A stretch of DNA of 64,000 bases from NCBI GenBank assembly GCA_002171125.1, contig NHHK01000020.1:7629-71628 (forward strand), in the 5' to 3' direction. The notes beneath the pieces were generated by a model that did not search any database, had not been told where the DNA came from, and worked only from the letters and a program-made list of their open reading frames with translations. This document shows positions 1-64,000 of this stretch, piece after piece. The translations under genes and the position numbers were made by a program. The stretch comes from a bacterium TMED161. Lineage in GTDB: Bacteria; Fidelibacterota; Marinisomatia; SCGC-AAA003-L08; D37C17. Numbering within the stretch: the stretch's first letter is position 1; each line of letters begins with the position of its first letter.

Positions 1-2
1 GG

Positions 3-3000
3 GCAGTAGGTGTTGTCGCAACAGCTCAGCCATATACGCATACAGCTTTTAATAATATTGTTACGATGGGAATGTATAGTGGTATTTTTGTTTACGGTGC
101 AAAGACGGCGGGTGAATCGTTAGTTTATGGTGAATTAGCTCTTGGTCTTGCATATCCTCAAAACCCTAATAATAATGTTTACTATTTTGCTGCATGGAAT
201 AATTTAATGGGAGATGCTTCAACTATTTTATGGACAGACACTCCAAGAACTTTAATTGCAAACCATCTAGATAATGTATCTATGGGTACAGATAACATTT
301 TTACTGTACAAGTTATAGATGAGAATGAATCACCAGTATCTGATGCTAATGTTAATCTTAATCTTAATGATATATATATAAATACAACAAGTGGAGAAGA
401 TGGTATTGCAATCATTGATTTAAATAGTCTATCAGAGCAAAATGGTGAGGTGACTGTCACAGTAACATGTCAAGATTGTGTTTATTCAGAAACTTCATTT
501 TCATTAAATCAAGATAGTGTTTTCCCTGAAGTTCTTGGTGCTTCATTGCTATTTGATGAAGTTAACCCATCAAGTAATCTAGATGGATTTGTTAATCCGG
601 GAGAACAATTATCAATTGATTTTTATATGACTAATTACTCAGGATCATCAATTGAAGATATTAACGTTGAAATTAGGTCTTCTGAATTATCTATAGCATC
701 AGAAAATACTATTAATATTCCAAATATTGATATTGGTCAAACTGTATTGGTTGAAGATTTAATTTTAAATATTCCTCCATCTATTACCATTGATGAAGAA
801 CCTGTGTTTTATGCAAATATTTCAGGCAACAATAGTAGTTTTGAATCAAATCAAATTTTAAATCTCCCAATTTATTCAGGTTCAGTTTCTCTAAGAGCGC
901 AAGGAAACTTTGTTCCAGGATCTACAAATAGTTTAAATATTGAAATTACTAATAATGGAGAAATAAATTTTGATTCTCTTTATGGTGAAATACTTAATAA
1001 TGATAGTGACTTAAGTTTTGAAACTGATTTAATTTCTTGGATTGAAACTTCACCAGGTAATAGTAGTATATCTCAAGCGATTCAGGTTTCTACAGATAAT
1101 AGTATTATTAATGGAGCAGTTTACAATATTCCGGTTAGGGTAACTGACTCGCATACATTTGCGCAGCAGGTAAATTTACAATTGACTGTTGGAGAGGTGA
1201 CACTAAATGATCCATTCGGACCCGACCCATATGGATATTATATATATGGAGAAGAAGATAGTGATTATGATTTAGCGCCTACATATTCATGGGTTGAAAT
1301 CGTTCCATCTCAAGGAGGAAGCGGCTACCAATTAAATTTAAATGATAATGGTAACAATCAAGATGACGTTACCACAGTAGACTTGCCTTTTACTTTCACT
1401 TTTTATGGTGAAGACTATGATGAAATATCTGTTTGTAGTAATGGTTGGATATCATTTGGAGAAACTAATTTAGAATCTTTTAGGAACTATCCTCTACCAG
1501 GTACTGGTGGACCATCTCCAATGGTTGCAGTCTTCTGGGATGATTTAGAAGATGGTGATGCGTATGCATATTATGATGAACCTAATGATAGATTCATAAT
1601 TGAGTGGTATAACTTTGATACCTACTACGCTAATTCAAATGAAGAATTTCAAATTATATTATATAATACTGGTTCACAAACTCCTACAGGTGATGATGAA
1701 ATGCTCTTACAATACAGAGTTTTTAATAATACAAGTATTGGAAGTTATCCCGTTGGTAACTATGACGGTGCTGTAGTTCATGGTATGTATACCTCAGTTG
1801 GAATTGAAGATCATACTGGTCTGATCGGCTTAGAATATACGTTCAATAATCAGTACCCTACAGCTGCTGGTCAGTTGACAGATCAATCAGCTGTTTTTAT
1901 AACAACTAGAACATCATCTCTTTATGCGCAGCCTGATCTTGAAATTTCTAATAATTCATTAGATTATAGTTTAGAGCCTAATGAATCATTAACTGATATC
2001 TTTAGCATTACTAATTCGGGAGAGCCTGAGTCGAATTTATCATACAATCTTTCTGTATCTCCATTTGTTAATCAACAATCAAATGTTGATGAGGGTGGCT
2101 ATGCTTGGTCTTCTTCAGATGCTGATGAATACATTGACTATGATTGGATTGATATCTCTGATAATAATACATCTGTAGTATTTGAATCTAATGATCAGTC
2201 TCCTGGCTATTTTGATATTGGCTTTAACTTTCCTTTCTATGGAGATAATTATGACCAAATTTTAATTAATCCAAATGGATGGGTTGGTTTTGGGGACGAT
2301 AATGATGAATGGGATAATGAAAGCATATTTGATGAAAGCGCCCCTAGGAATGCAATCTTAGCTTATTGGGATGACCTGAATCCTATTAGTGGAGATAATT
2401 CTGTGGGTGAGGGATATGTAAAATATCATTCTAATGGCGATAGAATGGTTATTTGGTATGAAGATGTTATACATTGGACAAATAATGCTATAAGACATGA
2501 TTTCCAAATAATATTATTTCCAACAGGAGATATAGATATAAACTATAGATCAATTGAAGGTGTATCTAATGACGGGGCAACCATTGGAATTGTAAATAGT
2601 TTAGGAACAATTGGTCAACAAGTTCCTTATGATGATTTAGATTTATCGAGTCAGTTATCCTTGTCATATAAACAATCTCCAGAATGGATAACATTAAGTC
2701 AGTATAGTGGAAACATAAATTATGAAAATTCAGATGATATTATTGTTACTATAGATATGCAAGGGTATGATTCTGGCAACTATTTTGCTTATATGATTTT
2801 AGAATCTAATGCAGCAGCCAATATTATTGTGCCAGTTTCTGCTTCAATAAATAATTATGTTATGGGAGATTTAAATGCTGATGGTGGAGTTGATATATTA
2901 GATGTTGTAAGAATGGTCGCGCTTATATTGAACAATGATGGAAGTGCTTATGAAAATATTGTTGCAGATTTGAATAATGATAATGAAGTAAATATTATGG

Positions 3001-3035
3001 ATGTGATTTTACTTGTACAAATTATTCTAAACTAA
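3..3035 (+). CDS. Large secreted multidomain surface protein, 5' end cut by the window edge, ending in a dockerin-type repeat pair
   Basis: The frame is open from base 3 to the ATG at 66, so the N-terminus lies upstream of the window. The first residues (..NLMGDASTILW) weakly resemble the end of a C25 gingipain-type peptidase domain (from memory). Two internal modules share FxFYGxxY..NGW(I/V)xFG..(F/Y)WDDL. The C-terminus GDLNADGGVDILDVV..ADLNNDNEVNIMDVI is a duplicated Ca-binding loop-helix of dockerin type. Confidence 0.85.
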   Translation, partial: AVGVVATAQPYTHTAFNNIVTMGMYSGIFVYGAKTAGESLVYGELALGLAYPQNPNNNVYYFAAWNNLMGDASTILWTDTPRTLIANHLDNVSMGTDNIFTVQVIDENESPVSDANVNLNLNDIYINTTSGEDGIAIIDLNSLSEQNGEVTVTVTCQDCVYSETSFSLNQDSVFPEVLGASLLFDEVNPSSNLDGFVNPGEQLSIDFYMTNYSGSSIEDINVEIRSSELSIASENTINIPNIDIGQTVLVEDLILNIPPSITIDEEPVFYANISGNNSSFESNQILNLPIYSGSVSLRAQGNFVPGSTNSLNIEITNNGEINFDSLYGEILNNDSDLSFETDLISWIETSPGNSSISQAIQVSTDNSIINGAVYNIPVRVTDSHTFAQQVNLQLTVGEVTLNDPFGPDPYGYYIYGEEDSDYDLAPTYSWVEIVPSQGGSGYQLNLNDNGNNQDDVTTVDLPFTFTFYGEDYDEISVCSNGWISFGETNLESFRNYPLPGTGGPSPMVAVFWDDLEDGDAYAYYDEPNDRFIIEWYNFDTYYANSNEEFQIILYNTGSQTPTGDDEMLLQYRVFNNTSIGSYPVGNYDGAVVHGMYTSVGIEDHTGLIGLEYTFNNQYPTAAGQLTDQSAVFITTRTSSLYAQPDLEISNNSLDYSLEPNESLTDIFSITNSGEPESNLSYNLSVSPFVNQQSNVDEGGYAWSSSDADEYIDYDWIDISDNNTSVVFESNDQSPGYFDIGFNFPFYGDNYDQILINPNGWVGFGDDNDEWDNESIFDESAPRNAILAYWDDLNPISGDNSVGEGYVKYHSNGDRMVIWYEDVIHWTNNAIRHDFQIILFPTGDIDINYRSIEGVSNDGATIGIVNSLGTIGQQVPYDDLDLSSQLSLSYKQSPEWITLSQYSGNINYENSDDIIVTIDMQGYDSGNYFAYMILESNAAANIIVPVSASINNYVMGDLNADGGVDILDVVRMVALILNNDGSAYENIVADLNNDNEVNIMDVILLVQIILN

Positions 3036-3046
3036 TCTATTGAATC

Positions 3047-3676
3047 TTGAAAAAAAAATATAAAGAACCAAATCTCAATATTTCAAAAGTTTACACTAAA
3101 GTAGGCGATAAGGGTTCTACTTATCTTATTGGAAATGAGAAAGTTCCTAAAAATGACCTTAGAGTTGAATCTTATGGTCAAATTGATGAACTTAATGTAC
3201 TATTAGGGCATTGTTTTAGGCATTTAAAAAGTTTTCCAGAAATAGACAATTATAGCTATATATCTAAAAGACTTATTTCAATTCAAAATGAACTTTTTAA
3301 TTTAGGAACAGTATTAGCATCTTTAGGAACCTCTAATACAAATGATAATCTTCCTAAAATTGAAAATGATGATATCATTTTACTAGAAAAAGATATTGAT
3401 GATATGAATAGTGAATTAGATCCTTTGAAATCTTTTGTATTACCTGGTGGGAATGATCTAACATTATATATTCATTCGGCAAGAGTAATGTGTAGAAAAT
3501 CGGAACGTTCCGTTGTTTCTGTGCTAAATAAATACCCAGATACAGATATAACAGTATTGAGGTATCTGAATAGGCTTTCTGATTACTTATTTGTTTTAGG
3601 GCGTCTTATTTCATTAAAACTTGATATAGCTGAGAATCTTTGGGACCCTAATAACATATCTTCTAAAAGTAACTAA
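3047..3676 (+). CDS. ATP:cob(I)alamin adenosyltransferase, PduO/MMAB type
   Basis: TTG start. The N-terminal motif KVYTKVGDKGSTYL, ESYGQIDELN and the ~200-aa helical layout are typical of PduO-type adenosyltransferases. Confidence 0.8.
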   Translation: MKKKYKEPNLNISKVYTKVGDKGSTYLIGNEKVPKNDLRVESYGQIDELNVLLGHCFRHLKSFPEIDNYSYISKRLISIQNELFNLGTVLASLGTSNTNDNLPKIENDDIILLEKDIDDMNSELDPLKSFVLPGGNDLTLYIHSARVMCRKSERSVVSVLNKYPDTDITVLRYLNRLSDYLFVLGRLISLKLDIAENLWDPNNISSKSN

Positions 3677-3693
3677 TTTATTAACTCAAATAT

Positions 3694-5241
3694 TTAGTAA
3701 ATCAGATGACGCCAGTCTTCAACCTCAATATTATCTTTCCTAGATCTAAGCCATTCATTGTATCCACCTGAAAATCTTTTGTTTAGTAATAATTGAGATT
3801 TTATGTTCGGATATTTTTCTTGATAATCTTCTTCATCAACATCAGCTTTGCTGATAAGTTTTGCAAATGCGAATGAAGTAGGTGTCTTTATTAAACCTGA
3901 GATATTTCCTGGTTCGTTCAATGCAGATAATTCACCTTCAAGTTCTGGGGATTTTCCTATTCCCTTGTAGTTAGCAGAAATTTTGCCTTCTGATTGTGAT
4001 TCAAAATTAATTAAATCATTTGAATTAGCTATATCGCTCCAATTAGCATTTTTAAATTCACTAATCATCGTTTTTGCTTTTTCAGCTTTTAGATCTCGTC
4101 CAAGAACTCTTTCAATAGATTCTTTAACTTCAGAGAATGGTTTATATGTTTCTTTTTCTTTCTCTAAAATACGAAATACAGCTATTCCATTATTCACTTC
4201 AAAAGGGGTTGATACCATATTAAGATCTCCATCGAAAGCATATCTAATAACTTTTCTTGAATTACCCATTTCGGAAGGTATTCCTGAAAACCCTTGCAAT
4301 GCTTGAGATACGCTTATTGTATCTTCTATTGTTTTATTGTAAGAGTCTAAAGCTTGATCAAAAGAGGTATAGTTCGCCTCATCACTTAATATAAATGCTT
4401 CACTCATTAAGCTATCTTTTTCAATATTATAGTTTAATGTATCATCTTCTGAGATTAAAGATTTATAAATTACGTAGTCAAGCTTAACTTTCTCATCAAC
4501 TAGATATTTATCTTCTTTATTATCTTCATAATAAGCCAACAATTCATCTTCTGAAATAACCATAGATGAATCTGGGATATTGCTATTACTTATATATATG
4601 TAATCGATTGTCAGATCAACATTATTTCTTACATATTCTTCTTTAATTTCATTCTCTGTTACAGATGAGAGTAGATTATATGAGTCTGTTAACTTTTTAT
4701 TAGATAGAAAGTTCTTTATACCATCTTCCCATCTTATATTTAGTTGTTTCGTAGAAAGAGGCATTTGACCATTTCTAATTGCATTTTGGTAAGAAATCAA
4801 ATCAAATGCTCCTGAGCTATCTGTAAAAAAACCAGCTGCATTTAGTGCCTCTTGATACTTTTGAGGAGGCGATTGAAGCATATAATCTTTAACTTCTTCT
4901 GAATATACTGTAAGATTAAGCTCCTTGATTTTTTCTTTGATTATGTAATCTTCTTTCAAAGCTTCCCAAGCATCCCGATGGAGTCTATCTTCAGATACTT
5001 GAGCATTTTCTCCTTGAGCATTTAGAATATTATTAAGAGCAACTCTTAATTGATAATCATATTCTCTTATAGAAATTCTTTTTCCATCTATACTACCTAC
5101 ATAATTTCTAATATCTTTTGAACCAAAAATGACGCTTATTATATTAGATCCTCCGACAAGTCCACCCATAGTCATACTTGCAATAAAAAAGAATAATAAT
5201 AGCCATAAAATTACATGAGATCTCTCTCTTAAAGTTGTCAT
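3694..5241 (-). CDS. PpiD/SurA-N family periplasmic chaperone (peptidyl-prolyl isomerase-like), membrane anchored
   Basis: The tracked ORF start (5334) runs through tRNA-Ala. The first plausible start is the ATG at 5241 (MTTLRERSHVILWLLLFFFIASM = N-terminal anchor). It has the long helical SurA-N-like body and a degenerate parvulin-like segment near the C-terminus. Confidence 0.7.
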   Translation of the reverse strand: MTTLRERSHVILWLLLFFFIASMTMGGLVGGSNIISVIFGSKDIRNYVGSIDGKRISIREYDYQLRVALNNILNAQGENAQVSEDRLHRDAWEALKEDYIIKEKIKELNLTVYSEEVKDYMLQSPPQKYQEALNAAGFFTDSSGAFDLISYQNAIRNGQMPLSTKQLNIRWEDGIKNFLSNKKLTDSYNLLSSVTENEIKEEYVRNNVDLTIDYIYISNSNIPDSSMVISEDELLAYYEDNKEDKYLVDEKVKLDYVIYKSLISEDDTLNYNIEKDSLMSEAFILSDEANYTSFDQALDSYNKTIEDTISVSQALQGFSGIPSEMGNSRKVIRYAFDGDLNMVSTPFEVNNGIAVFRILEKEKETYKPFSEVKESIERVLGRDLKAEKAKTMISEFKNANWSDIANSNDLINFESQSEGKISANYKGIGKSPELEGELSALNEPGNISGLIKTPTSFAFAKLISKADVDEEDYQEKYPNIKSQLLLNKRFSGGYNEWLRSRKDNIEVEDWRHLIY

Positions 5242-5276
5242 ATTAAACAATTTTTCTTCTCCTAGTTTTTTAAATG

Positions 5277-5350
<74 letters not shown>

Positions 5351-5441
5351 AAGGCATCTAATTTATCTTTTTTTAATACTTATCTCAAAATAAAATAATC
5401 AAATATTTTGAAAACTTGTCTTTATAAAGTTAATTTATAGC

Positions 5442-5933
5442 ATGAATAATAATATTAAAGATGTATTTTTAATTATTTTAGCCTCATTATTTTTTGGAGT
5501 TTGTAGAGTTTTTTTTCTAGAAGATATTGCTTTTATAAAGCAGCCTACAAAATTGATATCTGATGATGAACTTGTGAATATGCAACTTGATGGACCAAAA
5601 GTAGTTACCATAAGTCAATGTAAAGAAATGTTTGATCAGAAATCAGCATTTTTTATTGATGCTAGAGATAGTTTACTATATGATGAAGGACATATTTTAG
5701 GAGCTATTAATATTCATTTTGAATCAAACGATGACGACCAGATTTTAAGTAGATTAGAGGGAGTAGAAGAAAATAATTTTTTAATTATATACTGTAGTGG
5801 GGGCGACTGTGATTTAAGTGAGGAATTAGGAAATCATCTCTTTGAATATTTAGGCTATACAAATATTTTATTATATGAGGGAGGATTCCCTGAATGGAAA
5901 GAAAATGGATATGAAGTCAATTCTAGAAAGTAG
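5442..5933 (+). CDS. Membrane-anchored rhodanese-domain sulfurtransferase
   Basis: N-terminal hydrophobic helix. Rhodanese signatures FFIDARD..YDEGHILGAINI and the active-site loop YCSGGDCDLS. Confidence 0.8.
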   Translation: MNNNIKDVFLIILASLFFGVCRVFFLEDIAFIKQPTKLISDDELVNMQLDGPKVVTISQCKEMFDQKSAFFIDARDSLLYDEGHILGAINIHFESNDDDQILSRLEGVEENNFLIIYCSGGDCDLSEELGNHLFEYLGYTNILLYEGGFPEWKENGYEVNSRK

Positions 5934-6366
5934 TTATTTGAATTATATAATTCGTCTTATTATGGGAATAGTATTTATCTATGCTAGTTATTCTAAAATT
6001 CTTGATCCTGTTTCATTTTCAAGCAATATACATAATTTTGGGGTAACACCTCTATATATTGAAAATCTAATTGCAATAGTGCTACCTTGGCTAGAGCTTT
6101 TTATAGGTTTAGGTCTCATCACCGGCATTAAATATCATGCGAGCATAGAGATCTCAATCTATTTAATGTGGGCTTTTACATTTTTAATTTTACAAGCTTA
6201 CCTAAGAGGAAAAAGTATTGATTGTGGCTGTTTTATGACAGATATATCTGCAAGCGATGCAGCAGAAAAACGCTTTGATATGTTAAAAAGAATATTTGAA
6301 GATATTGTGTTCTTAATTATGCTTTATAAACTAAAATATGATGCTAATAATAAAAAAACTCACTAA
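5905..6366 (+). CDS. MauE/DoxX-family membrane protein
   Basis: Four hydrophobic segments, N-terminal IRLIMGIVFIYASYSKILDP and a CGCF motif as in MauE-type proteins. The start is uncertain (ATG 5905 or 5911, overlapping the rhodanese gene end). Confidence 0.65.
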   Translation: MDMKSILESSYLNYIIRLIMGIVFIYASYSKILDPVSFSSNIHNFGVTPLYIENLIAIVLPWLELFIGLGLITGIKYHASIEISIYLMWAFTFLILQAYLRGKSIDCGCFMTDISASDAAEKRFDMLKRIFEDIVFLIMLYKLKYDANNKKTH

Positions 6367-6374
6367 TATATAGA

Positions 6375-7532
6375 ATGGTATTACGTTTAATATATATATC
6401 AGTTATAATTTTAGCAGGTTGCAATAAAAGTTATAGCCTACCTATTGACCTCACAATATTACACTCCTCTAGTGTTTGGGGCGAAACTGAGCCATGTGGC
6501 TGACCTAAAAACCCTTTGGGCGGTCTTGCCCGAAAAGCTAGTGTGATAGATAATGAGCGTTTAAATAATAATCGTCTTATAGTTGTAGATTCAGGTGATT
6601 TATTTTTTCATAAATCTGAGATGACATTTGAAAAGGATAACATTGAAGCAGCAAAGATTAAATCTGAAATAATTGTTAATTGTAATAATAAAATGAATTA
6701 TAACGCATTTACCCCTGGATCACGAGACTTTGCATTAGGACTCAAATATCTAAAAAAGTTAGAGTCGCAATCTAATTTCAACTATATATCTTGTAACTTA
6801 TATGATGTAGGTAATAGAAAAAGACTTTTTGATCCATATAAAATTGAAAATTATGACGGATTTAAGGTTGCGTATATTGGTGCGGCTTCTTCTTTTCAGA
6901 AAGATTCTATTTTAATAAGGGAGCCTATATCAGAAATTAAAAAAGTCTATAACGAGATATCTAGTGAAGCTGATTTTGTAATTGTTTTATTTAATGGGAC
7001 CAAACCAGACATGGATAGATTAAGTAAAAGCGGCATTGGCTTTGATCTTATTTTAAGAAGTGGTGGATCGAGTAGAGCTTCTGAAAATGGTGGCAATGGG
7101 GCAACTCCTTTATACGAAGCGGGCAATAAAGGTAAGTATTTAAATAAGATTAATATTGCATTGTCTAATATTGGCGCAGATTTAATTGATATTGATTTAT
7201 TGCAAAAAAAGATTAAACAATCTGAAAAGCACCTTAAAAATAAAAAATTAGGTGACCCTAATGGAAATCTCGATGAGATGTACAAAGATAAGCCAAAAAT
7301 ATTAGATACAATTAATAATCATAGAGATATAGTTAGGGCGTCAAATACAAAAATAAATAATGCTAAAAATATAATAAATACAAAAAAAATTGCATTGGAC
7401 ACAAAGGTTGATAGTAAAGTTGATATTCTATTTATTGTTGATGAAGGAATGGCAAAAATACCAAAAGGTCCTGAGATGAATGACCATAGAGGACGTGCTC
7501 CAGGGAACCCTCATCATGGACATAATCATTAG
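6375..7532 (+). CDS. Candidate selenoprotein: lipoprotein with a degenerate 5'-nucleotidase/metallophosphoesterase-like fold, C-G-U motif (in-frame TGA at 6501-6503) and a His-rich tail
   Basis: The ATG at 6375 encodes a lipobox signal peptide MVLRLIYISVIILAG-C. It is in the same frame as tracked ORF 6516..7532, and the only interruption is the TGA at 6501. Read-through gives LTILHSSSVWGETEPCG-U-PKNPLGGLARKA..VVDSGDLFF..TPGSRDFALG. A SECIS-like hairpin starts 11 nt after the TGA. Confidence 0.6.
6515..6535 (+). promoter_or_regulatory. SECIS-like hairpin downstream of TGA 6501
   Basis: UUUGGGC-GGUCUU-GCCCGAAA: a GGGC/GCCC core extended by U-A/U-G pairs, with a GGUC-containing apical loop. The spacer between the TGA and the hairpin is exactly 11 nt. 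Confidence 0.55.
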
Positions 7533-7612
7533 CTTTAAAGCCTATTAAAAATTATTGTGTTTTTTATGTTTTATTATATTAAAATATACAGCTTTGTTTT
7601 TTAGATAATTTT

Positions 7613-7685
7613 GCGAAAGTAGCTCAGCTGGTAGAGCATCACGTTGCCAACGTGAGGGTCGACGGTTCGAATCCGTTCTTTCGCT
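7613..7685 (+). tRNA. tRNA-Gly(GCC)
   Basis: Cloverleaf GCGAAAG..CTTTCGC acceptor, anticodon stem TCACG/CGTGA with loop TTGCCAA, T-loop TTCGAAT. Confidence 0.93.
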
Positions 7686-7689
7686 CAAT

Positions 7690-7715
7690 GGCCTCTTATT
7701 AAGAGGCCTTTTTTT
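7690..7715 (+). terminator. Rho-independent terminator-like hairpin between tRNA-Gly and tRNA-Cys
   Basis: GGCCTCTT-att-AAGAGGCC followed by TTTTTTT. Confidence 0.6.
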
Positions 7716-7789
7716 GGCGTCGTGGCCAAGTGGTAAGGCAGAGGTCTGCAAAATCTCCATCACCAGTTCGAATCTGGTCGACGCCTCCA
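7716..7789 (+). tRNA. tRNA-Cys(GCA), 3' CCA encoded
   Basis: GGCGTCG..CGACGCC acceptor, anticodon loop CTGCAAA, T-loop TTCGAAT, discriminator T followed by genomic CCA. Confidence 0.92.
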
Positions 7790-7793
7790 ACTA

Positions 7794-7879
7794 GCCGAGG
7801 TGGTGAAATTGGTAGACACAAGGGACTTAAAATCCCTCGAACAGTAATGTTCGTGCCGGTTCGATTCCGGCCCTCGGTA
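7794..7879 (+). tRNA. tRNA-Leu(UAA), long variable arm
   Basis: GCCGAGG..CCTCGGT acceptor (G1:U72 wobble), anticodon stem AGGGA/TCCCT with loop CTTAAAA, variable arm CGAACAGTAATGTTCG, T-loop TTCGATT. Confidence 0.9.
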
Positions 7880-7884
7880 CAAAT

Positions 7885-10059
7885 ATGTTATTTTATTATC
7901 ATATTAAAATCTTGTGCAGACTAGTTCTGGTTACATTTTTTACACTTTCATGTGCTTATTTTAATACTTTTTATAATGCTCAGGATGCATTCAAAAATGC
8001 AAAAACTATAATTGATAATAAAAAGTATACAGAAACTGACATCCCCATTGAGGCTAAAAAGTTTTTGGACGACGCTATAATTAATTCTAAAGTTGTTTTA
8101 CAGAACTACCCTGATAGTAGATGGGTTGAGGAAGCATATTATATTTTAGCTGTTTCTTCTTTACTTAAAGAAGATTACAAAGGCTCAAAAGAATATTTTT
8201 CTATTTTATTAGATACCTATCCTAAAAGTAAGTACTACATAGAGTCAATTCTATGGCTTTCCTTTTGTGAATATAGATTAGATCGTGTTGATTCTTATAA
8301 AAATTATATTTCTAAACTAATTGATAATGGTAAGAAATTGAATAGATACCAAAATTATATATATAATCAGATACTTGCTAAAGTAAGTATTGATAAAAAT
8401 AATACTCAAGATGTATATAAATATCTAAATTTATGCTTAAAGTACTCATCGAGCGACAGTGAGAAAATAAATATTTTTAATCAATTTATCAATTATTCAG
8501 AGAATATTGATGACTATATTACATTAGTTGATAATTTAGAAAAATTATATGATACACTTGAAGATGATCGAGATAAGAAAAATGTTAAATTGACAGCATT
8601 AGAATTTCATAAAATAAATAAGAATTATACTTATTTAATCACAGAAATTGAAAGGCTATTGAACCTATCATCATTCAATAATAAAAGACTTTTTTTGAAT
8701 TTAGAATTAGGTAAAATTTATTATCAAATGAATGACTATTCTTCTGCAAAGCAAATTTTTTATAATCTAACATCTGATAATTCAAAGAAAAAAGAAACAG
8801 CAGAAGCTTTTTATCTACTTGCAAAAATAAATATTGAAGAATCTTTTGATTTCTCTATTACAAAAGAATTATTAGAAAAGTCAAAAAATGAAAAATCAAG
8901 CTCAAAAGCTGGAAAACTAGCTAAAAAAACCCTGACAAAGATTGAGGACTTAGAAGATTTGATTTATGAATATAATCTTTCAACAAATATAGATTCTTCT
9001 GAAAACAATGAATTGCTTAGAGCGGATTCACTTTTATTTTATATAGCAGAGAGCTTTTATTTTGATTTTAATAAAATAGATTCATCTATTTTTAGATACA
9101 AGGAGTTAATAAAGAAATATCCTAATAGTAACCCATTTGCTGCGATGTCACTTTATGCCCTAAATGGAATTGATCCTAGTAATAATTTTATAGATACACC
9201 TGAAAGTTCATGGTTAGATATTGCTAAGCAGAAGTTTCCTAATTACTCAATCGATAATATCTCCTCTCAAGAATATATTGATAAATTATTGCCAATGTTA
9301 GATTTAGTTAACAGCTACAACCTTACTGACGCGTATATTATTTTAGATGAAATCCTAAATAATGATGTTGAATTATCATTTTATAAGGGACTGTTTAATG
9401 AGATCTATTTTTATAATACTGATGAAATGCTTATTAACTATATTAATTATGCAAACACTGATTCTGATAAACGAAATCTTGATACAGTTAAAGAAAAACT
9501 TTCTTCTTATTATTATATTATTAATGAAGACATTAAAAGTATTAAGACAGAGGCTAAATTGTCAGATTGTTGCGATAAAATAATTAATAATTATGATTTA
9601 GATTCAATTTATTTTTGTTTTGAAGAAATAAATGATATTGATGATTATTATTCATACGATTCTGTAAAAGTGAGAATTGATGAAATTATTCCAGGTTCGC
9701 CTTCATCTTTTAAAAGAAATATGTCACATTTTGATATTCTTTATAATAACTTCCAATCCAAATTTAGTTTTATAAGAGATAATATCGTCGTTGATTCTAT
9801 TTATTCACCAAATAGTTTTAGTGATTCATTAAAGAAAATAATCCAGAATTCAATAATTACTTATGAGCAGAATAATAATAATCCCAGCTCTAAAATCATT
9901 GATTTGGATAGATATTTGAATAGATATGAAAGTTTGAATTTTGTTGATACTTCTGATAAGGATGTTAAAATATCTAAAGAAAAAGATATCATGAAATTTG
10001 AAGATTTAAATTTTGAAAATTTAGAACTTGAAAAATTAAAATTAAATTTAACAAAATAA
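7885..10059 (+). CDS. TPR-repeat lipoprotein
   Basis: Signal peptide ending FFTLS-C (lipobox). The N-terminal CAYFNTFYNAQDAFKNAK and repeated helical Y/L/A-rich pairs are typical of TPR proteins. There is weak similarity of the N-terminus to BamD/SprE-type lipoproteins (from memory only). Confidence 0.6.
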   Translation: MLFYYHIKILCRLVLVTFFTLSCAYFNTFYNAQDAFKNAKTIIDNKKYTETDIPIEAKKFLDDAIINSKVVLQNYPDSRWVEEAYYILAVSSLLKEDYKGSKEYFSILLDTYPKSKYYIESILWLSFCEYRLDRVDSYKNYISKLIDNGKKLNRYQNYIYNQILAKVSIDKNNTQDVYKYLNLCLKYSSSDSEKINIFNQFINYSENIDDYITLVDNLEKLYDTLEDDRDKKNVKLTALEFHKINKNYTYLITEIERLLNLSSFNNKRLFLNLELGKIYYQMNDYSSAKQIFYNLTSDNSKKKETAEAFYLLAKINIEESFDFSITKELLEKSKNEKSSSKAGKLAKKTLTKIEDLEDLIYEYNLSTNIDSSENNELLRADSLLFYIAESFYFDFNKIDSSIFRYKELIKKYPNSNPFAAMSLYALNGIDPSNNFIDTPESSWLDIAKQKFPNYSIDNISSQEYIDKLLPMLDLVNSYNLTDAYIILDEILNNDVELSFYKGLFNEIYFYNTDEMLINYINYANTDSDKRNLDTVKEKLSSYYYIINEDIKSIKTEAKLSDCCDKIINNYDLDSIYFCFEEINDIDDYYSYDSVKVRIDEIIPGSPSSFKRNMSHFDILYNNFQSKFSFIRDNIVVDSIYSPNSFSDSLKKIIQNSIITYEQNNNNPSSKIIDLDRYLNRYESLNFVDTSDKDVKISKEKDIMKFEDLNFENLELEKLKLNLTK

Positions 10060-10071
10060 TCCTATTAAGGC

Positions 10072-10266
10072 ATGTTTAATAAAATAAAAATATTATGGGC
10101 AATGAAAAATTGGCCTAAGGAATATATAAAATGGAGATTTGAAACAGCTTACCCTAATGGTCTATTCGATGTAATTTCAAACCCTATACAATTTTTGAAA
10201 GATAGTTGGGCTTTTATTTCTTGGTGTGAGAATATAGATTCTAAAATAAATAGAAAGATTAATTGA
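10072..10266 (+). CDS. Hypothetical small Trp-rich protein
   Basis: 64-aa ORF packed 1 nt upstream of pyrD on the same strand. No recognisable family. Confidence 0.35.
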   Translation: MFNKIKILWAMKNWPKEYIKWRFETAYPNGLFDVISNPIQFLKDSWAFISWCENIDSKINRKIN

Positions 10267-10267
10267 T

Positions 10268-11176
10268 ATGCTTAGTATGAAAATTAAGGATGTTATTTTT
10301 AACTCCCCTATAATTGCAGCTAGTGGAACTTTTGGATATGGGAATGAAGTAGAGAAATTTATTGACCTTTCTAAATTAGGTGCTGTTATTACCAAATCAA
10401 TTACCCTCCAGCCTAGAGAAGGAAATATTTCCCCAAGGATACATGGTTCAGATTCAGGTATGATTAATTCAATTGGTTTAGCAAATATTGGAGTTGAAAA
10501 ATTTTGTAAAGATAAAGTTGAATCTCTTAATAATTTAAAAACCAAATATATAGTTAGTATTGCAGGCTCTACAATTGATGAATATGTCGAAATCCTGACT
10601 CAAATAGAGCAGTCTAACGGTAATCATGTAGGATACGAAATTAATATATCTTGCCCTAATGTCAAACAGGGAGGAATAGAGTTTGGTGTTAATACGGATA
10701 TTGTATCTAGTCTAACTCATCAATTAAGGCAGTTAACACAAAAATTATTAATAATTAAACTTACTCCAAACGTCACAGATATTTCTGAAATTGCTCTTTC
10801 TGCTCAAGAAGGTGGTGCTGATGCTATTAGTGCGGTGAATACTTTTCAAGGATTAGCAATCGATTATAAAACTGGAAAAATGCTTTTGTCAACCACTTTT
10901 GGTGGAGTTTCTGGCTCACCTATTAAGCCTCTAGCTTTAGCTAAAGTGCATAAAATTTATAATAAAATTAATATTCCTATTATTGGCATGGGGGGAATTT
11001 GTACATATGAGGATACTATAGAATTTTTTAGAGTTGGTTCTTCAATGGTACAAATAGGGACCCTCAATTATAGAGATCCTGCATTAATAATAAATATTTA
11101 TGATAAATTAAATAAATTCATGTTAAAAAATAAGTTTTCATCTATTTCAGATCTTGTAGGAAACTATCATAATTAG
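10268..11176 (+). CDS. pyrD: Dihydroorotate dehydrogenase, class 1 (Cys catalytic base)
   Basis: IIAASGTFGYG, ITKSITLQPREGN, MINSIGLANIG and the active-site NISCPNVKQGG. Confidence 0.9.
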   Translation: MLSMKIKDVIFNSPIIAASGTFGYGNEVEKFIDLSKLGAVITKSITLQPREGNISPRIHGSDSGMINSIGLANIGVEKFCKDKVESLNNLKTKYIVSIAGSTIDEYVEILTQIEQSNGNHVGYEINISCPNVKQGGIEFGVNTDIVSSLTHQLRQLTQKLLIIKLTPNVTDISEIALSAQEGGADAISAVNTFQGLAIDYKTGKMLLSTTFGGVSGSPIKPLALAKVHKIYNKINIPIIGMGGICTYEDTIEFFRVGSSMVQIGTLNYRDPALIINIYDKLNKFMLKNKFSSISDLVGNYHN

Positions 11177-11594
11177 AATTTTATATGTCATATTTATTTT
11201 AGCATTTATTTCTTGCTACCCTTCACCTAGATATACAAATCTAGTTTCTAAACCAGACTCTAGAGATACAAAAGATACATTTTATGGTATTTCTTCCTTT
11301 TATGGCTTAGGAGATGGTTTTGATGGAAATTTAACTGCTAATGGTGAAGTATATGATAAAGATGGAATATCTGCTGCTCATAAGACCTTACCATTAAATT
11401 CAACTGTTAGGGTGACGAATTTAAATAATGGAAAATCAGTAAAACTAAAAATAAATGATAGAGGTCCGTATATTAAGGGTAGAATTTTAGACTGCTCTTA
11501 TGGCGCAGCAAAAGAGCTTGATTTTGTGCAACAGGGAACAACTGAAGTAAAAGTTGAAGTTATAAAGTGGGGTGATAATGAATATAAAAAATAA
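11172..11594 (+). CDS. rlpA: RlpA-like lipoprotein (DPBB domain), non-canonical start codon
   Basis: The tracked ORF (GTG 11412) contains only the second half of the DPBB domain. The same frame upstream encodes the lipobox signal peptide RILYVIFILAFIS-C and FYGLGDGFDGNLTANGEVYD..AAHKTLP. There is no ATG/GTG/TTG after the in-frame TAG at 11157. The start was set at ATT 11172 but could be ATC 11166, ATA 11169 or ATT 11178. Confidence 0.7.
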   Translation: MRILYVIFILAFISCYPSPRYTNLVSKPDSRDTKDTFYGISSFYGLGDGFDGNLTANGEVYDKDGISAAHKTLPLNSTVRVTNLNNGKSVKLKINDRGPYIKGRILDCSYGAAKELDFVQQGTTEVKVEVIKWGDNEYKK

Positions 11595-11859
11595 TTATAT
11601 AGTCCTAATTACTTTATTTGCTATTATTTATGGCAATATAAAAGATTTGACATATCCTGGATATAATCGTCTTTATTATTATACTGAATATCAATCTAGC
11701 AAACTGTCTTATTTAGATAAGATAGTTACAGAATTACCTAAGCATAAAGATATAAATATTCAGACGGATTATGGGAATAAGTACTCAATTGAATTGCAAC
11801 TTAATAATACAATAATTATGCATAAAAATGGTTCTAGAGTATATTCGACAAATAAATGA
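11578..11859 (+). CDS. Hypothetical protein with N-terminal hydrophobic helix
   Basis: ORF between rlpA and cdsA, ATGA-coupled to cdsA. No recognisable family. Confidence 0.4.
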   Translation: MNIKNNYIVLITLFAIIYGNIKDLTYPGYNRLYYYTEYQSSKLSYLDKIVTELPKHKDINIQTDYGNKYSIELQLNNTIIMHKNGSRVYSTNK

Positions 11860-12671
11860 TTAGTAGCTATAAAAATAATAGATTTATAATAAACTTTTTT
11901 GGGGTACCAATAATCCTTTCATCTATTTATTATGATTTTTTATTTCCATATTTTGTTTTAATCATTTTATGTGCATGTACTTTTGAGTATGTAAAACTCG
12001 TAAATAAATTAAACTCTAGAATAACTATTGCATTATTACTTCCTTTTAATATTATTGTTTTCATGAACTCGTTATTGAATATTTGTGATACTTATACTTT
12101 AATTATTTTATTTTTTATTATCTGTTTTTCATTTGAAGTTTTCTTATATAGCGAATCTAGCACTCAGAACATTTCTTTTAATCTTATGGGGTTTATTATG
12201 ATTGGATGTTGTTTAACAGAATCATTAATTAATATAAGATTTGCTTATAATGGATTTTATCATACATTGCTTTTATTCTTGAGTGTTTGGATTTGTGATA
12301 CTTTTGCTTATTTTTTTGGTTCAAAGTTCGGCAAAACTAAAATATTACCAGCAATAAGTCCTAACAAAACATGGGTCGGTAGCTTTTCAGGAATTATTGG
12401 ATCTTTCATTGTAGCATTTTCATTTTACTATTTTGACGATATTTTTGCTTTATCTTATAATATTAGCATGGTAGATGTTGTTTTAATTTCAGTTATAACA
12501 GGAGTTTTTGGGCAATTAGGTGACTTTGCTGAATCAATTATGAAAAGACAAGTAAATATAAAAGATACCGGAACAATATTACTGGGTCATGGCGGTTTCT
12601 TAGATAGATTTGATTCAATAATATTTGCAGCTCCACTTTATTATATTTATTTAAAAAACTCAATATTATAA
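11856..12671 (+). CDS. cdsA: Phosphatidate cytidylyltransferase
   Basis: Polytopic membrane protein with SPNKTWVGS and the C-terminal signature GDFAESIMKRQVNIKDTGTILLGHGGFLDRFDS. Confidence 0.9.
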   Translation: MISSYKNNRFIINFFGVPIILSSIYYDFLFPYFVLIILCACTFEYVKLVNKLNSRITIALLLPFNIIVFMNSLLNICDTYTLIILFFIICFSFEVFLYSESSTQNISFNLMGFIMIGCCLTESLINIRFAYNGFYHTLLLFLSVWICDTFAYFFGSKFGKTKILPAISPNKTWVGSFSGIIGSFIVAFSFYYFDDIFALSYNISMVDVVLISVITGVFGQLGDFAESIMKRQVNIKDTGTILLGHGGFLDRFDSIIFAAPLYYIYLKNSIL

Positions 12672-12683
12672 AAACATATTTAG

Positions 12684-14483
12684 ATGAAAAATCAAGAAAA
12701 TATAAATGTTATTTTAGCTACGGATTGTGGTTCTACTACAACAAAATCAATTTTAATTGAAAAAATTGATGGAGAGTATCGTCTATCACATAGAGGTGAA
12801 GCTCCCACGACTGTTGAGGCACCATTTGAAGATGTTACTCGTGGAGTAATAAATGCAATAACGGAGCTTGAGGAGCTTTCTGAGCGTAAAATTTTAGATG
12901 GAGAAAAATTTATAAATACATCTTCTGATAATAAAAATGGTATAGATCTTTATATATCAACAAGCTCAGCTGGTGGTGGTCTTCAAATGATGGTCGCGGG
13001 TGTTGTTAAAAATATGACAGGCGAAAGCGCCCAAAGAGCTGCCCTTGGTGCAGGATCTATTGTAATGGATATCATTGCATCAAATGATGGTCGAAAATAT
13101 CATGAAAAAGTAAAAAGGATAAGAGAGTTAAGACCTGATATGGTTTTATTGTCTGGAGGAGTAGATGGAGGTACTAAATCCCATGTTGTTGAGTTATCAG
13201 AAATTCTAGCTGCAGCTAATCCACGCCCTAGACTAGGTAATAATTATAAACTTCCAATAATCTATGCTGGAAATAAAGAAGCGCGAAAAGAAGTTAATAA
13301 GACTTTGGTTGATAAAATAGACCTTAAAATGGTAGATAATATAAGGCCGACGCTTGAAGTGGAAAACTTACAGCCTAGTCGCGATAAAATTCATGATTTA
13401 TTCATGGATCATGTTATGGCACAGGCTCCTGGTTATGACAAGTTAAAAAAATGGACGCATTGTCCAATTATGCCAACTCCTGGTGCCGTTGGAGAAATAA
13501 TTAAAAGAATTGCTAAAAAAGAGCAAATATCTGTTGTTGGAGTTGATATAGGAGGTGCAACTACAGATGTTTTTTCAGTTTTTGAAGATAAGTTTAATCG
13601 AACTGTAAGTGCAAATTATGGAATGAGCTATTCAATATGTAATGTGCTTGCAGATGCTGGTGTGGAAAATGTATCCAGATGGCTTAGTCATGAGCTCGAA
13701 GAGTCTGACCTAACAAATAGAATAGCTAATAAGATGATTCGCCCGACAACAATCCCTCAAACTCTTGATGAATTAATTGTTGAGCAAGCAATAGCTAGGG
13801 AAGCGCTTAGATTGTCATTTGATCAACATAAAAAGTTTGCAGTTTCATTAAAAGGAGTTCAGCAAGAAAGAACAATTTCAGATACATTTGATCAGACAAT
13901 GTCTGGGGAAACTTTAGTTAATATGCAAGACCTAGATATGATTGTTGGTTCAGGAGGCGTTTTATCTCACGCTCCAAGAAGAGAACAGGCCTGTAAGATT
14001 TTAATTGATTCCTTTCTTCCAGAAGGGATCACTGAATTATCAGTAGATTCAATTTTTATGATGCCACAACTTGGAGTTTTAGCTTCTGTTCATGAAAAAG
14101 CAGCTATAGAAGTTTTTAATAAAGATTGCCTTGTTCGTTTAGGGACATGTATTGCCCCTTTAGGTGAAGGTGAAATAGGTCAAGAAATATTAGACTATGC
14201 TATTTTTGTCGAAGGAGAAAAGCATATAGGTACCCTTAAGTATGGTGAGATAAAAGTTATTAAGGCTAAATATATCGAATGTAAAGCAAATTTAAACTTG
14301 AAAGGTAATTTCTCTATCCAAAATAAAAGTATTTTTGAAGGCACTGTTTATGGAGGAGAGGTTGGTATTGTTTTAGATGGAAGAGGAAGGCCATTTAACT
14401 TTAATATGAAAACGGAAAATAGGAAGTCTCTAATTGACAATTGGAGAAATACAATTAATGAATATCCTAATTTGGAGATATAA
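12684..14483 (+). CDS. GlmL/MutL-family ASKHA-fold ATPase-like protein (cluster gene A)
   Basis: Two actin/hydantoinase-type phosphate loops, ILATDCGSTTTK and VVGVDIGGATTDVF. Size and layout match the glutamate-mutase accessory GlmL family. Confidence 0.8.
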   Translation: MKNQENINVILATDCGSTTTKSILIEKIDGEYRLSHRGEAPTTVEAPFEDVTRGVINAITELEELSERKILDGEKFINTSSDNKNGIDLYISTSSAGGGLQMMVAGVVKNMTGESAQRAALGAGSIVMDIIASNDGRKYHEKVKRIRELRPDMVLLSGGVDGGTKSHVVELSEILAAANPRPRLGNNYKLPIIYAGNKEARKEVNKTLVDKIDLKMVDNIRPTLEVENLQPSRDKIHDLFMDHVMAQAPGYDKLKKWTHCPIMPTPGAVGEIIKRIAKKEQISVVGVDIGGATTDVFSVFEDKFNRTVSANYGMSYSICNVLADAGVENVSRWLSHELEESDLTNRIANKMIRPTTIPQTLDELIVEQAIAREALRLSFDQHKKFAVSLKGVQQERTISDTFDQTMSGETLVNMQDLDMIVGSGGVLSHAPRREQACKILIDSFLPEGITELSVDSIFMMPQLGVLASVHEKAAIEVFNKDCLVRLGTCIAPLGEGEIGQEILDYAIFVEGEKHIGTLKYGEIKVIKAKYIECKANLNLKGNFSIQNKSIFEGTVYGGEVGIVLDGRGRPFNFNMKTENRKSLIDNWRNTINEYPNLEI

Positions 14484-15589
14484 TGTCAAAATCGTACACA
14501 CCGGGTCTTAAGGTTTTAGAAAAAACTACGATTCAAAAAGAACGATTGCTTCCTTTAAAAGGAAAAGTTCATGTAGATAATTATCAAATTGTTGATGCAA
14601 ACCATATAGTCGCTTCGACTAAAATACCTGGTAATATTCAAATGATTAATATTGCTAATGAGTTAAATATTGATGCTGATCAAATTAAGGAATCTATGTT
14701 GTGCACTATTGATGAGTCTGTTTCAAAAGGCCAAGTTATTGCACGAAGTAAGGGACTTTTTGGATTTTTTAAGTCCGAAGTAAGGTCTCCTCTAGATGGT
14801 GTAATTGGTAATATTTCAGATGTTACAGGACAAGTCATAATCTCTGAAGCTCCTATTCCTATTGAAATCGATGCTTATGTTTCAGGTAAAGTAAATTCAA
14901 TAATTGATAAAGAAGGTGTTGTAATTAATTCAAGTGGGATGCTGATTCAAGGTATTATTGGAATTGGTGGTGAGAAAAAAGGAAAGATAAAAATTTTTAA
15001 TGAAACTGACACTGACTTTTCTAGTATTGAACAGGATGATATTTTAATTTTGAAATCTACATTAACATATGATCTTTATCAAAAAATAAATGATTTAAAT
15101 ATACAAGGTATAGTTTGTGGTGGAATAGATTATCAGACTTTAACAAAGATTTTAAAAAAGCCACTTGGAGTTGCAATTACTGGTATGGAAGATACTACAA
15201 CAATTATAGTTACTGAAGGTTTTGGCGATATATCTATGGCAGATAGAACTTATCAATTATTAAAAAACAATGTTTCTAAAATAGCATCAATAAATGGTGC
15301 AACTCAAATTAGAGCAGGTGTTATGCGTCCTGAAATTTTCATTGGCTCAACAGATAAGTCTATAGTTGAGGATTCTTTTGATGAAGATAAATTAGCAATT
15401 TCTATTGGCTCTAAAGTTCGAATAATTAGAGAACCATTCTTTGGGCTGATTGGAGAGGTAATAGAATTACCGAAAGAATTAGTTACTATTGATACCGAGA
15501 CAACTTCAAGGGTGGCTAAGATTAAGCTGAATGACGATAGTTATGAAATTATACCCAGAGCAAATTTAGAAGTTATATTATTAGATTAA
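14483..15589 (+). CDS. Soluble protein with barrel-sandwich-hybrid segment and C-terminal KOW/SH3-like segment (cluster gene B)
   Basis: TAATG overlap with gene A. SKGQVIARSKG..VRSPLDGVIGNI resembles lipoyl/biotinyl-type hybrid barrels but lacks the M-K-M attachment site. GSKVRIIREPFFGLIGEVIEL is KOW-like. Confidence 0.6.
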   Translation: MSKSYTPGLKVLEKTTIQKERLLPLKGKVHVDNYQIVDANHIVASTKIPGNIQMINIANELNIDADQIKESMLCTIDESVSKGQVIARSKGLFGFFKSEVRSPLDGVIGNISDVTGQVIISEAPIPIEIDAYVSGKVNSIIDKEGVVINSSGMLIQGIIGIGGEKKGKIKIFNETDTDFSSIEQDDILILKSTLTYDLYQKINDLNIQGIVCGGIDYQTLTKILKKPLGVAITGMEDTTTIIVTEGFGDISMADRTYQLLKNNVSKIASINGATQIRAGVMRPEIFIGSTDKSIVEDSFDEDKLAISIGSKVRIIREPFFGLIGEVIELPKELVTIDTETTSRVAKIKLNDDSYEIIPRANLEVILLD

Positions 15590-15607
15590 TTGTATTAATT
15601 TAGTAAG

Positions 15608-15865
15608 ATGATCAAAGACCAAAATATAATATCAACTTTTGCAAAAGAAATAGTTGAAAGAGGCATGTCAGTCCCAGCTATCTTTTTTTTAGAAAGTACA
15701 AAATATATATCTTTTATTGGTAGCCAGTTTCTTGTTTTCTTAGGCCCACTCGCAACATGTTTTATTAATAATAAAAAATATTATAATCTTGCAGAGTTAC
15801 TTGAAGATCGAACTAATATAGAATTTTTAATCAACGAAATCGAGAGATTGAGTATAAAAAATTAA
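15608..15865 (+). CDS. Small two-helix membrane protein (cluster gene C)
   Basis: 85 aa with two hydrophobic stretches. Its stop lies 1 nt before the next start. Confidence 0.5.
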   Translation: MIKDQNIISTFAKEIVERGMSVPAIFFLESTKYISFIGSQFLVFLGPLATCFINNKKYYNLAELLEDRTNIEFLINEIERLSIKN

Positions 15866-15866
15866 T

Positions 15867-16733
15867 ATGAACAAATCTATTAAATATACATTACTCTCTT
15901 CTTTAATAATTTTGTTTTATTTTTTTATACCTTTACCAATTTTTCTCGTTGGGAATGAAACAACTTTTGTTTGTGTGATTTTATTATGCTTTGTTGTTGA
16001 GTATTTTATTGAATCTGCCAAAAGTGGAGAGCCTATTTATATGAGACCTATAGCTGCGATAAAGGCTATGGAGGAAGCCGTAGGTAGAGCTACTGAAATG
16101 GGCACCCCAGTCTTATATGTTCCTGGGATATCTAGCTTAGATCAAATTGATACAATTTCCGGACTAACTATTTTAGGCCATGTTGCCGGCATGACTGCTG
16201 AATATGAGGCGAATTTGCATGTACCTGTATGTGTTCCGATTGTTATGGAAACAGCAAAAGAAACATGTAAAGAGTCCTATTTGAAAAAGGGAAGGCCTGA
16301 CTTGTATAGAAATGATATGGTTCATTATGTAACAGATGACCAATTTGCATATGCGGCAGGAGTTAATGGAATTATGTTGAGAGAAAAGCCAGCAGCTGTA
16401 TTTTTTCAGGGAAAATTTTATGCTGAATCATTAATTCTAGCAGAAACAGGAAACTCTATTGGAGCAATTCAAATAGCAGGTACTGGTTCATCATCGCAGA
16501 TTCCTTTCTTTGTAACTGCATGTGATTATACTTTAATTGGTGAAGAATTTTATGCGGCTTCTGCATATTTATCCGGAAGTCCTGAGATGCTAGGAAGTAT
16601 TAAGGGGCAAGATTATGTGAAAGTTGGCTGCATGATTGCCATTCTGATAGTTTTTATTTCATCCCTATTAAATGGTTATGGAATTATTGACTTTAATATT
16701 GAAAGTTTATTTAGGACTAATGTAGTTAAGTGA
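15867..16733 (+). CDS. Membrane protein: N-terminal TM helices, ~200-aa alpha/beta domain, C-terminal TM helix (cluster gene D)
   Basis: Hydrophobic N- and C-termini flank a polar domain (GTPVLYVPGISSLDQ..AGTGSSSQIPFFVTACD). No family recognised. Confidence 0.6.
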   Translation: MNKSIKYTLLSSLIILFYFFIPLPIFLVGNETTFVCVILLCFVVEYFIESAKSGEPIYMRPIAAIKAMEEAVGRATEMGTPVLYVPGISSLDQIDTISGLTILGHVAGMTAEYEANLHVPVCVPIVMETAKETCKESYLKKGRPDLYRNDMVHYVTDDQFAYAAGVNGIMLREKPAAVFFQGKFYAESLILAETGNSIGAIQIAGTGSSSQIPFFVTACDYTLIGEEFYAASAYLSGSPEMLGSIKGQDYVKVGCMIAILIVFISSLLNGYGIIDFNIESLFRTNVVK

Positions 16734-17533
16734 AAAGGCAAATTGCATATTTTTTAGTAATATTTATTGGTTTTTTAACCCTATTAGGCCATTTTATTAA
16801 TTATCCTCCACTGAACGACTTTATAGATAATGACGCAACTCAATGGTTTGATATTATATCTGGATTTGCTGCATTTTTAGGTGTTATTAATTTATTACAA
16901 TTACATCTTAATAAAGTTGCGAATAAAAGAAAACATTATCAATATAGTATAATTACACTATTTGGATTTATTATTATGATAATTTTTGGTTTTATTTATA
17001 ATGGATCTAATGTTCCAATGGGACCACACCTTAAGGAAGAAGGCTCTGCATTTTATTGGATGTTTCAGAATATATATCTACCTCTTGGAGCAACCATGTT
17101 TGCTTTGCTAGCATTTTTTGTAGCTTCTGCATCCTACCGTGCTTTTAAAATTAGAAATTTCGAAGCTACATTGTTATTAGTTTCTGGAATATTTTTAATG
17201 CTTGGAAGAGTGCCTGTAGGTCAATTAATACCATGGTGGCTATCCCTCGAAATTTATATATGTCTTATTTTTGCAATTGCTGCGGGATTATTTGCTAATA
17301 AAAAAACATTGTTTTATACTTTGTTAATATCAATGATAATATTTCCCTTTATAATTTTACAATTAAATCTATCTCAATTAGCTATTTTTAAAATTCCAGA
17401 TTTGCAAGAATGGATAATGGATGTTCCTGCGACAGCTGGTTCAAGAGCAATCATGATTGGAATTGCATTAGGAACAATAGCTCAATCGTATAGAATTATA
17501 ACTGGTAGAGAAAGGTCAATCTTAGGTGACTAA
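16730..17533 (+). CDS. Polytopic membrane protein (cluster gene E)
   Basis: GTG start overlapping the previous TGA (GTGA). About 7 hydrophobic segments. No family recognised. Confidence 0.6.
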   Translation: MKRQIAYFLVIFIGFLTLLGHFINYPPLNDFIDNDATQWFDIISGFAAFLGVINLLQLHLNKVANKRKHYQYSIITLFGFIIMIIFGFIYNGSNVPMGPHLKEEGSAFYWMFQNIYLPLGATMFALLAFFVASASYRAFKIRNFEATLLLVSGIFLMLGRVPVGQLIPWWLSLEIYICLIFAIAAGLFANKKTLFYTLLISMIIFPFIILQLNLSQLAIFKIPDLQEWIMDVPATAGSRAIMIGIALGTIAQSYRIITGRERSILGD

Positions 17534-18440
17534 ACTTTTTACTAATATAAAAAACTATTTAATTGATTTAGGTAAGCTTGATAGGAGGTATATATTTTTA
17601 CTTATAGGTTTATCTGTTTTAATTCCTTTGATGAAACCTAATTGGATAAATATACCTATAAAAACTACAAATAATTCTCAGATTGTATTTAATGAACTCA
17701 ATAAGCTAAATGAAGGCGATAGGGTTTTAGTCTCTTTTGAATATGGAGCTAGTACTAAACCAGAAATTCACCCTATGTCTGTCGCAGTTTTACAGCATTT
17801 ATTCTCTAAAGGTGTAAAAGTATATACAGTACCGCTTTGGCCAGAAGGTTTAATGATGGCAAAGTATGCCATTCAAGAAGTAGTAGATTCTAAGTTGTTT
17901 AATATAAAAGAACATGTTGATTATGTCAGTCTTCCATATAAAGCAGGTGGAGAGATTATTATACGCGGCATTGCAACAGATCTTCGTTCAATATTTACGC
18001 AAGATGTAAACAATATTTTGTTAAAAGAAATACCAATGATGAAAGGTGTTAATCGAGTTTCAGACTTTGACTTTGTTTTTGACTTATCTGCTGGTGTACC
18101 TGGTAACGCAGAATGGGTGCAGTTTGCCTGTGATGAATATAAGGTGCCATTATCATCTGGATGCACTTCTATAATGGTTACAGATGCTATCCCTTATGTT
18201 GAATCAGGACAAATCAGAGGAATCTTAGCTGGCATGCCAGGAGCAGCTGAATATGAGCAGATGGTATTTAAATATTTGAATAGTTTAGACAAAAATAAAT
18301 ATATGAATCCAGATATAGCAGTGGTGCCAGGTAAGGCAACATCAAGAATGTCAGCACAATCTATTGCACATGTATTAATGGTTGTGTTTATTATCCTAGG
18401 AAATATCTCATATTATCTTCTAAGAAGGAGAGCTGAGTAA
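17526..18440 (+). CDS. Membrane protein with the same TM / alpha-beta domain / TM layout as gene D (cluster gene F)
   Basis: GTG start with an 8-nt overlap. N-terminal TM, a polar domain (DRVLVSFEYGAS..SSGCTSIMVTDAIPYV) and a C-terminal TM. Confidence 0.6.
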   Translation: MTKLFTNIKNYLIDLGKLDRRYIFLLIGLSVLIPLMKPNWINIPIKTTNNSQIVFNELNKLNEGDRVLVSFEYGASTKPEIHPMSVAVLQHLFSKGVKVYTVPLWPEGLMMAKYAIQEVVDSKLFNIKEHVDYVSLPYKAGGEIIIRGIATDLRSIFTQDVNNILLKEIPMMKGVNRVSDFDFVFDLSAGVPGNAEWVQFACDEYKVPLSSGCTSIMVTDAIPYVESGQIRGILAGMPGAAEYEQMVFKYLNSLDKNKYMNPDIAVVPGKATSRMSAQSIAHVLMVVFIILGNISYYLLRRRAE

Positions 18441-19162
18441 TGTATGAGTTAATAGGAGTTTGGTGTGTTGTACTATTAACACTAAGTATATTTAGTTACC
18501 TCTATGGTGACAATCCATTTTATAAGGCGGCAGAGCATATATTTGTAGGTGTTTCAGCTGGATATGTATTTACAATAACATTTTGGGATACGATTTGGCC
18601 TAATCTATTTGGAAGATTATTCCCTAAATATGTTGGTGCGGGTTTTAGCTTTGATATAACATATATCTTCCCTTTGATTCTTGGTGTATTTATGCTTTTT
18701 AGACTTTCAAAAAAATATGATTGGCTTTCTCGTATTTCAATCGCTTACATCGTAGGCATGATGGCCGGATTAAAATTTTATGTATTTCTTAATTCAAATT
18801 TATTGACTCAAATCAAAAGCTCAACAGTTAATCTATCTGGTACTTACTTCAGTATATTTAATGATTTAATTATTTTAGTTGGTGTTATTTCTGGACTTGT
18901 TTACTTTTTCTTTTCTAAAGAACATACTGGAGCATTAGGAAAAATAAGTAGAATTGGAGTTTATTTCCTTATGATTAAGTTTGGAGCATCTTTTGGCTTT
19001 GCAGTTATGGGAAGAATATCACTTTTGATAGGTAGGTTTGAAGAACTTATAGAATTCAGTAAGCCAGAGTATTACTATTCAACTCCAGTAACTTTATTAA
19101 TTATGATAATGATCATAGGATATTGGGCGTATAAAGATAATACTAAACCTTTAGAAAAATAA
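18440..19162 (+). CDS. Polytopic membrane protein (cluster gene G)
   Basis: TAATG overlap with gene F. About 6 hydrophobic segments. No family recognised. Confidence 0.6.
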
Positions 19163-19175
19163 TTTTGAGGAGACT

Positions 19176-20708
19176 ATGGAAGATATTTTAAAAGAATTAT
19201 TGATTCAAAAAGAAAATTACGGTTCGTGCATTGGAGGTGAGGGTTGGTTAGAGACAACAAATCTAGGTGAGTTTAAATCAATAAATCCATCAAATGGTGA
19301 TCAAATAGCATCAGTATATAAATGTTCTGACCAAGATTATGAAAAAGTTGTAAAATATTCATCCGAAGCATTTAAAGAATGGAGAAAAGTACCTGCCCCA
19401 GAAAGAGGGCAATTAATTTTTGAGATGGGAAATAAATTAAGAGAACATAAAGATGCTCTTGGTAGTTTAGTATCATTAGAAATGGGAAAAATAAAAGCAG
19501 AAGGTGATGGGGAAGTTCAGGAGATGATTGATATTGCTGATTTTGCTGTTGGATTATCTAGGCAGCTTTATGGCCTCACAATGCACTCTGAGCGTCCAGA
19601 TCATAGAATGTATGAGCAGTGGCATCCAATTGGTAATGTTGGAATTATTTCTGCATTTAATTTTCCAGTAGCTGTATGGGCATGGAATTCTTTTATAGCT
19701 GCTATATGTGGAAATATTTCAATTTGGAAGCCATCTGAAAAGACGCCATTAACTGCAATTGCAGTTCAAAATATTTGTAATCAGGTCTTAAAAGAAAACA
19801 ATCTTAAGGGAATCTTTAACTTAGTCGTTGGCACCGGCGATGAAATTGGTAAAAAATTAGTAAATGATAATAGAATTCCCCTTATTTCAGCCACTGGTTC
19901 AACAAGAATGGGAAAGACTGTTGCTCAGGATGTAGCTAAACGTCTAGGGAAGACTATACTAGAATTAGGTGGAAATAATGCCATTATTGTTGATGAGACT
20001 GCCAGTATGAATTTAGTAGTACCAGCAATAGTTTTTGGTGCAGTAGGTACTGCTGGTCAAAGATGTACTTCAACTAGACGAATTATTGCTCATTCATCTA
20101 TTATGGATGATTTAGCCTCAAAATTAGTTAGCGCATATAGTCAAGTAAAAATTGGAGACCCACTTGATGCTAATACTTTAATGGGTCCACTTATTGATCA
20201 GATGGCAATTGATAATTATAAAAATGCTATAGATAAAGCAAAAGAGGAGGGTGGTGAGGTCCTTTGTGGTGGGAATCCAATTCAATTTAATAATGGTTTT
20301 TTTGTTGAACCAACTATTATTAAGGTTGAAAGTGATTTTGAAATTGTCAAAGAAGAGACTTTTGCACCAATCTTATATATAATGAGTTATAATAATTTAG
20401 AAGAAGCTATTGATATCCATAATGATGTACCACAAGGGTTGTCTTCGGCAATATTTACGAATAATGTTATTAATTCTGAAAGATTTTTATCTGCCAGAGG
20501 AAGTGACTGTGGAATTGCAAATGTAAACATAGGAACCTCTGGTGCAGAAATAGGTGGTGCATTTGGAGGAGAAAAAGAGACAGGTGGTGGACGGGAATCT
20601 GGTTCAGATTCATGGAAAGCATACATGAGACGACAAACAAATACAATTAATTGGAGTCATGATCTTCCGTTAGCACAAGGAATTAAATTTGATTTGGAGA
20701 ATAATTAA
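19176..20708 (+). CDS. ALDH7-type aldehyde dehydrogenase (alpha-aminoadipic semialdehyde / piperideine-6-carboxylate dehydrogenase)
   Basis: GAGGAG Shine-Dalgarno sequence. Aldehyde dehydrogenase motifs ELGGNNA and catalytic GQRCTSTRR. The N-terminal and C-terminal regions ([14 protein letters not shown]) are typical of the ALDH7/AmaB group. Confidence 0.8.
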
Positions 20709-22060
20709 TGATTAAAGCAAATGATGTTAAAGGTATACTATCAAAAAATATTTTAGCTGATGGTTTTACCCCAATAATGGATTTAGAAAAAAGTAAAGGT
20801 TCCTATATAGTTGATCAATTGAAAGGTGAAAAACATTTAGATATGTTCTCTATGTTTGCTTCAGCTTCCATAGGATACAATCACCCTAAAATTGTAGAAA
20901 ATACTGATTTGCTTGGTAAGGTTGCAAAAATAAAACCTACATTGTCAGATTTGTATAATGTTTATTATGCTGAATTTTTAGATACATTTAATAGAATTGC
21001 AATTCCAGACTACTTACCTCATGCTTTTTTTATAGAAGGTGGCTCATTGGCGGTTGAAAATGCCCTTAAAATTGCATTTGACTGGAAAGTTCGGAAAAAT
21101 CTTGAATCAGGAAAAGGAAAGAAAGGCTCACAAATAATTCATTTTAAGCAAGCTTTTCATGGAAGATCTGGATATACAATGTCATTAACAAATACGACGG
21201 ACCCACGAAAAACAATGTATTTTCCAAAATTTGATTGGCCCAGAATTGAAAATCCATATCTAAGTTATCCAATTACTTCAGATATTATTGAAAATGTTAT
21301 TAAAAATGAACAAATTGCTATAAATCAGATTAAAGATGCATTAACTAAAAACAAAGATGATATCGCAGGATTAATTATTGAGCCAATTCAAGGTGAAGGA
21401 GGTGATAATTTTTTTAGATGTCAATTTCTTCAAATGCTAAGAGATCTTGCAAATGAAAATGAATTTCTTCTTATTTATGATGAGGTCCAAACTGGTATCG
21501 GGATTACTGGAAAAATGTGGGCACATCAAAATTATACACCTAATTTATGTGAGTGTGACCCTCCAATTATAGAAAAGCCTATTCCTGATGTTATGTCATT
21601 TGGTAAAAAGACTCAAGTATGTGGAGTATTAGCAGGTAAAAGAGTCGAAGAAGTCGACAAGCATGTATTTAATGAATCTAGCAGAATCAATTCTACTTTT
21701 GGTGGAAATCTTGTGGATATGATGAGATTTAAATTAATACTAGAAGTTATAGAAGAAGAGAATTTATTAGATAATGCAAAAAAAGTAGGTAGTTACTTGC
21801 TTTCCGAATTAGAAAATCTTGAACATAGTTATCCTGCCTATTTAACAAACTCTAGAGGTTTAGGGCTATGGGCAGCTTTTGACCTTCCTTCAATGACAGA
21901 AAGAGATGAGTTGTGGAGTAGAATGCTTGCAAATAAACTTCTAATATTGCCTTCAGGAGATAAATCTATAAGGTTTAGACCTCATTTGAATGTTAATAAA
22001 GAAGAAATTGATGAAGCTATAGGTATTATTGAAATGTCAATAAAACAATGCCTAAAATAA
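20708..22060 (+). CDS. lat: L-lysine 6-transaminase (class III aminotransferase)
   Basis: The N-terminus LADGFTPIMDLEKSKGSYIVD..FSMFASASIGYNHP and the PLP-lysine region SFGKKTQVCG match the LAT family. TAATG-coupled to the ALDH7 gene. Confidence 0.75.
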   Translation: MIKANDVKGILSKNILADGFTPIMDLEKSKGSYIVDQLKGEKHLDMFSMFASASIGYNHPKIVENTDLLGKVAKIKPTLSDLYNVYYAEFLDTFNRIAIPDYLPHAFFIEGGSLAVENALKIAFDWKVRKNLESGKGKKGSQIIHFKQAFHGRSGYTMSLTNTTDPRKTMYFPKFDWPRIENPYLSYPITSDIIENVIKNEQIAINQIKDALTKNKDDIAGLIIEPIQGEGGDNFFRCQFLQMLRDLANENEFLLIYDEVQTGIGITGKMWAHQNYTPNLCECDPPIIEKPIPDVMSFGKKTQVCGVLAGKRVEEVDKHVFNESSRINSTFGGNLVDMMRFKLILEVIEEENLLDNAKKVGSYLLSELENLEHSYPAYLTNSRGLGLWAAFDLPSMTERDELWSRMLANKLLILPSGDKSIRFRPHLNVNKEEIDEAIGIIEMSIKQCLK

Positions 22061-22749
22061 ATTTAGGAACTCTTTATGTCGTATCTACACCAATAGGTAA
22101 TCTTCAGGATATAACTAAAAGAGCTTTAGATTGTCTTAAAACAGTTGACTACATACTTTGTGAAGATACTCGAATTACTAATAGATTACTATTAAAGTAC
22201 AATATACAATCAAAGTTGATTAGCTATAATGAGAAAAATGAACATAATAGAATTTCTAAAGTAATAGATGATTTGAATAATAATTTTAACATAGCTTTAG
22301 TTTCCGATGCTGGAACACCATGTATTAGTGACCCTGGTTATAGATTAGTTTCTCATATTAAAAAAAATAATTTAGATTTCAATGTACTTCCACTACCCGG
22401 ACCATCTGCAGCTTTAAGCGCATTATCTGTATCTGGATTACCCTCTGATAGTTTTTATTTTGTTGGATTTTTACCTAAGAAAAAGGGAAGACAAAAAAAA
22501 ATAAATCAGATAAAAGAAATTGATTCAAGTATAATATTGTATGAAGCTCCATATCGAATTAATAAAACATTAAGTGATTTATATTCATATCTAGGCGATA
22601 GAAAGATATTTATAGCAAGAGAAATGACTAAAATGTATGAACAGCATTTTTATGGTACCATTAAATCAATGATTGATCAAAATATCCATATTAATCCTAA
22701 GGGTGAATATGTAATTATAATAGCAAAAGAAGGATATCTTGTTGAATAG
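22048..22749 (+). CDS. rsmI: 16S rRNA (cytidine1402-2'-O)-methyltransferase
   Basis: LYVVSTPIGNLQDITKRALDCLKTVDYILCEDTR and SDAGTPCISDPG motifs. Confidence 0.9.
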   Translation: MPKINLGTLYVVSTPIGNLQDITKRALDCLKTVDYILCEDTRITNRLLLKYNIQSKLISYNEKNEHNRISKVIDDLNNNFNIALVSDAGTPCISDPGYRLVSHIKKNNLDFNVLPLPGPSAALSALSVSGLPSDSFYFVGFLPKKKGRQKKINQIKEIDSSIILYEAPYRINKTLSDLYSYLGDRKIFIAREMTKMYEQHFYGTIKSMIDQNIHINPKGEYVIIIAKEGYLVE

Positions 22750-23353
22750 ATTTATTGTATTTGAAGGTATAGATGGGTCAGGTAAATCTACTCAAATTAA
22801 GTTACTTGAGCAGAAATTAAAGCAATATTCAATATCTTTCTCCACATTTAGGGAGCCTGGAGGAAATCTGTTGTCAGAAAAGATTAGAGAAATCTTATTG
22901 GATAAAGATATTTCCATATGTGATGAATCCGAGCTTATGCTATTTCTTGCTGCTAGAGGACAAAATACAGAAGAGGGGATTTTAAAAGAATTAAGTCAAG
23001 GTAAGTTTGTTATATGTGATCGCTATTCTGATAGTTCTATGGCTTATCAAGGATTTGGTAAGGAACTAGATAAAGATTTTATAAATTCTTGTAATAAATT
23101 TGTAACTAAAGGAATAACTCCATCTATAACAGTTATTTTAGATATTTCACGGAATGTATCCAAAAATAGAGATGATAGTGAAAATGATCGAATGGAAAAT
23201 AATTCTAATACATTTTTCATGAAAGTTGAAGAGGGATATCGTAAAATAGCAAAAGCGTATCCTAATAGATATTTATTGATTGATGGTTCTTTAAATATTG
23301 AACAGATACATAACTTAATTTGGAGTAAGTTTAAAAAGGAATTTGATTTATGA
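22739..23353 (+). CDS. tmk: Thymidylate kinase
   Basis: P-loop FIVFEGIDGSGKSTQ and the DRY-type motif CDRYSDSSMAYQG. Confidence 0.9.
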   Translation: MLNRFIVFEGIDGSGKSTQIKLLEQKLKQYSISFSTFREPGGNLLSEKIREILLDKDISICDESELMLFLAARGQNTEEGILKELSQGKFVICDRYSDSSMAYQGFGKELDKDFINSCNKFVTKGITPSITVILDISRNVSKNRDDSENDRMENNSNTFFMKVEEGYRKIAKAYPNRYLLIDGSLNIEQIHNLIWSKFKKEFDL

Positions 23354-25755
23354 GATTTAAGATAATTTTGACATTTATATTTGTGCTTATGTTAGGAATG
23401 ATATTTTCTCAAGAAAGAACTAAAACTAAACAGAAATCTAAAAATAGTTATTCAAAAAAGAATCCCACATTAGAAAAAAATAATGAACTTGAAATTTTTA
23501 ATAAAGTATTTAATAATCTTAATAATTCTTATGTTGATTCACTTAACCACTCGAAAATAATTATGGCTGCAGTTGACGGGATGCTAGAATCATTAGATCC
23601 ATATACAAAAATTCTTAGAGGTGCTTCAAAAGAAAGATATGAAATGTTAGCCAAAGGTAAGTATGGCGGAGTAGGAATGTCAATTGATGAAGTAAGAGAT
23701 ACAGTAATCATAACAAGAGTGTATGAGGACAGCCCATCATATTTTGAAGGAATTATGGCTGGTGATATGATATTGGCTGTAGATACTACAAATGTAGTAA
23801 AATTAGGAAAGTCGGCTACAATAAAGCTTCTAAAAGGTGAAGTTGATACACCTGTTGAATTAACAATTCTAAGAAGACCAGGGAAGCAAAAGAAATTTTT
23901 CAGGCTGCTTAGAGGAAGTATTACTATAAATGATATTCCTTATTGGGGATTAGACGATGATAGCATTGGTTATATAAAAATAAATAAATTTTCGAAGTAT
24001 ACCTCCGAATATTTTAAAGAAGCACTATCATCAATGTCAGATAATGGTATGCAGGGTTTAATTATTGATCTAAGATCAAATGGAGGTGGATTATTACGTC
24101 AAGCAATCAATATTCTTGATTATTTGGTTGATAGAGATATGGAAAATCCAATACTTGTAAGAAAAGGTCGTGATTCAATTAGAAACTACTATTCAAAAAA
24201 TAATCCAATTATTGATAAATCAATTCCTATTATGATTCTACAAAATAATAGATCAGCATCAGCAAGCGAAATAGTGTCTGGTGTTTTACAAGATTTAGAT
24301 AGAGCTGTTATTCAAGGACAAAATTCTTTTGGTAAAGGGTTAGTGCAGATAACAAAAACTATTAATGATAGCTTGAAACTTAAAGTTACTGCTGCAAAGT
24401 ATTATCTACCAAGTGGTAGATTGATTCAAAAATATGACTATCTTGGAGATGGCTCTTTAATAGATGCAGAGAAAAAAGATTCAATATATTTTTCAATTAA
24501 TGGCAGAAAAATAAGAGGAGGTGGAGGCATTCAGCCAGATATTGATTCTAAAAAAAATAAAATGCCTGGATTTGTTCGATCGCTATGGGCTAATGAAAGA
24601 TTATTTGTTTTGTTTGGTGCAGAATATTCTCAAAAAATAACAGATGATGCTTTTAATCTGTACAGAAACTATCTAAAGAATAAATTTGGGAATGATTATG
24701 TTGATTTGGGTCAAAAGTATGCTATTGAAATTTTAAATGATAATAGTTTATCATATTTCGAAAAAATTATTATAGATAAAGAAAAAGAGATTGAGTTATC
24801 CTTAAATCTTAGTTTTATTAATCAAGCTGAAAAACTTTACAATCAACTAAATAAGCATACTGCTTATGAAAATTTATCTAATAAAAATTATGATGAGATT
24901 ATAAAACATGCAATTGAAGTTAGAAAGTATATACATTTATCAGATTCTGAGGCCCGTCCTTCAGAGCTCCTTAAGAATTATTTAACTGATAACAATCTAT
25001 TTTTCTATAAAGGCAGCTCCTCTAATAAAAAAATTGGTAAATATGAGCTATATTCAATTTTATCAAGATTACTTGGAATTATAATTGATCTTGATATTAG
25101 TAAGCTTGAAAATTATGATATCTATTTGTATGATATTAATTATCTGGATATTGATAGTCAGAAAGAAGATATAGCAACCAAAAACAGCGCTTTAAGTAAA
25201 AAAATGAAATCTCAAAATGAAGTATTGGATTGGTATTTTAAGTTATTTTATAATTTAATCACTCCTCCACATAATAATATAGGTTTCAGCGATGGTGATG
25301 TAGAATATATAGCAAAAAAATTCAAATTATTTTCAGAAAAAGAAAAATTAGTATCATTATTTAAAAAATTTGTTGATAGTTATAATTTTAACTATTTTAT
25401 TGATGGAGAGAAAGAATTTAATAATTTAAAAAATCGATTATCATCCCTTCCTGAATTTGTAGATACAGAATCAGATAATCAAAATTTCATTAATGAATAT
25501 CTTAGAAAAAAGAAGTTCAATAAACTTGTAAAGGAAATGGAAAATTATATTTACAAGAATAAGAAAAAATATTTTTTCTTAGATGAAAATAGTGATTGGA
25601 TAATAAACGGAATTTTCAGGGAATATGCAAAACTCTCAATAGATAATAGTTTAAGTGTAAAGACCAGCCTATATCTTGATAATGAATATCAACTAGCATT
25701 GTCTAAAATAAAAGATAAGGATGAACACTATAGATTATTAACTTTCTCTAGGTGA
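23350..25755 (+). CDS. S41 C-terminal processing peptidase with PDZ domain and a long C-terminal extension
   Basis: Signal peptide, PDZ-like region (GGVGMSI..GIMAGDMILAVD), S41 catalytic motifs RSNGGGLL and SASASEIV. It is followed by ~400 aa of low-complexity K/N/E-rich sequence. Confidence 0.85.
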   Translation: MRFKIILTFIFVLMLGMIFSQERTKTKQKSKNSYSKKNPTLEKNNELEIFNKVFNNLNNSYVDSLNHSKIIMAAVDGMLESLDPYTKILRGASKERYEMLAKGKYGGVGMSIDEVRDTVIITRVYEDSPSYFEGIMAGDMILAVDTTNVVKLGKSATIKLLKGEVDTPVELTILRRPGKQKKFFRLLRGSITINDIPYWGLDDDSIGYIKINKFSKYTSEYFKEALSSMSDNGMQGLIIDLRSNGGGLLRQAINILDYLVDRDMENPILVRKGRDSIRNYYSKNNPIIDKSIPIMILQNNRSASASEIVSGVLQDLDRAVIQGQNSFGKGLVQITKTINDSLKLKVTAAKYYLPSGRLIQKYDYLGDGSLIDAEKKDSIYFSINGRKIRGGGGIQPDIDSKKNKMPGFVRSLWANERLFVLFGAEYSQKITDDAFNLYRNYLKNKFGNDYVDLGQKYAIEILNDNSLSYFEKIIIDKEKEIELSLNLSFINQAEKLYNQLNKHTAYENLSNKNYDEIIKHAIEVRKYIHLSDSEARPSELLKNYLTDNNLFFYKGSSSNKKIGKYELYSILSRLLGIIIDLDISKLENYDIYLYDINYLDIDSQKEDIATKNSALSKKMKSQNEVLDWYFKLFYNLITPPHNNIGFSDGDVEYIAKKFKLFSEKEKLVSLFKKFVDSYNFNYFIDGEKEFNNLKNRLSSLPEFVDTESDNQNFINEYLRKKKFNKLVKEMENYIYKNKKKYFFLDENSDWIINGIFREYAKLSIDNSLSVKTSLYLDNEYQLALSKIKDKDEHYRLLTFSR

Positions 25756-25776
25756 TAAATTGAAGAATTTTATTTA

Positions 25777-25850
<74 letters not shown>

Positions 25851-25966
25851 CAGAAAAAAGATTTGAAAAATATTTTTTCTACGTTGGTAATCTAGTAAAG
25901 TAGTTGTTATATTACTCGACTTTACAAAAAACTATATTTTATTATAGTGAAAAGGAGATAAAACTT

Positions 25967-26479
25967 ATTTCAAAAAAGAAAGCAGTTGTTCTAAATGAAA
26001 ATATTAAAGCGTCTAAAGTTCGTTTAATAGATCATGATGGTAAGCAGTTTGGTATTGTATCAATAAATGACGCTTTAGAAAGAGCTACATCTTTAGGATT
26101 AGATTTAATTGAGCTTAATCCAGATTCAAATCCTCCTGTATGTAAGATCATTGATTATGGTAAGTATAAGTATGAACAGCAAAGACAAAAAAAATTAAAT
26201 AAGAAAAAGCAACATGTAATTCATGTTAAAGAAATAAGAGTTAGGCCTAATATTGGCCAGCATGATTTAGTAACAAAACTTAAAAAAGGTCAGAAGTTTT
26301 TATTAAATGGTGATAAATTGAAAATCACTGTTATGTTTAGAGGTAGAGAGATGCATAGGATGGAAGATGGAATAACCATTTTAAAAGAAGTAATAGAAGG
26401 TTTAAGTGATATCTCAAAAGTTGATAAACAGCCATCAACAGAAGGAAGAAGAATTTCTGTTGTTTTAAGTCCAATTTAA
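25967..26479 (+). CDS. infC: Translation initiation factor IF-3, ATT start codon
   Basis: IF-3 sequence (VRLIDHDGKQFGIVS..LDLIELNP..PPVCKIIDYGKYKY..KEIRVRPNIGQHD). The AAGGAG at 25952-25957 lies 9 nt before the ATT at 25967. The tracked TTG start at 25904 adds a non-homologous extension. Confidence 0.85.
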   Translation: MSKKKAVVLNENIKASKVRLIDHDGKQFGIVSINDALERATSLGLDLIELNPDSNPPVCKIIDYGKYKYEQQRQKKLNKKKQHVIHVKEIRVRPNIGQHDLVTKLKKGQKFLLNGDKLKITVMFRGREMHRMEDGITILKEVIEGLSDISKVDKQPSTEGRRISVVLSPI

Positions 26480-26499
26480 TTTGACAAAAGGGAGTAAAG

Positions 26500-26691
26500 A
26501 TGCCTAAAATGAAAACAAAAAAGAGTGCTGCTAAACGTTTTAAGAAAACAGGCTCAGGCAAGGTTAAATTCAATAAGTCTGGAAACAGACATTTGTCTAC
26601 AAGAAAAAGTCCGAATCGGAAGAGGCGTCTCCGTAAGGCTAATACAGTAAGTAAGGCAATGGAAAAAAGAACTAAAACAATGATTCAATAG
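26500..26691 (+). CDS. rpmI: 50S ribosomal protein L35
   Basis: [21 protein letters not shown].. is the canonical L35 N-terminus. Its position is infC-rpmI-rplT. Confidence 0.95.
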
Positions 26692-26701
26692 GAGTAGACT
26701 T

Positions 26702-27046
26702 ATGCCTAGAGCAAATAGTACAGTACCAAGAAAACAGAAACATAAAAAAATAATAAAGAGTGCTAAAGGCTACTTTGGTACAAGGAAGTCTAATTATCGT
26801 ACAGCAAAAGATGCTGTCCAGAAAGCACTACAATATTCTTATCGTGATAGAAGAGCTAAGAAAAGAGAATTTCGTAGATTATGGATCATGAGAATCAATG
26901 CTGCAGTTAGAATGCATGGATTGAGTTATTCAAAGTTTATTGCCTCATTAAAAGATAATAAAATTGAAATAAATCGTAAATCTCTTGCTCATATGGCTGT
27001 TCACGAACCAGATGCTTTTTCTGATTTAATTAAAAATATTTCTTAA
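26702..27046 (+). CDS. rplT: 50S ribosomal protein L20
   Basis: MPRA..KKHKKI..AKGYFG..AVQKALQYSYRDRRAKKREFRRLWIMRINAA is canonical L20. Confidence 0.95.
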   Translation: MPRANSTVPRKQKHKKIIKSAKGYFGTRKSNYRTAKDAVQKALQYSYRDRRAKKREFRRLWIMRINAAVRMHGLSYSKFIASLKDNKIEINRKSLAHMAVHEPDAFSDLIKNIS

Positions 27047-27054
27047 ATCCCAAA

Positions 27055-28071
27055 GTGTTAATTCTTAATAAGATTAAAGAGATTAAAGATGAATTTAATC
27101 TTGAGTTGTCTAATGTAAAGAATATACAAGAATTAGATACTCTCAAGAATAAATACTTATCTAGAAAAGGACTAGTTGCCTCATTATTTACAATGATGGG
27201 GACTTTGTCGTCTCAGGATAGACCTATTGCAGGTAATGAATTAAATAATCTTAAAAAATATTTAAATGATAAGATATCTTCTCACATTCTTATTCAATCA
27301 TCTGAAATAAAAATTAGTACTAAAATAGATTATACTTTGCCTGGAGCAAATTTGAAAAATGGAACTGTTCATCCATTAACGAAAACAGTTTTGATGATTG
27401 AAGATATTTTTCAGAAGATTGGTTTTTCAATTGCCTATGGACCAGAAATTGATAGTGATTTTTATAATTTTGAAGCCTTAAATATTCCTCGGCATCATCC
27501 AGCTAGAGATATGCAAGATACATTTTATTTGAATGATGGAAATGTTTTGAGAACTCATACCTCAAATTCACAAATACATTTTATGATGGATAATGAGCCT
27601 CCTGTAAGAATTATTGCCCCTGGTAGAGTATATAGGAACGAGGATGTAAGTGTACGAAGTTATTGCCTTTTTCATCAGATTGAAGGTCTATATGTAGATA
27701 AAAATGTTTCATTCTCTGATTTAAAGTCTGTATTAAATTATTTTGCAAGAGAGTTATTTGGTAATGATGTCAAAACTAGATTTAGACCTAGTTATTTTCC
27801 TTTTACTGAACCAAGTGCAGAGATGGATGTTTATTGGGGTCTTAATTCTGAATCAGATAAGAGAATAACAAAAGGAACTGGATGGTTAGAGATTTTAGGA
27901 TGTGGTATGGTAGATCCTGAGGTTTTTAAAAATGTTAAATATGACCATTCTTTATATTCAGGTTATGCCTTTGGTGTAGGCATAGAAAGAATTGCAATGT
28001 TACTATATGGTGTAGAAGATATCAGAGAATTTTATAAAGGCGATACACGTTTTTTAGGACAGTTTAGATGA
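27055..28071 (+). CDS. pheS: Phenylalanine--tRNA ligase alpha subunit
   Basis: HPARDMQDTFY, LRTHTS, class II motif FRPSYFPFTEPSAE and GFGVGIERIAM-type motif 3. Confidence 0.95.
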   Translation: MLILNKIKEIKDEFNLELSNVKNIQELDTLKNKYLSRKGLVASLFTMMGTLSSQDRPIAGNELNNLKKYLNDKISSHILIQSSEIKISTKIDYTLPGANLKNGTVHPLTKTVLMIEDIFQKIGFSIAYGPEIDSDFYNFEALNIPRHHPARDMQDTFYLNDGNVLRTHTSNSQIHFMMDNEPPVRIIAPGRVYRNEDVSVRSYCLFHQIEGLYVDKNVSFSDLKSVLNYFARELFGNDVKTRFRPSYFPFTEPSAEMDVYWGLNSESDKRITKGTGWLEILGCGMVDPEVFKNVKYDHSLYSGYAFGVGIERIAMLLYGVEDIREFYKGDTRFLGQFR

Positions 28072-30416
28072 TAGTATCTACAAAATGGTTAAAAGAATTA
28101 ATTGATTACTCTTTGAAACCTGAAGATTTAGAAAGTGGTCTTACATCTCTTGGCCTAGAATGTACCTATAAGGCTGATGTATCATCTTTTTCAGGTATTG
28201 TTGTAGGAAAAATATTATCGGTAACTAAAGTTGAAGATTCTGATCATCTAAATTTATGTAAAGTAGATGTCGGTGAAACTACTGTTGAAATAGTTTGTGG
28301 AGCTAATAATGTAGAGCCAGACATTTTGGTCCCGGTAGCCTTACCAGGAGCAACACTTGACAATGGAAATTTTACAATTAAAAAAGCAAAGATAAGAGGT
28401 GTTGTATCGAATGGAATGATTTGCTCTGAGAAAGAGCTTGGAATCAGCAGCAATCATCAAGGTATAATGATATTTTCTGAAAATCATGAAATTGGATCTA
28501 AGTTTACCAACTCTAAAGGGAATGATATTATTGATATTGATTTAACTCCTAATAGGGGAGATTGTTTTAGTCACTTAGGAGTAGCACGTGAGATTGCATT
28601 ATTAGAAAATATATCAATCAATCAATCAATAAAATCTTTTGAAGTTGGAGATTTTGATACTGATATTCAAATAGAAATTGATGATTTAGATGATTGTCCT
28701 CGTTATGCAGCACGTATCATAAAGGGAGTAGATGTTAAACCGTCTCCTGACTGGTTAAGAGAGAAAATAGAGTCGATTGGACATAAAAGTATTAATAATA
28801 TTGTTGATGCTTCAAATTATGTTTTATTCCATTTCGGACATCCAATGCATACATTTGATTTAGATAAAATAAAAAGTAATAAAATAAATGTAAAAAAAAT
28901 TAAAGATAAGCAAAATGTAATATGCCTTGATGGTGTTACAAGGTCTACCACAAAAGATCATCTATTGATTTGTGATGGAGAAAAGCCAATTGCGATAGCT
29001 GGAATTATGGGATTAGAAAATTCATCTGTGAAAGGTAACACAACTAATATCCTTATTGAAAGTGCATATTTCAATCCTATTACTGTAAGGAAAGGGGCAA
29101 AACAGTTAGACTTAAGCACAGACGCTTCAAAAAGATTTGAGAGAGATACAGATATTAATATGATTATTAAATCTTTAGATGCATTGACAGGTTTAATATG
29201 TGAAATTGCTGGTGGTAAACCTTCAAAGAATGTAGTTGATATTTATCCTGAAGTTAAACAAAAAATTATTATTGATTTTAACGTAGATGATTGTAATGCG
29301 CTTCTGGGAACTTCATTGAATAAAAAAGATATGACTAATATTTTAAAAAAATTATCGTTAGAAGTCTTTGAAGAAGGAAAATTAATAAAATGTACCATTC
29401 CATATTATAGAAATGACCTTGAAAGATCAGTTGATTTGTATGAAGAGATTGCTAGAGTCTATGGCTATGACAATATACCAATAGCTGAGACATTTTCAGG
29501 TTCTTATTCATCTTTGAATAAAGACAAGAATCTTTTAAGTAAAAAAATATCAAATATGTTATCAAATAGCGGCTTTAATGAGCATTTTTCAAATAGTTTA
29601 CTATCTGAAAAAGAAATTATGCTTTTTGAAGACTCAAAAAATGTTAAAATTGCAAATCCTTTAAGTTCAGATATGCAATTTCTTAGAAATTCTATAATTC
29701 CAGGATTGATTAAAGCAGTTGAATTTAATTTGAATCATGGCAACTTAGATTTTAAGTTGTTTGAATTAGGGGAAGTACATAAAGTAATTAATACAAATAA
29801 CACTAATAGATATATTCAAAATTCATATATAGGTATTGCATGGTGCTGCTTCGGTAATAAAAATTGGAAAAATCAAAATAAATTCGACTTTTTTGACGTA
29901 AAAGGAGAAATAGATCAAATTTTCAAAACTTTAGATATAAATATTGAATACGTAAATACTAATAATGAAATACAATTACATTTAAATAAGAAACAAATAG
30001 GTTTTATTAAAACTATGAATGATATAGATTCAAATTTATTGAAAAATAAATCCGAAGTATTCTTCGCGGAGATTAATATTGATCAATTAAAGAATCATTA
30101 TGTTAATAATAAAACTAAAATTGTGCCGCCATCTCAATTTCCTTCAATTGATAGAGATATATCAATTCTTATTTCTAAAGAATTTTCTTACAGTGAGATC
30201 ACAAATCTTATTTCTAATACTGGTGGTGATTTATTGAAAGAAATATCTCTTTTTGATTTATATGTAGATAAGGATATTGATAAAGATAAACATAGCTTAT
30301 CAATTTCTCTTGAATTTTCATCAAACACTAGAACCCTTAAAGATAATGAAATTGATGATTTGATGGACAGTATAATTCAAGTTCTTAAGAATAATTTCAA
30401 AATAACTCAAAGGTAA
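28068..30416 (+). CDS. pheT: Phenylalanine--tRNA ligase beta subunit
   Basis: ATGA-coupled to pheS. MIVSTKWLKELIDY N-terminus, tRNA-binding OB region (VVGKILSVTKV..HLNLCKVDVG), and B3/4 and B5 segments. Confidence 0.95.
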   Translation: MIVSTKWLKELIDYSLKPEDLESGLTSLGLECTYKADVSSFSGIVVGKILSVTKVEDSDHLNLCKVDVGETTVEIVCGANNVEPDILVPVALPGATLDNGNFTIKKAKIRGVVSNGMICSEKELGISSNHQGIMIFSENHEIGSKFTNSKGNDIIDIDLTPNRGDCFSHLGVAREIALLENISINQSIKSFEVGDFDTDIQIEIDDLDDCPRYAARIIKGVDVKPSPDWLREKIESIGHKSINNIVDASNYVLFHFGHPMHTFDLDKIKSNKINVKKIKDKQNVICLDGVTRSTTKDHLLICDGEKPIAIAGIMGLENSSVKGNTTNILIESAYFNPITVRKGAKQLDLSTDASKRFERDTDINMIIKSLDALTGLICEIAGGKPSKNVVDIYPEVKQKIIIDFNVDDCNALLGTSLNKKDMTNILKKLSLEVFEEGKLIKCTIPYYRNDLERSVDLYEEIARVYGYDNIPIAETFSGSYSSLNKDKNLLSKKISNMLSNSGFNEHFSNSLLSEKEIMLFEDSKNVKIANPLSSDMQFLRNSIIPGLIKAVEFNLNHGNLDFKLFELGEVHKVINTNNTNRYIQNSYIGIAWCCFGNKNWKNQNKFDFFDVKGEIDQIFKTLDINIEYVNTNNEIQLHLNKKQIGFIKTMNDIDSNLLKNKSEVFFAEINIDQLKNHYVNNKTKIVPPSQFPSIDRDISILISKEFSYSEITNLISNTGGDLLKEISLFDLYVDKDIDKDKHSLSISLEFSSNTRTLKDNEIDDLMDSIIQVLKNNFKITQR

Positions 30417-30419
30417 AAA

Positions 30420-30737
30420 ATGGCTGAGCCTAAAACAATTTCTGTCAATATATATGGTCAAGATTACATGCTTAAAAGCACCGGAGATGAAGATTATATT
30501 CATAAAATTGCTAAAATTGTTCAAGAAAGGATGAAAGAAGTAGAAAGTACTGGGCTTGATGCAAATTCCCAGCAGTTAAAGATTGCAGTATTGGCTGCTA
30601 TGAATATAGCTGATGAATTATTACAATCTGAAGATAAAAAAAATAGATTAATAAAAAGAATTGAAACCAAAGGTAATTCATTTATTGAATATATAGACGA
30701 CAGAATTAAAGAAATTGAATCAACTAAGGAAAAATAG
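30420..30737 (+). CDS. zapA: Cell division protein ZapA
   Basis: 105 aa. ISVNIYGQDYMLKSTGDEDYIHKIAKIVQERM and a coiled-coil tail, the typical ZapA layout. Confidence 0.75.
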   Translation: MAEPKTISVNIYGQDYMLKSTGDEDYIHKIAKIVQERMKEVESTGLDANSQQLKIAVLAAMNIADELLQSEDKKNRLIKRIETKGNSFIEYIDDRIKEIESTKEK

Positions 30738-30742
30738 AGATA

Positions 30743-31639
30743 ATGGAGACAAAACTATTAAAAGGAAAGCCTGTATCTGATCATCTTAAATCTCGTTTAT
30801 CGAAAAAAATTTCTAATTTGAAAGATGATGGTGTTATTCCTGGATTAGCAGCTGTTTTGGTAGGTGATGACCCCGCATCTCACGTTTATGTTAGAAGCAA
30901 GTCAAAGGTATTTGAATCAAATAATTGTTTTAGCAAAACATATAAAATGCCTAAGGATTCATCGGAAACTCAAATTTTAGATCTAATAGATAAGCTTAAT
31001 AATGATAGTAAAATTCATGGTATTTTAGTCCAGTTGCCTCTGCCAAATCACCTTGACTCAAAAAAAATTCTTAATAAGGTTAGCCCAAGTAAAGATGTAG
31101 ATGGATTTCACCCTTTGAATCTAGGTTCATTGTTTGAGGGAAATCCAAATTTTATTCCATGTACTCCTAACGGTATTATTCAAATTTTAGATTACTATGC
31201 TATAGAGACATCTGGAAGGCATGTTGTTGTAATTGGAAGAAGTAATATTGTTGGAAAACCCATGTTCGGATTACTTGCACAAAAATTTAAAATTGGTAAT
31301 GCAACAGTTACAATGTGCCATACTGGCACCAAAGACATATCTACATTTACAAAACAAGCTGATATAGTAATTGCTGCGGTTGGAGTACCAGAAATGTTGA
31401 CGTCAGATATGATAAAAGATGGTGCTTGCTTGATAGATGTTGGTATTAATAGAGTTGATGATCAAAATTCAGAAAAAGGTTATAAGCTAGTAGGAGATAT
31501 TGATATAAAAAGTGTTATTGGCAAGGCAAGCTCTGTAACTCCAGTTCCTGGTGGAGTTGGTCCTATGACAATTACAATGCTTTTGTATAATACTGTTTTA
31601 GCAGCTCAATTGATTACAAAAACCGATACAATTATTTAA
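30743..31639 (+). CDS. folD: Bifunctional methylenetetrahydrofolate dehydrogenase/cyclohydrolase
   Basis: PGLAAVLVGDDPASHVYVRSK, GILVQLPLP, VDGFHP, VVIGRSNIVGKP and PVPGGVGPMTI motifs. Confidence 0.95.
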   Translation: METKLLKGKPVSDHLKSRLSKKISNLKDDGVIPGLAAVLVGDDPASHVYVRSKSKVFESNNCFSKTYKMPKDSSETQILDLIDKLNNDSKIHGILVQLPLPNHLDSKKILNKVSPSKDVDGFHPLNLGSLFEGNPNFIPCTPNGIIQILDYYAIETSGRHVVVIGRSNIVGKPMFGLLAQKFKIGNATVTMCHTGTKDISTFTKQADIVIAAVGVPEMLTSDMIKDGACLIDVGINRVDDQNSEKGYKLVGDIDIKSVIGKASSVTPVPGGVGPMTITMLLYNTVLAAQLITKTDTII

Positions 31640-33170
31640 AAACATTTATACTTATTGTAGTAAGATTTGTATCTGGAAAAACTTTTGAATAAATATTGTC
31701 CTTCTTGAGTTCTGCAGCTTTAGCACATTTTAAAAATACATCATACTCCACAATGAACTGATCAGAATAACCATGGGTAGCTTCATATGCTATTGTTGGT
31801 GTTTTAAATTTATTTTTACCACATATTGAAGGATCTACACCATGTAGCTCAAGCATTAATAGTCCATGTTTTGATATATGTTTTTTCCATTTATTTAGAT
31901 GGTGAATTAGGTTTGATATTATTTCTTCAGAACTTATTAGACTACCTTTGAATGCATATGCACATGATGTTTTGTATGATAAACCAGTGAGTTGTTGGAC
32001 TTTTTGAAATATTCTATTATGATCAAGGAACGAGCGAACGTGTAGTAAGTCTTTAATATCTATCCCAAACATATCATATAAATCATGCTTATATTTTTCA
32101 GGATTGCTTATATCAGATATTAAAAAATTACTTTTAATACGAGCTTTCTTTAAATTTAAGTTAGCTATATCTAAAGCTTCTTGATTTAAATCCGCACCAA
32201 AAATTAAAAGTGGATATCTATCTAAATGTTTACCTCTTAATGTATTTTGAGTAATTAATTTATAAATATGCTCTAAGAACATACCATCACCGCAACCCAT
32301 ATCTGCAATTCCCTTGGGCTGTTTTTCAATAGGAGAATTAAAAATATCTGTAATTATTGAATCTATTTTATTAAAGTATGTTTTGTGCGCACCACCACTA
32401 CCCCAGACATTCAATTTACGATTAACGTGAATTTCTTTTTCATCAATATTTCTACTGTAGATCAAATTTTTATTACTAAATATAGTTTTGTCTAGATCTG
32501 ATAAAATTGGTTGGTATGATGCTGTAACGCCATAAGATTTAGCTCTAGACAATATGTATTGATATGTTACATCCACATTGATGTATTTATTTTGAGATAA
32601 AACTATTTTTATGAACTCTTCTAAATTAGCATTATCCTTTTGGCTATTTTTGTGATATGACATAAATAAGATAATAGGATAAAGAATTATTCCTTCTAGA
32701 TGTTTTGCTATTCTGTATGAAATCTCATCATCATTTTCGTGCAATGATCGTAAAATAGAATTATAATCATTTGAGTAATCTTTAATTAAATCAATGTGTT
32801 TATTTAATGCATCTAAACAAATATCATTTAATATAAAATCTTTCAAGTTTAGTTTTATTTCTTTGTAAATATTATAAAATTCGATTTGTTTGAGAAATTT
32901 CTCTCCATAAGATGTTAACAAATATATTGTATCATCTTTATCTATTGATTTATTTAATACTCCTAACGAGCAAAGAGAAGTAAGAGCTACATTTAAATAT
33001 CCAATTTGAGTATTGCTGCTAGATAACGCACTTAGTGATATCTGTCCATTTTTAAGAATTGTTTTTATGATTTCATTTTCTACTAAAGATAAAATAGTTG
33101 GTGCGATAACTATTCCCTCTAAATGAGTAAAAAGTTGAAAAATAGGTTTATTAAGTTCTTTTCTATTCAA
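31632..33170 (-). CDS. Class I SAM-dependent methyltransferase with a duplicated N-terminal helical module
   Basis: SAM motif I IADMGCGDGMF followed by LLIFGADLN. The N-terminal half contains two copies of an HLEGI(V/I)(I/L)xP(T/I)IL.. module. Confidence 0.65.
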   Translation of the reverse strand: MNRKELNKPIFQLFTHLEGIVIAPTILSLVENEIIKTILKNGQISLSALSSSNTQIGYLNVALTSLCSLGVLNKSIDKDDTIYLLTSYGEKFLKQIEFYNIYKEIKLNLKDFILNDICLDALNKHIDLIKDYSNDYNSILRSLHENDDEISYRIAKHLEGIILYPIILFMSYHKNSQKDNANLEEFIKIVLSQNKYINVDVTYQYILSRAKSYGVTASYQPILSDLDKTIFSNKNLIYSRNIDEKEIHVNRKLNVWGSGGAHKTYFNKIDSIITDIFNSPIEKQPKGIADMGCGDGMFLEHIYKLITQNTLRGKHLDRYPLLIFGADLNQEALDIANLNLKKARIKSNFLISDISNPEKYKHDLYDMFGIDIKDLLHVRSFLDHNRIFQKVQQLTGLSYKTSCAYAFKGSLISSEEIISNLIHHLNKWKKHISKHGLLMLELHGVDPSICGKNKFKTPTIAYEATHGYSDQFIVEYDVFLKCAKAAELKKDNIYSKVFPDTNLTTISINVFK

Positions 33171-33260
33171 AATTATTTTCTATAAAATGGGTTATACAAT
33201 CTTTACAAAAACTCCGTAAATTATACTATAAATACAAATAAAACAAAAAAAGGATAAAAA

Positions 33261-34361
33261 TTGAGCCTTGTTCCTAAGCATATTAAAAAATTAAAACCAT
33301 ACATTGCTGGTAAATCTAAAGATGAATTTAGAAGAAAATATGGTGATATAAATCCTATTAAATTAGCTTCTAATGAAAATTCATTAGGTTGTTCTCCTAA
33401 ATCAATTGAAAGAGTCCAAAAATATTTAGAAGCTTGTAATCGATATCCAGATTCATCAGGCTATAAATTAAGAGAAAAACTTGCAAAAAAATATGACCTT
33501 AGTATTGATAATGTAATTATAGGTTCAGGAAGTGAAGGTATCATGTCAAATATTATGCGTACTTTTCTTCATGGTAATGATAAAATAATATCTTCTCGTA
33601 ATTCATTTATTGGTTTTAGGGTTTTAGCTGACGCTAGTGGATATGACTCAGCTTGGGCCCCAATGGATAAATATCATTATGATTTAGATTCAATAGCTGA
33701 AATGATTGATCCTCAAACTAAGATTATCTATCTTGCAAATCCAGATAACCCTACTGGAACATTTTTTAATAGAAAGCAGTTTGACAAGTTTATGCAAAAA
33801 GTTCCCGATAGAATATTGATAATTTTAGATGAAGCATATTATGAATATGCTAAGGATAGCCCTGATTATCCTGACTCTATGCTTTATAGATATGATAACA
33901 TTATAACATTGAGAACTTTTTCTAAGGCTCATGGCCTAGCAGGCTTTAGAGTCGGATATGGTTTTGCTCATGAAGAATTAATTAAAAACTTATTAAAAGT
34001 AAAGTTACCGTTTGAGCCTTCAATGCTTGCCCAAGAAGCTGCTATAGCTGCATTGGATGATGAGGATTTTATTGAAAATTCTATAAAAATAAATACGAAC
34101 CAAAAAAATGATTTATATAAATTTTTTAAAGAAAATCATATTATCTATATTGATAGTAAAACAAATTTTATAACAATTATATTTGATGATGAGGACATAA
34201 ATAATATTATTTGCGAGGAATTATTAAAAGAAGGAGTTATTGTTCGAAACCTAATTGGCTTTGGCTTACCTAATTGCATGAGAGTAACAATTGGCCTTGA
34301 AAAAGAAAATCATATTTTCAAACAAGCTTTTTTAAAAGTCATCAAAAAGGTTGTACAATAG
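33261..34361 (+). CDS. HisC-family (histidinol-phosphate / aromatic amino acid) aminotransferase
   Basis: TTG start after AAGGA. LASNENSLGCSP, ANPDNPTG, and the PLP lysine in TFSKAHGLAGFRVGY. Confidence 0.85.
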   Translation: MSLVPKHIKKLKPYIAGKSKDEFRRKYGDINPIKLASNENSLGCSPKSIERVQKYLEACNRYPDSSGYKLREKLAKKYDLSIDNVIIGSGSEGIMSNIMRTFLHGNDKIISSRNSFIGFRVLADASGYDSAWAPMDKYHYDLDSIAEMIDPQTKIIYLANPDNPTGTFFNRKQFDKFMQKVPDRILIILDEAYYEYAKDSPDYPDSMLYRYDNIITLRTFSKAHGLAGFRVGYGFAHEELIKNLLKVKLPFEPSMLAQEAAIAALDDEDFIENSIKINTNQKNDLYKFFKENHIIYIDSKTNFITIIFDDEDINNIICEELLKEGVIVRNLIGFGLPNCMRVTIGLEKENHIFKQAFLKVIKKVVQ

Positions 34362-34368
34362 GAGGATT

Positions 34369-35445
34369 ATGAGAAATTTTAAATATTTAGAGTTTTATGT
34401 TGGAAATGCAAAACAAGCTGCTCATTACTATTGTTCAGCCTTTGGATTTTCAGGTCATGCATATTCTGGCCCAGAAACAGGTGACAAAGAATGTGTTTCT
34501 TATGTTTTAAAGCAAAATAATATTTTCTTTGTGTTTACTACGGCGCTTTCATCCAACCATAAAATATCAAAATGGGTAGAAAAACATGGTGATGGAGTAT
34601 GTGATATTGCATTTACTACTGATTCAGTCGATCAAGATTTTAAGTTTTCTATTGATAATGGCGCTGAATCACTTTTGAGTCCTCAGCAAATTTCAGATGA
34701 ATATGGTATATATAAAATAGCTTCTTTAAAAACATACGGAGATGTAAAGCATTCCATTATTGATGCAAGTAATTATAAAGGTCTTTGGAAGCCAGGATTT
34801 ATTCCATTCAATACTAATAATTTATGTATTTCTTCACCAAATCTATTATTAGTAGATCATGTGGTTGCAAATGTAGAAGATAATAAAATGAATGATTGGG
34901 TATCATTCTATAAAAAAAGTTTTAAGTTTAACTCGTTTATTGAATTCACAGAAGATGATATAGCAACACAGTATTCTGCGTTAAGAAGTAAGGTGATGAA
35001 ATCAGACAACAATAAGATAAAATTACCAATTAATGAGCCAGCTGAAGGTTTGAAAAAATCTCAAATTCAAGAGTATATTGATTATAATAATGGGCCTGGC
35101 GTTCAGCATATTGCTCTTTTAACAACTGATATAATTTCTACAATTTCTGCTTTGAGGAATAATGGAGTCCAATTTTTAGACGTTCCGGACAATTATTATG
35201 ATGATTTGCAAAGTCGTATTGGAGTGATAGATGAAGACATTGAAAAACTTAAAGAACTTAAAATTTTAGTTGATAAAGATGAACAGGGTTACCTTCTTCA
35301 ACTTTTTACTAAGCCTGTTCAAGATAGGCCCACTCTTTTTATTGAAATCATTCAAAGAAAAGGTTGTCAAGGATTTGGGAAAGGTAATTTTATGGCTTTA
35401 TTTAAATCAATTGAGAAAGAACAGAAAAGAAGAGGGAATCTATAA
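34369..35445 (+). CDS. hppD: 4-hydroxyphenylpyruvate dioxygenase
   Basis: ATG at 34369 preceded by GGAGGA. Tandem VOC-fold domains, GPGVQHIAL and the C-terminal FIEIIQRKGCQGFGKGNFMALFKSIE signature. Confidence 0.9.
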   Translation: MRNFKYLEFYVGNAKQAAHYYCSAFGFSGHAYSGPETGDKECVSYVLKQNNIFFVFTTALSSNHKISKWVEKHGDGVCDIAFTTDSVDQDFKFSIDNGAESLLSPQQISDEYGIYKIASLKTYGDVKHSIIDASNYKGLWKPGFIPFNTNNLCISSPNLLLVDHVVANVEDNKMNDWVSFYKKSFKFNSFIEFTEDDIATQYSALRSKVMKSDNNKIKLPINEPAEGLKKSQIQEYIDYNNGPGVQHIALLTTDIISTISALRNNGVQFLDVPDNYYDDLQSRIGVIDEDIEKLKELKILVDKDEQGYLLQLFTKPVQDRPTLFIEIIQRKGCQGFGKGNFMALFKSIEKEQKRRGNL

Positions 35446-36587
35446 TGTTTTATATTAAAAGAGGAAATATTCCCAATAAAAGACATACTCAGTTTAAAAA
35501 AGAAAACGGAAAACTATACTTTGAAGAACATATCAGTAGGGAGGGTTTTTCTAGTATATACTCTAATGTATATCATGAAAAAATGCCAACAGAAATATTA
35601 TCTGTTGGAAACTTTAACGAATTCAATATTATTGAATCTTTTGGCAAGCATAAGAATAGGCATTTCTTTACAAAAAAATTAAACTTGTCAGGTGACTGTG
35701 TTAATTCAAGACATGCTCTTTTATACAATGATGATATTACCATTTATAAATTACATGCTAATGAAAATATGGATTATGCATATAGAAATTCTCATTTTGA
35801 TGAGTTGCTTTATATCCAAAGTGGGAATGGATGCTTTAAATCAAATTTTGGTCATATAAATATTAAGACTGGTGATTATTTAGTGATACCTAGAGGTGTT
35901 ATCTGGAAAATGGACTTAGAAAGTGATTTATCTTGCCTTTTATTAGAATCGTCTGCGCCAATTGAAACTCCTAATCGATATAGGAATAAGTTTGGCCAGT
36001 TAATGGAGCATTCTCCGTTCTGTGAAAGAGATATTGTCGTTCCAGATTTAGATCCAATTGAGTTATCTCAAGATGTTCATTTAAAAGTTAGACTCAAAGG
36101 CGGGATTCAAGAATATATATTAAAGAATAGTCCTTTTGATATAGTTGGGTGGGATGGATGTTATTATCCATGGAAATTAAATATCAATGACTTTGAACCA
36201 ATTACTGGAAGCATTCATCAGCCGCCTCCAGTGCATCAAACTTTTCAATCTGCTGGCTTTGTAGTATGTTCTTTTGTAAGCAGAATGTTTGATTACCATC
36301 CAGAATCAATTCCTGCTCCGTACCCTCATTCAAATGTAGATTCAGATGAAGTTATATTTTATTCAATGGGTGATTTTATGAGTCGAAATGGTGTAGAGGA
36401 GCAATCTATTTCATTCCATCCCGCAGGGATTCCACATGGACCACATCCTGGAAGATACGAAGGGTCTATAGGAAAGAAAAGGACTGAAGAGTTAGCTGTT
36501 ATGGTAGATACCTTCAAGCCGTTAAAAGTTGCATGTGGATTGAAAGATGTTGAAGATGAAAAATATTCACTTAGCTGGCTAACCTAA
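35445..36587 (+). CDS. hmgA: Homogentisate 1,2-dioxygenase
   Basis: TAATG-coupled to hppD. N-terminus GNIPNKRHTQF, cupin core, HQPPPVHQTF and HSNVDSDEVIFY, PAGIPHGPHPG. Confidence 0.85.
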   Translation: MFYIKRGNIPNKRHTQFKKENGKLYFEEHISREGFSSIYSNVYHEKMPTEILSVGNFNEFNIIESFGKHKNRHFFTKKLNLSGDCVNSRHALLYNDDITIYKLHANENMDYAYRNSHFDELLYIQSGNGCFKSNFGHINIKTGDYLVIPRGVIWKMDLESDLSCLLLESSAPIETPNRYRNKFGQLMEHSPFCERDIVVPDLDPIELSQDVHLKVRLKGGIQEYILKNSPFDIVGWDGCYYPWKLNINDFEPITGSIHQPPPVHQTFQSAGFVVCSFVSRMFDYHPESIPAPYPHSNVDSDEVIFYSMGDFMSRNGVEEQSISFHPAGIPHGPHPGRYEGSIGKKRTEELAVMVDTFKPLKVACGLKDVEDEKYSLSWLT

Positions 36588-36614
36588 AGTAATACTTTAA
36601 ATAAAGATTGCAAT

Positions 36615-37463
36615 TTGTATAAAAATATAAATATTAAAGATGTAAATCTTAAGGAAGCATATCAACTAATGATATCGGGAGTCTCTCCACGTCCTATTGC
36701 ATTTGTAGCTACGCAAGATAAAGACGGCAATGATAATCTGGCACCTTTTTCATATTTTAATGCATTTGGATCAAATCCACCCATAGTTGGATTTTCTCCA
36801 GCTAACAGTGGTCGTACAGGAGATCAAAAAGATACTTTGATTAACATTCGTAATACTAATGAATTTTCGATATCAATGGTTAATTATAATATGGTAGAAC
36901 AAGTAAGTTTATCATCATGTGAATACAATTCAGATATTGATGAATTTGTTAAGAGTGGCTTTGCAAAAAAGAAATCATCGTTAATATCTCCTCCATCAGT
37001 TGATAAATCAAATTTTATAATGGAATGCAAATTATATGATATAATAGAACTTGGAGGTAAACCTGGAAGTGGTAATTTAGTTTTGGGTGAAATTTTATGT
37101 TTCCATGTATCTGAAAATATTTTTGATGAAAATGATAAAATTGATCCGTTCAAACTTGACCCTGTATCTCGTTTAGGTTATAATTTTTATTCTCGATCCA
37201 AAAGTGGAATATTTGAAGTTCATAAGCCAAGACATAATGGTATTGGTTTTGATGCTCTGCCTAAGCTTATTCTTCAAAGTAAGAATTTTTCTGGTAATGA
37301 GCTTGCAAAGTTGGCAGGTAGTAAAGAAATTCCAGAGATTGATTCAAATTATAATGATTTTGATGATTTAGACAACCAGACTCTAATTGAAAAAACAAAA
37401 GACTTTCTAGAAGATATGGATATAGATACTGCTTGGCAGACAGTTTTAAGATTAATAAAATAG
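36615..37463 (+). CDS. Flavin reductase-like (FMN-binding split-barrel) domain protein with a C-terminal extension
   Basis: SPRPIAFVATQDKDGNDNLAPFSYFNAFGSNPPIVGFS is the flavin-reductase-like signature. The TTG start is uncertain. Confidence 0.7.
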   Translation: MYKNINIKDVNLKEAYQLMISGVSPRPIAFVATQDKDGNDNLAPFSYFNAFGSNPPIVGFSPANSGRTGDQKDTLINIRNTNEFSISMVNYNMVEQVSLSSCEYNSDIDEFVKSGFAKKKSSLISPPSVDKSNFIMECKLYDIIELGGKPGSGNLVLGEILCFHVSENIFDENDKIDPFKLDPVSRLGYNFYSRSKSGIFEVHKPRHNGIGFDALPKLILQSKNFSGNELAKLAGSKEIPEIDSNYNDFDDLDNQTLIEKTKDFLEDMDIDTAWQTVLRLIK

Positions 37464-39398
37464 ATGTCAACAAAGCCAATATGGAGTCCATCTGAAGATT
37501 TAGTAGCTCAAAGCAATCTCACATCTTTTCAAAAATATATTAATAACAAGTATAGCGCTAGTTTCAAAACTTATAATGCCTTACATAAATGGTCTGTTAA
37601 TTCACTAAATGACTTTTGGTCATCTTTGATTGAATATGAGAAAATCATTTACAAAGGATCACTTCTTCCTCATGTTGATGGAGATATATGCATGCCAGGA
37701 ACGAAATGGTATCCAAATATGAAGTTAAATTTTGCACAAAATCTGTTAAAATTCAATGATGATTCAATTGCAATTGAATCTCATTCTGAGTCTGGTGAAA
37801 TATTGGAAATAACATTCAAAGAATTAAATCAAAAAGTAGATACTTGTTTTAATTACTTAAAGTCAGTTGGAGTGAATTACGGAGATCGGGTTGCATCTGT
37901 TACCCCTAATATTTCAGAAAATGTAATATTGATGCTTGCCACTGCTAAATTAGGTGCAATATGGACCTCATGTTCACCAGATTTTGGAGAGCAAGCTATT
38001 TTGGATAGATTTAAACAAGTCTCACCAAAAGTATTAATCACTGCAGATGGTTATTCTTTTAAGGGTAAATACATATCTATTGTTGATAAGATTATAAATG
38101 TATCTAGACAGCTTAATAGCTTAGAATCTATTATCGCTATTGATTATATCCACGACTGTGAAATAGATGACGTTCGAGTACAAAAATATAGTCATTTAAA
38201 AATTGAATCAACGAGAAAAATCCCTAATTACGATGTATTTGATTTTGATCATCCTTTATACATTATGTATTCATCTGGAACTACGGGAGAACCTAAAAGT
38301 ATTGTTCATTCTGCTGGCGGAACACTCGTTCAGCATATTAAAGAATTATCTCTTCACACTAATATAAAAAAAGGAGATAAAGTTTTTTATTACACGACTT
38401 GCGGTTGGATGATGTGGAATTGGCTAGTTTCAAGTCTTTCTCTAGGCGCTACAATTGTATTGTATGATGGCAATCCATTTTTCCCAAATGAAGATAGACT
38501 TCTGGATATGGCATCAAGCAGAGGAATTAATGTTTTTGGCACAAGTGCAAAATATATAGATTCATTAAGATTGTCTGGATGTAAGCCAGTTGATAGTTTT
38601 AATTTTGATAATTTAGATTCAATTTTGTCTACTGGGTCTACTTTAACTGAAGAAAATTTTCAATTTGTATATGATCATTGGAAAAAAAGTGTCCAGTTAT
38701 CTTCAATTTCAGGAGGAACTGATATTATATCGTGCTTTGCTCTTGGCAATCCAAATTTACCTGTTTATAAAGGAGACCTCCAATGTTTGGGGCTTGGAAT
38801 GAATGTAAAAAGTTATGATGAAAATGGTGTTTCTATTATATCACAAAAAGGAGAACTAGTTTGTGAAACTCCATTCCCATCAATGCCAATATATTTTTGG
38901 AAGGATAGTGATGGGAGCAAGTATCACGAGGCCTATTTTGAAAAATTTAAAGAAAAGTGGACCCATGGTGACTACATATCTATAAGCGAAACAGGTGGAG
39001 TTAGAATATTTGGAAGGTCAGATGCGACATTAAACCCTGGTGGAGTTAGAATTGGCACATCTGAGATTTATAAAGTTGTTGATAAGATAGATGGAGTTTT
39101 AGATTCTGTAGCTATTTCTAAGAACATAGAAGGCGATGAGAAAATTCTTTTATTTGTTAAGATGATTAAAGAATTTGACGATAAAATTAATACTCTAATT
39201 AAGCAAAGTCTAAGACAAGAATGTAGCCCAAAACACATTCCATATAAAATATTTAAAGTTGATGATATCCCTTATACATTAAATGGAAAAAAAATAGAGT
39301 TAGCTATAAAAAAAATAATTGAAGGGGAGGAAGTTAGCAATAGGTCATCTATTGTAAATCCTGAATCTTTAAAATTTTTTGAAAATATAACTATTTAA
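37464..39398 (+). CDS. Acetoacetyl-CoA synthetase (acetoacetate--CoA ligase)
   Basis: The N-terminus PIWSPSEDLVAQSNLTSF.. is typical of acetoacetyl-CoA synthetases. AMP-binding motif YSSGTTGEPK. Confidence 0.8.
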   Translation: MSTKPIWSPSEDLVAQSNLTSFQKYINNKYSASFKTYNALHKWSVNSLNDFWSSLIEYEKIIYKGSLLPHVDGDICMPGTKWYPNMKLNFAQNLLKFNDDSIAIESHSESGEILEITFKELNQKVDTCFNYLKSVGVNYGDRVASVTPNISENVILMLATAKLGAIWTSCSPDFGEQAILDRFKQVSPKVLITADGYSFKGKYISIVDKIINVSRQLNSLESIIAIDYIHDCEIDDVRVQKYSHLKIESTRKIPNYDVFDFDHPLYIMYSSGTTGEPKSIVHSAGGTLVQHIKELSLHTNIKKGDKVFYYTTCGWMMWNWLVSSLSLGATIVLYDGNPFFPNEDRLLDMASSRGINVFGTSAKYIDSLRLSGCKPVDSFNFDNLDSILSTGSTLTEENFQFVYDHWKKSVQLSSISGGTDIISCFALGNPNLPVYKGDLQCLGLGMNVKSYDENGVSIISQKGELVCETPFPSMPIYFWKDSDGSKYHEAYFEKFKEKWTHGDYISISETGGVRIFGRSDATLNPGGVRIGTSEIYKVVDKIDGVLDSVAISKNIEGDEKILLFVKMIKEFDDKINTLIKQSLRQECSPKHIPYKIFKVDDIPYTLNGKKIELAIKKIIEGEEVSNRSSIVNPESLKFFENITI

Positions 39399-39471
39399 AC
39401 CTTGCAGACCTTCTTAGATAACCTTTAAATTTACTATTATATTGTTACATGAAATTATTTAAAGTGAGGAT

Positions 39472-40128
39472 ATAGTTACGACACAAATATTTCCAAAATG
39501 GGCTAATTATGCACCAGTCATTGCAGCTGTTTTAGGGGCTGGAGCGCTCGGGTCTGTTGTTTTCTTTTTTTCTTATTTTGGTTCACCCAAATTTACAGAT
39601 GTAGGTTATCGTCCAGATCAGCCTGTAGATTATTCCCACAAACTTCATGCGGGTGAACTTGGAATGGATTGCAGATATTGTCACACTTCTGTGGAAGCTT
39701 CGCACGAGGCCAATATTCCTCCGACTCAAACTTGTATGAATTGCCACAATATTGTTGATGTTGATGCCGATGAATTAGCTTTAGTTCAAGAAAGTTGGAA
39801 AACTGGTAAGCCAATTGAGTGGGTAAAGGTTCATATGCTACCAGACTATGCTTATTTTAATCATGCAGTTCATGTTGATGCTAATATAGGCTGCGCAAGT
39901 TGTCATGGCAGAATTGATCAAATGGAGATTGTTGAACAGGCTGAGCCACTTAGTATGGGATGGTGTTTAGATTGTCATAGAGACCCAGCTAAACATATTA
40001 GACCAGATAATGTCAGTGTTACGCAAATGGATTGGGTAGCTCCAGAAGGACATGAAGAAATTATGAATGAATATATAAAAATACATGGAATATCACCTCC
40101 AGAGGATTGCACAGCATGTCACAGATAA
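39472..40128 (+). CDS. actA: Alternative Complex III subunit ActA (pentaheme cytochrome c), start codon unresolved
   Basis: Five CxxCH motifs (CRYCH, CMNCH, CASCH, CLDCH, CTACH). The frame upstream of the tracked ATG 39664 encodes the expected TM anchor (FPKWANYAPVIAAVLGAGALGSVVFFF). It has no ATG/GTG/TTG after the in-frame TAA at 39460. Confidence 0.8.
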   Translation: MVTTQIFPKWANYAPVIAAVLGAGALGSVVFFFSYFGSPKFTDVGYRPDQPVDYSHKLHAGELGMDCRYCHTSVEASHEANIPPTQTCMNCHNIVDVDADELALVQESWKTGKPIEWVKVHMLPDYAYFNHAVHVDANIGCASCHGRIDQMEIVEQAEPLSMGWCLDCHRDPAKHIRPDNVSVTQMDWVAPEGHEEIMNEYIKIHGISPPEDCTACHR

Positions 40129-43100
40129 AAAATAAAAACGATAAAACTTACTGGAGAAGCCTTAGTGACAAAATGGGCTCAGATGATATAAAATCCTTTC
40201 TAGTAAATGAATTCCCTGAGGGTACATCAGAGCTAGCTGATACTATGACAAGAAAGAAGTTTTTGTCATTAATGGGTGCATCTATGGCTATGGCTGGACT
40301 TGTAGGATGCAGAAAACCTGTGCAAAAAATAATTCCATATGTAGATGCCCCTGAAGATGTAATTCCAGGTATACCTAATTATTTCGCTACAACTGTTCCC
40401 ATTGGACTTAATGCATTTGGTGCAATAGTTGAAAGTCATGTTGGTAGACCAACTCACATTGAGGGTAATAAAAATCACCCACAATCAAAAGGAAGTGTCA
40501 ACTCCTTTATTCAAGCATCTATTTTAGATCTATATGATCCAGATAGGGTGAAAGAGCCAATATCAGCAAATGAAAACTCCACATTAGATAAATTTTCAGA
40601 TAAGATATCTTCAATTAGCGAATCAAGCAATACTGCATTTATCACAAAAACAATTAATTCCCCTTCTACAATAGAACTAATTGATAAAGTTAAGAAAAAA
40701 TTCCCAAAATCATCGTGGACATCCTTTGATTTAGATTCAAAAGAAAATCAAATCATTGGCATAAAGCAAGTAACTAATAAAGATTTAATTCCATTTTATC
40801 AATTTGATAAGGCTAAAGTTGTTTTATCTATAGATTCTGATTTCTTATCTGGGGATCAGACTTCAATTCATAACCAAAAAACTTTTTCTAAAGCAAGAAG
40901 AGTAAAAAAGTCTACAGATTCAATGAATAGACTTTATTGTATTGAAAGTACTTTAACAAGTACAGGAATGATGGCTGACCATAGATTTAAAATCAAACCT
41001 AATGAAGTCTATAATTTTTTAGCTGAACTAAATAACCAATTAATTAAAAAAGGCCTTTTCAACTTAGAGAAAATTGAAGTTACAGGAATACATTTTGAGG
41101 AAAAATACTTAAAAATGATAAAAGTACTAGCTGGAGATCTGGTGAAAAACAGATCTAAATCAATTATAACAGCTGGTGATCCCTTGTCATCTGAAGTGCA
41201 TTCATTAGTCTTTTTGTTAAACCAAGAGCTAGGAAATAATAATAAAACCATTAGATATACATCTGTTTCTGAATCAATTAGGCCGGAGCTTGCATCTGCA
41301 ATTGATTTAGTAGATCGAATTAATAATAAGAAAGTAGACAATTTATTTATACTAGATTTAGATTTTGTTCACCTATTTTCTCATATGCTTAAAGATTCAT
41401 TGTCGAACTTAGTTCAAAATATTTTCTATATTGGTTCTCATAGAGATTTGACTTCAATGCAATCTAACTGGACTATTCCTATAAGTCATTATTTAGAAAC
41501 CTGGGGTGATGCACGTAGTGTAGATGGAACATTATCTATTATTCAGCCTTTGATTCGTCCTCTATATAATTCAATTTCATTAAATGAATTTTTATCTTTA
41601 TTGATTGGAGATAGAAAAACTGACTATAGAATCCTTAAAGACTCAAATTTATGGAGATTAAAAAATAAAGCAAGTTTCAGGAAAGTAATCCATGATGGTT
41701 ACTTGAAGTCTTCTACATTGTCCAATGTTGTGAATGTTAAAAAAGTTAACATTAAGCCCTTGAAAAATATTTTTTCCCAGATTAGGAAAAATTTAATCAA
41801 AGGTAAATCAGATAATTTAAATGTTAGGTTTAGTCTTTCTTCACAGATTTATGATGGTAGGTATATGAATAATTTCTGGCTTCGAGAAGTACCTGATGCG
41901 GTAAGTAAAATAAGCTGGGAGAATGTAGCTTTAGTTAGTCTTCAAACTGCAAAAGATTATAATTTGAGTAATTCTGATTTAGTTAAACTATCTACCAAAG
42001 TTAATGGTAAGTCAGCAAGTATAGAAGCTCCAATATGGATTCTTCCTGGATTACCAAATAATTCAGTGATACTAGAGATGGGGTATGGAAGAGTTATTGA
42101 AAGAGAAGTTGATAGAACATATATAGATGAAGGGATATTGGGTTATAACGCTCTAAGCGTTAAAGATCCAAACTCCTATTTTGATTCTATTGAATTATCT
42201 AAAGTAAATAAAAAACATCCTGTTGCGTGTGTTCAAGATCATCATGGCCTTGATATAGAGGGTCTAGCTGCGGATGAAGTTGACAAGAGACTTCCTGAGA
42301 TTATAAGAGAATCAACCCTTGAAGAATATAAAAAAGATGATGACTTTGTTGATTATTATGATAAAAAATGGCATATACCCAAAAAGAATGAAGATATACC
42401 ATCAATGTACCCTTCTCACGACTATACAAAAGGGCCTCAATGGGGGATGAGTATCGATTTAAATGTATGTAGTGGGTGTAATGCTTGTGCTATTGCATGT
42501 CAAAGTGAAAATAATATACCAGTGGTAGGCAAACAGCAAGTTATGGATGGCAGAGAAATGAGCTGGATACGCATGGATCGATATTTTAAGGGTGATGCTG
42601 AAAATCCAGAGTTTGCCTTGCAACCAGTTGCATGTTTGCATTGTGAAAATGCTCCATGCGAGCAAGTGTGTCCAGTTGCGGCAACAGTCCATGATGAAAA
42701 TGGTTTAAATGGTATGGCATACAATAGGTGCATAGGTACAAGGTACTGTGCAAATAATTGTCCATATAAAGTCAGAAGATTTAATTTTTACAATTATACT
42801 GTAGATACACCAGATGTAGTTCAAATGGCTGCAAATCCAGATGTAACTGTTAGGTTTAGAGGCGTAATGGAAAAATGCACCTATTGCGTACAAAGAATTC
42901 ATGCTGCCGAAATTAAAGCTAAACTTGAAGATAGAGATCTTAGAGATTCAGATGTGAATGTAGCATGTCAATCTGCTTGCGCAATGGATGCAGTGAAGTT
43001 TGGAGATATTACTGATCCAGATAGTGAAGTATCAAAAGCAAAAGCTCTAAGTCATGACTACTCGCTACTTAAAATGCTAAATACAAAGCCACGAACAACA

Positions 43101-43184
43101 TATTTAGCAAAGCTCAGAAATCCTCATCCAGAATTGGTTGAACATAAAGACCAAAAAGAGCATTATGAAGGTGGACATCACTAG
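40116..43184 (+). CDS. actB: Alternative Complex III subunit ActB (molybdopterin-like domain fused to 4Fe-4S ferredoxin domain)
   Basis: Tat-like leader TRKKFLSLMGASMAMAGLVGC. C-terminal Fe-S motifs CSGCNACAIACQSEN, CLHCENAPCEQVCP, CIGTRYCANNCPYKVRRFN. Gene order actABCDEF. Confidence 0.9.
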   Translation: MSQIKNKNDKTYWRSLSDKMGSDDIKSFLVNEFPEGTSELADTMTRKKFLSLMGASMAMAGLVGCRKPVQKIIPYVDAPEDVIPGIPNYFATTVPIGLNAFGAIVESHVGRPTHIEGNKNHPQSKGSVNSFIQASILDLYDPDRVKEPISANENSTLDKFSDKISSISESSNTAFITKTINSPSTIELIDKVKKKFPKSSWTSFDLDSKENQIIGIKQVTNKDLIPFYQFDKAKVVLSIDSDFLSGDQTSIHNQKTFSKARRVKKSTDSMNRLYCIESTLTSTGMMADHRFKIKPNEVYNFLAELNNQLIKKGLFNLEKIEVTGIHFEEKYLKMIKVLAGDLVKNRSKSIITAGDPLSSEVHSLVFLLNQELGNNNKTIRYTSVSESIRPELASAIDLVDRINNKKVDNLFILDLDFVHLFSHMLKDSLSNLVQNIFYIGSHRDLTSMQSNWTIPISHYLETWGDARSVDGTLSIIQPLIRPLYNSISLNEFLSLLIGDRKTDYRILKDSNLWRLKNKASFRKVIHDGYLKSSTLSNVVNVKKVNIKPLKNIFSQIRKNLIKGKSDNLNVRFSLSSQIYDGRYMNNFWLREVPDAVSKISWENVALVSLQTAKDYNLSNSDLVKLSTKVNGKSASIEAPIWILPGLPNNSVILEMGYGRVIEREVDRTYIDEGILGYNALSVKDPNSYFDSIELSKVNKKHPVACVQDHHGLDIEGLAADEVDKRLPEIIRESTLEEYKKDDDFVDYYDKKWHIPKKNEDIPSMYPSHDYTKGPQWGMSIDLNVCSGCNACAIACQSENNIPVVGKQQVMDGREMSWIRMDRYFKGDAENPEFALQPVACLHCENAPCEQVCPVAATVHDENGLNGMAYNRCIGTRYCANNCPYKVRRFNFYNYTVDTPDVVQMAANPDVTVRFRGVMEKCTYCVQRIHAAEIKAKLEDRDLRDSDVNVACQSACAMDAVKFGDITDPDSEVSKAKALSHDYSLLKMLNTKPRTTYLAKLRNPHPELVEHKDQKEHYEGGHH

Positions 43185-44576
43185 ATGAGTGATACTAATA
43201 AAAATATAGAACAGATGAATGATATTCAAGAAGCTCCTTTAGTTCTAGGAAATCATACTTTTGGTTCAATTACCGAGAAAATAAGTTCGATTACTGAAAC
43301 TCCTCCTCCAAAAGGATGGTGGCTTGCATTTTTATTTTCACTTTCTTTACTTGGCCTTTTACAGGTATCAATACTTTATCTAATTTGGGAAGGTACTGGT
43401 ATCTGGGGCTTGAATAATCCCATTGGTTGGGGATGGGCAATTGTTAATTTTGTATTTTGGGTTGGTATAGGTCATGCGGGTACGCTTATATCTGCTGTAC
43501 TTTTTTTATTTAGGCAAAAATGGAGAACTGCAATTAATAGATTTGCAGAGGCGATGACAATTTTTGCAGTTATGTGTGCACTTATTTTTCCTGGAATTCA
43601 TATTGGTAGAGTGTGGGTTGCCTATTATATGTTCCCAATCCCAAATTCAATGTTAATGTGGCCAAACTTCAGAAGCCCATTGCTTTGGGATGTATTTGCT
43701 GTTGGTACATATTTTACTGTTTCTCTTCTTTTTTGGTATGTTGGATTAATTCCTGATTTTGCTACATTAAGGGATAGAGCTAAAACTAAAGTCCGTAAAG
43801 TTGTATATGGTATTCTTGCCTTAGGGTGGAGATCTAGTAATAGACATTGGCAAAATTATGAGCAAGCTTACTTAATGTTGGCTGGACTATCAACACCTCT
43901 AGTTCTTTCTGTCCATAGTATTGTGAGTACTGACTTTGCGATAAGCTTACTTCCTGGATGGCATACAACAATATTTCCACCTTACTTTGTAGCAGGTGCT
44001 ATTTTCTCAGGCTTTGCAATGGTTATCACTCTTGCAATACCTGTTAGATATATATATGGCCTCGAATCAATAATTACAATGGGTCACCTTGATAAGATGG
44101 CTAAAATTATGCTAGTAACAGGTTCAATGGTTGGCTATGCATATTCAATGGAATTCTTTATAGCATGGTACAGTAATAATACCTATGAATCTTTTGCATT
44201 TGTAAATAGAGCTTTTGGACCCTATGCATGGGCTTATTGGATCATGATTTCATGTAATGTTATCGTACCACAGTTATTCTGGTCTAAAAAATTAAGAAAT
44301 AGTATCCCTGTCTTGTTTATAGCTTCTATATTTGCAAATATCGGAATGTGGTTTGAACGATTTGTCATAGTAATTAGTTCTCTATCTAGAGATTATCTGC
44401 CTTCAAACTGGGATTACTATTCACCAACCATATGGGATGTAACTTTATTTCTAGGATCATTTGGACTCTTCTTTACTTTATTCTTATTATTTTTAAGATT
44501 TATGCCAATGATAGCAATTTCTGAGGTTAAAGGTGTAATGCCCGAAGCAGACCCTCATCATGGAGAGAAGCACTAA
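43185..44576 (+). CDS. actC: Alternative Complex III subunit ActC (NrfD/PsrC-like quinol-interacting membrane subunit)
   Basis: Polytopic NrfD-like protein ([23 protein letters not shown]). Position after actB. Confidence 0.9.
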
Positions 44577-45112
44577 TGACACCTAAAAATTTATATGGTA
44601 TGTTAGCAGAATTTCAGACGCCTAAAGAAATCTTAGATGCAGCTAATGCTGTAAGAAAAGAGGGATATATTGATTTTGATTGCCATACACCTTTCCCCGT
44701 ACATGGCCTTGATGATGCAATGGGGTTAAAACGCTCAATAGTTGGATTTATTGTAGGAATAGGGTGCGTAGTTGGAGCCACTGCTGGATTAACACTTCAA
44801 TGGTGGTCTAGTACTATCGCTTATCCAATAATAATATCAGGTAAGCCATTATTTAGTTGGCAAGCGTTTATGATTATAACATTTGTTTTAATGGTCCTTG
44901 GAGGTGCTTTTTCTGCATTAATTGGAATGTTTCATCTTAATCGGATACCAACATTTTACCATCCATTATTTAACTCAGAACAATTCAAAAAAGCTACTGA
45001 TGATAAGTTCTTTGTGAGCATTGAATTTAAAGATCCTAAATTTGATATAGAAGATACTAGGAAATTTTTAGAAATTATTGGTGGAAAGAATATTGAGGTA
45101 ATAGAAGAATGA
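44576..45112 (+). CDS. actD: Alternative Complex III subunit ActD
   Basis: TAATG-coupled. N-terminus LYGMLAEFQTPKEILDAANAVRKEGY followed by two TM helices, the typical ActD layout. Confidence 0.8.
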   Translation: MTPKNLYGMLAEFQTPKEILDAANAVRKEGYIDFDCHTPFPVHGLDDAMGLKRSIVGFIVGIGCVVGATAGLTLQWWSSTIAYPIIISGKPLFSWQAFMIITFVLMVLGGAFSALIGMFHLNRIPTFYHPLFNSEQFKKATDDKFFVSIEFKDPKFDIEDTRKFLEIIGGKNIEVIEE

Positions 45113-45687
45113 TAAAATTTTTATACATATTTATTGCTCTTTTCTTATTTGGTTGTCAAGGCATGCCATCCAAAAAACCACCAATACATTTAAATCCAAA
45201 TATGGATGATGTAGAAAGATATGATGCTCAGGAAAAGCAGTTTTTTTATAAAAACGACGATAGAACTAAAAGAAATCCTATAGAAGGAACTATTCCATAT
45301 GGTTTCTACAAAGATGATAACCCTGAATTTTACCTAGGAAAAAATAGTGAAGGAGAATACCTAAATAAGGTCTCTGAGATTTTAGATGTTGACAAAGATT
45401 TTATAAAACGCGGCCAAGAACGTTTTAATATTTATTGTTCAGTATGTCATGGATATAGTGGAGTAGGCAATGGTCTTGTAGCGCAAAATGATGAATATAA
45501 TGTTATTGTGACATCAATACTTTCTGAAACTCTTGATGATAAGTCCGATGGATACTTTTATGATATCATATCTAATGGCAAAAATAACATGAAAGGATAT
45601 TCGGGCCAAATAAATGAAGAAGATAGATGGGCTATTGTTACCTATATAAGAGCTTTGAGGTATATGAAGGATAATGATAATGAATAG
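45109..45687 (+). CDS. actE: Alternative Complex III subunit ActE (monoheme cytochrome c lipoprotein)
   Basis: Lipobox LFLFG-C and a single CSVCHG heme motif. ATGA-coupled. Confidence 0.85.
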   Translation: MIKFLYIFIALFLFGCQGMPSKKPPIHLNPNMDDVERYDAQEKQFFYKNDDRTKRNPIEGTIPYGFYKDDNPEFYLGKNSEGEYLNKVSEILDVDKDFIKRGQERFNIYCSVCHGYSGVGNGLVAQNDEYNVIVTSILSETLDDKSDGYFYDIISNGKNNMKGYSGQINEEDRWAIVTYIRALRYMKDNDNE

Positions 45688-46816
45688 TATATTTCAATTT
45701 AAAGATACTAATAATTTAGTAGGAAAATTTTTTATTCTTGGTGTTGTATCAACCGCACTCAGCTATTTGGGATACTTAAATGATATTGAGCATTTTTATC
45801 ATTCATATTTAGTGTCATTTGTTTTTTGGATGACATTATCTCTCGGCTGTATGTTTTTTGTACTTATGCATTTTGCTATGAATGCAACATGGAGTGTAGG
45901 AATGAGAAGAATCGCTGAAACCTCTATGTCCTTGATACCATACGTATGCTTATTTTTCATTCCACTTTACTTTGGAATGGACATATTGTACGAATGGACC
46001 CATCATAAAATGAAACAACCTTACCTTTCAAAAGATTTCTTCTTAGCTAGAACCTTGTTTTATTTTGTGTGTTGGATATTTATATCGCGTACACTTTATT
46101 ATCATTCTACAAGATTCTCATCAGTAGAGTCATTTCAAACCCTTAGGAAATGGTCGGGTATTGGAACATTTTTATACGCATTGACTATTAGCTTTGCAGC
46201 TTTTGATTGGCTTATGACTTTAGACCCACATTGGTATTCAACAATGTTTGGAGTATATATTTTCTCTGGTTCATTTCTAGTTTCTATTGCTTTTATAACA
46301 TTGGTTTTAATTTATCTAAGGAATCAGGGAATTTTATATAATGAAGTTAAAATGACTCATTTTAATGATCTAGCAAGAATTATGTTCGGATTTACCGTAT
46401 TTTGGGCGTATATAGCAGGATTTCAATATTATATTATATGGTATGGAAATCTTCCTGAAGAGATTGAATGGTATCTAGCCAGAAGTCACGGTACGTGGAT
46501 GAATTTATCATTACTACTGGTCTTTGGTCATTTTGTGATTCCTTTTTTAATATTAATTTTTGACAAGACTAAAAAGATTTTACCAATTTTGGCTTCTCTT
46601 GCAGTACTAATTTTGTTTATGCATTGGGTCGATTTATATTGGAATGTTTTACCAAACCTTCATGAAGATACAATTGTATTTAACTGGCTTGATATAACAA
46701 TATTCCTAGCACATGGTGGTTTTTTCATGTCATTATTTTGGAAAAGATTATCTGATTATCCAATGGTCCCTATCAATGAGTCAAGGTTTGAGGATTCAAT
46801 TAAAGGAAAATATTAA
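45674..46816 (+). CDS. actF: Alternative Complex III subunit ActF (second NrfD-like membrane subunit)
   Basis: Polytopic membrane protein following actE. Layout as in ACIII operons. Confidence 0.8.
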   Translation: MIMNSIFQFKDTNNLVGKFFILGVVSTALSYLGYLNDIEHFYHSYLVSFVFWMTLSLGCMFFVLMHFAMNATWSVGMRRIAETSMSLIPYVCLFFIPLYFGMDILYEWTHHKMKQPYLSKDFFLARTLFYFVCWIFISRTLYYHSTRFSSVESFQTLRKWSGIGTFLYALTISFAAFDWLMTLDPHWYSTMFGVYIFSGSFLVSIAFITLVLIYLRNQGILYNEVKMTHFNDLARIMFGFTVFWAYIAGFQYYIIWYGNLPEEIEWYLARSHGTWMNLSLLLVFGHFVIPFLILIFDKTKKILPILASLAVLILFMHWVDLYWNVLPNLHEDTIVFNWLDITIFLAHGGFFMSLFWKRLSDYPMVPINESRFEDSIKGKY

Positions 46817-47085
46817 TGGGTTTTGATTTAACAGGATACGAAGAAGACAATATGGATGTAAGGCCTTTGGCCACTTATACAATTGGTGCTATTATTGCCT
46901 TAGTAATCGTAATTGTTGGAATTTACTATTATATGTTTTTTATGGGAGAGAAATATATTCAAGAGCTATTTTTAGAAAGAGATACAATGCAAACTCTTGA
47001 ATATAATAAACAGAAAACTGAATTTCTTAGTTCATCAAAATTAGAAACTGGAATGGCAAAAGCTCTAGAGAATTACAATGAATAA
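46816..47085 (+). CDS. Small single-pass membrane protein between actF and the oxidase genes (possible ActG-like or oxidase accessory subunit)
   Basis: 89 aa with one TM helix (ATYTIGAIIALVIVIVGIYYYMFF). TAATG-coupled to actF. Confidence 0.5.
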   Translation: MGFDLTGYEEDNMDVRPLATYTIGAIIALVIVIVGIYYYMFFMGEKYIQELFLERDTMQTLEYNKQKTEFLSSSKLETGMAKALENYNE

Positions 47086-47857
47086 AATTATGCATGTAAT
47101 ATTATTTTGTAGTTTTATTTTTTGTTTAGATTCTCCATCAGATAAATATTTAAATAGTATGGATGTAATCAACAAAATAGGTGATGAATTATCTTCAGAT
47201 ATAACTATTGTTGATGACAAAGGGAATTCTATTCAAATTGGTCAATTCTTCAATGATAAGCCAACTGTCCTGGCTATGGCATATTATAATTGTCCAATGT
47301 TATGCACAATGGTTTTAAATGGCCTTTCAGAAGCAATTAACGGTTCAAAACTAATACCTGGCCAGGATTATAATGTTTTAACTGTTAGCATAGATCCATC
47401 TGAGACGACAAGTTTAGCAAAAGAAAAGAAAAACAATTATGTAAACAAATATTTTAAAGATAATAAAGATGATTTTTGGACTTTTGCAACTGCCGAATCC
47501 AAAGATATTGAATTATTAGCAAACGAACTTGGCTTTCAGTATTCATATGATAGCTATACAAAACAGTATGCACATCCAGCAGTTATTTACATTATATCCA
47601 ATGACGGTATTGTTTCACATCATTTATTCGGAGTTGCTCCAACATCAAATGACTTTTCAATGGCCATAACTGAAGCTTCAGATGGAAAATTTGCATCTAT
47701 TTTTGATAAAATTTTACTTTATTGCTATAAGTATGATCCTGATGCCGGTAGTTATTCGTTGGTAGCAACAAATGTTATGAAAGTAGCGGGGGTATCAACT
47801 ATGTTTGCTATGGCCTCATTTTTATCATTTTTTTGGTACAGGGAGAGTAAAGTATAA
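47078..47857 (+). CDS. SCO1/SenC-family copper chaperone with C-terminal TM helix
   Basis: Thioredoxin-like protein with a YYNCPMLCTMV (CxxxC) motif and a conserved H in the AHPAVIYIIS region. Confidence 0.75.
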   Translation: MNKIMHVILFCSFIFCLDSPSDKYLNSMDVINKIGDELSSDITIVDDKGNSIQIGQFFNDKPTVLAMAYYNCPMLCTMVLNGLSEAINGSKLIPGQDYNVLTVSIDPSETTSLAKEKKNNYVNKYFKDNKDDFWTFATAESKDIELLANELGFQYSYDSYTKQYAHPAVIYIISNDGIVSHHLFGVAPTSNDFSMAITEASDGKFASIFDKILLYCYKYDPDAGSYSLVATNVMKVAGVSTMFAMASFLSFFWYRESKV

Positions 47858-48813
47858 TGTTTTTAAATGCAACAGAGCAAACAACATGGCTTCCACAACA
47901 AGCATCTACAATAGCCAGTGAGGTTGATGCTTTATTTTATTTTATATATTATTGGACATTAATTTTTCTTGGAATAGTTGCTTTCTGTGTATTTTACTTT
48001 GGATGGAAATATCGGAGTTCTAATAATAATAGCAAGGCTCCTAAATCTGCAAGCCATAATACTCCTCTTGAAATAGCCTGGACAGTAATTCCATTTATTC
48101 TTGTTATGATCGTTTTCTTTTGGGGTGCTGGATCTTACATGAAAATGAATGTTATTCCTTATGGTGCTATGGAAATAAATGTAAAAGCGCAAAAATGGGC
48201 TTGGAATTTTAAATATAAAGAGGGCTTTTCTAACCCTAGAGATCTAGTTGTTCCTGTTAATACGCCAATAAAACTAATTATGGAATCTCAAGATGTATTG
48301 CACAGCTTTTACGTTCCGGAGTTTCGTGTAAAAATGGACATAATTCCAAATAGGTATATGATGACATGGTTTGAAGCCACAAAAATAGGTGAATACGATC
48401 TTCTTTGTACGGAATATTGTGGTGCAAGTCATTCTGAGATGAATGGTAAAGTCATAGTCAAATCCCAAGAAGATTATGAAGATTGGCTTGAAAAAGTTAA
48501 TGTAATTGACGAATCTATTCCGCTTGTTGAAGTTGGTGAAACTGCATATGAAAAACATGCTTGTAATACTTGTCATTCTATTGATGGTAGTTCAATGATT
48601 GGGCCATCATTTAAAGGTATTTGGAATACTATAGCAGAGCACGTTTCTACTGAGGATAAATTAATTGATGAAAATTATATTAGAGAATCTATACTATATC
48701 CTCAAAAACATATCGTTAAAGGCTATGAAAATGGAAATATGCCTTCTTATAAAGGTTTAATAAGAGATAGAGAAATTGAAGGATTAATAGAGTATATTAA
48801 ATCACTTAAGTAA
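47857..48813 (+). CDS. ctaC: Cytochrome c oxidase subunit II with fused C-terminal cytochrome c domain (caa3 type)
   Basis: Two N-terminal TM helices, CuA motif [20 protein letters not shown], and a C-terminal CNTCH heme c motif. Confidence 0.92.
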
Positions 48814-48824
48814 AAAGAGGAACA

Positions 48825-50450
48825 ATGAGAGAATATTTAGAAAAAAATTATTTAAATGAAGAAACAACAATTAAATCATGGTTATTTACTGTAGACCATA
48901 AAAGAATTGGTTTAATGTATCTGTTTGCAATAATGTTCTTCTTCGCAGTAGGTGGCTTCCTAGCATTAATGATGAGATTAGAACTTTTAACGCCTGCTGG
49001 AGGAGATATCTTAGATAAAAATACTTATAACGTTTTTTATACTTTGCATGGCGCGATAATGATATTTATGTTTATTATTCCTTCAGTACCAGCAGCTATG
49101 GGTAATATAATAATGCCAATAATGTTAGGTACAAAAGATGTAGCATTTCCAAGATTAAACTTAGCTAGTTGGTATGTTTATGTTGTAGGTAGTTCTATAG
49201 GAATTTTTTCAATCATATCAGGAGGTGTTGATACAGGTTGGACATTCTATACACCCTATAGTAGCTCAACTGATACAGCAGTTATTTCAATGACATTTGC
49301 AGTATTAGTTTTAGGGTTTTCATCAATTTTTACGGGTATAAACTTTATTGTTACTATACACAAAATGAGAGCCCCTGGAATTACATGGTTTTCAATGCCT
49401 TTGTTTGTTTGGTCTTTATATGCAACAGCTTTAATTCAAATTTTAGCAACTCCAGTAATTGCTGTTACTATGCTATTATTAATTATGGAACGAACATTCC
49501 AAGTTGGAATTTTTGATCCAGCCATGGGTGGAGATCCGGTTTTATTTCAACACTTTTTCTGGTTTTATTCGCACCCAGCGGTTTACATAATGATTTTACC
49601 CGGAATGGGAATTATAAGTGAGTTAATTTCAACATTCTCAAAAAAGAAAATTTTTGGTTATACATATATCGCAGCTTCAACCATGGCTATTGCTCTATTT
49701 GGTTTTCTTGTATGGGGACATCACATGTTTACTTCACAGTCAGAGTTTGCTGCGCTTATTTTTTCAATTATTACATATCTAACAGCTTTACCCTCAGGTG
49801 TTAAAATATTTAACTGGTTAGCTACATTATACAAAGCAAAAATTAGTTATGAGGCGCCAATGCTATATGCAATAAACTTCTTATTATTGTTTGCAATTGG
49901 TGGATTGACTGGAATCTTCCTTGGAACTCTGTCTGTTGATATTATGTTGCATGATACATACTTTGTAGTTGCTCATTTCCATTATGTTATGATGGGAGGT
50001 ACTGTAATTGCATTTTTAGGAGGATTACATTATTGGTGGCCAAAGATATGGGGTCGAATGTACAGTGAGAAATGGGCAAGGATATCAGCTATTCTAATAT
50101 TCTTTGGTTTTAATTTAACATTTATTCCACAGTTTATTATGGGCTCGCTTGGAATGCCCAGAAGATATTGGCAGTATGATGGTTTAGTAAATACAGATAT
50201 ATTCCATTTTTATCATCAATTATCAACATTAGGGTCTTGGTTTATAGCAGTATCATTTATTATTATGCTAGTATACTTGGTGCATTCAATTAAATATGGT
50301 AAAGTTGCAGGTAGTAACCCTTGGGGAGCACTTACACTTGAATGGCAAACTCCATCTCCAGCACCAGCGCATAATTTTTTAGAAGAGCCAAAAATAACAC
50401 ATGGTCCTTACGATTATGATAAAGTAGAAGTGGAAAGGACAATAGATTAA
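48825..50450 (+). CDS. ctaD: Cytochrome c oxidase subunit I
   Basis: Canonical heme-copper oxidase subunit I ([48 protein letters not shown]). Confidence 0.97.
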
Positions 50451-51109
50451 TGTCTAAAGAAACAACACCTTATTTTCAACATCATTTTGTTGATCCTGAA
50501 CAGCAGTATGAATCATCTAAATTGGGAATGTGGGCTTTTTTAGTTACAGAAGTGTTGACTTTTGCTGGATTCTTTTGTGCTTATGCTATTTATAGGATGT
50601 GGAATCCTGAAATGTTTATAAATGCACATAAGGCCTTAGATGTTACTATGGGGGCAACAAATACGGTAGTTCTTATCACAAGTTCCTTAACAATGGCTCT
50701 TGCCATAAGATATGTTCAAGTTAATAAACCAAAAGTGGCATTAGTACATTTAATATTGACCTTTTTATTTGCATGCACATTTTTAGTGATTAAATATTTT
50801 GAATATGAACACAAGTTTCATTGTGGACATCTTCCAGGAGCTTTATATAATCCACATGTTTACCCTGATTGTATTCCTATCGAAGGAAATAATCCACATG
50901 TATTTTTTAGTATATATTTTATGATGACTGGACTACACGGAATTCATGTAATAGCAGGTATGGTTCTTATTTTATGGCTTATTTTTAGAACACATAAAGG
51001 TCATTTTACTTCAGCATATTATACGCCAGTTGAGATGGTTGGCTTATTTTGGCATTTAGTTGATTTAATATGGATATATCTTTTCCCACTTCTTTATTTG
51101 ATAGGATAA
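50450..51109 (+). CDS. ctaE: Cytochrome c oxidase subunit III
   Basis: TAATG-coupled. Motifs HHFVDPEQQYESSKLGMWAFLVTEV and YFMMTGLHGIHV..WHLVDLIW. Confidence 0.9.
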   Translation: MSKETTPYFQHHFVDPEQQYESSKLGMWAFLVTEVLTFAGFFCAYAIYRMWNPEMFINAHKALDVTMGATNTVVLITSSLTMALAIRYVQVNKPKVALVHLILTFLFACTFLVIKYFEYEHKFHCGHLPGALYNPHVYPDCIPIEGNNPHVFFSIYFMMTGLHGIHVIAGMVLILWLIFRTHKGHFTSAYYTPVEMVGLFWHLVDLIWIYLFPLLYLIG

Positions 51110-51111
51110 AT

Positions 51112-51480
51112 ATGAGTAATAACGAACATCACATACATATAACACCACTCAAAACATATCTTGTAATCTATTTCACTTTACTTTTAATGACTTTAATTAC
51201 ATTGATTTCTGTTCAGTTTGATTTTGGATCTTTTAATATAGTTATTGCAATGATAATTGCTTCATTCAAAGCCACATTAGTATTATTATTTTTTATGCAT
51301 TTGTTATACGATAATAAAATAAACTTAGCGTTCCTTGTAGCCTCAGTAGTGTTTTTAGCTGTTTTTATTGTTATAACTGCAGTAGATACAAATTATAGAA
51401 ATACTTTATATGACATAAGAGCTAAAGTAGTTGAAGAACAAGCTCCAGCAGAAAATTTTAGAAATAAAAAGTCTTACTAA
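51112..51480 (+). CDS. Cytochrome c oxidase subunit IV (bacterial small subunit)
   Basis: ATG at 51112. HHIHITPLKTYLVIYFTLL.. and FKATLVLLFFMHL match the prokaryotic CoxIV family. The tracked start 51070 overlaps ctaE. Confidence 0.75.
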   Translation: MSNNEHHIHITPLKTYLVIYFTLLLMTLITLISVQFDFGSFNIVIAMIIASFKATLVLLFFMHLLYDNKINLAFLVASVVFLAVFIVITAVDTNYRNTLYDIRAKVVEEQAPAENFRNKKSY

Positions 51481-51501
51481 TTACAAACTAGGTAATATCA
51501 A

Positions 51502-52065
51502 ATGAAACGTCGTAATTATATAGTAATCATTAGTTGCATCATTGTAATTATGGCTATTTTAAGTTTAAATAACATTTCATCACCAAACCCTATTCATAAA
51601 GTATCTTATTTTAGTTTTATGGATCATAATGATAATGTCTTTACAACTAATGAATTAAAGGGTAAAATAACAATTTCTGATTTCTTTTTTACATCATGTC
51701 CAGTAATATGTCCAAGAATGAGTGAGAAAATGAAAGAGTTAGCTGAAATATATAAAAATGATAAAAATATACAATTTCTTAGCATATCAGTTGATCCTGT
51801 AAATGATTCTAAGGAAGTAATAAATAATTATATAAACACAAGAAATTTAAATTATAGCAATTGGTATTTTTTACAAACTGATTCTTCAATTAGTAGTCTA
51901 TTACCAGAAGGATTCTTATTATCAGGAGATAATTTGCCCGGGATGCACCCAACAAAGTTTATTTTAATTAATTATGATGGAGAGATCGTTGGATATTATG
52001 ATCCTGCTATAGAGACTGAATTTAATATTCTTAAAAATAATACAACATACTTACTTAATTCTTGA
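51502..52065 (+). CDS. SCO1/SenC-family copper chaperone (second copy)
   Basis: N-terminal anchor, FFFTSCPVICP (CxxxC) motif and a thioredoxin-like body. Confidence 0.8.
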   Translation: MKRRNYIVIISCIIVIMAILSLNNISSPNPIHKVSYFSFMDHNDNVFTTNELKGKITISDFFFTSCPVICPRMSEKMKELAEIYKNDKNIQFLSISVDPVNDSKEVINNYINTRNLNYSNWYFLQTDSSISSLLPEGFLLSGDNLPGMHPTKFILINYDGEIVGYYDPAIETEFNILKNNTTYLLNS

Positions 52066-52067
52066 TT

Positions 52068-52934
52068 ATGTTTAAAAACTATATATCACTTACAAAGCCA
52101 AGAATATGCCTAATGGTAGCTATTTCTGCATATCTAGGGTACTACTTAGCATTAAGGGTTAATGGCTCTTATATGCTTCAATTAGATGAATGGATTATCT
52201 TTTTTCATCTAATGGTAGGTACATTACTAAGTTCTGCGGGTGCTTGCACCTTAAATCAAGCTATTGAATATAAATCTGATTTAAAAATGGAACGAACAAA
52301 GGACCGTGCTATACCTAAAGGATATATTTCGCCTTTCTCTGGTATGCTCTTTGGTATTATCTGCTCTTTGATAGGAATACTTTATCTACAGTATTATGTA
52401 AATAGCATAGTATCTCTTTTATCTTTATTAACAGTAATTAGTTATATATTCTTATATACGCCTCTAAAAAGGGTTACATATTTAAATACATTAGTGGGTG
52501 CCATTCCTGGAGCATTGCCGCCAGTTGGTGGCTGGTTTGCTGTTTCAAATGATTTCAGCTTAATTACAATTGTATTATTTTCTATAATGTTTTGCTGGCA
52601 GATACCTCATTTTCTTGCTCTTGCTTATATGTATTCTGATGATTACAAACGTGGAGGATTTATTATGCTTCCGAGTTTATATTCTAATCAAATACAAACT
52701 CGTGTACATGTTGTCTTTTTTACATTCATTTTAATCATTATTACGTTTTCACTATATTTTAGTAAACTAGTTGGAATATCATATTTGTTTTTAAATATGC
52801 TTTTGTCTTCAGGTTTTGTATATGCAGTGGTCAAATTTACTATTAATGTTAATATTAATACTGCGAGACAATTATTCTTTGCATCTATTATTTATCTTCC
52901 AATGTTGCTCTTATTAATTATTATTTCTTCTTAA
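52068..52934 (+). CDS. ctaB: Protoheme IX farnesyltransferase (heme O synthase)
   Basis: UbiA-family membrane protein. YISLTKPRI, N-Q-x-I-E-x-x-x-D-L-K-M-E-R-T-K-D-R. Start at ATG 52068 or TTG 52062. Confidence 0.9.
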   Translation: MFKNYISLTKPRICLMVAISAYLGYYLALRVNGSYMLQLDEWIIFFHLMVGTLLSSAGACTLNQAIEYKSDLKMERTKDRAIPKGYISPFSGMLFGIICSLIGILYLQYYVNSIVSLLSLLTVISYIFLYTPLKRVTYLNTLVGAIPGALPPVGGWFAVSNDFSLITIVLFSIMFCWQIPHFLALAYMYSDDYKRGGFIMLPSLYSNQIQTRVHVVFFTFILIIITFSLYFSKLVGISYLFLNMLLSSGFVYAVVKFTINVNINTARQLFFASIIYLPMLLLLIIISS

Positions 52935-52941
52935 AAAAATT

Positions 52942-53952
52942 ATGATATCAGATAGTTCCTTTTCAAAATGGTACGCCTATGGCATTGCTCTAATGATAGT
53001 TATGATTGCTATTGGAGGTATTACGCGGTTAACAGATTCTGGACTATCAATGGTCGACTGGGAGCCGGTCGCTGGTATTTTACCCCCAATTACTAATAAT
53101 CATTGGGAAGAAGAATTTAATCATTACAAGCAATACCCTGAATATAAAGAAATTAATTTAGATATGACTTTAGCTGAATTTAAAATTATATTTTTTTGGG
53201 AATATTTGCATAGAATGGTTGGTAGGATCATTGGATTATTCTTCATTATACCTCTTGTTTATATGCTTTTTAAAAAAAGAATATCTAAAAATGATCTAAA
53301 AGTTGTATTAACAATAATTTTATTAATTATTTCTCAAGGCCTACTTGGCTGGTATATGGTCATGAGTGGATTAAGCCAAAACCCATTCGTAGACCATATT
53401 CGTCTTATGTTACATTTTATGATGGCAATGATTTTAGTATCATATACATACCTGCAATACCTTAAAAAATGTAATTTAAATTCTAAAAAACTTTTAATGA
53501 GTCACAAATCTACCTTATTATTTTTCATTATAGTTTTAATTCAGATAATTTTTGGAACATTTACAGCTGGTTTGAAAGCTGGATATATTTTCAATACATA
53601 TCCATTAATGAATAACAGTTTTTTTCCATATGAGATATTATATAATAGTTCACTAGGTGTTTTTAATAGCCTTATTAACAATTTACCAACGGTTCAATAC
53701 ATTCATCGTACTATTGGATTAATCATTTTATTATGGGCAATTTATATGTTTTCACAAGCATATAAAGAAAAAGATGAGTATTTAGATGAGTTAAGATTAT
53801 CCTTTTTAATTATAATTCAATTTCTATTAGGGGTTTTAACATTGCTAACGAGTGTAAATATATATATTGCATTATTACATCAGGTTAATGCCACTTTTAT
53901 AATAATATTATTTATAAAATTAATTTATTTCAAAAAGTCTAATAGTAAATAA
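52942..53952 (+). CDS. ctaA: Heme A synthase (COX15/CtaA)
   Basis: ALMIVMIAIGGITRLTDSGLSMVDW, EYLHRMVGR and the second-half HR/H pairs (IHRTIG, LLHQ). Confidence 0.88.
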   Translation: MISDSSFSKWYAYGIALMIVMIAIGGITRLTDSGLSMVDWEPVAGILPPITNNHWEEEFNHYKQYPEYKEINLDMTLAEFKIIFFWEYLHRMVGRIIGLFFIIPLVYMLFKKRISKNDLKVVLTIILLIISQGLLGWYMVMSGLSQNPFVDHIRLMLHFMMAMILVSYTYLQYLKKCNLNSKKLLMSHKSTLLFFIIVLIQIIFGTFTAGLKAGYIFNTYPLMNNSFFPYEILYNSSLGVFNSLINNLPTVQYIHRTIGLIILLWAIYMFSQAYKEKDEYLDELRLSFLIIIQFLLGVLTLLTSVNIYIALLHQVNATFIIILFIKLIYFKKSNSK

Positions 53953-55873
53953 CTATATATGATGAAAATGCGATCTCTGGACAATATCCACAAGTTCCAC
54001 AAGTTGGTGGAGCTACACATGAGTTTCCACTCACCCTACAAGCATTATAATCAATAATATTTTCTTCACCTGTTAGAACATATTCGGTAATATCGGTTAC
54101 ATTTAAATCTACATCAAGCCCTGGACACCAGCCAGCTCTTCCATATCCCCACGTACCATATTGATTAGGGATAGTTCCCTCTTCAATCATTTCAAGTGAC
54201 ATACAATGAGTAGTTTGACTTGCTTCAGGATAGGATTGCTCAAATTCATGAACACCTCCATTTACACTAAAAATATGTTTAGAATTACAGAATTCACAAC
54301 AGTTGTAGCACGTTCCATTACCCCATCCATGCCCAGTTAAGTATGATACAAACTCTACTTTCTCTGCATAAGATGGAATTTCAAATGGGGTAGGGGGACG
54401 ATTATCATCATATTCAGGATTGAATAGTACGGTTCCACCCCAAATAGGAATTATTTCCTTTGCAGTAGGAGAATCATCAGTATTATGATAAAGTCTGATT
54501 TTCATTGTTAATAAACTATTTGGCCAACCAGATTCTTGAAATTTTATTGTTTTATTACCACCTAAAAGAGATATGAAAGGAGATATATCAGTTAAATGAT
54601 GAGGCTGACGAGCAAAGGGGGTTATCCATCGAGCAGCTTCATTGCATTCTCTGTTTGAATCCCATGTCATAGTAAAAGTATCTAGACATTCATTTTCAGA
54701 TAAATCATTATAAATGATTTGATAGCAAATCCCTTGATCTGTATCCCAAAGATTACCACCTTCTAAGCAAGTCGGTTCATCTGCATTTCCTAAATAAATT
54801 GTTTCATAGCATTGTCCACTACATATATACATTCTTGCAATTCTATCATAGTCATCACAACCATTATCACTATAATTAATATCTTCACCACATTCAATTT
54901 GAGTACTGCCACCATCAAACAAACCACAGTCAGGACATCCTCTTAGTAACTCAATAGACATTCCAGAGTAGTTTGAAAGTTCTTCATCGCTAGGGAATGA
55001 AACTTCCTTAGAAATTGTTGCTCCCCACCATCCAGAATAAAGTTCTTTTTCAAAAATAACTACTTCGTCATAAGAATCTTCAGGTTCATATAGATTATTC
55101 CATTCAGAATTAAAATATACAGGTTCATGTGCAACATAGCTTATATATGTACCAGTAAATCCATTTGGATTTCCAAGGTATCCGATTTCTCTTATTCTTT
55201 GGAATCGATCTATAGCAATAGCTCTTCTTCCTTGAAGAGCTTCAGTTAACCAATTGTTAAATCCAGAAACTTTATTGGGTACAAAATGAAGATGTTTTCT
55301 CCAATGCCTTGCTTCATCATCACTCATAGTATCTAAGATGTCATCATATATAGCTTTAATATTATTTATATCACTAACAAAAGATGTTCTGTCAGACACA
55401 AAAAAGTAATGAACATTGTCTGGAGACTTTTCTAAAAAATCTTCACGATCTGATGCATTCCAAAGGGTTGAAGAGCCTGATGCGCCAGAATATGATATGA
55501 ATACATATGTATCATTTCCATTCCATTCATTCTCGAATGACCAAGATGGATCTTCAGGTGTTAAAATATTATTTACAATTAATATAACATCTAGAATATC
55601 AATTGTAAGGTCATTATTCATATCTCCTTCATCAAACCAATCAATATTAGTTAGAGTGCCTATTATATATGAAATTTCAAGGATTATATCTTGAATGTTT
55701 ACAGTATCATCAAAATTTAAATCACCACTAAGTGTAGAGTTTAAGTCTGATATCGTAAAAGGGCCGGCTATATCAAAATATCCAGTTCCATAAGGACCTT
55801 CATGAAAGTCTTGAGCTTGAACTATAAGAATAGTAACTATGAAAGAGAGTAAAAAGCGAAAATTGAATTTCAT
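53939..55873 (-). CDS. Secreted Cys-rich protein: signal peptide, N-terminal dockerin-type repeats, C-terminal PNGase-F-like domain
   Basis: Signal peptide MKFNFRFLLSFIVTILIVQA. GDLNFDDTVNIQDIIL..GDMNNDLTIDILDVIL. The C-terminal LTGHGWG..CCEFC..H.F.VNG..GTWGYGRAGWCPGLDV resembles the peptide-N-glycosidase F C-terminal domain family (from memory). Confidence 0.7.
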   Translation of the reverse strand: MKFNFRFLLSFIVTILIVQAQDFHEGPYGTGYFDIAGPFTISDLNSTLSGDLNFDDTVNIQDIILEISYIIGTLTNIDWFDEGDMNNDLTIDILDVILIVNNILTPEDPSWSFENEWNGNDTYVFISYSGASGSSTLWNASDREDFLEKSPDNVHYFFVSDRTSFVSDINNIKAIYDDILDTMSDDEARHWRKHLHFVPNKVSGFNNWLTEALQGRRAIAIDRFQRIREIGYLGNPNGFTGTYISYVAHEPVYFNSEWNNLYEPEDSYDEVVIFEKELYSGWWGATISKEVSFPSDEELSNYSGMSIELLRGCPDCGLFDGGSTQIECGEDINYSDNGCDDYDRIARMYICSGQCYETIYLGNADEPTCLEGGNLWDTDQGICYQIIYNDLSENECLDTFTMTWDSNRECNEAARWITPFARQPHHLTDISPFISLLGGNKTIKFQESGWPNSLLTMKIRLYHNTDDSPTAKEIIPIWGGTVLFNPEYDDNRPPTPFEIPSYAEKVEFVSYLTGHGWGNGTCYNCCEFCNSKHIFSVNGGVHEFEQSYPEASQTTHCMSLEMIEEGTIPNQYGTWGYGRAGWCPGLDVDLNVTDITEYVLTGEENIIDYNACRVSGNSCVAPPTCGTCGYCPEIAFSSYIVIYY

Positions 55874-56009
55874 ATATAATGCCTCTATTTATTATGAATT
55901 TTAACTATTTAATATACTAAAAATCGTTTTTAAATGATATATACTTTATCTTTAGATAGTGAGTCAGATAATCAAGATATAAAATGACCTATATTTTTAA
56001 AGGAATGTA

Positions 56010-56507
56010 TTAAGATCGAATAAAACTATATTCAAAAGAACCAAGCTTTAATATGAAATTATTGAGTGATTTAATCTCAATTGAAAAATTATAATTTGAA
56101 TTTTGATCCTGATTTTCATTATCTAAAAAAATTGAACTATTTAAATTAACATATAACTCATTCTCAGTTGTTACAATCTCCCAATTATCCATATATGAAT
56201 AACAGCCAATGCAAGATGAATTGTCAAGTACCCTAAACTTATTATTTATAATTTGTACACTTCCTATTTTCTCGCAAAACCAGTTGTCATTAAAATAGCT
56301 ATTGTAATCATATAGTAAATTTCCGTCTTTATCGAAACTAAGGGTATCTAATATCCTTAAGGGGTTATTCTTGTATAAATTTGAATATTCATAAATAATA
56401 ATTTCTTTGGGAGTTCCATCAAAATATGTTGACTTAATATGAACAATTGTATTTTGAGAGAATAAAATATTTATAGAGATGTATAATATGATAAATATGA
56501 ATTTCAT
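56010..56507 (-). CDS. Hypothetical secreted protein
   Basis: N-terminal signal-like helix MKFIFIILYISINILFS. No recognisable family. Confidence 0.45.
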   Translation of the reverse strand: MKFIFIILYISINILFSQNTIVHIKSTYFDGTPKEIIIYEYSNLYKNNPLRILDTLSFDKDGNLLYDYNSYFNDNWFCEKIGSVQIINNKFRVLDNSSCIGCYSYMDNWEIVTTENELYVNLNSSIFLDNENQDQNSNYNFSIEIKSLNNFILKLGSFEYSFIRS

Positions 56508-56690
56508 AATGAAAATAATCTAAATAAATAAATAGGAAAAATCAAAGCTATGAAAGTAAAATAAAAACTACTATTTAATTCTCAGATTATTTACTGAGCC
56601 TCGGAACTAGAGGTTTTTATTTTACAAAAAAGAAGTTTTAACTAAAGAAAAATAGTATACGGGATAATTTAAAAAATCACCCCGTAAGGA

Positions 56691-57203
56691 CTACTTAAAT
56701 TCACTCATTATATTTTTTAGCCAAGCAACCATTTGATCTTCACATTTTTCTTCTTCATTATCATAATCAAGGCCAAGACCTAATAATTCATCACCATCTA
56801 AAGCTATTGAATCTCTAAAGTCATAATCATCTCTTTTACACCTACCAATTAATTTTCCACCTTTTTCCATAAATGTTTTTGATAACATACCAATGGCATC
56901 TAAAAAATTATCTGCATATCCAACTGCATCTCCACATCCAAAAAATGCTGCAGTTTTTCCATCAAAATTTAATTGCTCAAAATCCATAAATATAGAATCC
57001 CAATCATCTTGAAGTTCTCCAATATTCCATGTTGGACATCCAATTATTAGATTATCATAATTAAGCATGGCTTCAGGGTCTGCATCAGCAACATTATGAG
57101 AATCAACCTCAAAACCTTCATCTGACAAATACTCCTCTATAAATTCTACGGCTATTTCTGTGTTTCCAGATGTACTACCCCAAAATAAACCAATTTTTTT
57201 CAT
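56691..57203 (-). CDS. fldA: Long-chain flavodoxin
   Basis: KIGLFWGSTSGNTE FMN phosphate loop, CPTWNIGELQDDW, AFFGCGD. 170 aa. Confidence 0.92.
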   Translation of the reverse strand: MKKIGLFWGSTSGNTEIAVEFIEEYLSDEGFEVDSHNVADADPEAMLNYDNLIIGCPTWNIGELQDDWDSIFMDFEQLNFDGKTAAFFGCGDAVGYADNFLDAIGMLSKTFMEKGGKLIGRCKRDDYDFRDSIALDGDELLGLGLDYDNEEEKCEDQMVAWLKNIMSEFK

Positions 57204-57228
57204 TTTTACTCCTTTAAAATTAAAAAAT

Positions 57229-57272
57229 AAAAGGGAGGTAAATCCGGGGCTAATGGATTTTTGCTCCCTTTT
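57229..57272 (-). terminator. Strong terminator-like hairpin in the fldA leader (attenuator or upstream terminator)
   Basis: In minus sense: AAAAGGGAG-caa-AAATCC-attagcccc-GGATTT-ac-CTCCCTTTT followed by ATTTTTTAATTTT. It ends about 25 nt before the fldA ATG and just before its AAGGAG Shine-Dalgarno sequence. Confidence 0.5.
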
Positions 57273-57323
57273 ATATTTATTCGATAATGATTCATGTTCA
57301 TACCACCTATAAAAACTATTAAA

Positions 57324-57329
57324 ATTATA
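57324..57329 (-). promoter_or_regulatory. Candidate -10 hexamer (TATAAT) for fldA
   Basis: Perfect TATAAT in minus sense between the Fur-like box and the leader hairpin. AT-rich context lowers its significance. Confidence 0.3.
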
Positions 57330-57375
57330 CCCGACACAAAAGGTTTTTTTTAATCAAAATAGTTAACAGCTAAAT

Positions 57376-57394
57376 GATAATGAGAATCATTCTC
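57376..57394. promoter_or_regulatory. Fur-box-like operator
   Basis: GATAATGAGAATCATTCTC matches the classical 19-bp Fur consensus GATAATGATAATCATTATC at 17 of 19 positions. It contains the perfect inverted repeat GAGAAT-c-ATTCTC. A weaker half-match, GATAATGATTCATGTTCAT, lies at 57283-57301. Confidence 0.6.
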
Positions 57395-57502
57395 ATTAAT
57401 AGTTTAAGCAAAGATTTTTATTTAAAAAATATTTTTTTTTGATACATATCTCATTTAAAGATAAAAAATATTAATAGTTTATTAGTGAAACAGGAGGATA
57501 TT

Positions 57503-57571
57503 ATGAATATGAGACTATTGAAGCATAGCTATAAAAATATTAAAAAAATTTATACCTGTCATTCTCCATAA
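57503..57571 (+). CDS. Candidate 22-aa micro-ORF (MNMRLLKHSYKNIKKIYTCHSP)
   Basis: An AGGAGG at 57493-57498 lies 4 nt before the ATG at 57503, in the largest intergenic gap of the window and divergent from fldA. There is no homology evidence. Confidence 0.2.
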   Translation: MNMRLLKHSYKNIKKIYTCHSP

Positions 57572-57579
57572 AATTACGA

Positions 57580-58068
57580 TTATTTTTTTCGATCTTTAGT
57601 TGATACCTTATCAATTGAAGTAATTGTAAATTTAGTTTTTTTCCCTTCAATTTCAAGTGTGAATGTATCTTTAACTTCTTTTCCAATTATAGATTGAGCA
57701 AATGGGGTGTGGTAGGTAACAATATCAGGGTATAAATCTAATTCTTGTTCTACAGGTCCAAGTAGGAAGTAGAGTTCAGGCTCATCATTTCCTTCCTCAA
57801 GAATAGATACTTTATTACCAAAAGAAACCTCATCGGTATCGATGTCGTCAAAGTCAACATATTTAAAGGGTGCAAAAGATTGAAGTAATTGCCTTCTGTA
57901 GACAACTAAATCCATTTTCTCTTTTGCTGCTTTGTAATCGTAATTTTCTTTAAGATCTCCATGGGCTGCAGCCTCTTGAATGAGTTTAGCTGTTTCGGAT
58001 CTCAATTTTCCTGTTAATTCTATTTCTTTCTCTAATTCTGTATAGGTATCATGTAAAATTGTTGTCAT
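57580..58068 (-). CDS. greA: GreA-family transcription elongation factor
   Basis: N-terminal coiled coil with GDLKENYDYKAAKE (variant of the GDLSENAEY motif) and a C-terminal FKBP-like domain (VSFGNKVSI..YHTPFAQSIIGKEVKD). Confidence 0.8.
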   Translation of the reverse strand: MTTILHDTYTELEKEIELTGKLRSETAKLIQEAAAHGDLKENYDYKAAKEKMDLVVYRRQLLQSFAPFKYVDFDDIDTDEVSFGNKVSILEEGNDEPELYFLLGPVEQELDLYPDIVTYHTPFAQSIIGKEVKDTFTLEIEGKKTKFTITSIDKVSTKDRKK

Positions 58069-58152
58069 TTTCTCCCTCTAGTTAAAAAAAAATATTTAAT
58101 TTACGTAAATATATATTTAAATGCTCACGTATCAAAACATTTTAAATTTTGA

Positions 58153-58353
58153 TTAACGCAGAAATACATATATTAATGCAAAAAAGGCCAATAAATAAAA
58201 TGCTAGCCATTTATTTTTATTTGAAGACTTACCTAGATTCTGTTCTTTTTTTTGCTTATCCATAATATCTCTAATATCATCATTTTCTTTTGCCATCTTT
58301 ATATTTTCCTTTTTTACCTCTATTCTACAAGTATCTAATTTATTTGTTCCCAA
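58153..58353 (-). CDS. Hypothetical small tail-anchored membrane protein
   Basis: Charged N-terminal part and one C-terminal TM helix (WLAFYLLAFFALIYVFL). The start may be the internal ATG at 58296. Confidence 0.35.
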   Translation of the reverse strand: MGTNKLDTCRIEVKKENIKMAKENDDIRDIMDKQKKEQNLGKSSNKNKWLAFYLLAFFALIYVFLR

Positions 58354-58410
58354 TGTATTTATTCCTCTATAATTAAATTTACTAAGAATATGATATCAAT
58401 TATAAAAACA

Positions 58411-58438
58411 AAAAGCTCCTTTACTATAAGGAGCTTTT
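58411..58438 (-). terminator. Rho-independent terminator after the tRNA-Ser pair
   Basis: AAAAGCTCCTT-actat-AAGGAGCTTTT palindrome with T-runs on both strands. It lies 12 nt downstream of the tRNA-Ser(GCU) 3' end. Confidence 0.65.
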
Positions 58439-58450
58439 GTCTTTTCTTTG

Positions 58451-58536
58451 CGGAGAGTACGTGATTTGAACACGTGCATCCCTATTCAAGGATGACGGAT
58501 TAGCAATCCGCTGCATTACCACTCTGCCAACTCTCC
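58451..58536 (-). tRNA. tRNA-Ser(GCU)
   Basis: Reverse complement GGAGAGTTGGCAGAGTGGTAATGC..: anticodon loop TTGCTAA, long variable arm CATCCTTGAATAGGGATG, T-loop TTCAAAT, acceptor GGAGAGT/ACTCTCC. Confidence 0.9.
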
Positions 58537-58540
58537 AGTG

Positions 58541-58621
58541 CGGAAGGGACAGGATTCGAACCTGCAACCCCAGTGGGGCGACGGTTTTCAAGACCGCTTG
58601 ACAGCCGTTGTCCACCCTTCC
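58541..58621 (-). tRNA. tRNA-Ser(UGA)
   Basis: Reverse complement GGAAGGGTGGACAACGGCTGTCAAGCGGTCTTGAAAACCGT..: anticodon loop CTTGAAA, variable arm with a CCCC/GGGG stem, T-loop TTCGAAT, acceptor GGAAGGG/CCCTTCC. Its first base overlaps the stop codon of the cytochrome c gene. Confidence 0.85.
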
Positions 58622-58947
58622 TATTTAAACGTTTTTAAATACTCATGTAAATCAGGAATTTTATCCTTTAAATTAGGAAGAGCTGCCATTTGATGGTCTG
58701 GCCATTTTTTTATTCTTCCTTCAGGATGTTTTCCTGTCATAATCATACTTCTAATCAGCTCTAAGTCTGAACCTGCAATATCTGGAGCTAAAGCACCAAC
58801 TTTTCGAGGGTCCAAGTTATGACAAGATAGGCATACTGTCCTATAAATCTTTTCACCTCGATAATAAGCTTCAGATTGACCAGAAGACTTATTACCTCCG
58901 CAGCCAATAAAAATAAGTATGAAACAAATTATAAAAAACTTAATCAA
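58621..58947 (-). CDS. Monoheme class I c-type cytochrome lipoprotein
   Basis: Lipobox ILIFIG-C, a single CLSCH heme motif, and a distal Met region (SMIMTGKHPEG). Confidence 0.8.
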   Translation of the reverse strand: MIKFFIICFILIFIGCGGNKSSGQSEAYYRGEKIYRTVCLSCHNLDPRKVGALAPDIAGSDLELIRSMIMTGKHPEGRIKKWPDHQMAALPNLKDKIPDLHEYLKTFK

Positions 58948-59622
58948 TTATATATAGCAATGACTACAATACAATACTAATGTTAATAAAAGACCACAAT
59001 GAATAACGCCTTTTACACTAGTTATTGGTCCCATTTTCCCTTTAATAGCATTAGCTTCAATCAATAATATAATTATTGTTGAAAAGATTAGAGCTGACTG
59101 CGATGTGGAATCTGCACCTAATCCTCTTGCTGCACCCATAAAAAATAACATTGGAATAGAGAATAGCGTATTAGTTCTAGATGCTAAACCAGCTCTACCA
59201 AGAGCCGCCGCAGCCGTTGGATCAGCTTCACCTCCAGCAGCAACACTTTCAGAAGAGGCAATAACTATCTTCTGAGCAGGCCAAATAATTAGCCAAACAT
59301 TTAAGAACATTAATGTACCCATTAATGCACCTGTATAAATATATACATTGTATGTAAGACTAAAGTCTGGATGACCTTGGGGAAGTAACATAGCTACACC
59401 AGATAGGAATGTAAACATAGCACCCCATCTAAACCACCATAATGCACGAGGAACTAGAGTCCTAATTGCCACACCTTTAGTTTGGTCTTCAATTTCCTTA
59501 AACCATTCACCTTGAATGAAATTAAAATAATAAAGAACCCCAATCCATGTTATACCAGCAAGGAAATGGATCCATTTGAAAATAAAAAAACCTAAACCAA
59601 GATATAAGAAGAAATCATTCAT
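58948..59622 (-). CDS. Polytopic membrane protein resembling the PuuD / Urate_ox_N (HemJ/CopD-like) superfamily
   Basis: FKWIHFLAGITWIGVLYYFNF, LWWFRWGAMFTFLSG, GALMGTLMFLNVWLIIWPAQ and SRTNTLFSIPMLFFMG resemble conserved blocks of the PuuD N-terminal membrane domain (from memory). Its stop abuts the cytochrome c start. Confidence 0.5.
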   Translation of the reverse strand: MNDFFLYLGLGFFIFKWIHFLAGITWIGVLYYFNFIQGEWFKEIEDQTKGVAIRTLVPRALWWFRWGAMFTFLSGVAMLLPQGHPDFSLTYNVYIYTGALMGTLMFLNVWLIIWPAQKIVIASSESVAAGGEADPTAAAALGRAGLASRTNTLFSIPMLFFMGAARGLGADSTSQSALIFSTIIILLIEANAIKGKMGPITSVKGVIHCGLLLTLVLYCSHCYI

Positions 59623-59640
59623 ATTAAGCCCCTTTTTTTA

Positions 59641-60285
59641 TTATAAAGATTCTGAGTTTTCAGTTAAATAACTTGAAACACCTTCAGGAGATTCAGCCAT
59701 AGCATTGTCACCATCTTTCCATCCAGCAGGACATACTTCACCATGTTTTTGATGATGAGATAATGCATCTATCATTCTAAGCATCTCATCAATATTTCTA
59801 CCTAAAGGTAAATCGTTTAGAACGGCATGTCTAACTATGCCTTCTTCATCAATTAAGAATGAACCTCTTAATGCCACACCACCACCAACAGTCGTAGTCT
59901 CAGCACTATCTTCTGTTTCAACATAAGCTTCAGTAGCACCTGTCAAAACATCGTAATTTCTTGCGATTGACTTATCTAAATCTTGAAGTAATGGATATTT
60001 TACTTGTCCAATACCACCATTATTAACATCTGTGTTTTTCCAAGCTAAATGAGACCATCTTGAATCAACAGAACAACCGATTACCTGCGTATTTCTAGAT
60101 TCAAATTCTGACAATCTTTTATCAAATGCTAAAAGCTCTGTTGGACAAACAAAAGTGAAGTCTAAGGGATAAAAGAATAAAACTACTTTTTTACCTTTAT
60201 AATCCTCAAGGCTTACTGTGTCTATTGAATTATCTGGCATAACAGCCATCGTTTTAAAATTTGGTGCTGGTTTTGTTACTAGCAT
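59641..60285 (-). CDS. Typical 2-Cys peroxiredoxin (AhpC/Prx1 type) with an internal insertion
   Basis: Peroxidatic FYPLDFTFVCPTE and resolving HGEVCPAGW. An extra acidic/Thr-rich segment EAYVETEDSAETTTVGGG lies before the LRGSFLID strand. Confidence 0.9.
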   Translation of the reverse strand: MLVTKPAPNFKTMAVMPDNSIDTVSLEDYKGKKVVLFFYPLDFTFVCPTELLAFDKRLSEFESRNTQVIGCSVDSRWSHLAWKNTDVNNGGIGQVKYPLLQDLDKSIARNYDVLTGATEAYVETEDSAETTTVGGGVALRGSFLIDEEGIVRHAVLNDLPLGRNIDEMLRMIDALSHHQKHGEVCPAGWKDGDNAMAESPEGVSSYLTENSESL

Positions 60286-60376
60286 TGTATCTCCTTAATT
60301 ATTTATAAAATTATTAGCATATAATTGAAATGTAATTTATGTAAGAAAAAATGAAATTTAAAAGAATAGTTCTATA

Positions 60377-61840
60377 TTATCTAGCACCAATGATTAAATC
60401 TTTAATTGTTTGATAGTTTTCACCGCAAGTTGAGTTTGGATCAGGATTATTTCCAGTTAGGTTTAATCGTGATACTTCATAACCTTGTTTGTTGACAATA
60501 ACAAGATCTCTTAAAGTGATATCCCAATTGCCCCATATATCTACATCTTCAAGACATCCATATACAAACTCAATACATTCTCCATGGAACCAGGTATATC
60601 CATTTTCAATACATTCAGTTTCACCTAAAAGATTCCACTGAATTTGATCACCTACTCCCCAAGAGTGGTTATTCTCTTCGCAATCTAATTGATTATCATA
60701 TTCTTCAATAATAATAGCTGGGACATCCTGTACCCATGGAAGAATTCTTTCTTCAGTACAATTAGAACATTCATCTAGAGTATCACATATCATGCAATGA
60801 TAATCATTATTTATATATGCATATCCATTAACACCTACAAACTTAATATCATCATATCCTTCTTCAACTAAATCTAAATACATATCATTTAAAACACCGA
60901 ACCGGTGTCGACATAGACTTCAGCCAGCCTTCCCAAAATAATAAACAGATACATATTGATCTTCAATATATGAGCTTGGACCTATAGTTTCACCATAATC
61001 TGGGAAATAATATTCTGAGTTTGGGTTAATATCTTCAAGGGACCAATCATAAACTGTATCTAAGCTAGGCTCAGAATCATCAGTTTCAAAAATTTGTTCT
61101 CCAAATATTTTCATACATCCAACTTGACCTGTTAATGTCTCAGACCAATCGATACCCATATTAGTACTAGTTGAATATGTGAAATCCTCTTCTGAAAGGA
61201 GCCACAATGCTTCATCTCCATTATTTTTTGGATTGACTGATAGCCAATAGGATGCAAATGGTTCCAATAATATGCAGTCAGAATCACCTGTAAAAACATA
61301 GTATTCACGAGCAGTATTTTCACTAATTATTAATTCCCAACTACCTAAAATATCTCCTGGAGAGTTAAAATTATCTTGATGTAGGTGAATTTCAAATAAT
61401 CCCTGCCCGTCTAGGTCACCTGTTTCCAAAATTACAGAGAATGCCTCAAAAGTATATTCTACAAAAGTTGTAAATTTAACAGCTGCAGATAAACCTTCTT
61501 GGCATAAATTGGATGAATTTGATCCATCTAGTATCATGCCTACTAGAATAATTACATCTAAAACATCAATATTTGTATCTTCATTAATATCAGAAACTAT
61601 AGCTTCTTCAGTTGTTGGATTAGAATTACCTAAAATGAAACTTACAATACTAACAACATCTAAAACATCGAGATTAAAATCATTATTAATGTCTCCAATA
61701 TTATTTTCTTCAAATTGATTACAAGTTATATTCCATCCTACACCTAACTCAGGTGGAGTACCTGTATTGAAAATAGTGGATCTATCATTTTGTGAAAATG
61801 ATAAAGAAATAAATAATATAGTAATAAATAATTTCTTCAT
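60377..61840 (-). CDS. Candidate selenoprotein: signal peptide, dockerin-type repeats, beta-rich domain and a TlpA/redoxin-like thioredoxin fold with U-x-x-C (in-frame TGA at 60920-60922)
   Basis: Tracked ORFs 60920..61888 and 60377..60883 share one frame and are separated only by a TGA plus 12 sense codons. Read-through gives VSVYYFGKAG-U-SLCRHRFGVLNDMYLDLVEEGYDDIKFVGVNG. A hairpin starts 11 nt after the TGA. The likely start is the ATG at 61840 (MKKLFITILFISLSFS). Confidence 0.65.
60894..60908 (-). promoter_or_regulatory. SECIS-like hairpin downstream of TGA 60922-60920
   Basis: In minus sense: ACACC-GGUUC-GGUGU (or a 6-bp stem ACACCG/CGGUGU with a GUU loop). The spacer from the TGA is exactly 11 nt (AGUCUAUGUCG). 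Confidence 0.55.
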
Positions 61841-61884
61841 ATCTAAAGATAATACAAAGATCCTATAATTGTCAAATAGGTATA

Positions 61885-64000
61885 TCATTTTATTTCTATA
61901 GAATATGGCAGCATCATTAATGCACCTTCTTTGCTTATTTCATTAATATCAATTAAAAATTGATATTCTTTAGGCATTTCTGAAAAAAGTATTTTGTTTG
62001 AAAATAATGAGCTATTTAATAATTCTTTTTTTAGATTTTCTGTTAAGTCTCTTTTAGGATATTCAATGATATTTACATTTTTAATATTTTCAATACCTGC
62101 TTCTTTAGCAGCTAGAATAATTGCATCATCAATTCCCCCAATTTCATCAACTAAAAAATTTGATTTCGCATCATTTCCTGACCATATGCGTCCCATAGCA
62201 ATATCATCTAATTTATCAATGCTGCTAAGACTATCTCTACCAGTTATAACTCTTGATTTAAATACTAAATAGCTATCATTAATTGATTCTTCTATTTTTT
62301 TAGTTTCATATTCATTACGAAGCCTTGAAGTTGTGTAAAAGTCAGCATGTTCACCTTCTTTAGCAATAACTTCTTTATTTATTCCATATTTATTTAGCAA
62401 GGATGATGTATTGAAATTTAAACCTATTACTCCAATCGATCCTGTTACAGTCGATTCATTTGCAATTATTTTATCTGCCTGACAAGCTATATAATATCCA
62501 CCAGAAGCTGCAACATCTGACATAGAAGCTATAAATGGTTTATTGTTTTCAATATCTTCATTATTGGTTGTCAAGTCAACTTCTCTCCACATTTGATCTG
62601 AAGCAAAAGCTGAACCACCGCCACTATCAATTCTCAAGATAATTGCATCAATATTCTTATCTTCTCTAGCAGACTTAACTGCTTTATTAATAGTTTCATG
62701 ACCCATTACTGTAGAGCCAGATGGACCTTTTTGGCTCTCACCAGGCATAATTCCTCCAACAGCATATATTAGTGCAATATTATTTTTCTTTTGCGGCAAC
62801 CAATCACTTACATATTCTTTGCTTCTATCTATATCTTTCCATTTTACGATTGAATAGTTATAGTCACATTTTTCATCTTTTTCACATGTTGTTATTTCTT
62901 CTAAGTAATCTTCAAATTGATCTGGATACATAGTACTGGTAATTAAATCATTTTCTATAATTTCAGAGGTAATTGAATATGGACCATTATTTATTATGTT
63001 TTTTGTTTTTTGCTCAGACCAGGATCTGCCATTTGAGATTCCTTTAACAAAAATTGAGTATAAATTTTTTAAAAGCTGTCCATAGTTTTCTTTCATTTGT
63101 TCTGTAGCAGTTGATTCTAAAAATGGATCACCTGCTGTTTTATAAGACTCACCATCAATATTAACTCTAAAAACTTCTGGGATTATATTTAGAGTATCAA
63201 GAAAATCTTTATAAAAAGTAACTTCCATTGATAGCCCATGCAAATTTATACCTGTTAAATCATTTATGTATATTTCATCCGCCATTGAAATTAAATAGTA
63301 ATCAGTATTTGATATACCATAATCAGCATAAACGATTATTTTTTTTCCAGAATTTTTAAAAGACATTAAAGCATCATGCATTTCTTGTTTTTTAGAAAAG
63401 CCTGTTCTTACAGTTTTTAAGTCAATAATAAGTCCAGCAACTGAATCATCATTTTTAAATTTTTCGATTTCATTTAGCCACTTGCGTAATTGCTGTCCTC
63501 GTTCTTGATTTAGAAATGAAAATGGGGAAAAAGGGATTTTCCCAGGTTCTTCTTCAATAAAAAGTCCACCTAAATTAAATCTTATATATTTACGATCCTT
63601 TTTATTTGGCTTATTGAAAATATTCGTTTTTTTATGAGTCCTTGTGTAGTAACCAAAACCATATCCATAATCTGAGACTGAAGGTTTAAGCTTATTTATA
63701 TAAAATCCTTCTTTGCCAAAATCAAAACTAATTGATGCAATTAAATCAATATCATCAAAATTGAAATTATCAAAAGATTCTGTATAAAATTGTGACCTAA
63801 ATGAAACTCCATTGCCAATTGTTATATCAAAAAATGGAGAATAAGATGTTATGTCATTTATGTCTTTAAAGTTATATAAAATATCTGTACCTATTGTAAG
63901 TAAATTTGATGAAAATGGTCTAAAACCAAATCCAAATCTTCCTTCTTGTAATTCTTTTAACTCATCGTCAAAATATGTCACTAAGCCTAATGATAGAAAG
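61885..64000 (-). CDS. sppA: Signal peptide peptidase SppA, 67K type (two S49 domains), with an N-terminal extension running off the window
   Basis: The two S49 halves contain DSGGGSAFASDQ and AASGGYYIACQADKIIANESTVTGSIGV. The tracked GTG start is at 63981, but the frame stays open to base 64000, so the N-terminus may be outside the window. Confidence 0.85.
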   Translation of the reverse strand, partial: FLSLGLVTYFDDELKELQEGRFGFGFRPFSSNLLTIGTDILYNFKDINDITSYSPFFDITIGNGVSFRSQFYTESFDNFNFDDIDLIASISFDFGKEGFYINKLKPSVSDYGYGFGYYTRTHKKTNIFNKPNKKDRKYIRFNLGGLFIEEEPGKIPFSPFSFLNQERGQQLRKWLNEIEKFKNDDSVAGLIIDLKTVRTGFSKKQEMHDALMSFKNSGKKIIVYADYGISNTDYYLISMADEIYINDLTGINLHGLSMEVTFYKDFLDTLNIIPEVFRVNIDGESYKTAGDPFLESTATEQMKENYGQLLKNLYSIFVKGISNGRSWSEQKTKNIINNGPYSITSEIIENDLITSTMYPDQFEDYLEEITTCEKDEKCDYNYSIVKWKDIDRSKEYVSDWLPQKKNNIALIYAVGGIMPGESQKGPSGSTVMGHETINKAVKSAREDKNIDAIILRIDSGGGSAFASDQMWREVDLTTNNEDIENNKPFIASMSDVAASGGYYIACQADKIIANESTVTGSIGVIGLNFNTSSLLNKYGINKEVIAKEGEHADFYTTSRLRNEYETKKIEESINDSYLVFKSRVITGRDSLSSIDKLDDIAMGRIWSGNDAKSNFLVDEIGGIDDAIILAAKEAGIENIKNVNIIEYPKRDLTENLKKELLNSSLFSNKILFSEMPKEYQFLIDINEISKEGALMMLPYSIEIK

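Follow-up and report, generated by a model that had tools for sequence, protein, structure and literature searches.

The window analysed here, a stretch of 64,000 nucleotides, contains a reading frame that runs from the ATG at 6375 to the TAG at 7530–7532 and is interrupted only by the TGA at 6501–6503, which raised the question whether this codon terminates translation or is recoded, and what kind of protein would be made. Inspection of the frame confirmed that this TGA is its sole interruption. The N-terminus of the read-through protein is MVLRLIYISVIILAG-C, with the lipobox Cys at residue 16, the context of the TGA is ..ILHSSSVWGETEPCG-TGA-PKNPLGGLARK.., and the protein ends in GNPHHGHNH. 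The 6375–7532 segment is very probably one intact gene of Candidatus Neomarinimicrobiota (SAR406), which codes for a lipid-anchored exported selenoprotein of the short-form UshA-like (COG0737) CxU family (Table 1). As judged from sequence comparison, its in-frame TGA almost certainly encodes selenocysteine (Sec) in a secreted nucleotidase-like lipoprotein.

Table 1. Position of the selenoprotein gene, its parts and the two genes preceding it in the window
Feature	Position	Strand	Basis
Complete selenoprotein gene, 385 codons, Sec at codon 43 (very probable)	6375–7532	+	One frame with a single TGA; NF041198 match; orthologues in 80 species loci
Signal peptide and lipobox LAG-C (Cys16)	6375–6422	+	Read off the sequence
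Degenerate metallophosphoesterase motif I, ILHSSSVWGE	6456–6485	+	Profile alignment to 3ivd/3gve
CxU motif Cys41-Gly42-Sec43 (TGT GGC TGA)	6495–6503	+	TGA in 78/80 loci, TGC in 2/80; CGC in 18 database homologues
Predicted SECIS hairpin: stem 6515–6521/6528–6534, loop GGUCUU 6522–6527; codes for (P)LGGLARK	6515–6534	+	Covariation, invariant codons, fdhF spacing
Degenerate motif III, GSRDF replacing GNHEF	6717–6731	+	Profile alignment
His-rich C-terminal tail PHHGHNH	7509–7529	+	Read off the sequence
Membrane-anchored rhodanese-domain protein, active-site loop CSGGDCD	5442–5933	+	PF00581, 69 bits
MauE/DoxX-family membrane protein with CGC motif	5875–6366	+	PF07291, 91 bits; PF07681, 31 bits

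Orthologues were collected by a genome scan with a 21-sequence alignment, which found 249 relatives, and 80 loci were kept. Nearly all of them belong to Neomarinimicrobiota (SAR406), including L001 and L002 with 93–94% identity. The TGA was present within the same motif in 78 of the 80 species loci, and orthologous proteins down to 26% identity still keep it, while L053 and L080 carry TGC (Cys) at this position. The motif around the codon, HGE-x-x-P-C-G-TGA-x-K-x-P-L-G-G-L-A/S-R-K, is conserved across the loci, and in the 80 species the frame is conserved at the protein level on both sides of the TGA, including the 40 upstream codons. The hydrophobic N-terminal leader was found in all 80 orthologues and the lipobox in the closest ones. 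The search for Cys counterparts aligned to the TGA also revealed C-G-C at the Sec column in 18 further database relatives. The sequence-only reading had named relatives with an ..EPCGC.. motif at this place, and such proteins do exist (P0066, EIEPCGC; P0110, ETEPCGC; L080, EPCGC).

These data bear directly on the two alternatives to recoding. If the TGA were a true stop, the locus would be a pseudogene or an assembly error, or it would encode a 42-codon lipopeptide followed by a 338-codon protein translated from the TTG at 6516. In keeping with such a start, the listed ORFs and the majority of public gene calls begin at the equivalent of 6516 (MGGLARK..); however, the homologues beginning there proved to be mis-called database entries, as the DNA upstream of them encodes the conserved N-terminus through the TGA, and the codon at the 6516 equivalent is often CTG, CTA, or CTT, which is not a start codon. 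The part upstream of the TGA also supplies the first β-strand and motif I of the fold, and Cys replaces the stop in the two loci and 18 database proteins mentioned above. The pseudogene reading, which the sequence-only reading had already deemed unlikely, and the split-gene reading were both rejected on this comparative evidence, and termination at the TGA in any form appears hardly credible. The other alternative is that the organism reads TGA as one of the standard amino acids (Trp or Gly, as in genetic codes 4 or 25), which is suggested by 20 database relatives showing W at the Sec column (“PCGW”). These proteins, however, have TGA in their DNA: the contig of one “W” protein shows TGA, and translation by code 11 does not yield the W protein. 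TGA is an ordinary stop in the window, where the ORFs are long and uninterrupted and 5 of the 39 long ones end with it, and only two of the five same-frame ORF pairs split by TGA, the 6375–7532 gene and one at 60922, are coding-like. Moreover, the true homologues show Cys at the position instead of Trp or Gly, and behind the codon lies a conserved hairpin of its own, so the probability of reassignment is negligible.

The hairpin UUUGGGC/GGUCUU/GCCCGAA begins exactly 11 nt past the TGA, as previously noticed, and covariation and codon invariance indicate that it works as a SECIS, with a loop and a spacing like those of fdhF. The loop codons GGC GGT were identical in 79 of 79 sequences, while five other conserved Gly positions use a mixture of all four Gly codons. 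In the stem, pair 16–33 is CG in 28 and UA in 20 sequences without any unpaired case, and pair 18–31 is GC in 39, UA in 8, and something else in one. In the Ser subgroup, pair 18–30 is GC in 11, AU in 9, and CG in one sequence, again with none unpaired. Like the E. coli fdhF SECIS, the element lies inside the coding sequence and presents GGUCU at nt 22–26 counted from the U of UGA; its stem starts at nt 15, that is, approximately 11 nt after the UGA, and G23 and U24 are exposed in the apical loop as in fdhF-type elements. The two hairpins differ in loop size (4 nt in fdhF, 5–6 nt here) and in the lower stem of the fdhF element, which is absent here. A bulged U as in fdhF-type SECIS is not evident: U17 is the same in all 73 sequences of the alignment and is predicted to pair, with G in 48/48 distinct sequences and with A in 21/21. 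The Cys variant L053 is devoid of the GGUCU loop. Folding energy compared with shuffles was not significant for so short a hairpin (z = −1.36 for 40 nt and −0.15 for 56 nt), and the E. coli fdhF SECIS gave z = −1.29, which is no better than that of the window hairpin; therefore we relied on covariation and codon invariance. Rfam returned no SECIS match either at the gathering threshold or at E values up to 10. Taking the nucleotide-level conservation together, we conclude that the hairpin is a genuine SECIS under nucleotide-level selection. The sequence-only reading had further claimed that two genes of the window share the same spacing and loop. This holds only approximately: a hairpin does follow the other TGA (minus strand, 60922–60920), but its spacing is 10 nt and its loop is GUU/GGUUC instead of GGUC.

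According to the mechanism that we infer, SelB together with Sec-tRNA(Sec) would bind the hairpin and insert selenocysteine at codon 43, and the product would carry Cys41-Gly42-Sec43 right after the first motif of the 5′-nucleotidase-type N-domain. The 64-kb window and the 37 flanking loci fetched yielded no selA, selB, selD, or tRNA-Sec gene. A literature search on Sec use in Marinimicrobia gave nothing specific, and no experimental record of Se incorporation turned up for any member of the family. The window harbours a second selenoprotein gene of a known type, which matches NF053656 above its cut-off, and because of this gene the genome appears to use Sec elsewhere, too. Since the loop sequence and the spacing of the SECIS are those of fdhF, E. 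coli may be a workable host for heterologous expression.

The sequence-only reading implied that the gene was new, which did not hold: the observation is correct, but the family was catalogued in ocean metagenomes in 2008, and the presence of an already known UshA-like selenoprotein gene is confirmed here. Zhang and Gladyshev (2008; PMC2398784) described “COG0737 UshA-like, CxU” with 76 Sec sequences in the ocean-metagenome (GOS) selenoproteome, and the family also appears in reviews (PMC9312934, PMC13188914). The window protein shares with it the homology to the UshA N-domain, the C-x-U motif, and the marine origin, and the conserved UGA, the Sec/Cys pair, and the downstream SECIS were likewise found. 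Published GOS reads carry ..HGQLDPCGUKKNPLGGLSRK.. and ..GETDPCGUKKKPMGGLARK.., and a read of the supplement shares its N-terminus with the orthologue L072. The clade of the window, with PCGU-PKNP, Trp for the motif-I His, a lipobox, and the PHHGHNH tail, did not turn up in the available part of the supplement. The 2008 work offers neither a function for the family nor an analysis of its SECIS or gene context.

Among the NCBIfam models, NF041198 (UshA_like_PCGU, “UshA-like (seleno)protein”), an equivalog of 519 positions with a cut-off of 275 bits, was the best match of the window protein (E = 8.6e-57), although the score of 192.9 bits is below the cut-off and the alignment covers only model positions 6–372. 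All short-form relatives scored similarly (165–207 bits). The proteins that pass the cut-off, P0177 (358 bits) and P0183 (497 bits), are of approximately 540 aa and have four C-terminal CxxCH haem motifs. The window protein is like them in the N-domain, the P-C-G-U/C motif (EPCG-TGA), and the helical middle region, but it is a short form without the C-terminal four-haem domain: the full-length C-terminal architecture (model positions ~385–519) is missing, and CxxCH is absent from this protein and from all 80 marinimicrobial orthologues. The match to NF049981, the UshA-like selenoprotein family 2, reached 41.3 bits compared with the cut-off of 140; that family has CxxU, while the motif in the window is CxU.

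The earlier description of a signal-peptide/lipobox protein with a 5′-nucleotidase-type fold, in which the metal ligands are largely replaced, was borne out by profile alignment, a structure model, and Foldseek. The AF2 model was made on P0001, which is 95% identical to the window protein and has W at the Sec column; its pLDDT was 86.6, with values below 50 for residues 36–46 of the CGU loop. Foldseek assigned the model to the calcineurin-like N-domain fold with E. coli 5′-nucleotidase (1oie, E = 4e-18), the profile alignment to solved 5′-nucleotidase-family structures matched 3ivd (E = 1e-17), and the NCBIfam matches included the UshA/CpdB/SoxB models. The profile alignment to solved structures also supported the proposed replacements of HTNDxHG by HSSSVWG and of GNHEF by GSRDF. 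In motif I, Ser33 occupies the position of the canonical Asp and Trp35 that of the canonical His, where most relatives read N-V-H. Of the later ligands, S116 and R117 (in GSRDF for GNHEF) and N207 (for His) are replacements, GHxH is missing, and only the Asp of GD (D75) is retained; the family keeps G115 and D118 without exception. Thus, the window protein resembles E. coli UshA/5′-nucleotidase, CpdB/YfkN, and SoxB in its N-terminal fold and periplasmic location, but differs from them in the replaced metal ligands and catalytic His, in the Cys-Gly-Sec insertion after motif I, and in the absence of the nucleotide-binding C-terminal domain, the C-terminal third being modelled as a helical hairpin and a small sheet. 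By alignment, the N-domain is shown to have lost about six of the seven canonical dimetal ligands, so it is presumably not an ordinary phosphoesterase.

The gene neighbourhood offers another clue. A rhodanese gene adjoins the selenoprotein gene, upstream or downstream, in 54 of the 80 loci and a MauE/DoxX gene in 53, and the pair was found on either side of the gene in 54 loci; for the other 26, no such neighbour was seen in the DNA that was fetched. The neighbouring genes of the long-form and Cys-form relatives show nothing informative conserved, and a literature search on a MauE–rhodanese link gave nothing specific. In M. tuberculosis, DoxX pairs with a rhodanese (SseA) and is linked to thiol homeostasis (PMC8638967). 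The two systems are alike in combining a DoxX-superfamily membrane protein with a rhodanese, which are encoded side by side here; however, the DoxX–SseA membrane oxidoreductase complex serves as an analogy only, as the membrane protein of the window scores higher as MauE (91 bits) than as DoxX (31 bits), and SodA, a partner in the M. tuberculosis complex, is absent here. The adjacency of the rhodanese and MauE/DoxX genes, a modest new point of this analysis, suggests a periplasmic thiol/sulfur redox module.

Regarding function, we tentatively propose that Cys and Sec together form a redox-active selenenylsulfide centre, whose periplasmic substrate would be a thiol or sulfane sulfur. In the long-form relatives, which carry the four CxxCH motifs, electrons would pass via the fused four-haem cytochrome c domain, while in the short form they would pass via the adjacent membrane-anchored rhodanese and MauE/DoxX protein. 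Conceivably, the short-form UshA-like selenoprotein, the rhodanese, and the MauE/DoxX protein make up a single, hitherto undescribed module for chalcogen redox chemistry (thiol, sulfane-sulfur, or selenium) in the periplasm, near-universal in SAR406/Neomarinimicrobiota, which has Cys-Gly-Sec in a former dimetal hydrolase site and replaces the fused tetrahaem domain of the long forms; this proposal is likewise speculative. With the same Sec decoding, the protein could instead bind or traffic metals or metalloids in the periplasm through Cys41, Sec43, and the PHHGHNH tail without being a redox enzyme. A soft Cys/Sec pair beside a decayed metal site would suit such a role, as would the His-rich tail kept in the clade of the window and several others, but many Sec-containing orthologues (L033–L044, L064–L079) lack the tail, the conserved neighbours are thiol/sulfur-transfer proteins and not metal transporters, and the fusion of the domain to four c-type haems in the long forms indicates electron transfer. 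Metal binding therefore seems rather improbable. It is very unlikely that the selenoprotein is still a metal-using 5′-nucleotidase/phosphodiesterase or a SoxB-like hydrolase: its fold and detectable similarity to UshA, CpdB, and SoxB would allow this, but, as detailed above, substitution or loss has affected the canonical Asp, His, and Asn, the catalytic His, and the His ligands further on, the C-terminal substrate-binding domain is lacking, and Pfam gave no meaningful match for the read-through protein, neither to Metallophos nor to 5_nucleotid_C (PF02872).

For the family as a whole, a concrete and testable lead to redox activity instead of hydrolysis comes from the conserved rhodanese and MauE genes nearby and from the long forms with their fused haem domain. 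It is worth noting that the family is almost always mis-called in public records, being either truncated after the UGA or given Trp under code 4; once the UGA is read through, the annotated protein regains its signal peptide, the strand with which the fold begins, and the Cys-Gly-Sec of the active site. SAR406 is among the most abundant lineages of the deep ocean. Because of this abundance, and because nearly every sampled species keeps the selenoprotein, the family likely represents an important selenium-dependent periplasmic activity.

The frame opening at ATG 6375 runs to TAG 7530–7532, and TGA codon 43 is its sole interruption. As the sequence-only reading had described, the product begins with a lipobox N-terminus (MVLRLIYISVIILAG-C), continues as ILHSSSVWGETEPCG-[TGA]-PKNPLGGLARK around the TGA and ends in GNPHHGHNH; mechanical ORF listing returned only a 338-codon ORF from TTG 6516. 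Searching a single genome for each species yielded 249 relatives, from which 80 loci were kept, almost all from Candidatus Neomarinimicrobiota/Marinimicrobia/Fidelibacterota (SAR406) and including two MAG contigs 93–94% identical to the window protein. The TGA occupies the same column in 78 of the 80 loci, within the context (N/S)-V-(H/W)-G-E-x-(D/E)-P-C-G-TGA-x-K-x-P-L-G-G-L-(A/S)-R-K, and the remaining two carry TGC: L053 (PCDC) and L080 (PCGC), the latter a sister of the TGA-bearing L068. The 40-odd codons 5′ of the TGA, which encode the signal peptide, the first beta-strand and motif I, are conserved as protein. One kept locus, L006 (PAOV01000033.1), is labelled as a Chloroflexota MAG; its protein is 43% identical and shares the PKNP motif with the window's clade, the rhodanese–MauE–selenoprotein–tRNA synteny is that of the marinimicrobial loci, and the contig is probably a mis-binned marinimicrobial one.

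TGA is otherwise a normal stop in the window (G+C 30.8%), where it ends 5 of 39 long ORFs. Only five TGA-split same-frame ORF pairs occur in the 64 kb, and only the gene studied here and the one with its TGA at 60922 look coding. Among the database proteins of the family, 58 start artificially at GGLARK just past the TGA, 20 read “PCGW” and 18 are genuine C-G-C forms. The public calls (proteins P0001–P0040, locus L081) are systematically wrong, either starting after the UGA or placing Trp there, the latter because short AT-rich contigs were given a code-4 model. In L081, the contig from which one “PCGW” protein derives, TGA stands where P0024 has W, therefore this W is a gene-calling artefact. 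On this evidence a pseudogene, a split gene and a reassigned code were all rejected. The read-through of an intact gene, as proposed from the sequence, was thereby upheld.

The earlier proposal of a SECIS-like hairpin 11 nt past the TGA also stood. Its stability alone is unremarkable (z −1.36), as is that of the E. coli fdhF element (z −1.29), and no Rfam model detected it. The evidence comes from the comparison of orthologues (nucleotides counted from the U of UGA). In the 52 sequences encoding LGGLAR after the TGA, 28 distinct sequences have C-G and 20 have U-A at pair 16–33, which is never unpaired; pair 18–31 is G-C in 39, U-A in eight and mismatched in one. In the 21 sequences encoding LGGLSR the stem register is moved by one nucleotide, and covariation is perfect between the third positions of the Leu/Ile and Ser codons (G-C 11, A-U 9, C-G 1), both being synonymous sites. 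The loop-forming glycines are encoded by GGC GGT in 79 of 79 TGA-bearing sequences; elsewhere in this protein, five further conserved glycines draw on all four Gly codons. The loop has 6 nt (GGUCUU/G) with LGGLAR versus 5 nt (GGUCU) with LGGLSR (L045–L079), and despite the register difference the position of GGUCU relative to the UGA is fixed. In E. coli fdhF (MG1655 record) GGUCU lies at nucleotides 22–26, the same as in the window hairpin. In the Cys variant L053 the peptide is retained (LGGLPR) and the GGUCU loop lost. These comparisons show that the hairpin is a real SECIS; the UGA and an fdhF-like element within the coding sequence would direct Sec insertion, a well-supported recoding in which SelB presumably binds the hairpin.

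Coordinates of the selenoprotein genes and other features in the window
Feature	Position	Strand	Details
UshA-like CxU selenoprotein gene	6375–7532	+	
In-frame TGA	6501–6503	+	codon 43
SECIS hairpin	6515–6534		UUUGGGC/GGUCUU/GCCCGAA, 11 nt after TGA
Second selenoprotein gene	61888–60377	minus	TGA 60922–60920; 322- and 168-codon ORFs, one frame joined by TGA
NrfD/DsrP-like membrane subunit	43185–44576		
aa3-type cytochrome oxidase subunits II and I	47857–50450		
Haem A synthase	52942–53952		

The second gene indirectly suggests that this genome decodes Sec; selA, selB, selD and tRNA-Sec were absent from the window and the fetched flanks. Its motif is YYFGKAG-U-SLCRHR (UxxC), its read-through product matches NF053656, “TUGYCR motif thioredoxin fold (seleno)protein” (104.8 bits, cut-off 100), and a choice-of-anchor R domain, and a hairpin, GACACCG/GUU/CGGUGUU, begins 10 nt past its TGA. 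A peroxiredoxin gene (59641–60285) adjoins it. Regions 12684–22060 and 40107–53952 are ordinary aerobic heterotroph chromosome; the wider context also includes a GlmL-like protein and lysine catabolism genes (L-lysine 6-transaminase and piperideine-6-carboxylate dehydrogenase).

The selenoprotein gene and its SECIS are both real, as the sequence-only reading had observed and interpreted them, and a selenoprotein of this kind is already published. The GOS selenoproteome paper (PMC2398784) lists “COG0737, UshA-like, CxU” as a previously characterised family and counts 76 Sec and 92 Cys sequences in it; two reviews (PMC9312934, PMC13188914) also name it. In the accessible part of the PMC2398784 supplement, one read, MNIIKYSFLTVLIFLVSCTNTKEDVGGSVTLLVSTNVRGQLDPCGUKKNPLGGLSRK..., has the N-terminus of L072, therefore the published family is this marinimicrobial one; the window subclade's motif CGUPKNP was not found among the reads in that part. 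The window protein agrees with the Zhang–Gladyshev family in every sequence-level feature. Its best NCBIfam match is NF041198, “UshA-like (seleno)protein” (UshA_like_PCGU, E 8.6e-57), with CpdB, SoxB and UshA models weaker and no match in Pfam. It lies outside the NF041198 equivalog, scoring 192.9 against a cut-off of 275 over model positions 6–372 of 519; all short forms score 165–207. The proteins that pass (P0177, 358 bits; P0183, 497; P0163, 381; P0140, 310) have about 460–540 aa, with four CxxCH haem motifs beyond the shared region, thus the window gene encodes the short, haem-less form. Four such motifs follow the UshA-like domain in P0042, P0044, P0177 and P0183; P0042 additionally has a DsbA-like domain there, and neither Cys nor Sec at the motif (YLEPYGYYKGRSGG).

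The family profile matches N-domains of solved 5′-nucleotidase-family structures (3ivd, 1e-17; 3gve, 7e-16), and the AlphaFold model of P0001, 95% identical to the window protein (pLDDT 86.6, pTM 0.84), matches E. coli 5′-nucleotidase over the N-domain only (E 4e-18). In the profile alignment the motif I Asp is replaced by Ser33 (N in most relatives) and its His by Trp35 (H in most relatives), GNHEF reads GSRDF, the next canonical His is Asn207, the GHxH motif has no equivalent, and the GD Asp, D75, is the sole ligand kept. Judged from these replacements, the description as a degenerate metallophosphoesterase is correct. C-G-U lies six residues after motif I, where residues 36–46 are modelled at pLDDT <50 with unreliable geometry.

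Of the 80 marinimicrobial loci, 54 have a rhodanese and MauE/DoxX pair beside the gene. The former is membrane-anchored (PF00581, 69 bits) with the loop CSGGDCD, the latter a membrane protein (PF07291, 91 bits) with a CGC motif. L001–L044 have this pair upstream of the gene and L045–L075 have it downstream, so the linkage outlived a rearrangement. The order tRNA-Ala(ggc)/rhodanese/MauE/UshA-like selenoprotein/tRNA-Gly/tRNA-Cys/tRNA-Leu (window 5276–7880; L001–L044) is held across very divergent Neomarinimicrobiota genomes. Read in different frames, the rhodanese ORF (end 5933) and the MauE ORF, taken from its first ATG at 5875, share 59 nt; translation of MauE may really begin further on, at the ATG of Met11 or Met13.

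An N-terminal leader is present in 80 of 80 orthologues and a lipobox in the window's clade and some others. With D75 as the one retained ligand, residual hydrolase activity is very improbable. Binding of a metal or metalloid is unlikely; a His-rich tail occurs in some clades only. We favour a redox role on three observations: the hydrolytic metal site has been lost; in the long forms a tetrahaem cytochrome c is fused to the domain, implying electron transfer; and the gene adjoins rhodanese and MauE. In M. tuberculosis, DoxX is known to pair with a rhodanese in thiol homeostasis (PMC8638967). Tentatively, the window protein might be a periplasmic selenenylsulfide redox centre that works with these neighbouring proteins on a thiol or sulfane-sulfur substrate. 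To a published family, the present analysis adds quantitative SECIS evidence, documentation of its systematic mis-annotation, the distinction of short and long forms, and the conserved rhodanese–MauE neighbourhood.

What the first reader, a model, noticed from the sequence alone, without database searches (positions are those of the whole stretch)
12684..19162. Seven-gene block coupling a GlmL/MutL-family ASKHA ATPase to five membrane proteins of unknown family
Seven consecutive same-strand genes are joined by 1- to 8-nt start/stop overlaps (TAATG at 14483 and 18440, GTGA at 16730, an 8-nt overlap at 17526). Gene A (599 aa) is GlmL/MutL-family, with two actin/hydantoinase-type phosphate loops (ILATDCGSTTTK, VVGVDIGGATTDVF). 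Gene B (368 aa) is soluble. It has a barrel-sandwich-hybrid segment (SKGQVIARSKG..VRSPLDGVIGNI, no M-K-M cofactor site) and a KOW/SH3-like C-terminus (GSKVRIIREPFFGLIGEVIEL). Gene C is an 85-aa two-helix membrane protein. Genes D and F share one architecture: TM helix, ~200-aa alpha/beta domain, TM helix. They also show loosely alignable blocks (PVLYVPG / RVLVSFEYG; HYVTDDQ / DYVSLPY; QIAGTGSSSQIPFFVTACD / LSSGCTSIMVTDAIPYV), so they may be distant paralogues. Genes E and G are polytopic membrane proteins. I recognise no transporter, secretion, respiratory, lipid or cell-wall family in C-G. GlmL is known as the accessory gene sitting between the two subunits of B12-dependent glutamate mutase, and no mutase subunit occurs anywhere in this window. 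The ATPase therefore appears recruited to a dedicated membrane complex. A lysine catabolic pair (ALDH7-type dehydrogenase, lat) follows directly, so an uptake or channeling role is one hypothesis. An actin-fold-driven membrane machine is another. Caveat: the tight coupling extends from pyrD to the S41 peptidase, so adjacency alone does not define the unit.
Basis: partly seen in the sequence, partly recalled or inferred. Interest (0 to 1): 0.85.

Follow-up and report, generated by a model that had tools for sequence, protein, structure and literature searches.

The report
Uncharacterised ATPase-coupled membrane machine, widely conserved
The seven genes are real and belong to an ancient, unstudied system found in hundreds of mostly uncultured bacterial species, in which an actin-fold ATPase of the GlmL/MutL type and its soluble partner travel with a four-protein membrane module; no component matches a solved structure or a protein of known function, and the link to lysine breakdown is a local accident.

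Summary
The seven ORFs exist as described, in a Marinimicrobia (SAR406) MAG, 'bacterium TMED161'. A is a Pfam MutL protein (427 bits) with intact ATP-binding motifs. It fails the GlmL and Or-4 equivalog cut-offs, and no mutase is nearby. B has a barrel-sandwich-hybrid domain and a KOW domain. D is DUF6754. C, E, F and G match no family.

In 80 loci from at least 12 phylum-level lineages, D-E-F-G is a nearly invariant module. A and B are never separated. Both lie beside the module in 32 of 49 loci with enough flank. C travels with them, and an eighth gene, H, does so outside Marinimicrobia. Zixibacteria and Ignavibacteria carry three anciently diverged D-E-F-G modules per single A-B pair.

D has a variable outer domain, a TM helix, a very conserved cytoplasmic Rossmann-like domain and a second TM helix. 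F places its Rossmann-like domain in the periplasm. D/F homology is not detectable. The lysine genes are correctly identified but adjacent only in Marinimicrobia.

No PDB relative and no literature were found. My best reading, which is inferred, is that the A-B ATPase drives D-E-F-G membrane modules. The function is unknown.

The parts
12684..14483 (+). Gene A: cytoplasmic ASKHA (actin-fold) ATPase of the Pfam MutL/GlmL family, a distinct subfamily with an extra C-terminal domain of about 120 aa (residues ~481-599).
   Evidence: PF13941 at 426.7 bits. NCBIfam GlmL 227 bits (cut-off 475), Or-4 223 bits (cut-off 600), so it is not an equivalog. It is 56-68% identical across phyla, with about 270 invariant positions including all three nucleotide-binding motifs. 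No PDB sequence relative. GenBank names it 'methylaspartate mutase' (OUW20567.1).
14483..15589 (+). Gene B: soluble obligate partner of A, with an N-terminal barrel-sandwich-hybrid domain, a central alpha/beta region and a C-terminal KOW/SH3-like domain.
   Evidence: RnfC_N hits in 11/18 members, Biotin_lipoyl in 10/18, NQRA_N in 6/18, KOW in 4/18, all below gathering scores for the window protein. 40-50% identical across phyla with 71 invariant columns. Never found apart from A except where a contig ends. No PDB hit.
15608..15865 (+). Gene C: small conserved accessory protein (85 aa here, ~110-185 aa elsewhere) with one moderately hydrophobic central stretch. It sits between B and D in Marinimicrobia and directly upstream of A (order H-C-A-B) in other phyla.
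   Evidence: Found in 39 loci. Gene orders. No family. Family-averaged hydropathy is below the TM threshold.
15867..16733 (+). Gene D: DUF6754 protein. It has a vestigial N-terminal hydrophobic segment, TM 31-49, a highly conserved cytoplasmic Rossmann-like domain (50-249) and TM 250-268. In other phyla a signal peptide plus an fn3 or beta-propeller ectodomain precedes the first TM.
   Evidence: PF20539 at 371.7 bits. 2016 clusters at 50% identity. 65 invariant columns in 125 sequences. Ectodomains and signal peptides. AF2 pLDDT 76.9 with low confidence exactly at the most conserved motifs. Foldseek against PDB gave no hit better than E = 0.09.
16730..17533 (+). Gene E: polytopic membrane protein (about 6-8 hydrophobic segments) with the signature motif PLxATMFALLAFFVASASYRAFRxRN. 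The loop around residues 91-114 faces outward.
   Evidence: Hydropathy and positive-inside analysis. FG-GAP beta-propeller insertions in E of third modules (L082, L068), placed in that loop from split tblastn hits that stop near query residue 88 and resume near 112. Consensus. No Pfam or PDB relative.
17526..18440 (+). Gene F: N-in TM (20-36), a periplasmic six-stranded Rossmann-like domain (49-260) and TM (270-303) with a C-in RRR tail. Q278, H282 and N293 in the second TM are conserved.
   Evidence: AF2 pLDDT 91.7, pTM 0.87. Foldseek gave only generic Rossmann / GT-B half-domain hits and GPCR-fusion constructs, TM about 0.3. Charge distribution. Conservation. No Pfam family.
18440..19162 (+). 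Gene G: polytopic membrane protein (4 segments pass the hydropathy threshold, up to about 7 by eye) with conserved LYxDNPFYxxxEH and YFFFSxEHxG motifs.
   Evidence: No Pfam or PDB relative. 41-58% identical across phyla.

Best explanation
The block is the Marinimicrobia version of an ancient, vertically conserved multi-protein system with the canonical order (H)-C-A-B-D-E-F-G.

D, E, F and G form one membrane complex of roughly 15-20 TM helices. This complex displays D's very conserved Rossmann-like domain in the cytoplasm. In the periplasm it displays F's Rossmann-like domain and, in most lineages, variable fn3 or beta-propeller ectodomains on D or E.

A is a catalytically intact GlmL/MutL-type ASKHA ATPase. 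Together with its obligate partner B it forms the cytoplasmic module.

Inferred mechanism: A-B docks on the cytoplasmic face of D-E-F-G, most likely on D's Rossmann-like domain. This would parallel the way the related ASKHA factors for B12 enzymes act on Rossmann-like subunits. ATP binding and hydrolysis would then drive a conformational cycle that is transmitted through the TM helices to the periplasmic domains. That cycle would move or remodel an envelope or periplasmic substrate, either by transport or by mechanotransmission. One A-B pair would serve up to three paralogous D-E-F-G modules.

Shown: gene content, synteny, topology, fold class, conservation, and the absence of any known relative. 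Inferred: physical A-B/D contact, ATP-driven coupling, and the nature of the substrate. The system has no demonstrable link to glutamate mutase or to lysine catabolism.
For: D-E-F-G is an invariant module: 74 of 83 D genes by crude ORF clustering. tblastn recovers the missing genes for the exceptions that can be read in the truncated output, apart from one lone D, L057. A and B are never separated, and both are present in 32/49 loci with at least 6 kb of upstream flank. Across 82 loci the only conserved gene families are D, E, F, G, B, A, C and H. Where A-B is absent from the locus, H-C still precede D (L015, L016, L019), which ties the soluble and membrane parts together. Three D-E-F-G modules occur per A-B pair in Zixibacteria and Ignavibacteria. 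The paralogues form clades that cut across those lineages in both the F and the G tree, so each module co-evolves as a unit. A's ATP-binding motifs are invariant and its conservation is extreme. Topology rests on signal peptides and ectodomains before D's TM, an FG-GAP insertion in E and positive-inside counts. D's most conserved motifs are the low-confidence segments of the AF2 monomer model, as expected for interface or ligand loops. Polar residues in the TM segments of F are conserved.
Against: No experiment and no complex prediction was possible, so contact between A-B and D-E-F-G is inferred from synteny only. 17 of 49 well-flanked loci, including WOR-3 and some Zixibacteria, have no A-B within 10 kb, and I could not check whether it lies elsewhere in those genomes. 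The biochemical function of the GlmL/MutL family is itself unproven, and no member has a solved structure by sequence search. No substrate clue exists. Very high conservation of D's cytoplasmic domain would fit an enzyme as well as a coupling domain.
Confidence: 0.45

Rival explanations
1. A-B is a maturation or reactivation chaperone in the strict GlmL/reactivase sense. It would load or exchange a cofactor (a corrinoid or another large ligand) in D's cytoplasmic Rossmann-like domain. D-E-F-G would then be a membrane-bound enzyme or ion-translocating complex that works without A-B once matured.
For: A belongs to the family that holds the accessory genes of B12-dependent mutases, whose partners are Rossmann-like cofactor-binding subunits (established knowledge). 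D's domain is Rossmann-like with about 65 invariant residues including Cys219 and several acidic residues, which is enzyme-like conservation. 17/49 loci lack A-B nearby, which is easier to accept for a maturation factor. Conserved polar residues in the TM segments of F could form an ion path.
Against: D has no B12-binding signature: there is no invariant His and no Pfam B12-binding hit. No cofactor-biosynthesis or redox gene is conserved in the neighbourhood. A's 56-68% cross-phylum identity and the fixed A-B pairing look more like a core subunit than an occasional repair factor.
Confidence: 0.2
2. D-E-F-G is a transmembrane receptor or signalling device. The variable ectodomains would sense a periplasmic or surface ligand, and A-B would be the cytoplasmic output or regulator.
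For: Variable fn3, PQQ-type and FG-GAP propeller ectodomains sit on an otherwise constant core. Several paralogous modules share one cytoplasmic pair. In WOR-3 and Stahlbacteria loci a PatA_N (PATAN) protein and ExbB/ExbD/TonB genes follow.
Against: No kinase, cyclase, HTH or other output domain is found anywhere in A-H. Marinimicrobia keep the system with no ectodomain at all. Four membrane proteins with about 15-20 TM helices is heavy for a sensor.
Confidence: 0.1
3. A is a polymerising actin-like protein, and D-E-F-G is its membrane anchor in a cytoskeletal, cell-shape or positioning system analogous to MreB-MreCD/RodZ or PilM-PilNO.
For: A has the actin fold and its sequence conservation is at cytoskeletal level. 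It is coupled to bitopic and polytopic membrane proteins with periplasmic domains.
Against: The MutL/GlmL family is classed with the non-polymerising enzymes and chaperones of the actin superfamily (PMC5597319). No peptidoglycan-synthesis or pilus genes are conserved nearby. Tandem triplication of the membrane module is unusual for a cytoskeletal anchor.
Confidence: 0.08
4. The block is a lysine uptake or channelling system feeding the adjacent lat / piperideine-6-carboxylate dehydrogenase pair. Alternatively, A is simply a GlmL for a B12 mutase encoded elsewhere and the adjacency is operon packing in a streamlined genome.
For: The downstream genes are genuine L-lysine 6-transaminase (608 bits, cut-off 521) and L-piperideine-6-carboxylate dehydrogenase (804 bits, cut-off 730), 13 nt after G. 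The genome is tightly packed throughout.
Against: ALDH and LAT are adjacent in only 11-12 of 80 loci, all Marinimicrobia-type. In every other phylum the A-G genes stay together without them. A fails both GlmL-type equivalog cut-offs. Chance packing cannot explain conservation of the order across at least 12 phylum-level lineages.
Confidence: 0.04

Closest known systems
GlmL/MutL accessory protein of glutamate (methylaspartate) mutase and the GlmL-related Or-4 protein of ornithine degradation (Pfam PF13941; NCBIfam NF040745, NF040744)
   Same: Same Pfam family over residues 10-482. ASKHA fold with both phosphate loops and the adenosine motif intact.
   Different: Scores reach less than half of the equivalog cut-offs (227 vs 475; 223 vs 600). 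A carries an extra C-terminal domain of about 120 aa. It is always paired with B and linked to D-E-F-G, never to mutase subunits.
ATP-dependent reactivases of B12 enzymes (diol dehydratase reactivase DdrAB/PduGH, EutA) and RACo-type activators of corrinoid proteins
   Same: These are ASKHA ATPases that, with a small partner subunit, use ATP to open a Rossmann-like client subunit (established knowledge). The proposed A-B action on D's Rossmann-like domain follows this logic.
   Different: No detectable sequence relation to any solved reactivase. The putative client is membrane-anchored, and no B12 signature was found.
Mechanotransmission (type VII) ABC systems: MacB, LolCDE, FtsEX
   Same: The overall logic matches: a cytoplasmic ATPase, TM helices flanking a periplasmic alpha/beta domain (as in F), and work done in the periplasm.
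   Different: No ABC ATPase and no FtsX/MacB_PCD domain is present. No Pfam hit or related PDB sequence, and no specific PDB fold match. The ATPase is actin-fold. This is an analogy only.
Na+-NQR / Rnf complexes (NqrA/RnfC barrel-sandwich-hybrid subunit plus small polytopic and bitopic subunits)
   Same: B's N-terminal domain gives weak RnfC_N / NQRA_N hits. The subunit inventory is superficially similar: a soluble BSH protein, bitopic proteins with alpha/beta domains, and two ~200-270-aa polytopic proteins.
   Different: No Rnf-Nqr, FMN_bind or Fe-S domain hit in any subunit. The B profile does not find NqrA or RnfC chains in the PDB even at E <= 10. E and G are not related to each other.
Actin-like membrane-associated assemblies (PilM-PilN-PilO, FtsA, MreB-MreC-MreD)
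   Same: An actin-fold cytoplasmic protein coupled to bitopic and polytopic inner-membrane proteins with periplasmic domains.
   Different: A belongs to a different ASKHA family. No pilus, division or elongasome genes are associated.

Membership tests
Pfam MutL (PF13941) | Score above the gathering threshold over the full model | tested here: met
   426.7 bits against a cut-off of 27, model positions 1-450 of 450.
GlmL, methylaspartate mutase accessory protein (NF040745 equivalog) | Score at or above the curated equivalog cut-off | tested here: not met
   227.1 bits against a cut-off of 475. Also TIGR01319 at 169 against 204.
GlmL, methylaspartate mutase accessory protein | Encoded between or next to the glmS and glmE mutase subunits | tested here: not met
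   Apart from the accessory gene H, no conserved family other than A-G occurs in 82 loci. A from-memory GlmS probe finds nothing in the window or flanks. A GlmE probe was not available.
GlmL-related ornithine degradation protein Or-4 (NF040744) | Score at or above the curated cut-off | tested here: not met
   222.8 bits against a cut-off of 600.
ASKHA ATPase superfamily | Phosphate-1 (DxGxT), phosphate-2 (DxGGxTxD) and adenosine (GSGG) motifs present | tested here: met
   ATDCGSTTTK, GVDIGGATTD and GSGGVLSHAP are invariant in 17-41 sequences from several phyla.
ASKHA ATPase superfamily | ATP hydrolysis | not testable with these tools
   Requires biochemistry.
Pfam DUF6754 (PF20539), gene D | Score above the gathering threshold | tested here: met
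   371.7 bits against a cut-off of 27. This is a family of unknown function and no paper mentions it.
RnfC / NqrA family, gene B | Barrel-sandwich-hybrid domain above threshold, plus the NuoF-like / SLBB / Fe-S domains of RnfC or the NqrA C-terminal domains | tested here: not met
   RnfC_N at 18.5 bits against a cut-off of 25.6 in the window protein, best member E = 3e-6. No other Rnf/Nqr domain. No NqrA or RnfC chain found by profile in the PDB.
Biotinyl/lipoyl carrier domain, gene B | Conserved modifiable lysine in the hairpin motif (MKM or DKA) | tested here: not met
   The fold signal is present (Biotin_lipoyl in 10/18 members), but the family consensus in this region is IAxxKGFFGLFK with no MKM or DKA motif.
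Known transporter, secretion or respiratory families, genes C, E, F, G | Any significant Pfam, NCBIfam or PDB-profile match | tested here: not met
   Only sub-threshold hydrophobic noise was found, for example TMD0_ABC in 11/39 E members, best E = 2e-4. AF2 plus Foldseek was done for D and F only. E and G folds were not predicted.
D and F as paralogues | Significant profile-profile similarity | tested here: not met
   hhalign probability 1.0%, E = 0.054, covering only a TM segment. The order of secondary-structure elements is the same, but structural superposition could not be run.
Anti-phage defence systems (PADLOC) | Match to a PADLOC model | not tested
The vertical, highly conserved distribution argues against a defence role.

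The most novel reading that the evidence does not exclude
A previously unrecognised class of envelope machine in which an actin-fold (GlmL-type ASKHA) ATPase, rather than an ABC, AAA+, P-type or rotary ATPase, powers a heterotetrameric inner-membrane complex. One ATPase pair would be shared by up to three anciently diverged membrane modules that carry different periplasmic ectodomains. This would be a new solution to primary active transport or transmembrane mechanotransmission, present in much of the FCB and PVC 'dark matter' phyla.
Probability: 0.35. Interest if true: 0.9.

Novelty: categorically new. Interest (0 to 1): 0.78.

Why it matters
The system is large: 2016 clusters of the D protein at 50% identity, and at least 596 matching stretches in species-representative genomes. 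It is exceptionally conserved (A is 56-68% identical and D 45-69% identical across phyla). It is confined mainly to abundant but poorly understood lineages such as Marinimicrobia/SAR406, Zixibacteria, Latescibacteria, WOR-3, Fermentibacteria, Ignavibacteria and Planctomycetota.

Conservation at that level usually marks core cell biology, yet no component has a known function, a solved relative or a single mention in the searchable literature. If A-B energises D-E-F-G, this would be the first membrane machine driven by a GlmL-type ATPase. It would also give the enigmatic MutL/GlmL family a second, testable biological context.

There is a practical point too. [quoted passage not shown]

Tried and rejected
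Approaches that gave nothing:
- Single-sequence and profile searches of A, B, D, E, F and G against PDB sequences found nothing significant.
- PHROGs gave no hits.
- Foldseek of the D and F models against the PDB gave only generic Rossmann-like hits. For F it also gave GPCR fusion constructs, which mimic the TM-Rossmann-TM layout.
- All-against-all hhalign of the seven family alignments found no internal paralogy, including D/F and E/G.
- Literature searches for DUF6754, PF20539, PF13941, GlmL+ASKHA and methylaspartate mutase in these phyla found nothing relevant.
- A search for gene H in the window found it absent.

Ideas rejected:
- Lysine channelling, because the adjacency is lineage-specific.
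- A canonical GlmL role, because A fails the cut-offs and there is no mutase.
- Rnf/Nqr homology, because only a weak barrel-sandwich signal exists.
- A biotin/lipoyl carrier role for B, because the motif is absent.

- Folding B, E or G (prediction cap).
- Multimer prediction.
- Superposing the D and F models.

Full report
**Observation**

- The junctions are TAATG at A|B and F|G, GTGA at D|E, and an 8-nt overlap at E|F.
- B|C is an 18-nt gap and C|D a 1-nt gap.
- The same tight packing runs through the whole co-directional stretch from 7885 to 25755, which is bracketed by tRNA genes.
- Exact-sequence look-up identifies the source as the marine MAG 'bacterium TMED161', a Marinimicrobia/SAR406 genome. 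Gene A is deposited there as 'methylaspartate mutase' and B-G as hypothetical proteins.

**Family assignments**

| Gene | Result |
|---|---|
| A | Full-length Pfam MutL (PF13941, 426.7 bits). Only 227 bits on the GlmL equivalog (cut-off 475) and 223 on the Or-4 model (cut-off 600). It is a separate subfamily with a ~120-aa C-terminal extension. |
| B | Barrel-sandwich-hybrid and KOW signals, weak in the window protein but recurrent across the family (RnfC_N 11/18, Biotin_lipoyl 10/18, NQRA_N 6/18, KOW 4/18). No biotin/lipoyl attachment motif. |
| D | Pfam DUF6754 (371.7 bits). |
| C, E, F, G | No Pfam, NCBIfam or PHROG family, even when 36-39 diverse members were scanned one by one for E, F and G. 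|

A's nucleotide-binding motifs are invariant. A is 56-68% identical across phyla, with about 270 invariant positions out of 600. Profiles of A, B, D, E, F and G find no solved structure by sequence.

**Synteny, the decisive test**

The D family has 2016 clusters at 50% identity, and members are 45-69% identical to the window protein. A pattern scan of one genome per GTDB species returned at least 596 confirmed stretches, and the best 80 loci were kept. By record title these loci span:
- Marinimicrobia/Fidelibacterota
- Eisenbacteria
- Lentisphaeria
- WOR-3
- Stahlbacteria
- Zixibacteria
- Ignavibacteria
- Fermentibacteria
- Aegiribacteria
- Coatesbacteria
- Planctomycetota
- a few single MAGs of other labels

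Latescibacteria appear among protein hits.

tblastn with the window proteins and independent ORF clustering gave these results:
- D is followed by E, F and G essentially everywhere: 74/83 by crude clustering. tblastn recovers the missing genes for the exceptions that can be read in the truncated output. One genuine lone D remains, in L057.
- A and B are never apart, and both are present in 32 of 49 loci with at least 6 kb upstream.
- Across 82 loci the only conserved families are D, E, F, G, B, A and C, plus a new ~150-aa protein H with two TM helices and a C-terminal domain. H sits directly upstream of C in 13 non-Marinimicrobia loci and is absent from the window.
- The canonical order is H-C-A-B-D-E-F-G. 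Where A-B is missing, H-C still precede D.
- CdsA, the piperideine-6-carboxylate dehydrogenase and the lysine 6-transaminase are correctly identified. They are adjacent only in Marinimicrobia-type loci.

**Modularity**

Eighteen loci carry two or three tandem D-E-F-G modules, and where A-B is present in the locus it occurs once. Most are labelled Zixibacteria or Ignavibacteria. In neighbour-joining trees of F and of G, first, second and third modules mostly form separate clades that cut across these lineages. The duplication is therefore old, and each module evolves as a unit. The single Marinimicrobia module forms its own clade near the second-module/Planctomycetota group.

**Architecture**

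- Longer D homologues begin with a signal peptide. An fn3-like or PQQ/BamB-type beta-propeller domain follows, then the TM helix and the DUF6754 core.
- The window's D keeps only a vestigial hydrophobic segment before the TM helix.
- Together with positive-inside counts, this places D's conserved 200-aa domain in the cytoplasm.
- F has basic N- and C-terminal tails (DRR and RRR), so its ~210-aa domain is periplasmic.
- Some third-module E proteins carry a ~370-aa FG-GAP propeller. Split tblastn hits place this insertion in the loop around residues 91-114, which fixes that loop as external and agrees with the charge pattern.

AlphaFold2 gives F a confident model (pLDDT 91.7, pTM 0.87) and D a fair one (76.9, 0.75). 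Both are TM / six-stranded Rossmann-like / TM. D's three low-confidence segments are precisely its most conserved motifs, as expected for partner- or ligand-binding loops.

Foldseek against the PDB finds nothing specific. The best E for D is 0.09. For F the hits are GPCR fusion constructs and GT-B half-domains at TM about 0.3. Profile-profile comparison detects no relationship between any two of the seven families, with D/F at 1% probability.

**Interpretation**

Shown: a conserved system made of a cytoplasmic ATPase pair, small accessory proteins, and a four-protein membrane module that exposes conserved Rossmann-like domains on both faces and variable ectodomains outside.

Inferred: A-B binds the cytoplasmic face, most plausibly D's domain. 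This would parallel ASKHA reactivases acting on Rossmann-like subunits. ATP would drive conformational work across the membrane, either transport or mechanotransmission. One A-B pair would serve several modules.

I give this 0.45. The main rival (0.2) is that A-B is a cofactor-loading or repair chaperone for an enzymatic or ion-translocating D-E-F-G. Receptor (0.1) and cytoskeletal (0.08) readings are not excluded. Lysine channelling, canonical GlmL function and chance packing are effectively refuted (0.04 together).

**Comparison with known systems and novelty**

A is a member of Pfam MutL but fails membership of GlmL and Or-4. B shares only a domain type with RnfC/NqrA. The overall logic resembles MacB/LolCDE-type mechanotransmission or reactivase-client pairs, but no defining feature of those families is met. 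No paper in the searchable library mentions DUF6754 or PF20539, or this gene cluster under any of the search terms tried. I therefore rate the system as lying outside every described kind of system, while stressing that its function is unknown.

**Limits**

- No multimer prediction, and no fold prediction for B, E or G.
- No census of A-B in genomes where it is not adjacent to D-E-F-G.
- No expression data.
- NJ trees are without support values.
- TM calls come from hydropathy, not from a dedicated predictor.

Noticed in passing
window 12684-14483: Gene A is deposited in GenBank as 'methylaspartate mutase' (OUW20567.1), although it is only a MutL-family ATPase, fails the GlmL cut-off and has no mutase partner. 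The name could mislead metabolic reconstructions of Marinimicrobia and related phyla.
   Followed up: partly
L033:2558-3010, L044:5661-6134, L070:5415-5855 and 10 other loci: An eighth conserved gene, 'H' (~150 aa, two TM helices plus a C-terminal domain with weak bacterial-PH hits), lies directly upstream of C in non-Marinimicrobia phyla. It is absent from the window.
   Followed up: partly
L033, L042, L048, L050, L053, L060, L066, L068, L073, L082: Three tandem D-E-F-G modules occur, with a single A-B pair wherever A-B is in the locus. The paralogous modules form clades that cut across the Zixibacteria- and Ignavibacteria-labelled loci, which points to an ancient triplication.
   Followed up: yes
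L082:15631-17406 and L068:14689-16461: E proteins of third modules carry an inserted FG-GAP/VCBS beta-propeller of about 370 aa. Many D proteins carry N-terminal PQQ/BamB-type propellers or fn3 repeats. The ectodomains are variable on a constant core.
   Followed up: partly
L084 (CP070705.1, WOR-3) 13282-18382; also L032, L035, L038: In WOR-3 and Stahlbacteria, D-E-F-G has no A-B within 10 kb. It is followed by a conserved run of a PatA_N (PATAN) protein, four small unknown proteins and ExbB-ExbD-ExbD-TonB. This may be lineage synteny or a functional link to an envelope energising or motility-type cluster.
   Followed up: no
L057 (CP070824.1, Zixibacteria) 9461-10696: A lone 795-aa DUF6754 protein has no E, F or G beside it, while the same chromosome has a D-E-F(-G) locus elsewhere (L075). 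It is the only clear exception to the D-E-F-G rule.
   Followed up: no
window 11172-11594: An RlpA/DPBB-type lipoprotein gene (signal peptide ...LAFISC, homologous to a 163-aa gene in L001) has no ATG, GTG or TTG start before 11412. Its reading frame opens right at the pyrD stop, so it probably uses an ATT/ATA start. The ORF lister truncates it to 60 aa.
   Followed up: partly
window 11856-12671: Phosphatidate cytidylyltransferase (cdsA) ends 12 nt before gene A, and this adjacency holds in 18 loci, all Marinimicrobia-type. This is probably lineage synteny, though a lipid connection was not examined.
   Followed up: no
window 7885-10059: A 724-aa TPR-rich protein immediately after a tRNA cluster gives weak hits to YbgF, BamD and the type IX secretion lipoprotein PorW/SprE, all below cut-offs.
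   Followed up: no

What the first reader, a model, noticed from the sequence alone, without database searches (positions are those of the whole stretch)
60377..61840. TGA-interrupted dockerin/thioredoxin-fold gene: candidate extracytoplasmic selenoprotein with a U-x-x-C active site
On the minus strand, ORFs 60920..61888 and 60377..60883 are in the same frame. Between them lie only one TGA (60920-60922) and 12 sense codons. Read-through gives ..DQYVSVYYFGKAG-[TGA]-SLCRHRFGVLNDMYLDLVEEGYDDIKFVGVNG... This is the strand / C-x-x-C / helix / strand layout of TlpA/ResA/redoxin thioredoxin folds (compare F-W-A-S-W-C-x-P-C-R ... V-x-G-V-N). The TGA sits exactly where the N-terminal nucleophilic Cys would be, and a Cys follows three residues later. 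Neither half is a complete thioredoxin fold on its own. Exactly 11 nt 3' of the TGA starts a hairpin ACACC-GGUUC-GGUGU (60894-60908). The E. coli fdhF minimal SECIS is an upper stem-loop placed 11 nt after the UGA with a GGUC apical loop, so spacing and loop content both fit. TGA is otherwise a normal stop in this window (for example GTGA at 16730-16733 and ATGA at 23350-23353), so this is not a reassigned genetic code. The N-terminal part has a signal peptide and dockerin-type repeats. The product would therefore be a surface-tethered Sec-dependent thiol oxidoreductase, encoded next to a peroxiredoxin and a cytochrome c.
Basis: partly seen in the sequence, partly recalled or inferred. Interest (0 to 1): 0.8.

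Follow-up and report, generated by a model that had tools for sequence, protein, structure and literature searches.

The report
Known marine selenoprotein gene, confirmed
The interrupted gene is a real selenocysteine-encoding gene for a secreted thioredoxin-fold redox protein of the marine bacterial group SAR406/Marinimicrobia, but this same protein family, including a 91%-identical sequence, was already published as the "Prx-like 2" selenoprotein family in 2008.

Summary
One 487-codon minus-strand gene (60377-61840) has a single in-frame TGA (60920-60922), at the first position of a U-x-x-C motif in a thioredoxin-fold domain. A hairpin follows it.

The selenocysteine reading holds:
- The TGA is kept in 97 of 99 scored homologous sequences (98 loci plus the window).
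- The two exceptions carry Cys codons and have lost or degraded the hairpin.
- The hairpin meets the published bacterial SECIS consensus. It is held by rare synonymous codons (Arg CGG in 79/80 distinct sequences, against 1.6% of Arg codons in this window).
- A distant homologue keeps the hairpin through compensatory changes.
- TGA is an ordinary stop elsewhere in the window.
- A second selenoprotein gene (UshA-like, TGA 6501-6503) lies in the same window.

It is not new. The protein passes the NCBIfam NF053656 cut-off ("TUGYCR motif thioredoxin fold (seleno)protein"). It is 91% identical to a read listed under "Prx-like 2" in Zhang & Gladyshev 2008.

- Assignment to Marinimicrobia.
- The domain layout.
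- An invariant Arg at the usual cis-Pro position.
- A peroxiredoxin gene directly downstream in 14 of 16 loci.

The selA/B/C/D genes of this genome could not be checked. Function remains untested.

The parts
60377..61840 (-). Complete selenoprotein gene, 487 aa with Sec at residue 307. Start ATG 61840 (MKKLF...), stop TAA 60377-60379.
   Evidence: Orthologues start at the same MK-hydrophobic segment. A promoter-like match at 61875-61846 lies just upstream of this ATG; this is weak evidence.
61790..61840 (-). N-terminal signal peptide (MKKLFITILFISLSFSQ). No lipobox Cys, so signal peptidase I type is inferred.
   Evidence: Read from the sequence. The same n/h/c layout followed by a conserved (D/N)RST(I/L)(F/Y) motif occurs in all full-length orthologues. 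No signal-peptide predictor was available.
61535..61696 (-). Dockerin-like pair of Ca-binding repeats (residues 49-102).
   Evidence: Pfam Dockerin_1 20.8 bits, below the 22.9 cut-off, in the window protein. PF00404 is precomputed for most homologues. The homologue model shows three helices there.
61178..61519 (-). Choice-of-anchor R beta-sandwich domain (residues 108-221).
   Evidence: NCBIfam NF041539, 31.8 bits against a cut-off of 30. This region is all-beta in the homologue model.
60380..61066 (-). Thioredoxin-fold redoxin domain (residues 259-487) of the NF053656 / GOS 'Prx-like 2' family. It spans the TGA.
   Evidence: NF053656, 104.8 bits against a cut-off of 100. Homologues score 101-184 bits. 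In the AlphaFold model of homologue P0043 (pLDDT 89) the best PDB matches are TlpA/ResA/DsbE-like proteins.
60920..60922 (-). Sec codon UGA (residue 307), first position of the U-S-L-C motif.
   Evidence: TGA in 97 of 99 scored homologous sequences (98 loci plus the window), Cys codon in the other 2. It aligns to the first Cys of WCPPC in 2lus. In the model it lies in the loop just before helix alpha1.
60911..60913 (-). Cys310, the resolving partner of the U-x-x-C motif.
   Evidence: Invariant in all aligned homologues.
60893..60909 (-). SECIS-type hairpin: 7-bp stem GACACCG/CGGUGUU with a GUU loop (equally a 6-bp stem with a GGUUC loop). The loop begins 17 (or 16) nt after the UGA.
   Evidence: Meets all four criteria of the published bSECIS consensus. 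Loop GUU in 80/80 distinct TGA sequences; three inner pairs 100% paired. Arg CGG 79/80 and Phe TTC 79/80, although CGG is 1.6% and TTC 17% of their codon families in this window. L018 keeps the hairpin with three two-sided compensatory changes. The Cys forms L019 and L089 lack or relax it.
60509..60511 (-). Invariant Arg444, immediately before strand beta3. This is the position of the cis-Pro in thioredoxin-type oxidoreductases and of the catalytic Arg in peroxiredoxins.
   Evidence: Invariant in A4 and A5. It aligns to the Pro of 'IPALVIV' in 2lus. In the model, R375 of P0043 directly precedes beta3 (376-380). A weak hhalign match places it on the Arg of the neighbouring Prx (not significant).
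60542..60724 (-). Clade-specific 61-residue insertion with four Cys inside the redoxin domain (residues 373-433).
   Evidence: Present only in the window clade (window and L003), absent from the other orthologues. It splits the NF053656 match into two stretches.
60758..60796 (-). C-M-I-C ... C-x-x-C cysteine cluster (residues 349-361). It is optional in the family.
   Evidence: Present in most orthologues but missing in L006 and L011-L014. A weak Pfam ZZ zinc-finger hit is below threshold.
59641..60285 (-). Downstream 2-Cys peroxiredoxin gene (Cys-type, no signal peptide), 91 nt after the selenoprotein gene. Conserved neighbour, possibly co-transcribed.
   Evidence: NF011576, 236 bits. It lies immediately downstream in 14 of 16 loci. 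No terminator-like site on the minus strand between the two genes.

Best explanation
This is one gene for a secreted selenoprotein of a Marinimicrobia (SAR406) bacterium.

The ribosome reads UGA 60920-60922 as selenocysteine. A small conserved hairpin lies 13-29 nt downstream, inside the coding sequence. It acts as a bacterial SECIS element that recruits SelB carrying Sec-tRNA(Sec). This step is inferred from the conservation pattern and was not shown directly.

The product has four parts: a signal peptide, a dockerin-like module, a choice-of-anchor R domain and a C-terminal thioredoxin-fold domain.

In that last domain Sec307 sits at the start of helix alpha1, where the attacking Cys of a CxxC motif normally is. 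Cys310 follows three residues later.

The most likely chemistry is attack of the selenolate on an oxidised substrate outside the cytoplasm, followed by formation of an internal Se-S bond with Cys310. An unknown reductant would then reset the enzyme.

My split for the substrate is:
- about 0.5 for protein or small-molecule disulfides (TlpA/ResA-like);
- about 0.3 for peroxides (peroxiredoxin/GPx-like);
- about 0.2 for something else.
The invariant Arg in place of the cis-Pro and the conserved peroxiredoxin neighbour are the reasons the peroxide option carries as much as 0.3.

The gene belongs to the family published as 'Prx-like 2' (GOS, 2008) and modelled by NCBIfam NF053656.
For: One frame with a single TGA.

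Conservation of the TGA:
- TGA in all 16 loci first examined and in 97 of 99 scored sequences overall, with a conserved frame continuing downstream; all 17 genes read in full end in TAA.
- Database proteins either stop at ...YYFGKAG, start just after the TGA, or show 'W' where the DNA has TGA.

Cys forms with Cys at the Sec site:
- P0090, P0100, P0222/L019 (TGC) and L089 (TGT).

Hairpin:
- It fits the bSECIS consensus of PMC13188914.
- The run CAC-CGG-TTC-GGT has an expected frequency of about 1.6e-4 from this window's codon usage, yet it is nearly invariant.
- Compensatory stem changes in L018; the hairpin is gone in L019 and its codons are relaxed in L089.

Code and machinery:
- TGA is a normal stop in 7 of 51 ORFs, and only two credible in-frame TGAs exist in the window.
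- The other one is in a UshA-like gene matching NF041198 continuously across its TGA.
- The SAG that supplies orthologue L005 (SCGC AAA003-L08) is listed among Sec-utilising organisms with 5 known selenoproteins. There the Sec trait means SelD/SelA/SelB (PMC5029168 Table S2).

Family and fold:
- NF053656 cut-off passed.
- 91% identity (203/222) to JCVI_READ_1169798, listed under '#Prx-like 2' in Dataset S1 of PMC2398784.
- Fold and active-site register.
Against: - No selA, selB, selD or tRNA-Sec is in the window or in the loci scanned for tRNAs. The rest of this genome could not be examined.
- No protein-level evidence of Sec insertion is available.
- Covariation among the first 17 sequences is not significant. 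Support for the hairpin rests mostly on conservation plus a few compensatory cases.
- Rfam has no matching SECIS model.
- The catalytic function is entirely inferred.
- No reductant partner was identified, and a surface location would put the enzyme out of reach of DsbD/CcdA-type systems.
- The structure model is of a homologue with Trp at the Sec site, not of the window protein.
Confidence: 0.92

Rival explanations
1. The TGA is a true stop. The locus then holds two genes (or a pseudogene, or a sequencing error): a 306-aa dockerin / choice-of-anchor protein and a separate 168-aa protein starting at ATG 60883.
For: Gene callers annotate it this way in public data. Every fetched protein of the 298-322-aa group (P0001, P0010, P0014, P0020, P0033), plus P0040, P0044 and P0045, ends at ...GKAG. 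Many fragments start just after the TGA.
Against: The same TGA recurs in 97 independent assemblies, so it is not an error. The 12 codons between the TGA and the ATG are among the most conserved in the gene and hold the invariant Cys. The Met is Leu in 14 of 17 orthologues. Neither half is a complete fold: beta1 lies before the TGA and alpha1 after it. Full-length Cys forms exist.
Confidence: 0.02
2. UGA is read through as a standard amino acid (Trp or Gly by code 4/25-like reassignment, or Cys/Trp by near-cognate suppression), without selenocysteine.
For: Some public gene calls translate the site as W. The sel genes were not seen in this window.
Against: TGA terminates 7 of 51 long ORFs here, including overlapping gene pairs. 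Only two in-frame TGAs exist, both at the Sec sites of curated selenoprotein families. The conserved hairpin that disappears when TGA becomes TGT/TGC is what SelB-dependent decoding predicts, and simple suppression does not predict it. A relative that carries the orthologue has the Sec trait.
Confidence: 0.04
3. Both products matter. Termination at the UGA gives a truncated surface protein without the redox domain, and the full selenoprotein is made only when selenium is available. The UGA/SECIS would then act as a selenium-dependent switch.
For: Sec decoding competes with release factor 2 in studied bacteria (general knowledge). The N-terminal part consists of complete domains.
Against: Nothing here speaks for a function of the truncated form. 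Homologues place the redoxin domain first and the anchor last (P0197, P0201, P0253). In those, termination at the UGA would leave only about 50 residues, so a switch cannot be a family-wide feature.
Confidence: 0.05
4. The hairpin is an intrinsic terminator or attenuator, or is merely a by-product of the conserved peptide R-H-R-F-G-V, and not a SECIS.
For: In the window the stem is followed by UUUUAAAU. The peptide is conserved, and covariation in 17 sequences is not significant.
Against: The U-run is not conserved (GUCCUCAAU and similar in many orthologues). The terminator scan does not call it. The codon choice is far from the genome's usage at synonymous sites. L018 keeps the stem with a different peptide (R-S-Q-F-G-F) through compensatory changes. 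The Cys form L089 keeps the peptide R-H-R-F-G-I but relaxes the codons.
Confidence: 0.03

Closest known systems
'Prx-like 2' selenoprotein family of the Global Ocean Sampling selenoproteome (Zhang & Gladyshev 2008, PMC2398784)
   Same: The published read JCVI_READ_1169798 is 91% identical over 222 residues, including ...YYFGKAG-U-SLCRHRFGVLNDMYLD. It has the same UxxC motif and the same marine distribution. The paper lists 99 Sec and 100 Cys sequences in GOS. It also notes fusions to unknown domains and one read with adjacent Prx and Prx-like 2 genes.
   Different: Nothing of substance. The window supplies a full-length gene and 64 kb of genomic context. The authors then said the family had no strong homologue in any sequenced prokaryotic genome. 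It can now be placed in Marinimicrobia/SAR406.
NCBIfam NF053656, 'TUGYCR motif thioredoxin fold (seleno)protein' (domain model)
   Same: The window protein (U replaced by C) scores 104.8 bits against a cut-off of 100, and nine homologues score 101-184 bits over the whole model. The U/C-x-x-C-R core is shared.
   Different: The local motif is G-U-S-L-C-R, not T-U-G-Y-C-R. A 61-residue Cys-containing insertion splits the match. The domain is fused to dockerin-like and choice-of-anchor R modules. The family name appears in none of the papers searched.
TlpA / ResA / CcmG(DsbE) extracytoplasmic thiol:disulfide oxidoreductases
   Same: These are the best structural matches (TM 0.69-0.79 normalised to the target). 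Shared features are the N-terminal F-x-L-x-D-x-N hairpin region, the redox motif at the start of alpha1, and export by a signal peptide.
   Different: Sec replaces the first Cys. An invariant Arg stands where these enzymes have the cis-Pro. There is no significant Pfam match to AhpC-TSA, Redoxin or thioredoxin families.
Peroxiredoxins (AhpC/Prx, including the Sec form PrxU with T-x-x-U)
   Same: Same fold superfamily (TM 0.55-0.66). The Arg lies nine residues before the conserved Gly of the beta3-beta4 turn, as in R-x-x-F-h-h-D-x-x-G. Cys310 aligns with the peroxidatic Cys position. A Prx gene is the conserved neighbour.
   Different: The P-x-x-x-T-x-x-C motif is absent. Sec is at the Thr position, not the peroxidatic position. 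PF00578 scores 12.8 bits against 26. hhalign to the neighbouring Prx is not significant.
Bacterial SECIS elements (E. coli fdhF type; consensus of bSECISearch as summarised in PMC13188914)
   Same: A stem-loop immediately 3' of the UGA inside the ORF, with G then U at the start of a small apical loop. Spacing is 16-17 nt, the stem has 7 bp and the energy is -8.2 kcal/mol, so all four consensus criteria are met.
   Different: There is no sequence similarity to fdhF. The element is very short with a triloop. The spacing sits at the lower edge of the allowed range.

Membership tests
Bacterial selenoprotein gene (Sec-UGA plus SECIS) | In-frame UGA conserved among orthologues, with a conserved open frame downstream | tested here: met
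   TGA in 97 of 99 scored homologous sequences (98 loci plus the window). All 17 fully read genes continue to a TAA stop.
Bacterial selenoprotein gene (Sec-UGA plus SECIS) | Homologues with Cys aligned to the UGA (Sec/Cys pair) | tested here: met
   P0090 (C-G-I-C), P0100 (C-G-T-C), P0222/L019 (TGC) and L089 (TGT).
Bacterial selenoprotein gene (Sec-UGA plus SECIS) | [quoted passage not shown] | tested here: met
   7 bp, loop GUU, 17 nt spacing, -8.2 kcal/mol. The criteria come from PMC13188914. Conserved in 80/80 distinct TGA sequences. Some orthologues give only -5.3 to -6.8 kcal/mol for the local 27-nt segment.
Bacterial selenoprotein gene (Sec-UGA plus SECIS) | selA, selB, selC (tRNA-Sec) and selD present in the same genome | not testable with these tools
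   None in the 64-kb window, and no tRNA-Sec in 16 loci. Indirect support comes from a second selenoprotein gene in the window. In addition, the SAG SCGC AAA003-L08, which carries orthologue L005, is listed as Sec-utilising.
Bacterial selenoprotein gene (Sec-UGA plus SECIS) | Selenium actually incorporated at the UGA (75Se labelling or mass spectrometry) | not testable with these tools
   No experimental data were found for this family in the papers read.
NCBIfam NF053656 redoxin_TUGYCR / GOS 'Prx-like 2' | Score at or above the curated cut-off (100 bits) | tested here: met
   104.8 bits with U written as C. Homologues score 100.9-184.2 bits.
NCBIfam NF053656 redoxin_TUGYCR / GOS 'Prx-like 2' | Literal T-U-G-Y-C-R motif | tested here: not met
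   The window has G-U-S-L-C-R. Only U, C and R of the name motif are kept. The model is defined by its score, not by the motif.
NCBIfam NF053656 redoxin_TUGYCR / GOS 'Prx-like 2' | Sequence identity to published members | tested here: met
   91% (203/222) to JCVI_READ_1169798, listed under '#Prx-like 2'.
TlpA/ResA/CcmG thiol:disulfide oxidoreductases | Thioredoxin fold with the redox motif at the N-terminus of alpha1 | tested here: met
   Model of homologue P0043 and the PDB fold search, plus the profile alignment to 2lus.
TlpA/ResA/CcmG thiol:disulfide oxidoreductases | Conserved cis-Pro immediately before beta3 | tested here: not met
   An invariant Arg occupies that position.
Peroxiredoxin (PF00578 AhpC-TSA) | P-x-x-x-T-x-x-C(U) active-site motif and a Pfam score above the gathering threshold | tested here: not met
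   The motif is G-K-A-G-U-S-L-C. PF00578 scores 12.8 bits against 26.
Peroxiredoxin (PF00578 AhpC-TSA) | Catalytic Arg before beta3 | tested here: inconclusive
   An Arg is present at the equivalent sequence position.
Dockerin type I (PF00404) | Pfam score above the gathering threshold | tested here: inconclusive
   20.8 against 22.9 bits in the window protein. PF00404 is precomputed for most homologues. No cohesin partner was sought.
Choice-of-anchor R domain (NF041539) | Score at or above the curated cut-off (30 bits) | tested here: met
   31.8 bits, residues 108-221.

The most novel reading that the evidence does not exclude
The family may be a cell-surface selenoenzyme that works like a peroxidase, not like a disulfide reductase. 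Four observations suggest this:
- a U-x-x-C centre combined with a peroxiredoxin-type Arg where thioredoxin-like reductases have a cis-Pro;
- anchoring modules that place the domain outside the cell (dockerin-like, T9SS tail, choice-of-anchor);
- conserved linkage to a 2-Cys peroxiredoxin gene;
- near-universal retention of Sec in an aerobic, oxic-water lineage.

If so, abundant SAR406 bacteria would remove peroxides or other oxidants at their surface with selenium. That would link marine selenium supply to oxidative-stress ecology.
Probability: 0.2. Interest if true: 0.5.

Novelty: already known. Interest (0 to 1): 0.2.

Why it matters
As a discovery it matters little. The gene family, and this clade of it, was predicted as a selenoprotein in 2008 and is covered by a curated NCBI model.

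There are two practical points:
- Public gene calls still get it wrong almost everywhere. It is split into two 'hypothetical proteins', or translated with Trp at the Sec site because a code-4 model was chosen. Protein catalogues of SAR406 therefore lack this redox domain.
- The family is now tied to a named, abundant ocean lineage with full gene context. It has an unusual active-site make-up: Sec-x-x-Cys plus an Arg at the cis-Pro position. That makes it a tractable target for a first biochemical test of what an extracytoplasmic selenoprotein does in marine bacteria.

Tried and rejected
- Rfam at gathering thresholds on the whole window, and at permissive E-values on 60840-60960, found tRNAs only or noise, with no SECIS family.
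- Pfam gives no significant thioredoxin-type hit for the redox domain (AhpC-TSA E = 0.12).
- Covariation counting on the first 17 sequences was not better than shuffles. Only the larger set and the distant L018 gave compensatory cases.
- The 61-nt fold z-score is unremarkable.
- The window protein itself could not be modelled.
- hhalign of the family profile against the neighbouring Prx aligned only 16 columns around the Arg (E = 0.24).
- The tRNA-Ser(UGA) at 58540-58621 was checked as a possible tRNA-Sec and rejected. Its anticodon loop reads CUUGAAA, so the anticodon is UGA, which reads UCA.
- The rhodanese ORF 5442-5933, which has weak hits to selenoprotein models, ends in TAG and has a normal Cys active site. 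It is not a selenoprotein.
- All 51 other long ORFs (150 aa or more) of the window were scanned with NCBIfam, and no selA, selB or selD was found.
- Two further in-frame TGA 'split ORFs' (61716-61718 on +, 7319-7321 on -) are antisense artefacts of real genes.
- A terminator reading of the hairpin was rejected.
Full report
**What is in the sequence**

On the minus strand, ORFs 60920..61888 and 60377..60883 share a frame. Translating from ATG 61840 to 60377 gives 488 codons with one internal stop. That stop is TGA at 60920-60922, in the context ...VSVYYFGKAG-TGA-SLCRHRFGVLND-MYLDL.... Twelve sense codons separate it from the first ATG of the downstream ORF. The gene ends in TAA (60377-60379).

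It extends to a 7-bp stem with a GUU loop (60909-60893).

The start at 61840 (MKKLFITILFISLSFSQ...) is preferred over ATG 61888. Orthologues begin with the same short basic plus hydrophobic segment. ATG 61888 abuts the stop of the upstream SppA gene.

**Is the TGA an error, a stop, or a recoded codon?**

A search with the fused protein found two kinds of hit. One kind is proteins of about 300-320 aa; all those fetched end at ...YYFGKAG. The other is three longer proteins that read GKAG-W-SxCR. In the DNA of two of these longer proteins (P0042 and P0043) the W is a TGA, so the gene caller had chosen code 4.

A scan of one genome per species found 14 loci. Seven are labelled Marinimicrobia or Neomarinimicrobiota, and the other seven are labelled only 'bacterium' or 'uncultured bacterium'. 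All 16 loci held at that point have TGA at the same site and end in TAA.

A metagenome scan added 80 loci. Of 99 scored sequences, 97 have TGA, one has TGC (L019) and one has TGT (L089).

A full HMMER pass over 1.84 billion representative proteins used the 180 residues after the TGA. It returned mostly fragments that begin right after the TGA. It also returned full-length Cys forms: P0090 (...YYFTRAA-C-GIC-QHRF) and P0100 (...YYFSSVH-C-GTC-QVRF). P0222 is a third Cys form.

The Met that starts the 168-aa ORF is Leu in 14 of 17 orthologues. The 12 codons before it include the invariant Cys and Arg-Phe.

In this window TGA ends 7 of 51 long ORFs, and GC content is 30.8%. A scan for split ORFs found only two credible in-frame TGAs. 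A sequencing error, a two-gene reading and a reassigned code are therefore all excluded.

**The RNA element**

The published bacterial SECIS consensus requires:
- a 3-9 nt apical loop;
- a 4-16 bp upper stem;
- G in one of the first two loop positions, usually followed by G or U;
- 16-37 nt between the UGA and the loop;
- a free energy of -7.5 kcal/mol or lower (PMC13188914).

The window element has a 7-bp stem, a GUU loop, 17 nt spacing and -8.2 kcal/mol, so it meets all of these.

The hairpin overlaps the codons for R-H-R-F-G-V, so peptide and RNA constraints are mixed. Synonymous sites separate them. Among 80 distinct TGA-containing sequences:
- the second Arg is CGG in 79;
- Phe is TTC in 79;
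- the preceding codon ends in C in 76 (the other 4 are CAT);
- Gly is GGT in 73.

In this window CGG is 1.6% of Arg codons, TTC 17% of Phe, CAC 14% of His and GGT 40% of Gly. The expected frequency of the four-codon run is about 1.6e-4. Other invariant residues nearby use their codons freely: the upstream Phe is TTT in 14 and TTC in 3, and the neighbouring Arg uses six codons.

Covariation in the first 17 sequences is not significant. In the larger set, pair 17-27 is A-U in 66, C-G in 5 and G-C in 1. The three inner pairs are always formed.

Three natural controls are informative:
- L018, from a 52% GC organism, encodes a different peptide (C-R-S-Q-F-G-F). It keeps TGA and a 7-bp stem with a GUU loop in the same register, through three two-sided compensatory changes (GAAGCCA GUU UGGCUUC).
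- L019 (TGC, 61% GC) has no hairpin.
- L089 is a close Marinimicrobia-type relative with TGT. It keeps the peptide R-H-R-F-G-I but relaxes the codons to CAT CGG TTT GGG ATA.

This is the pattern expected of a SECIS. It is not expected of a terminator or of a by-product of the peptide. The U-run after the stem is not conserved, and the terminator scan does not call the site.

**Does the organism use selenocysteine?**

The window holds no tRNA-Sec and no selA, selB or selD. The 82-nt tRNA at 58540-58621 is an ordinary tRNA-Ser with anticodon UGA. The rest of the genome could not be reached.

There are two indirect supports:
- The window contains a second candidate selenoprotein gene. It is a lipoprotein of the UshA-like family (6375-7532, plus strand) with ...ETEPCG-TGA-PKNPLGG... 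at 6501-6503. A hairpin GGGC GGUCUU GCCC follows. With U written as C it matches NCBIfam NF041198 'UshA-like (seleno)protein' in one stretch across the TGA. It scores 192.9 bits, below the full-length cut-off of 275 because the C-terminal third of the model is missing.
- Locus L005 comes from Marinimicrobia SAG SCGC AAA003-L08. [quoted passage not shown] The Sec trait there is defined by SelD, SelA and SelB. Three other SAR406 SAGs were listed in that paper as having 'orphan SelD', most simply because single-cell genomes are incomplete.

**What the protein is**

NCBIfam places residues 264-375 and onward in NF053656, 'TUGYCR motif thioredoxin fold (seleno)protein' (104.8 bits, cut-off 100). 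It places residues 108-221 in the choice-of-anchor R domain (31.8 bits, cut-off 30). Pfam gives a dockerin match just below threshold at residues 49-102. It gives nothing significant for the redox domain. Nine homologues, both Cys and Sec forms, pass the NF053656 cut-off over the whole model.

The window sequence itself could not be submitted for modelling. A 60-sequence alignment headed by homologue P0043 gave a confident model (pLDDT 89.1, pTM 0.73). P0043 is 58% identical in the redox domain and has W at the Sec site.

The best PDB matches of the model are TlpA/ResA/DsbE-type thiol:disulfide oxidoreductases (TM 0.69-0.79 relative to the target). Sco, Bcp/peroxiredoxins and glutathione peroxidases follow.

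In the model the Sec position (W292) lies in the loop between beta1 (282-288) and helix alpha1 (293-311). This is exactly where a CxxC motif sits. A family profile aligns ...yYfgkagCslCrarf... to FYFSAHWCPPCRGF of the thioredoxin-like protein 2lus (E = 0.0012). That puts Sec on the attacking Cys.

The same alignment and the model put the invariant Arg (R444 here, R375 in P0043) on the residue immediately before beta3. That is the place of the cis-Pro in thioredoxin-type oxidoreductases. From established knowledge of peroxiredoxins, it is also the place of their catalytic Arg. A weak hhalign match to the neighbouring Prx gives the same register but is not significant.

The redox domain always comes with export and anchoring features:
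- a signal peptide in all forms;
- a dockerin-like module plus choice-of-anchor R in Marinimicrobia;
- a T9SS C-terminal sorting domain in others (P0197, P0214);
- a C-terminal dockerin (P0201, P0228, P0253);
- a lipoprotein-like leader (P0135).

The window clade has an extra 61-residue insertion with four Cys (60542-60724).

**How it most likely works**

Shown here:
- one gene;
- a conserved UGA with a SECIS-type hairpin;
- a thioredoxin fold with Sec-x-x-Cys at the catalytic position;
- export signals.

Inferred:
- SelB-dependent Sec insertion;
- a catalytic cycle in which the Sec307 selenolate attacks an oxidised substrate and Cys310 resolves the intermediate into a Se-S bond;
- an extracytoplasmic, probably surface, location.

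The substrate is open. The fold neighbours favour disulfide exchange. The Arg at the cis-Pro position favours a peroxide-type reaction. So does the conserved linkage to a 2-Cys peroxiredoxin gene: it lies directly downstream in 14 of 16 loci, 91 nt away here, with no terminator-like site between.

I put these at roughly 0.5 and 0.3. No reductant partner was identified.

**Comparison with what is known**

The family is not new. Table 2 of Zhang & Gladyshev 2008 (PMC2398784) lists 'Prx-like 2':
- weak similarity to pfam04592;
- a UxxC motif;
- 99 Sec sequences in 23 GOS samples and 100 Cys homologues.

The paper describes it as a very distant homologue of peroxiredoxins with no strong homologue in any sequenced prokaryotic genome. 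It notes that the family is more abundant in marine samples, that it is fused to unknown domains, and that one read carries adjacent Prx and Prx-like 2 genes.

Their Dataset S1 lists JCVI_READ_1169798 under '#Prx-like 2'. This read ends ...YYFGKAGUSLCRHRFGVLNDMYLD and is 91% identical (203/222) to the window protein. T9SS-tail and dockerin forms are in the same list. One of our hits even carries a precomputed PF04592 match (P0193).

The UshA-like family (COG0737, CxU) is in the same table. A 2026 review of prokaryotic selenoproteins also lists it. NF053656 and 'TUGYCR' do not appear in that review or in any paper searched.

**Verdict**

The finding is nonetheless a rediscovery of a published, curated selenoprotein family.

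- the taxonomic home (Marinimicrobia/SAR406);
- the full architecture;
- a quantitative case for the SECIS, with natural Cys revertants;
- the Arg-for-cis-Pro feature;
- the conserved Prx neighbour.

Interest is low (0.2). The most novel reading still open is a surface selenoperoxidase. I give it about 0.2 probability.

Noticed in passing
window 6375-7532 (+), TGA at 6501-6503: A second candidate selenoprotein gene. It encodes a lipoprotein (leader ...ILAGC) of the UshA-like metallophosphoesterase family with ...ETEPCG-U-PKNPLGG.... A hairpin GGGC GGUCUU GCCC lies about 15 nt after the UGA. It matches NF041198 continuously across the TGA (192.9 bits, below the 275 cut-off because the C-terminal third is missing). 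The family is already known (GOS 'COG0737, UshA-like', CxU).
   Followed up: partly
window 5442-6366 (+): A membrane-anchored rhodanese (Cys active site, TAG stop, not a selenoprotein) overlaps a MauE/DoxX membrane protein gene. Both lie directly upstream of the UshA-like selenoprotein gene, which has weak SoxB similarity. Together they may form a periplasmic sulfur-handling module.
   Followed up: partly
public proteins P0041-P0043, P0125, P0132, P0135, P0136, P0140-P0142, P0197 and others; loci L001, L002, L017, L018: Public gene calls for this family either split the gene at the TGA or show Trp at the Sec site, apparently because a code-4 model was picked for low-GC contigs. The redox domain is therefore mis-annotated in nearly all records.
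   Followed up: yes
L089 (metagenome contig Ga0066857_10032586): A close Marinimicrobia-type relative in which Sec has been replaced by Cys (TGT). The SECIS codons are relaxed (CAT CGG TTT GGG ATA). This is a natural Sec-to-Cys conversion inside the clade.
   Followed up: partly
window 58450-58621 (-): A tandem pair tRNA-Ser(GCU) and tRNA-Ser(UGA) lies downstream of the selenoprotein-Prx block, and the same pair is found downstream in most related loci. The Ser(UGA) tRNA is short (82 nt) and scores only 40 bits with the Rfam tRNA model.
   Followed up: partly
window 58621-59622 (-): A membrane protein with a Urate_ox_N (PuuD-like) domain is followed by a separate small cytochrome c. In known PuuD-type proteins the two parts are fused (from general knowledge; not tested here).
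   Followed up: no
window 39664-53952 (+): An aerobic respiratory block: Qrc/alternative-complex-III-like subunits, cytochrome c oxidase subunits II, I and III, heme O synthase and heme A synthase. It fits an oxygen-respiring Marinimicrobia.
   Followed up: no
window 66-3035 (+) and 53939-55873 (-): Two more large, probably secreted proteins. One is a 989-aa protein with a Big_1 domain and a C-terminal dockerin above the Pfam threshold. The other is a 644-aa protein with a PNGase F C-terminal-like domain. Dockerin-like modules seem to be a common anchoring device in this organism.
   Followed up: no
window 19176-22060 and 33261-39398 (+): Amino-acid catabolism genes: L-lysine 6-transaminase with piperideine-6-carboxylate dehydrogenase; 4-hydroxyphenylpyruvate dioxygenase with a homogentisate dioxygenase-like gene; and acetoacetate-CoA ligase.
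   Followed up: no
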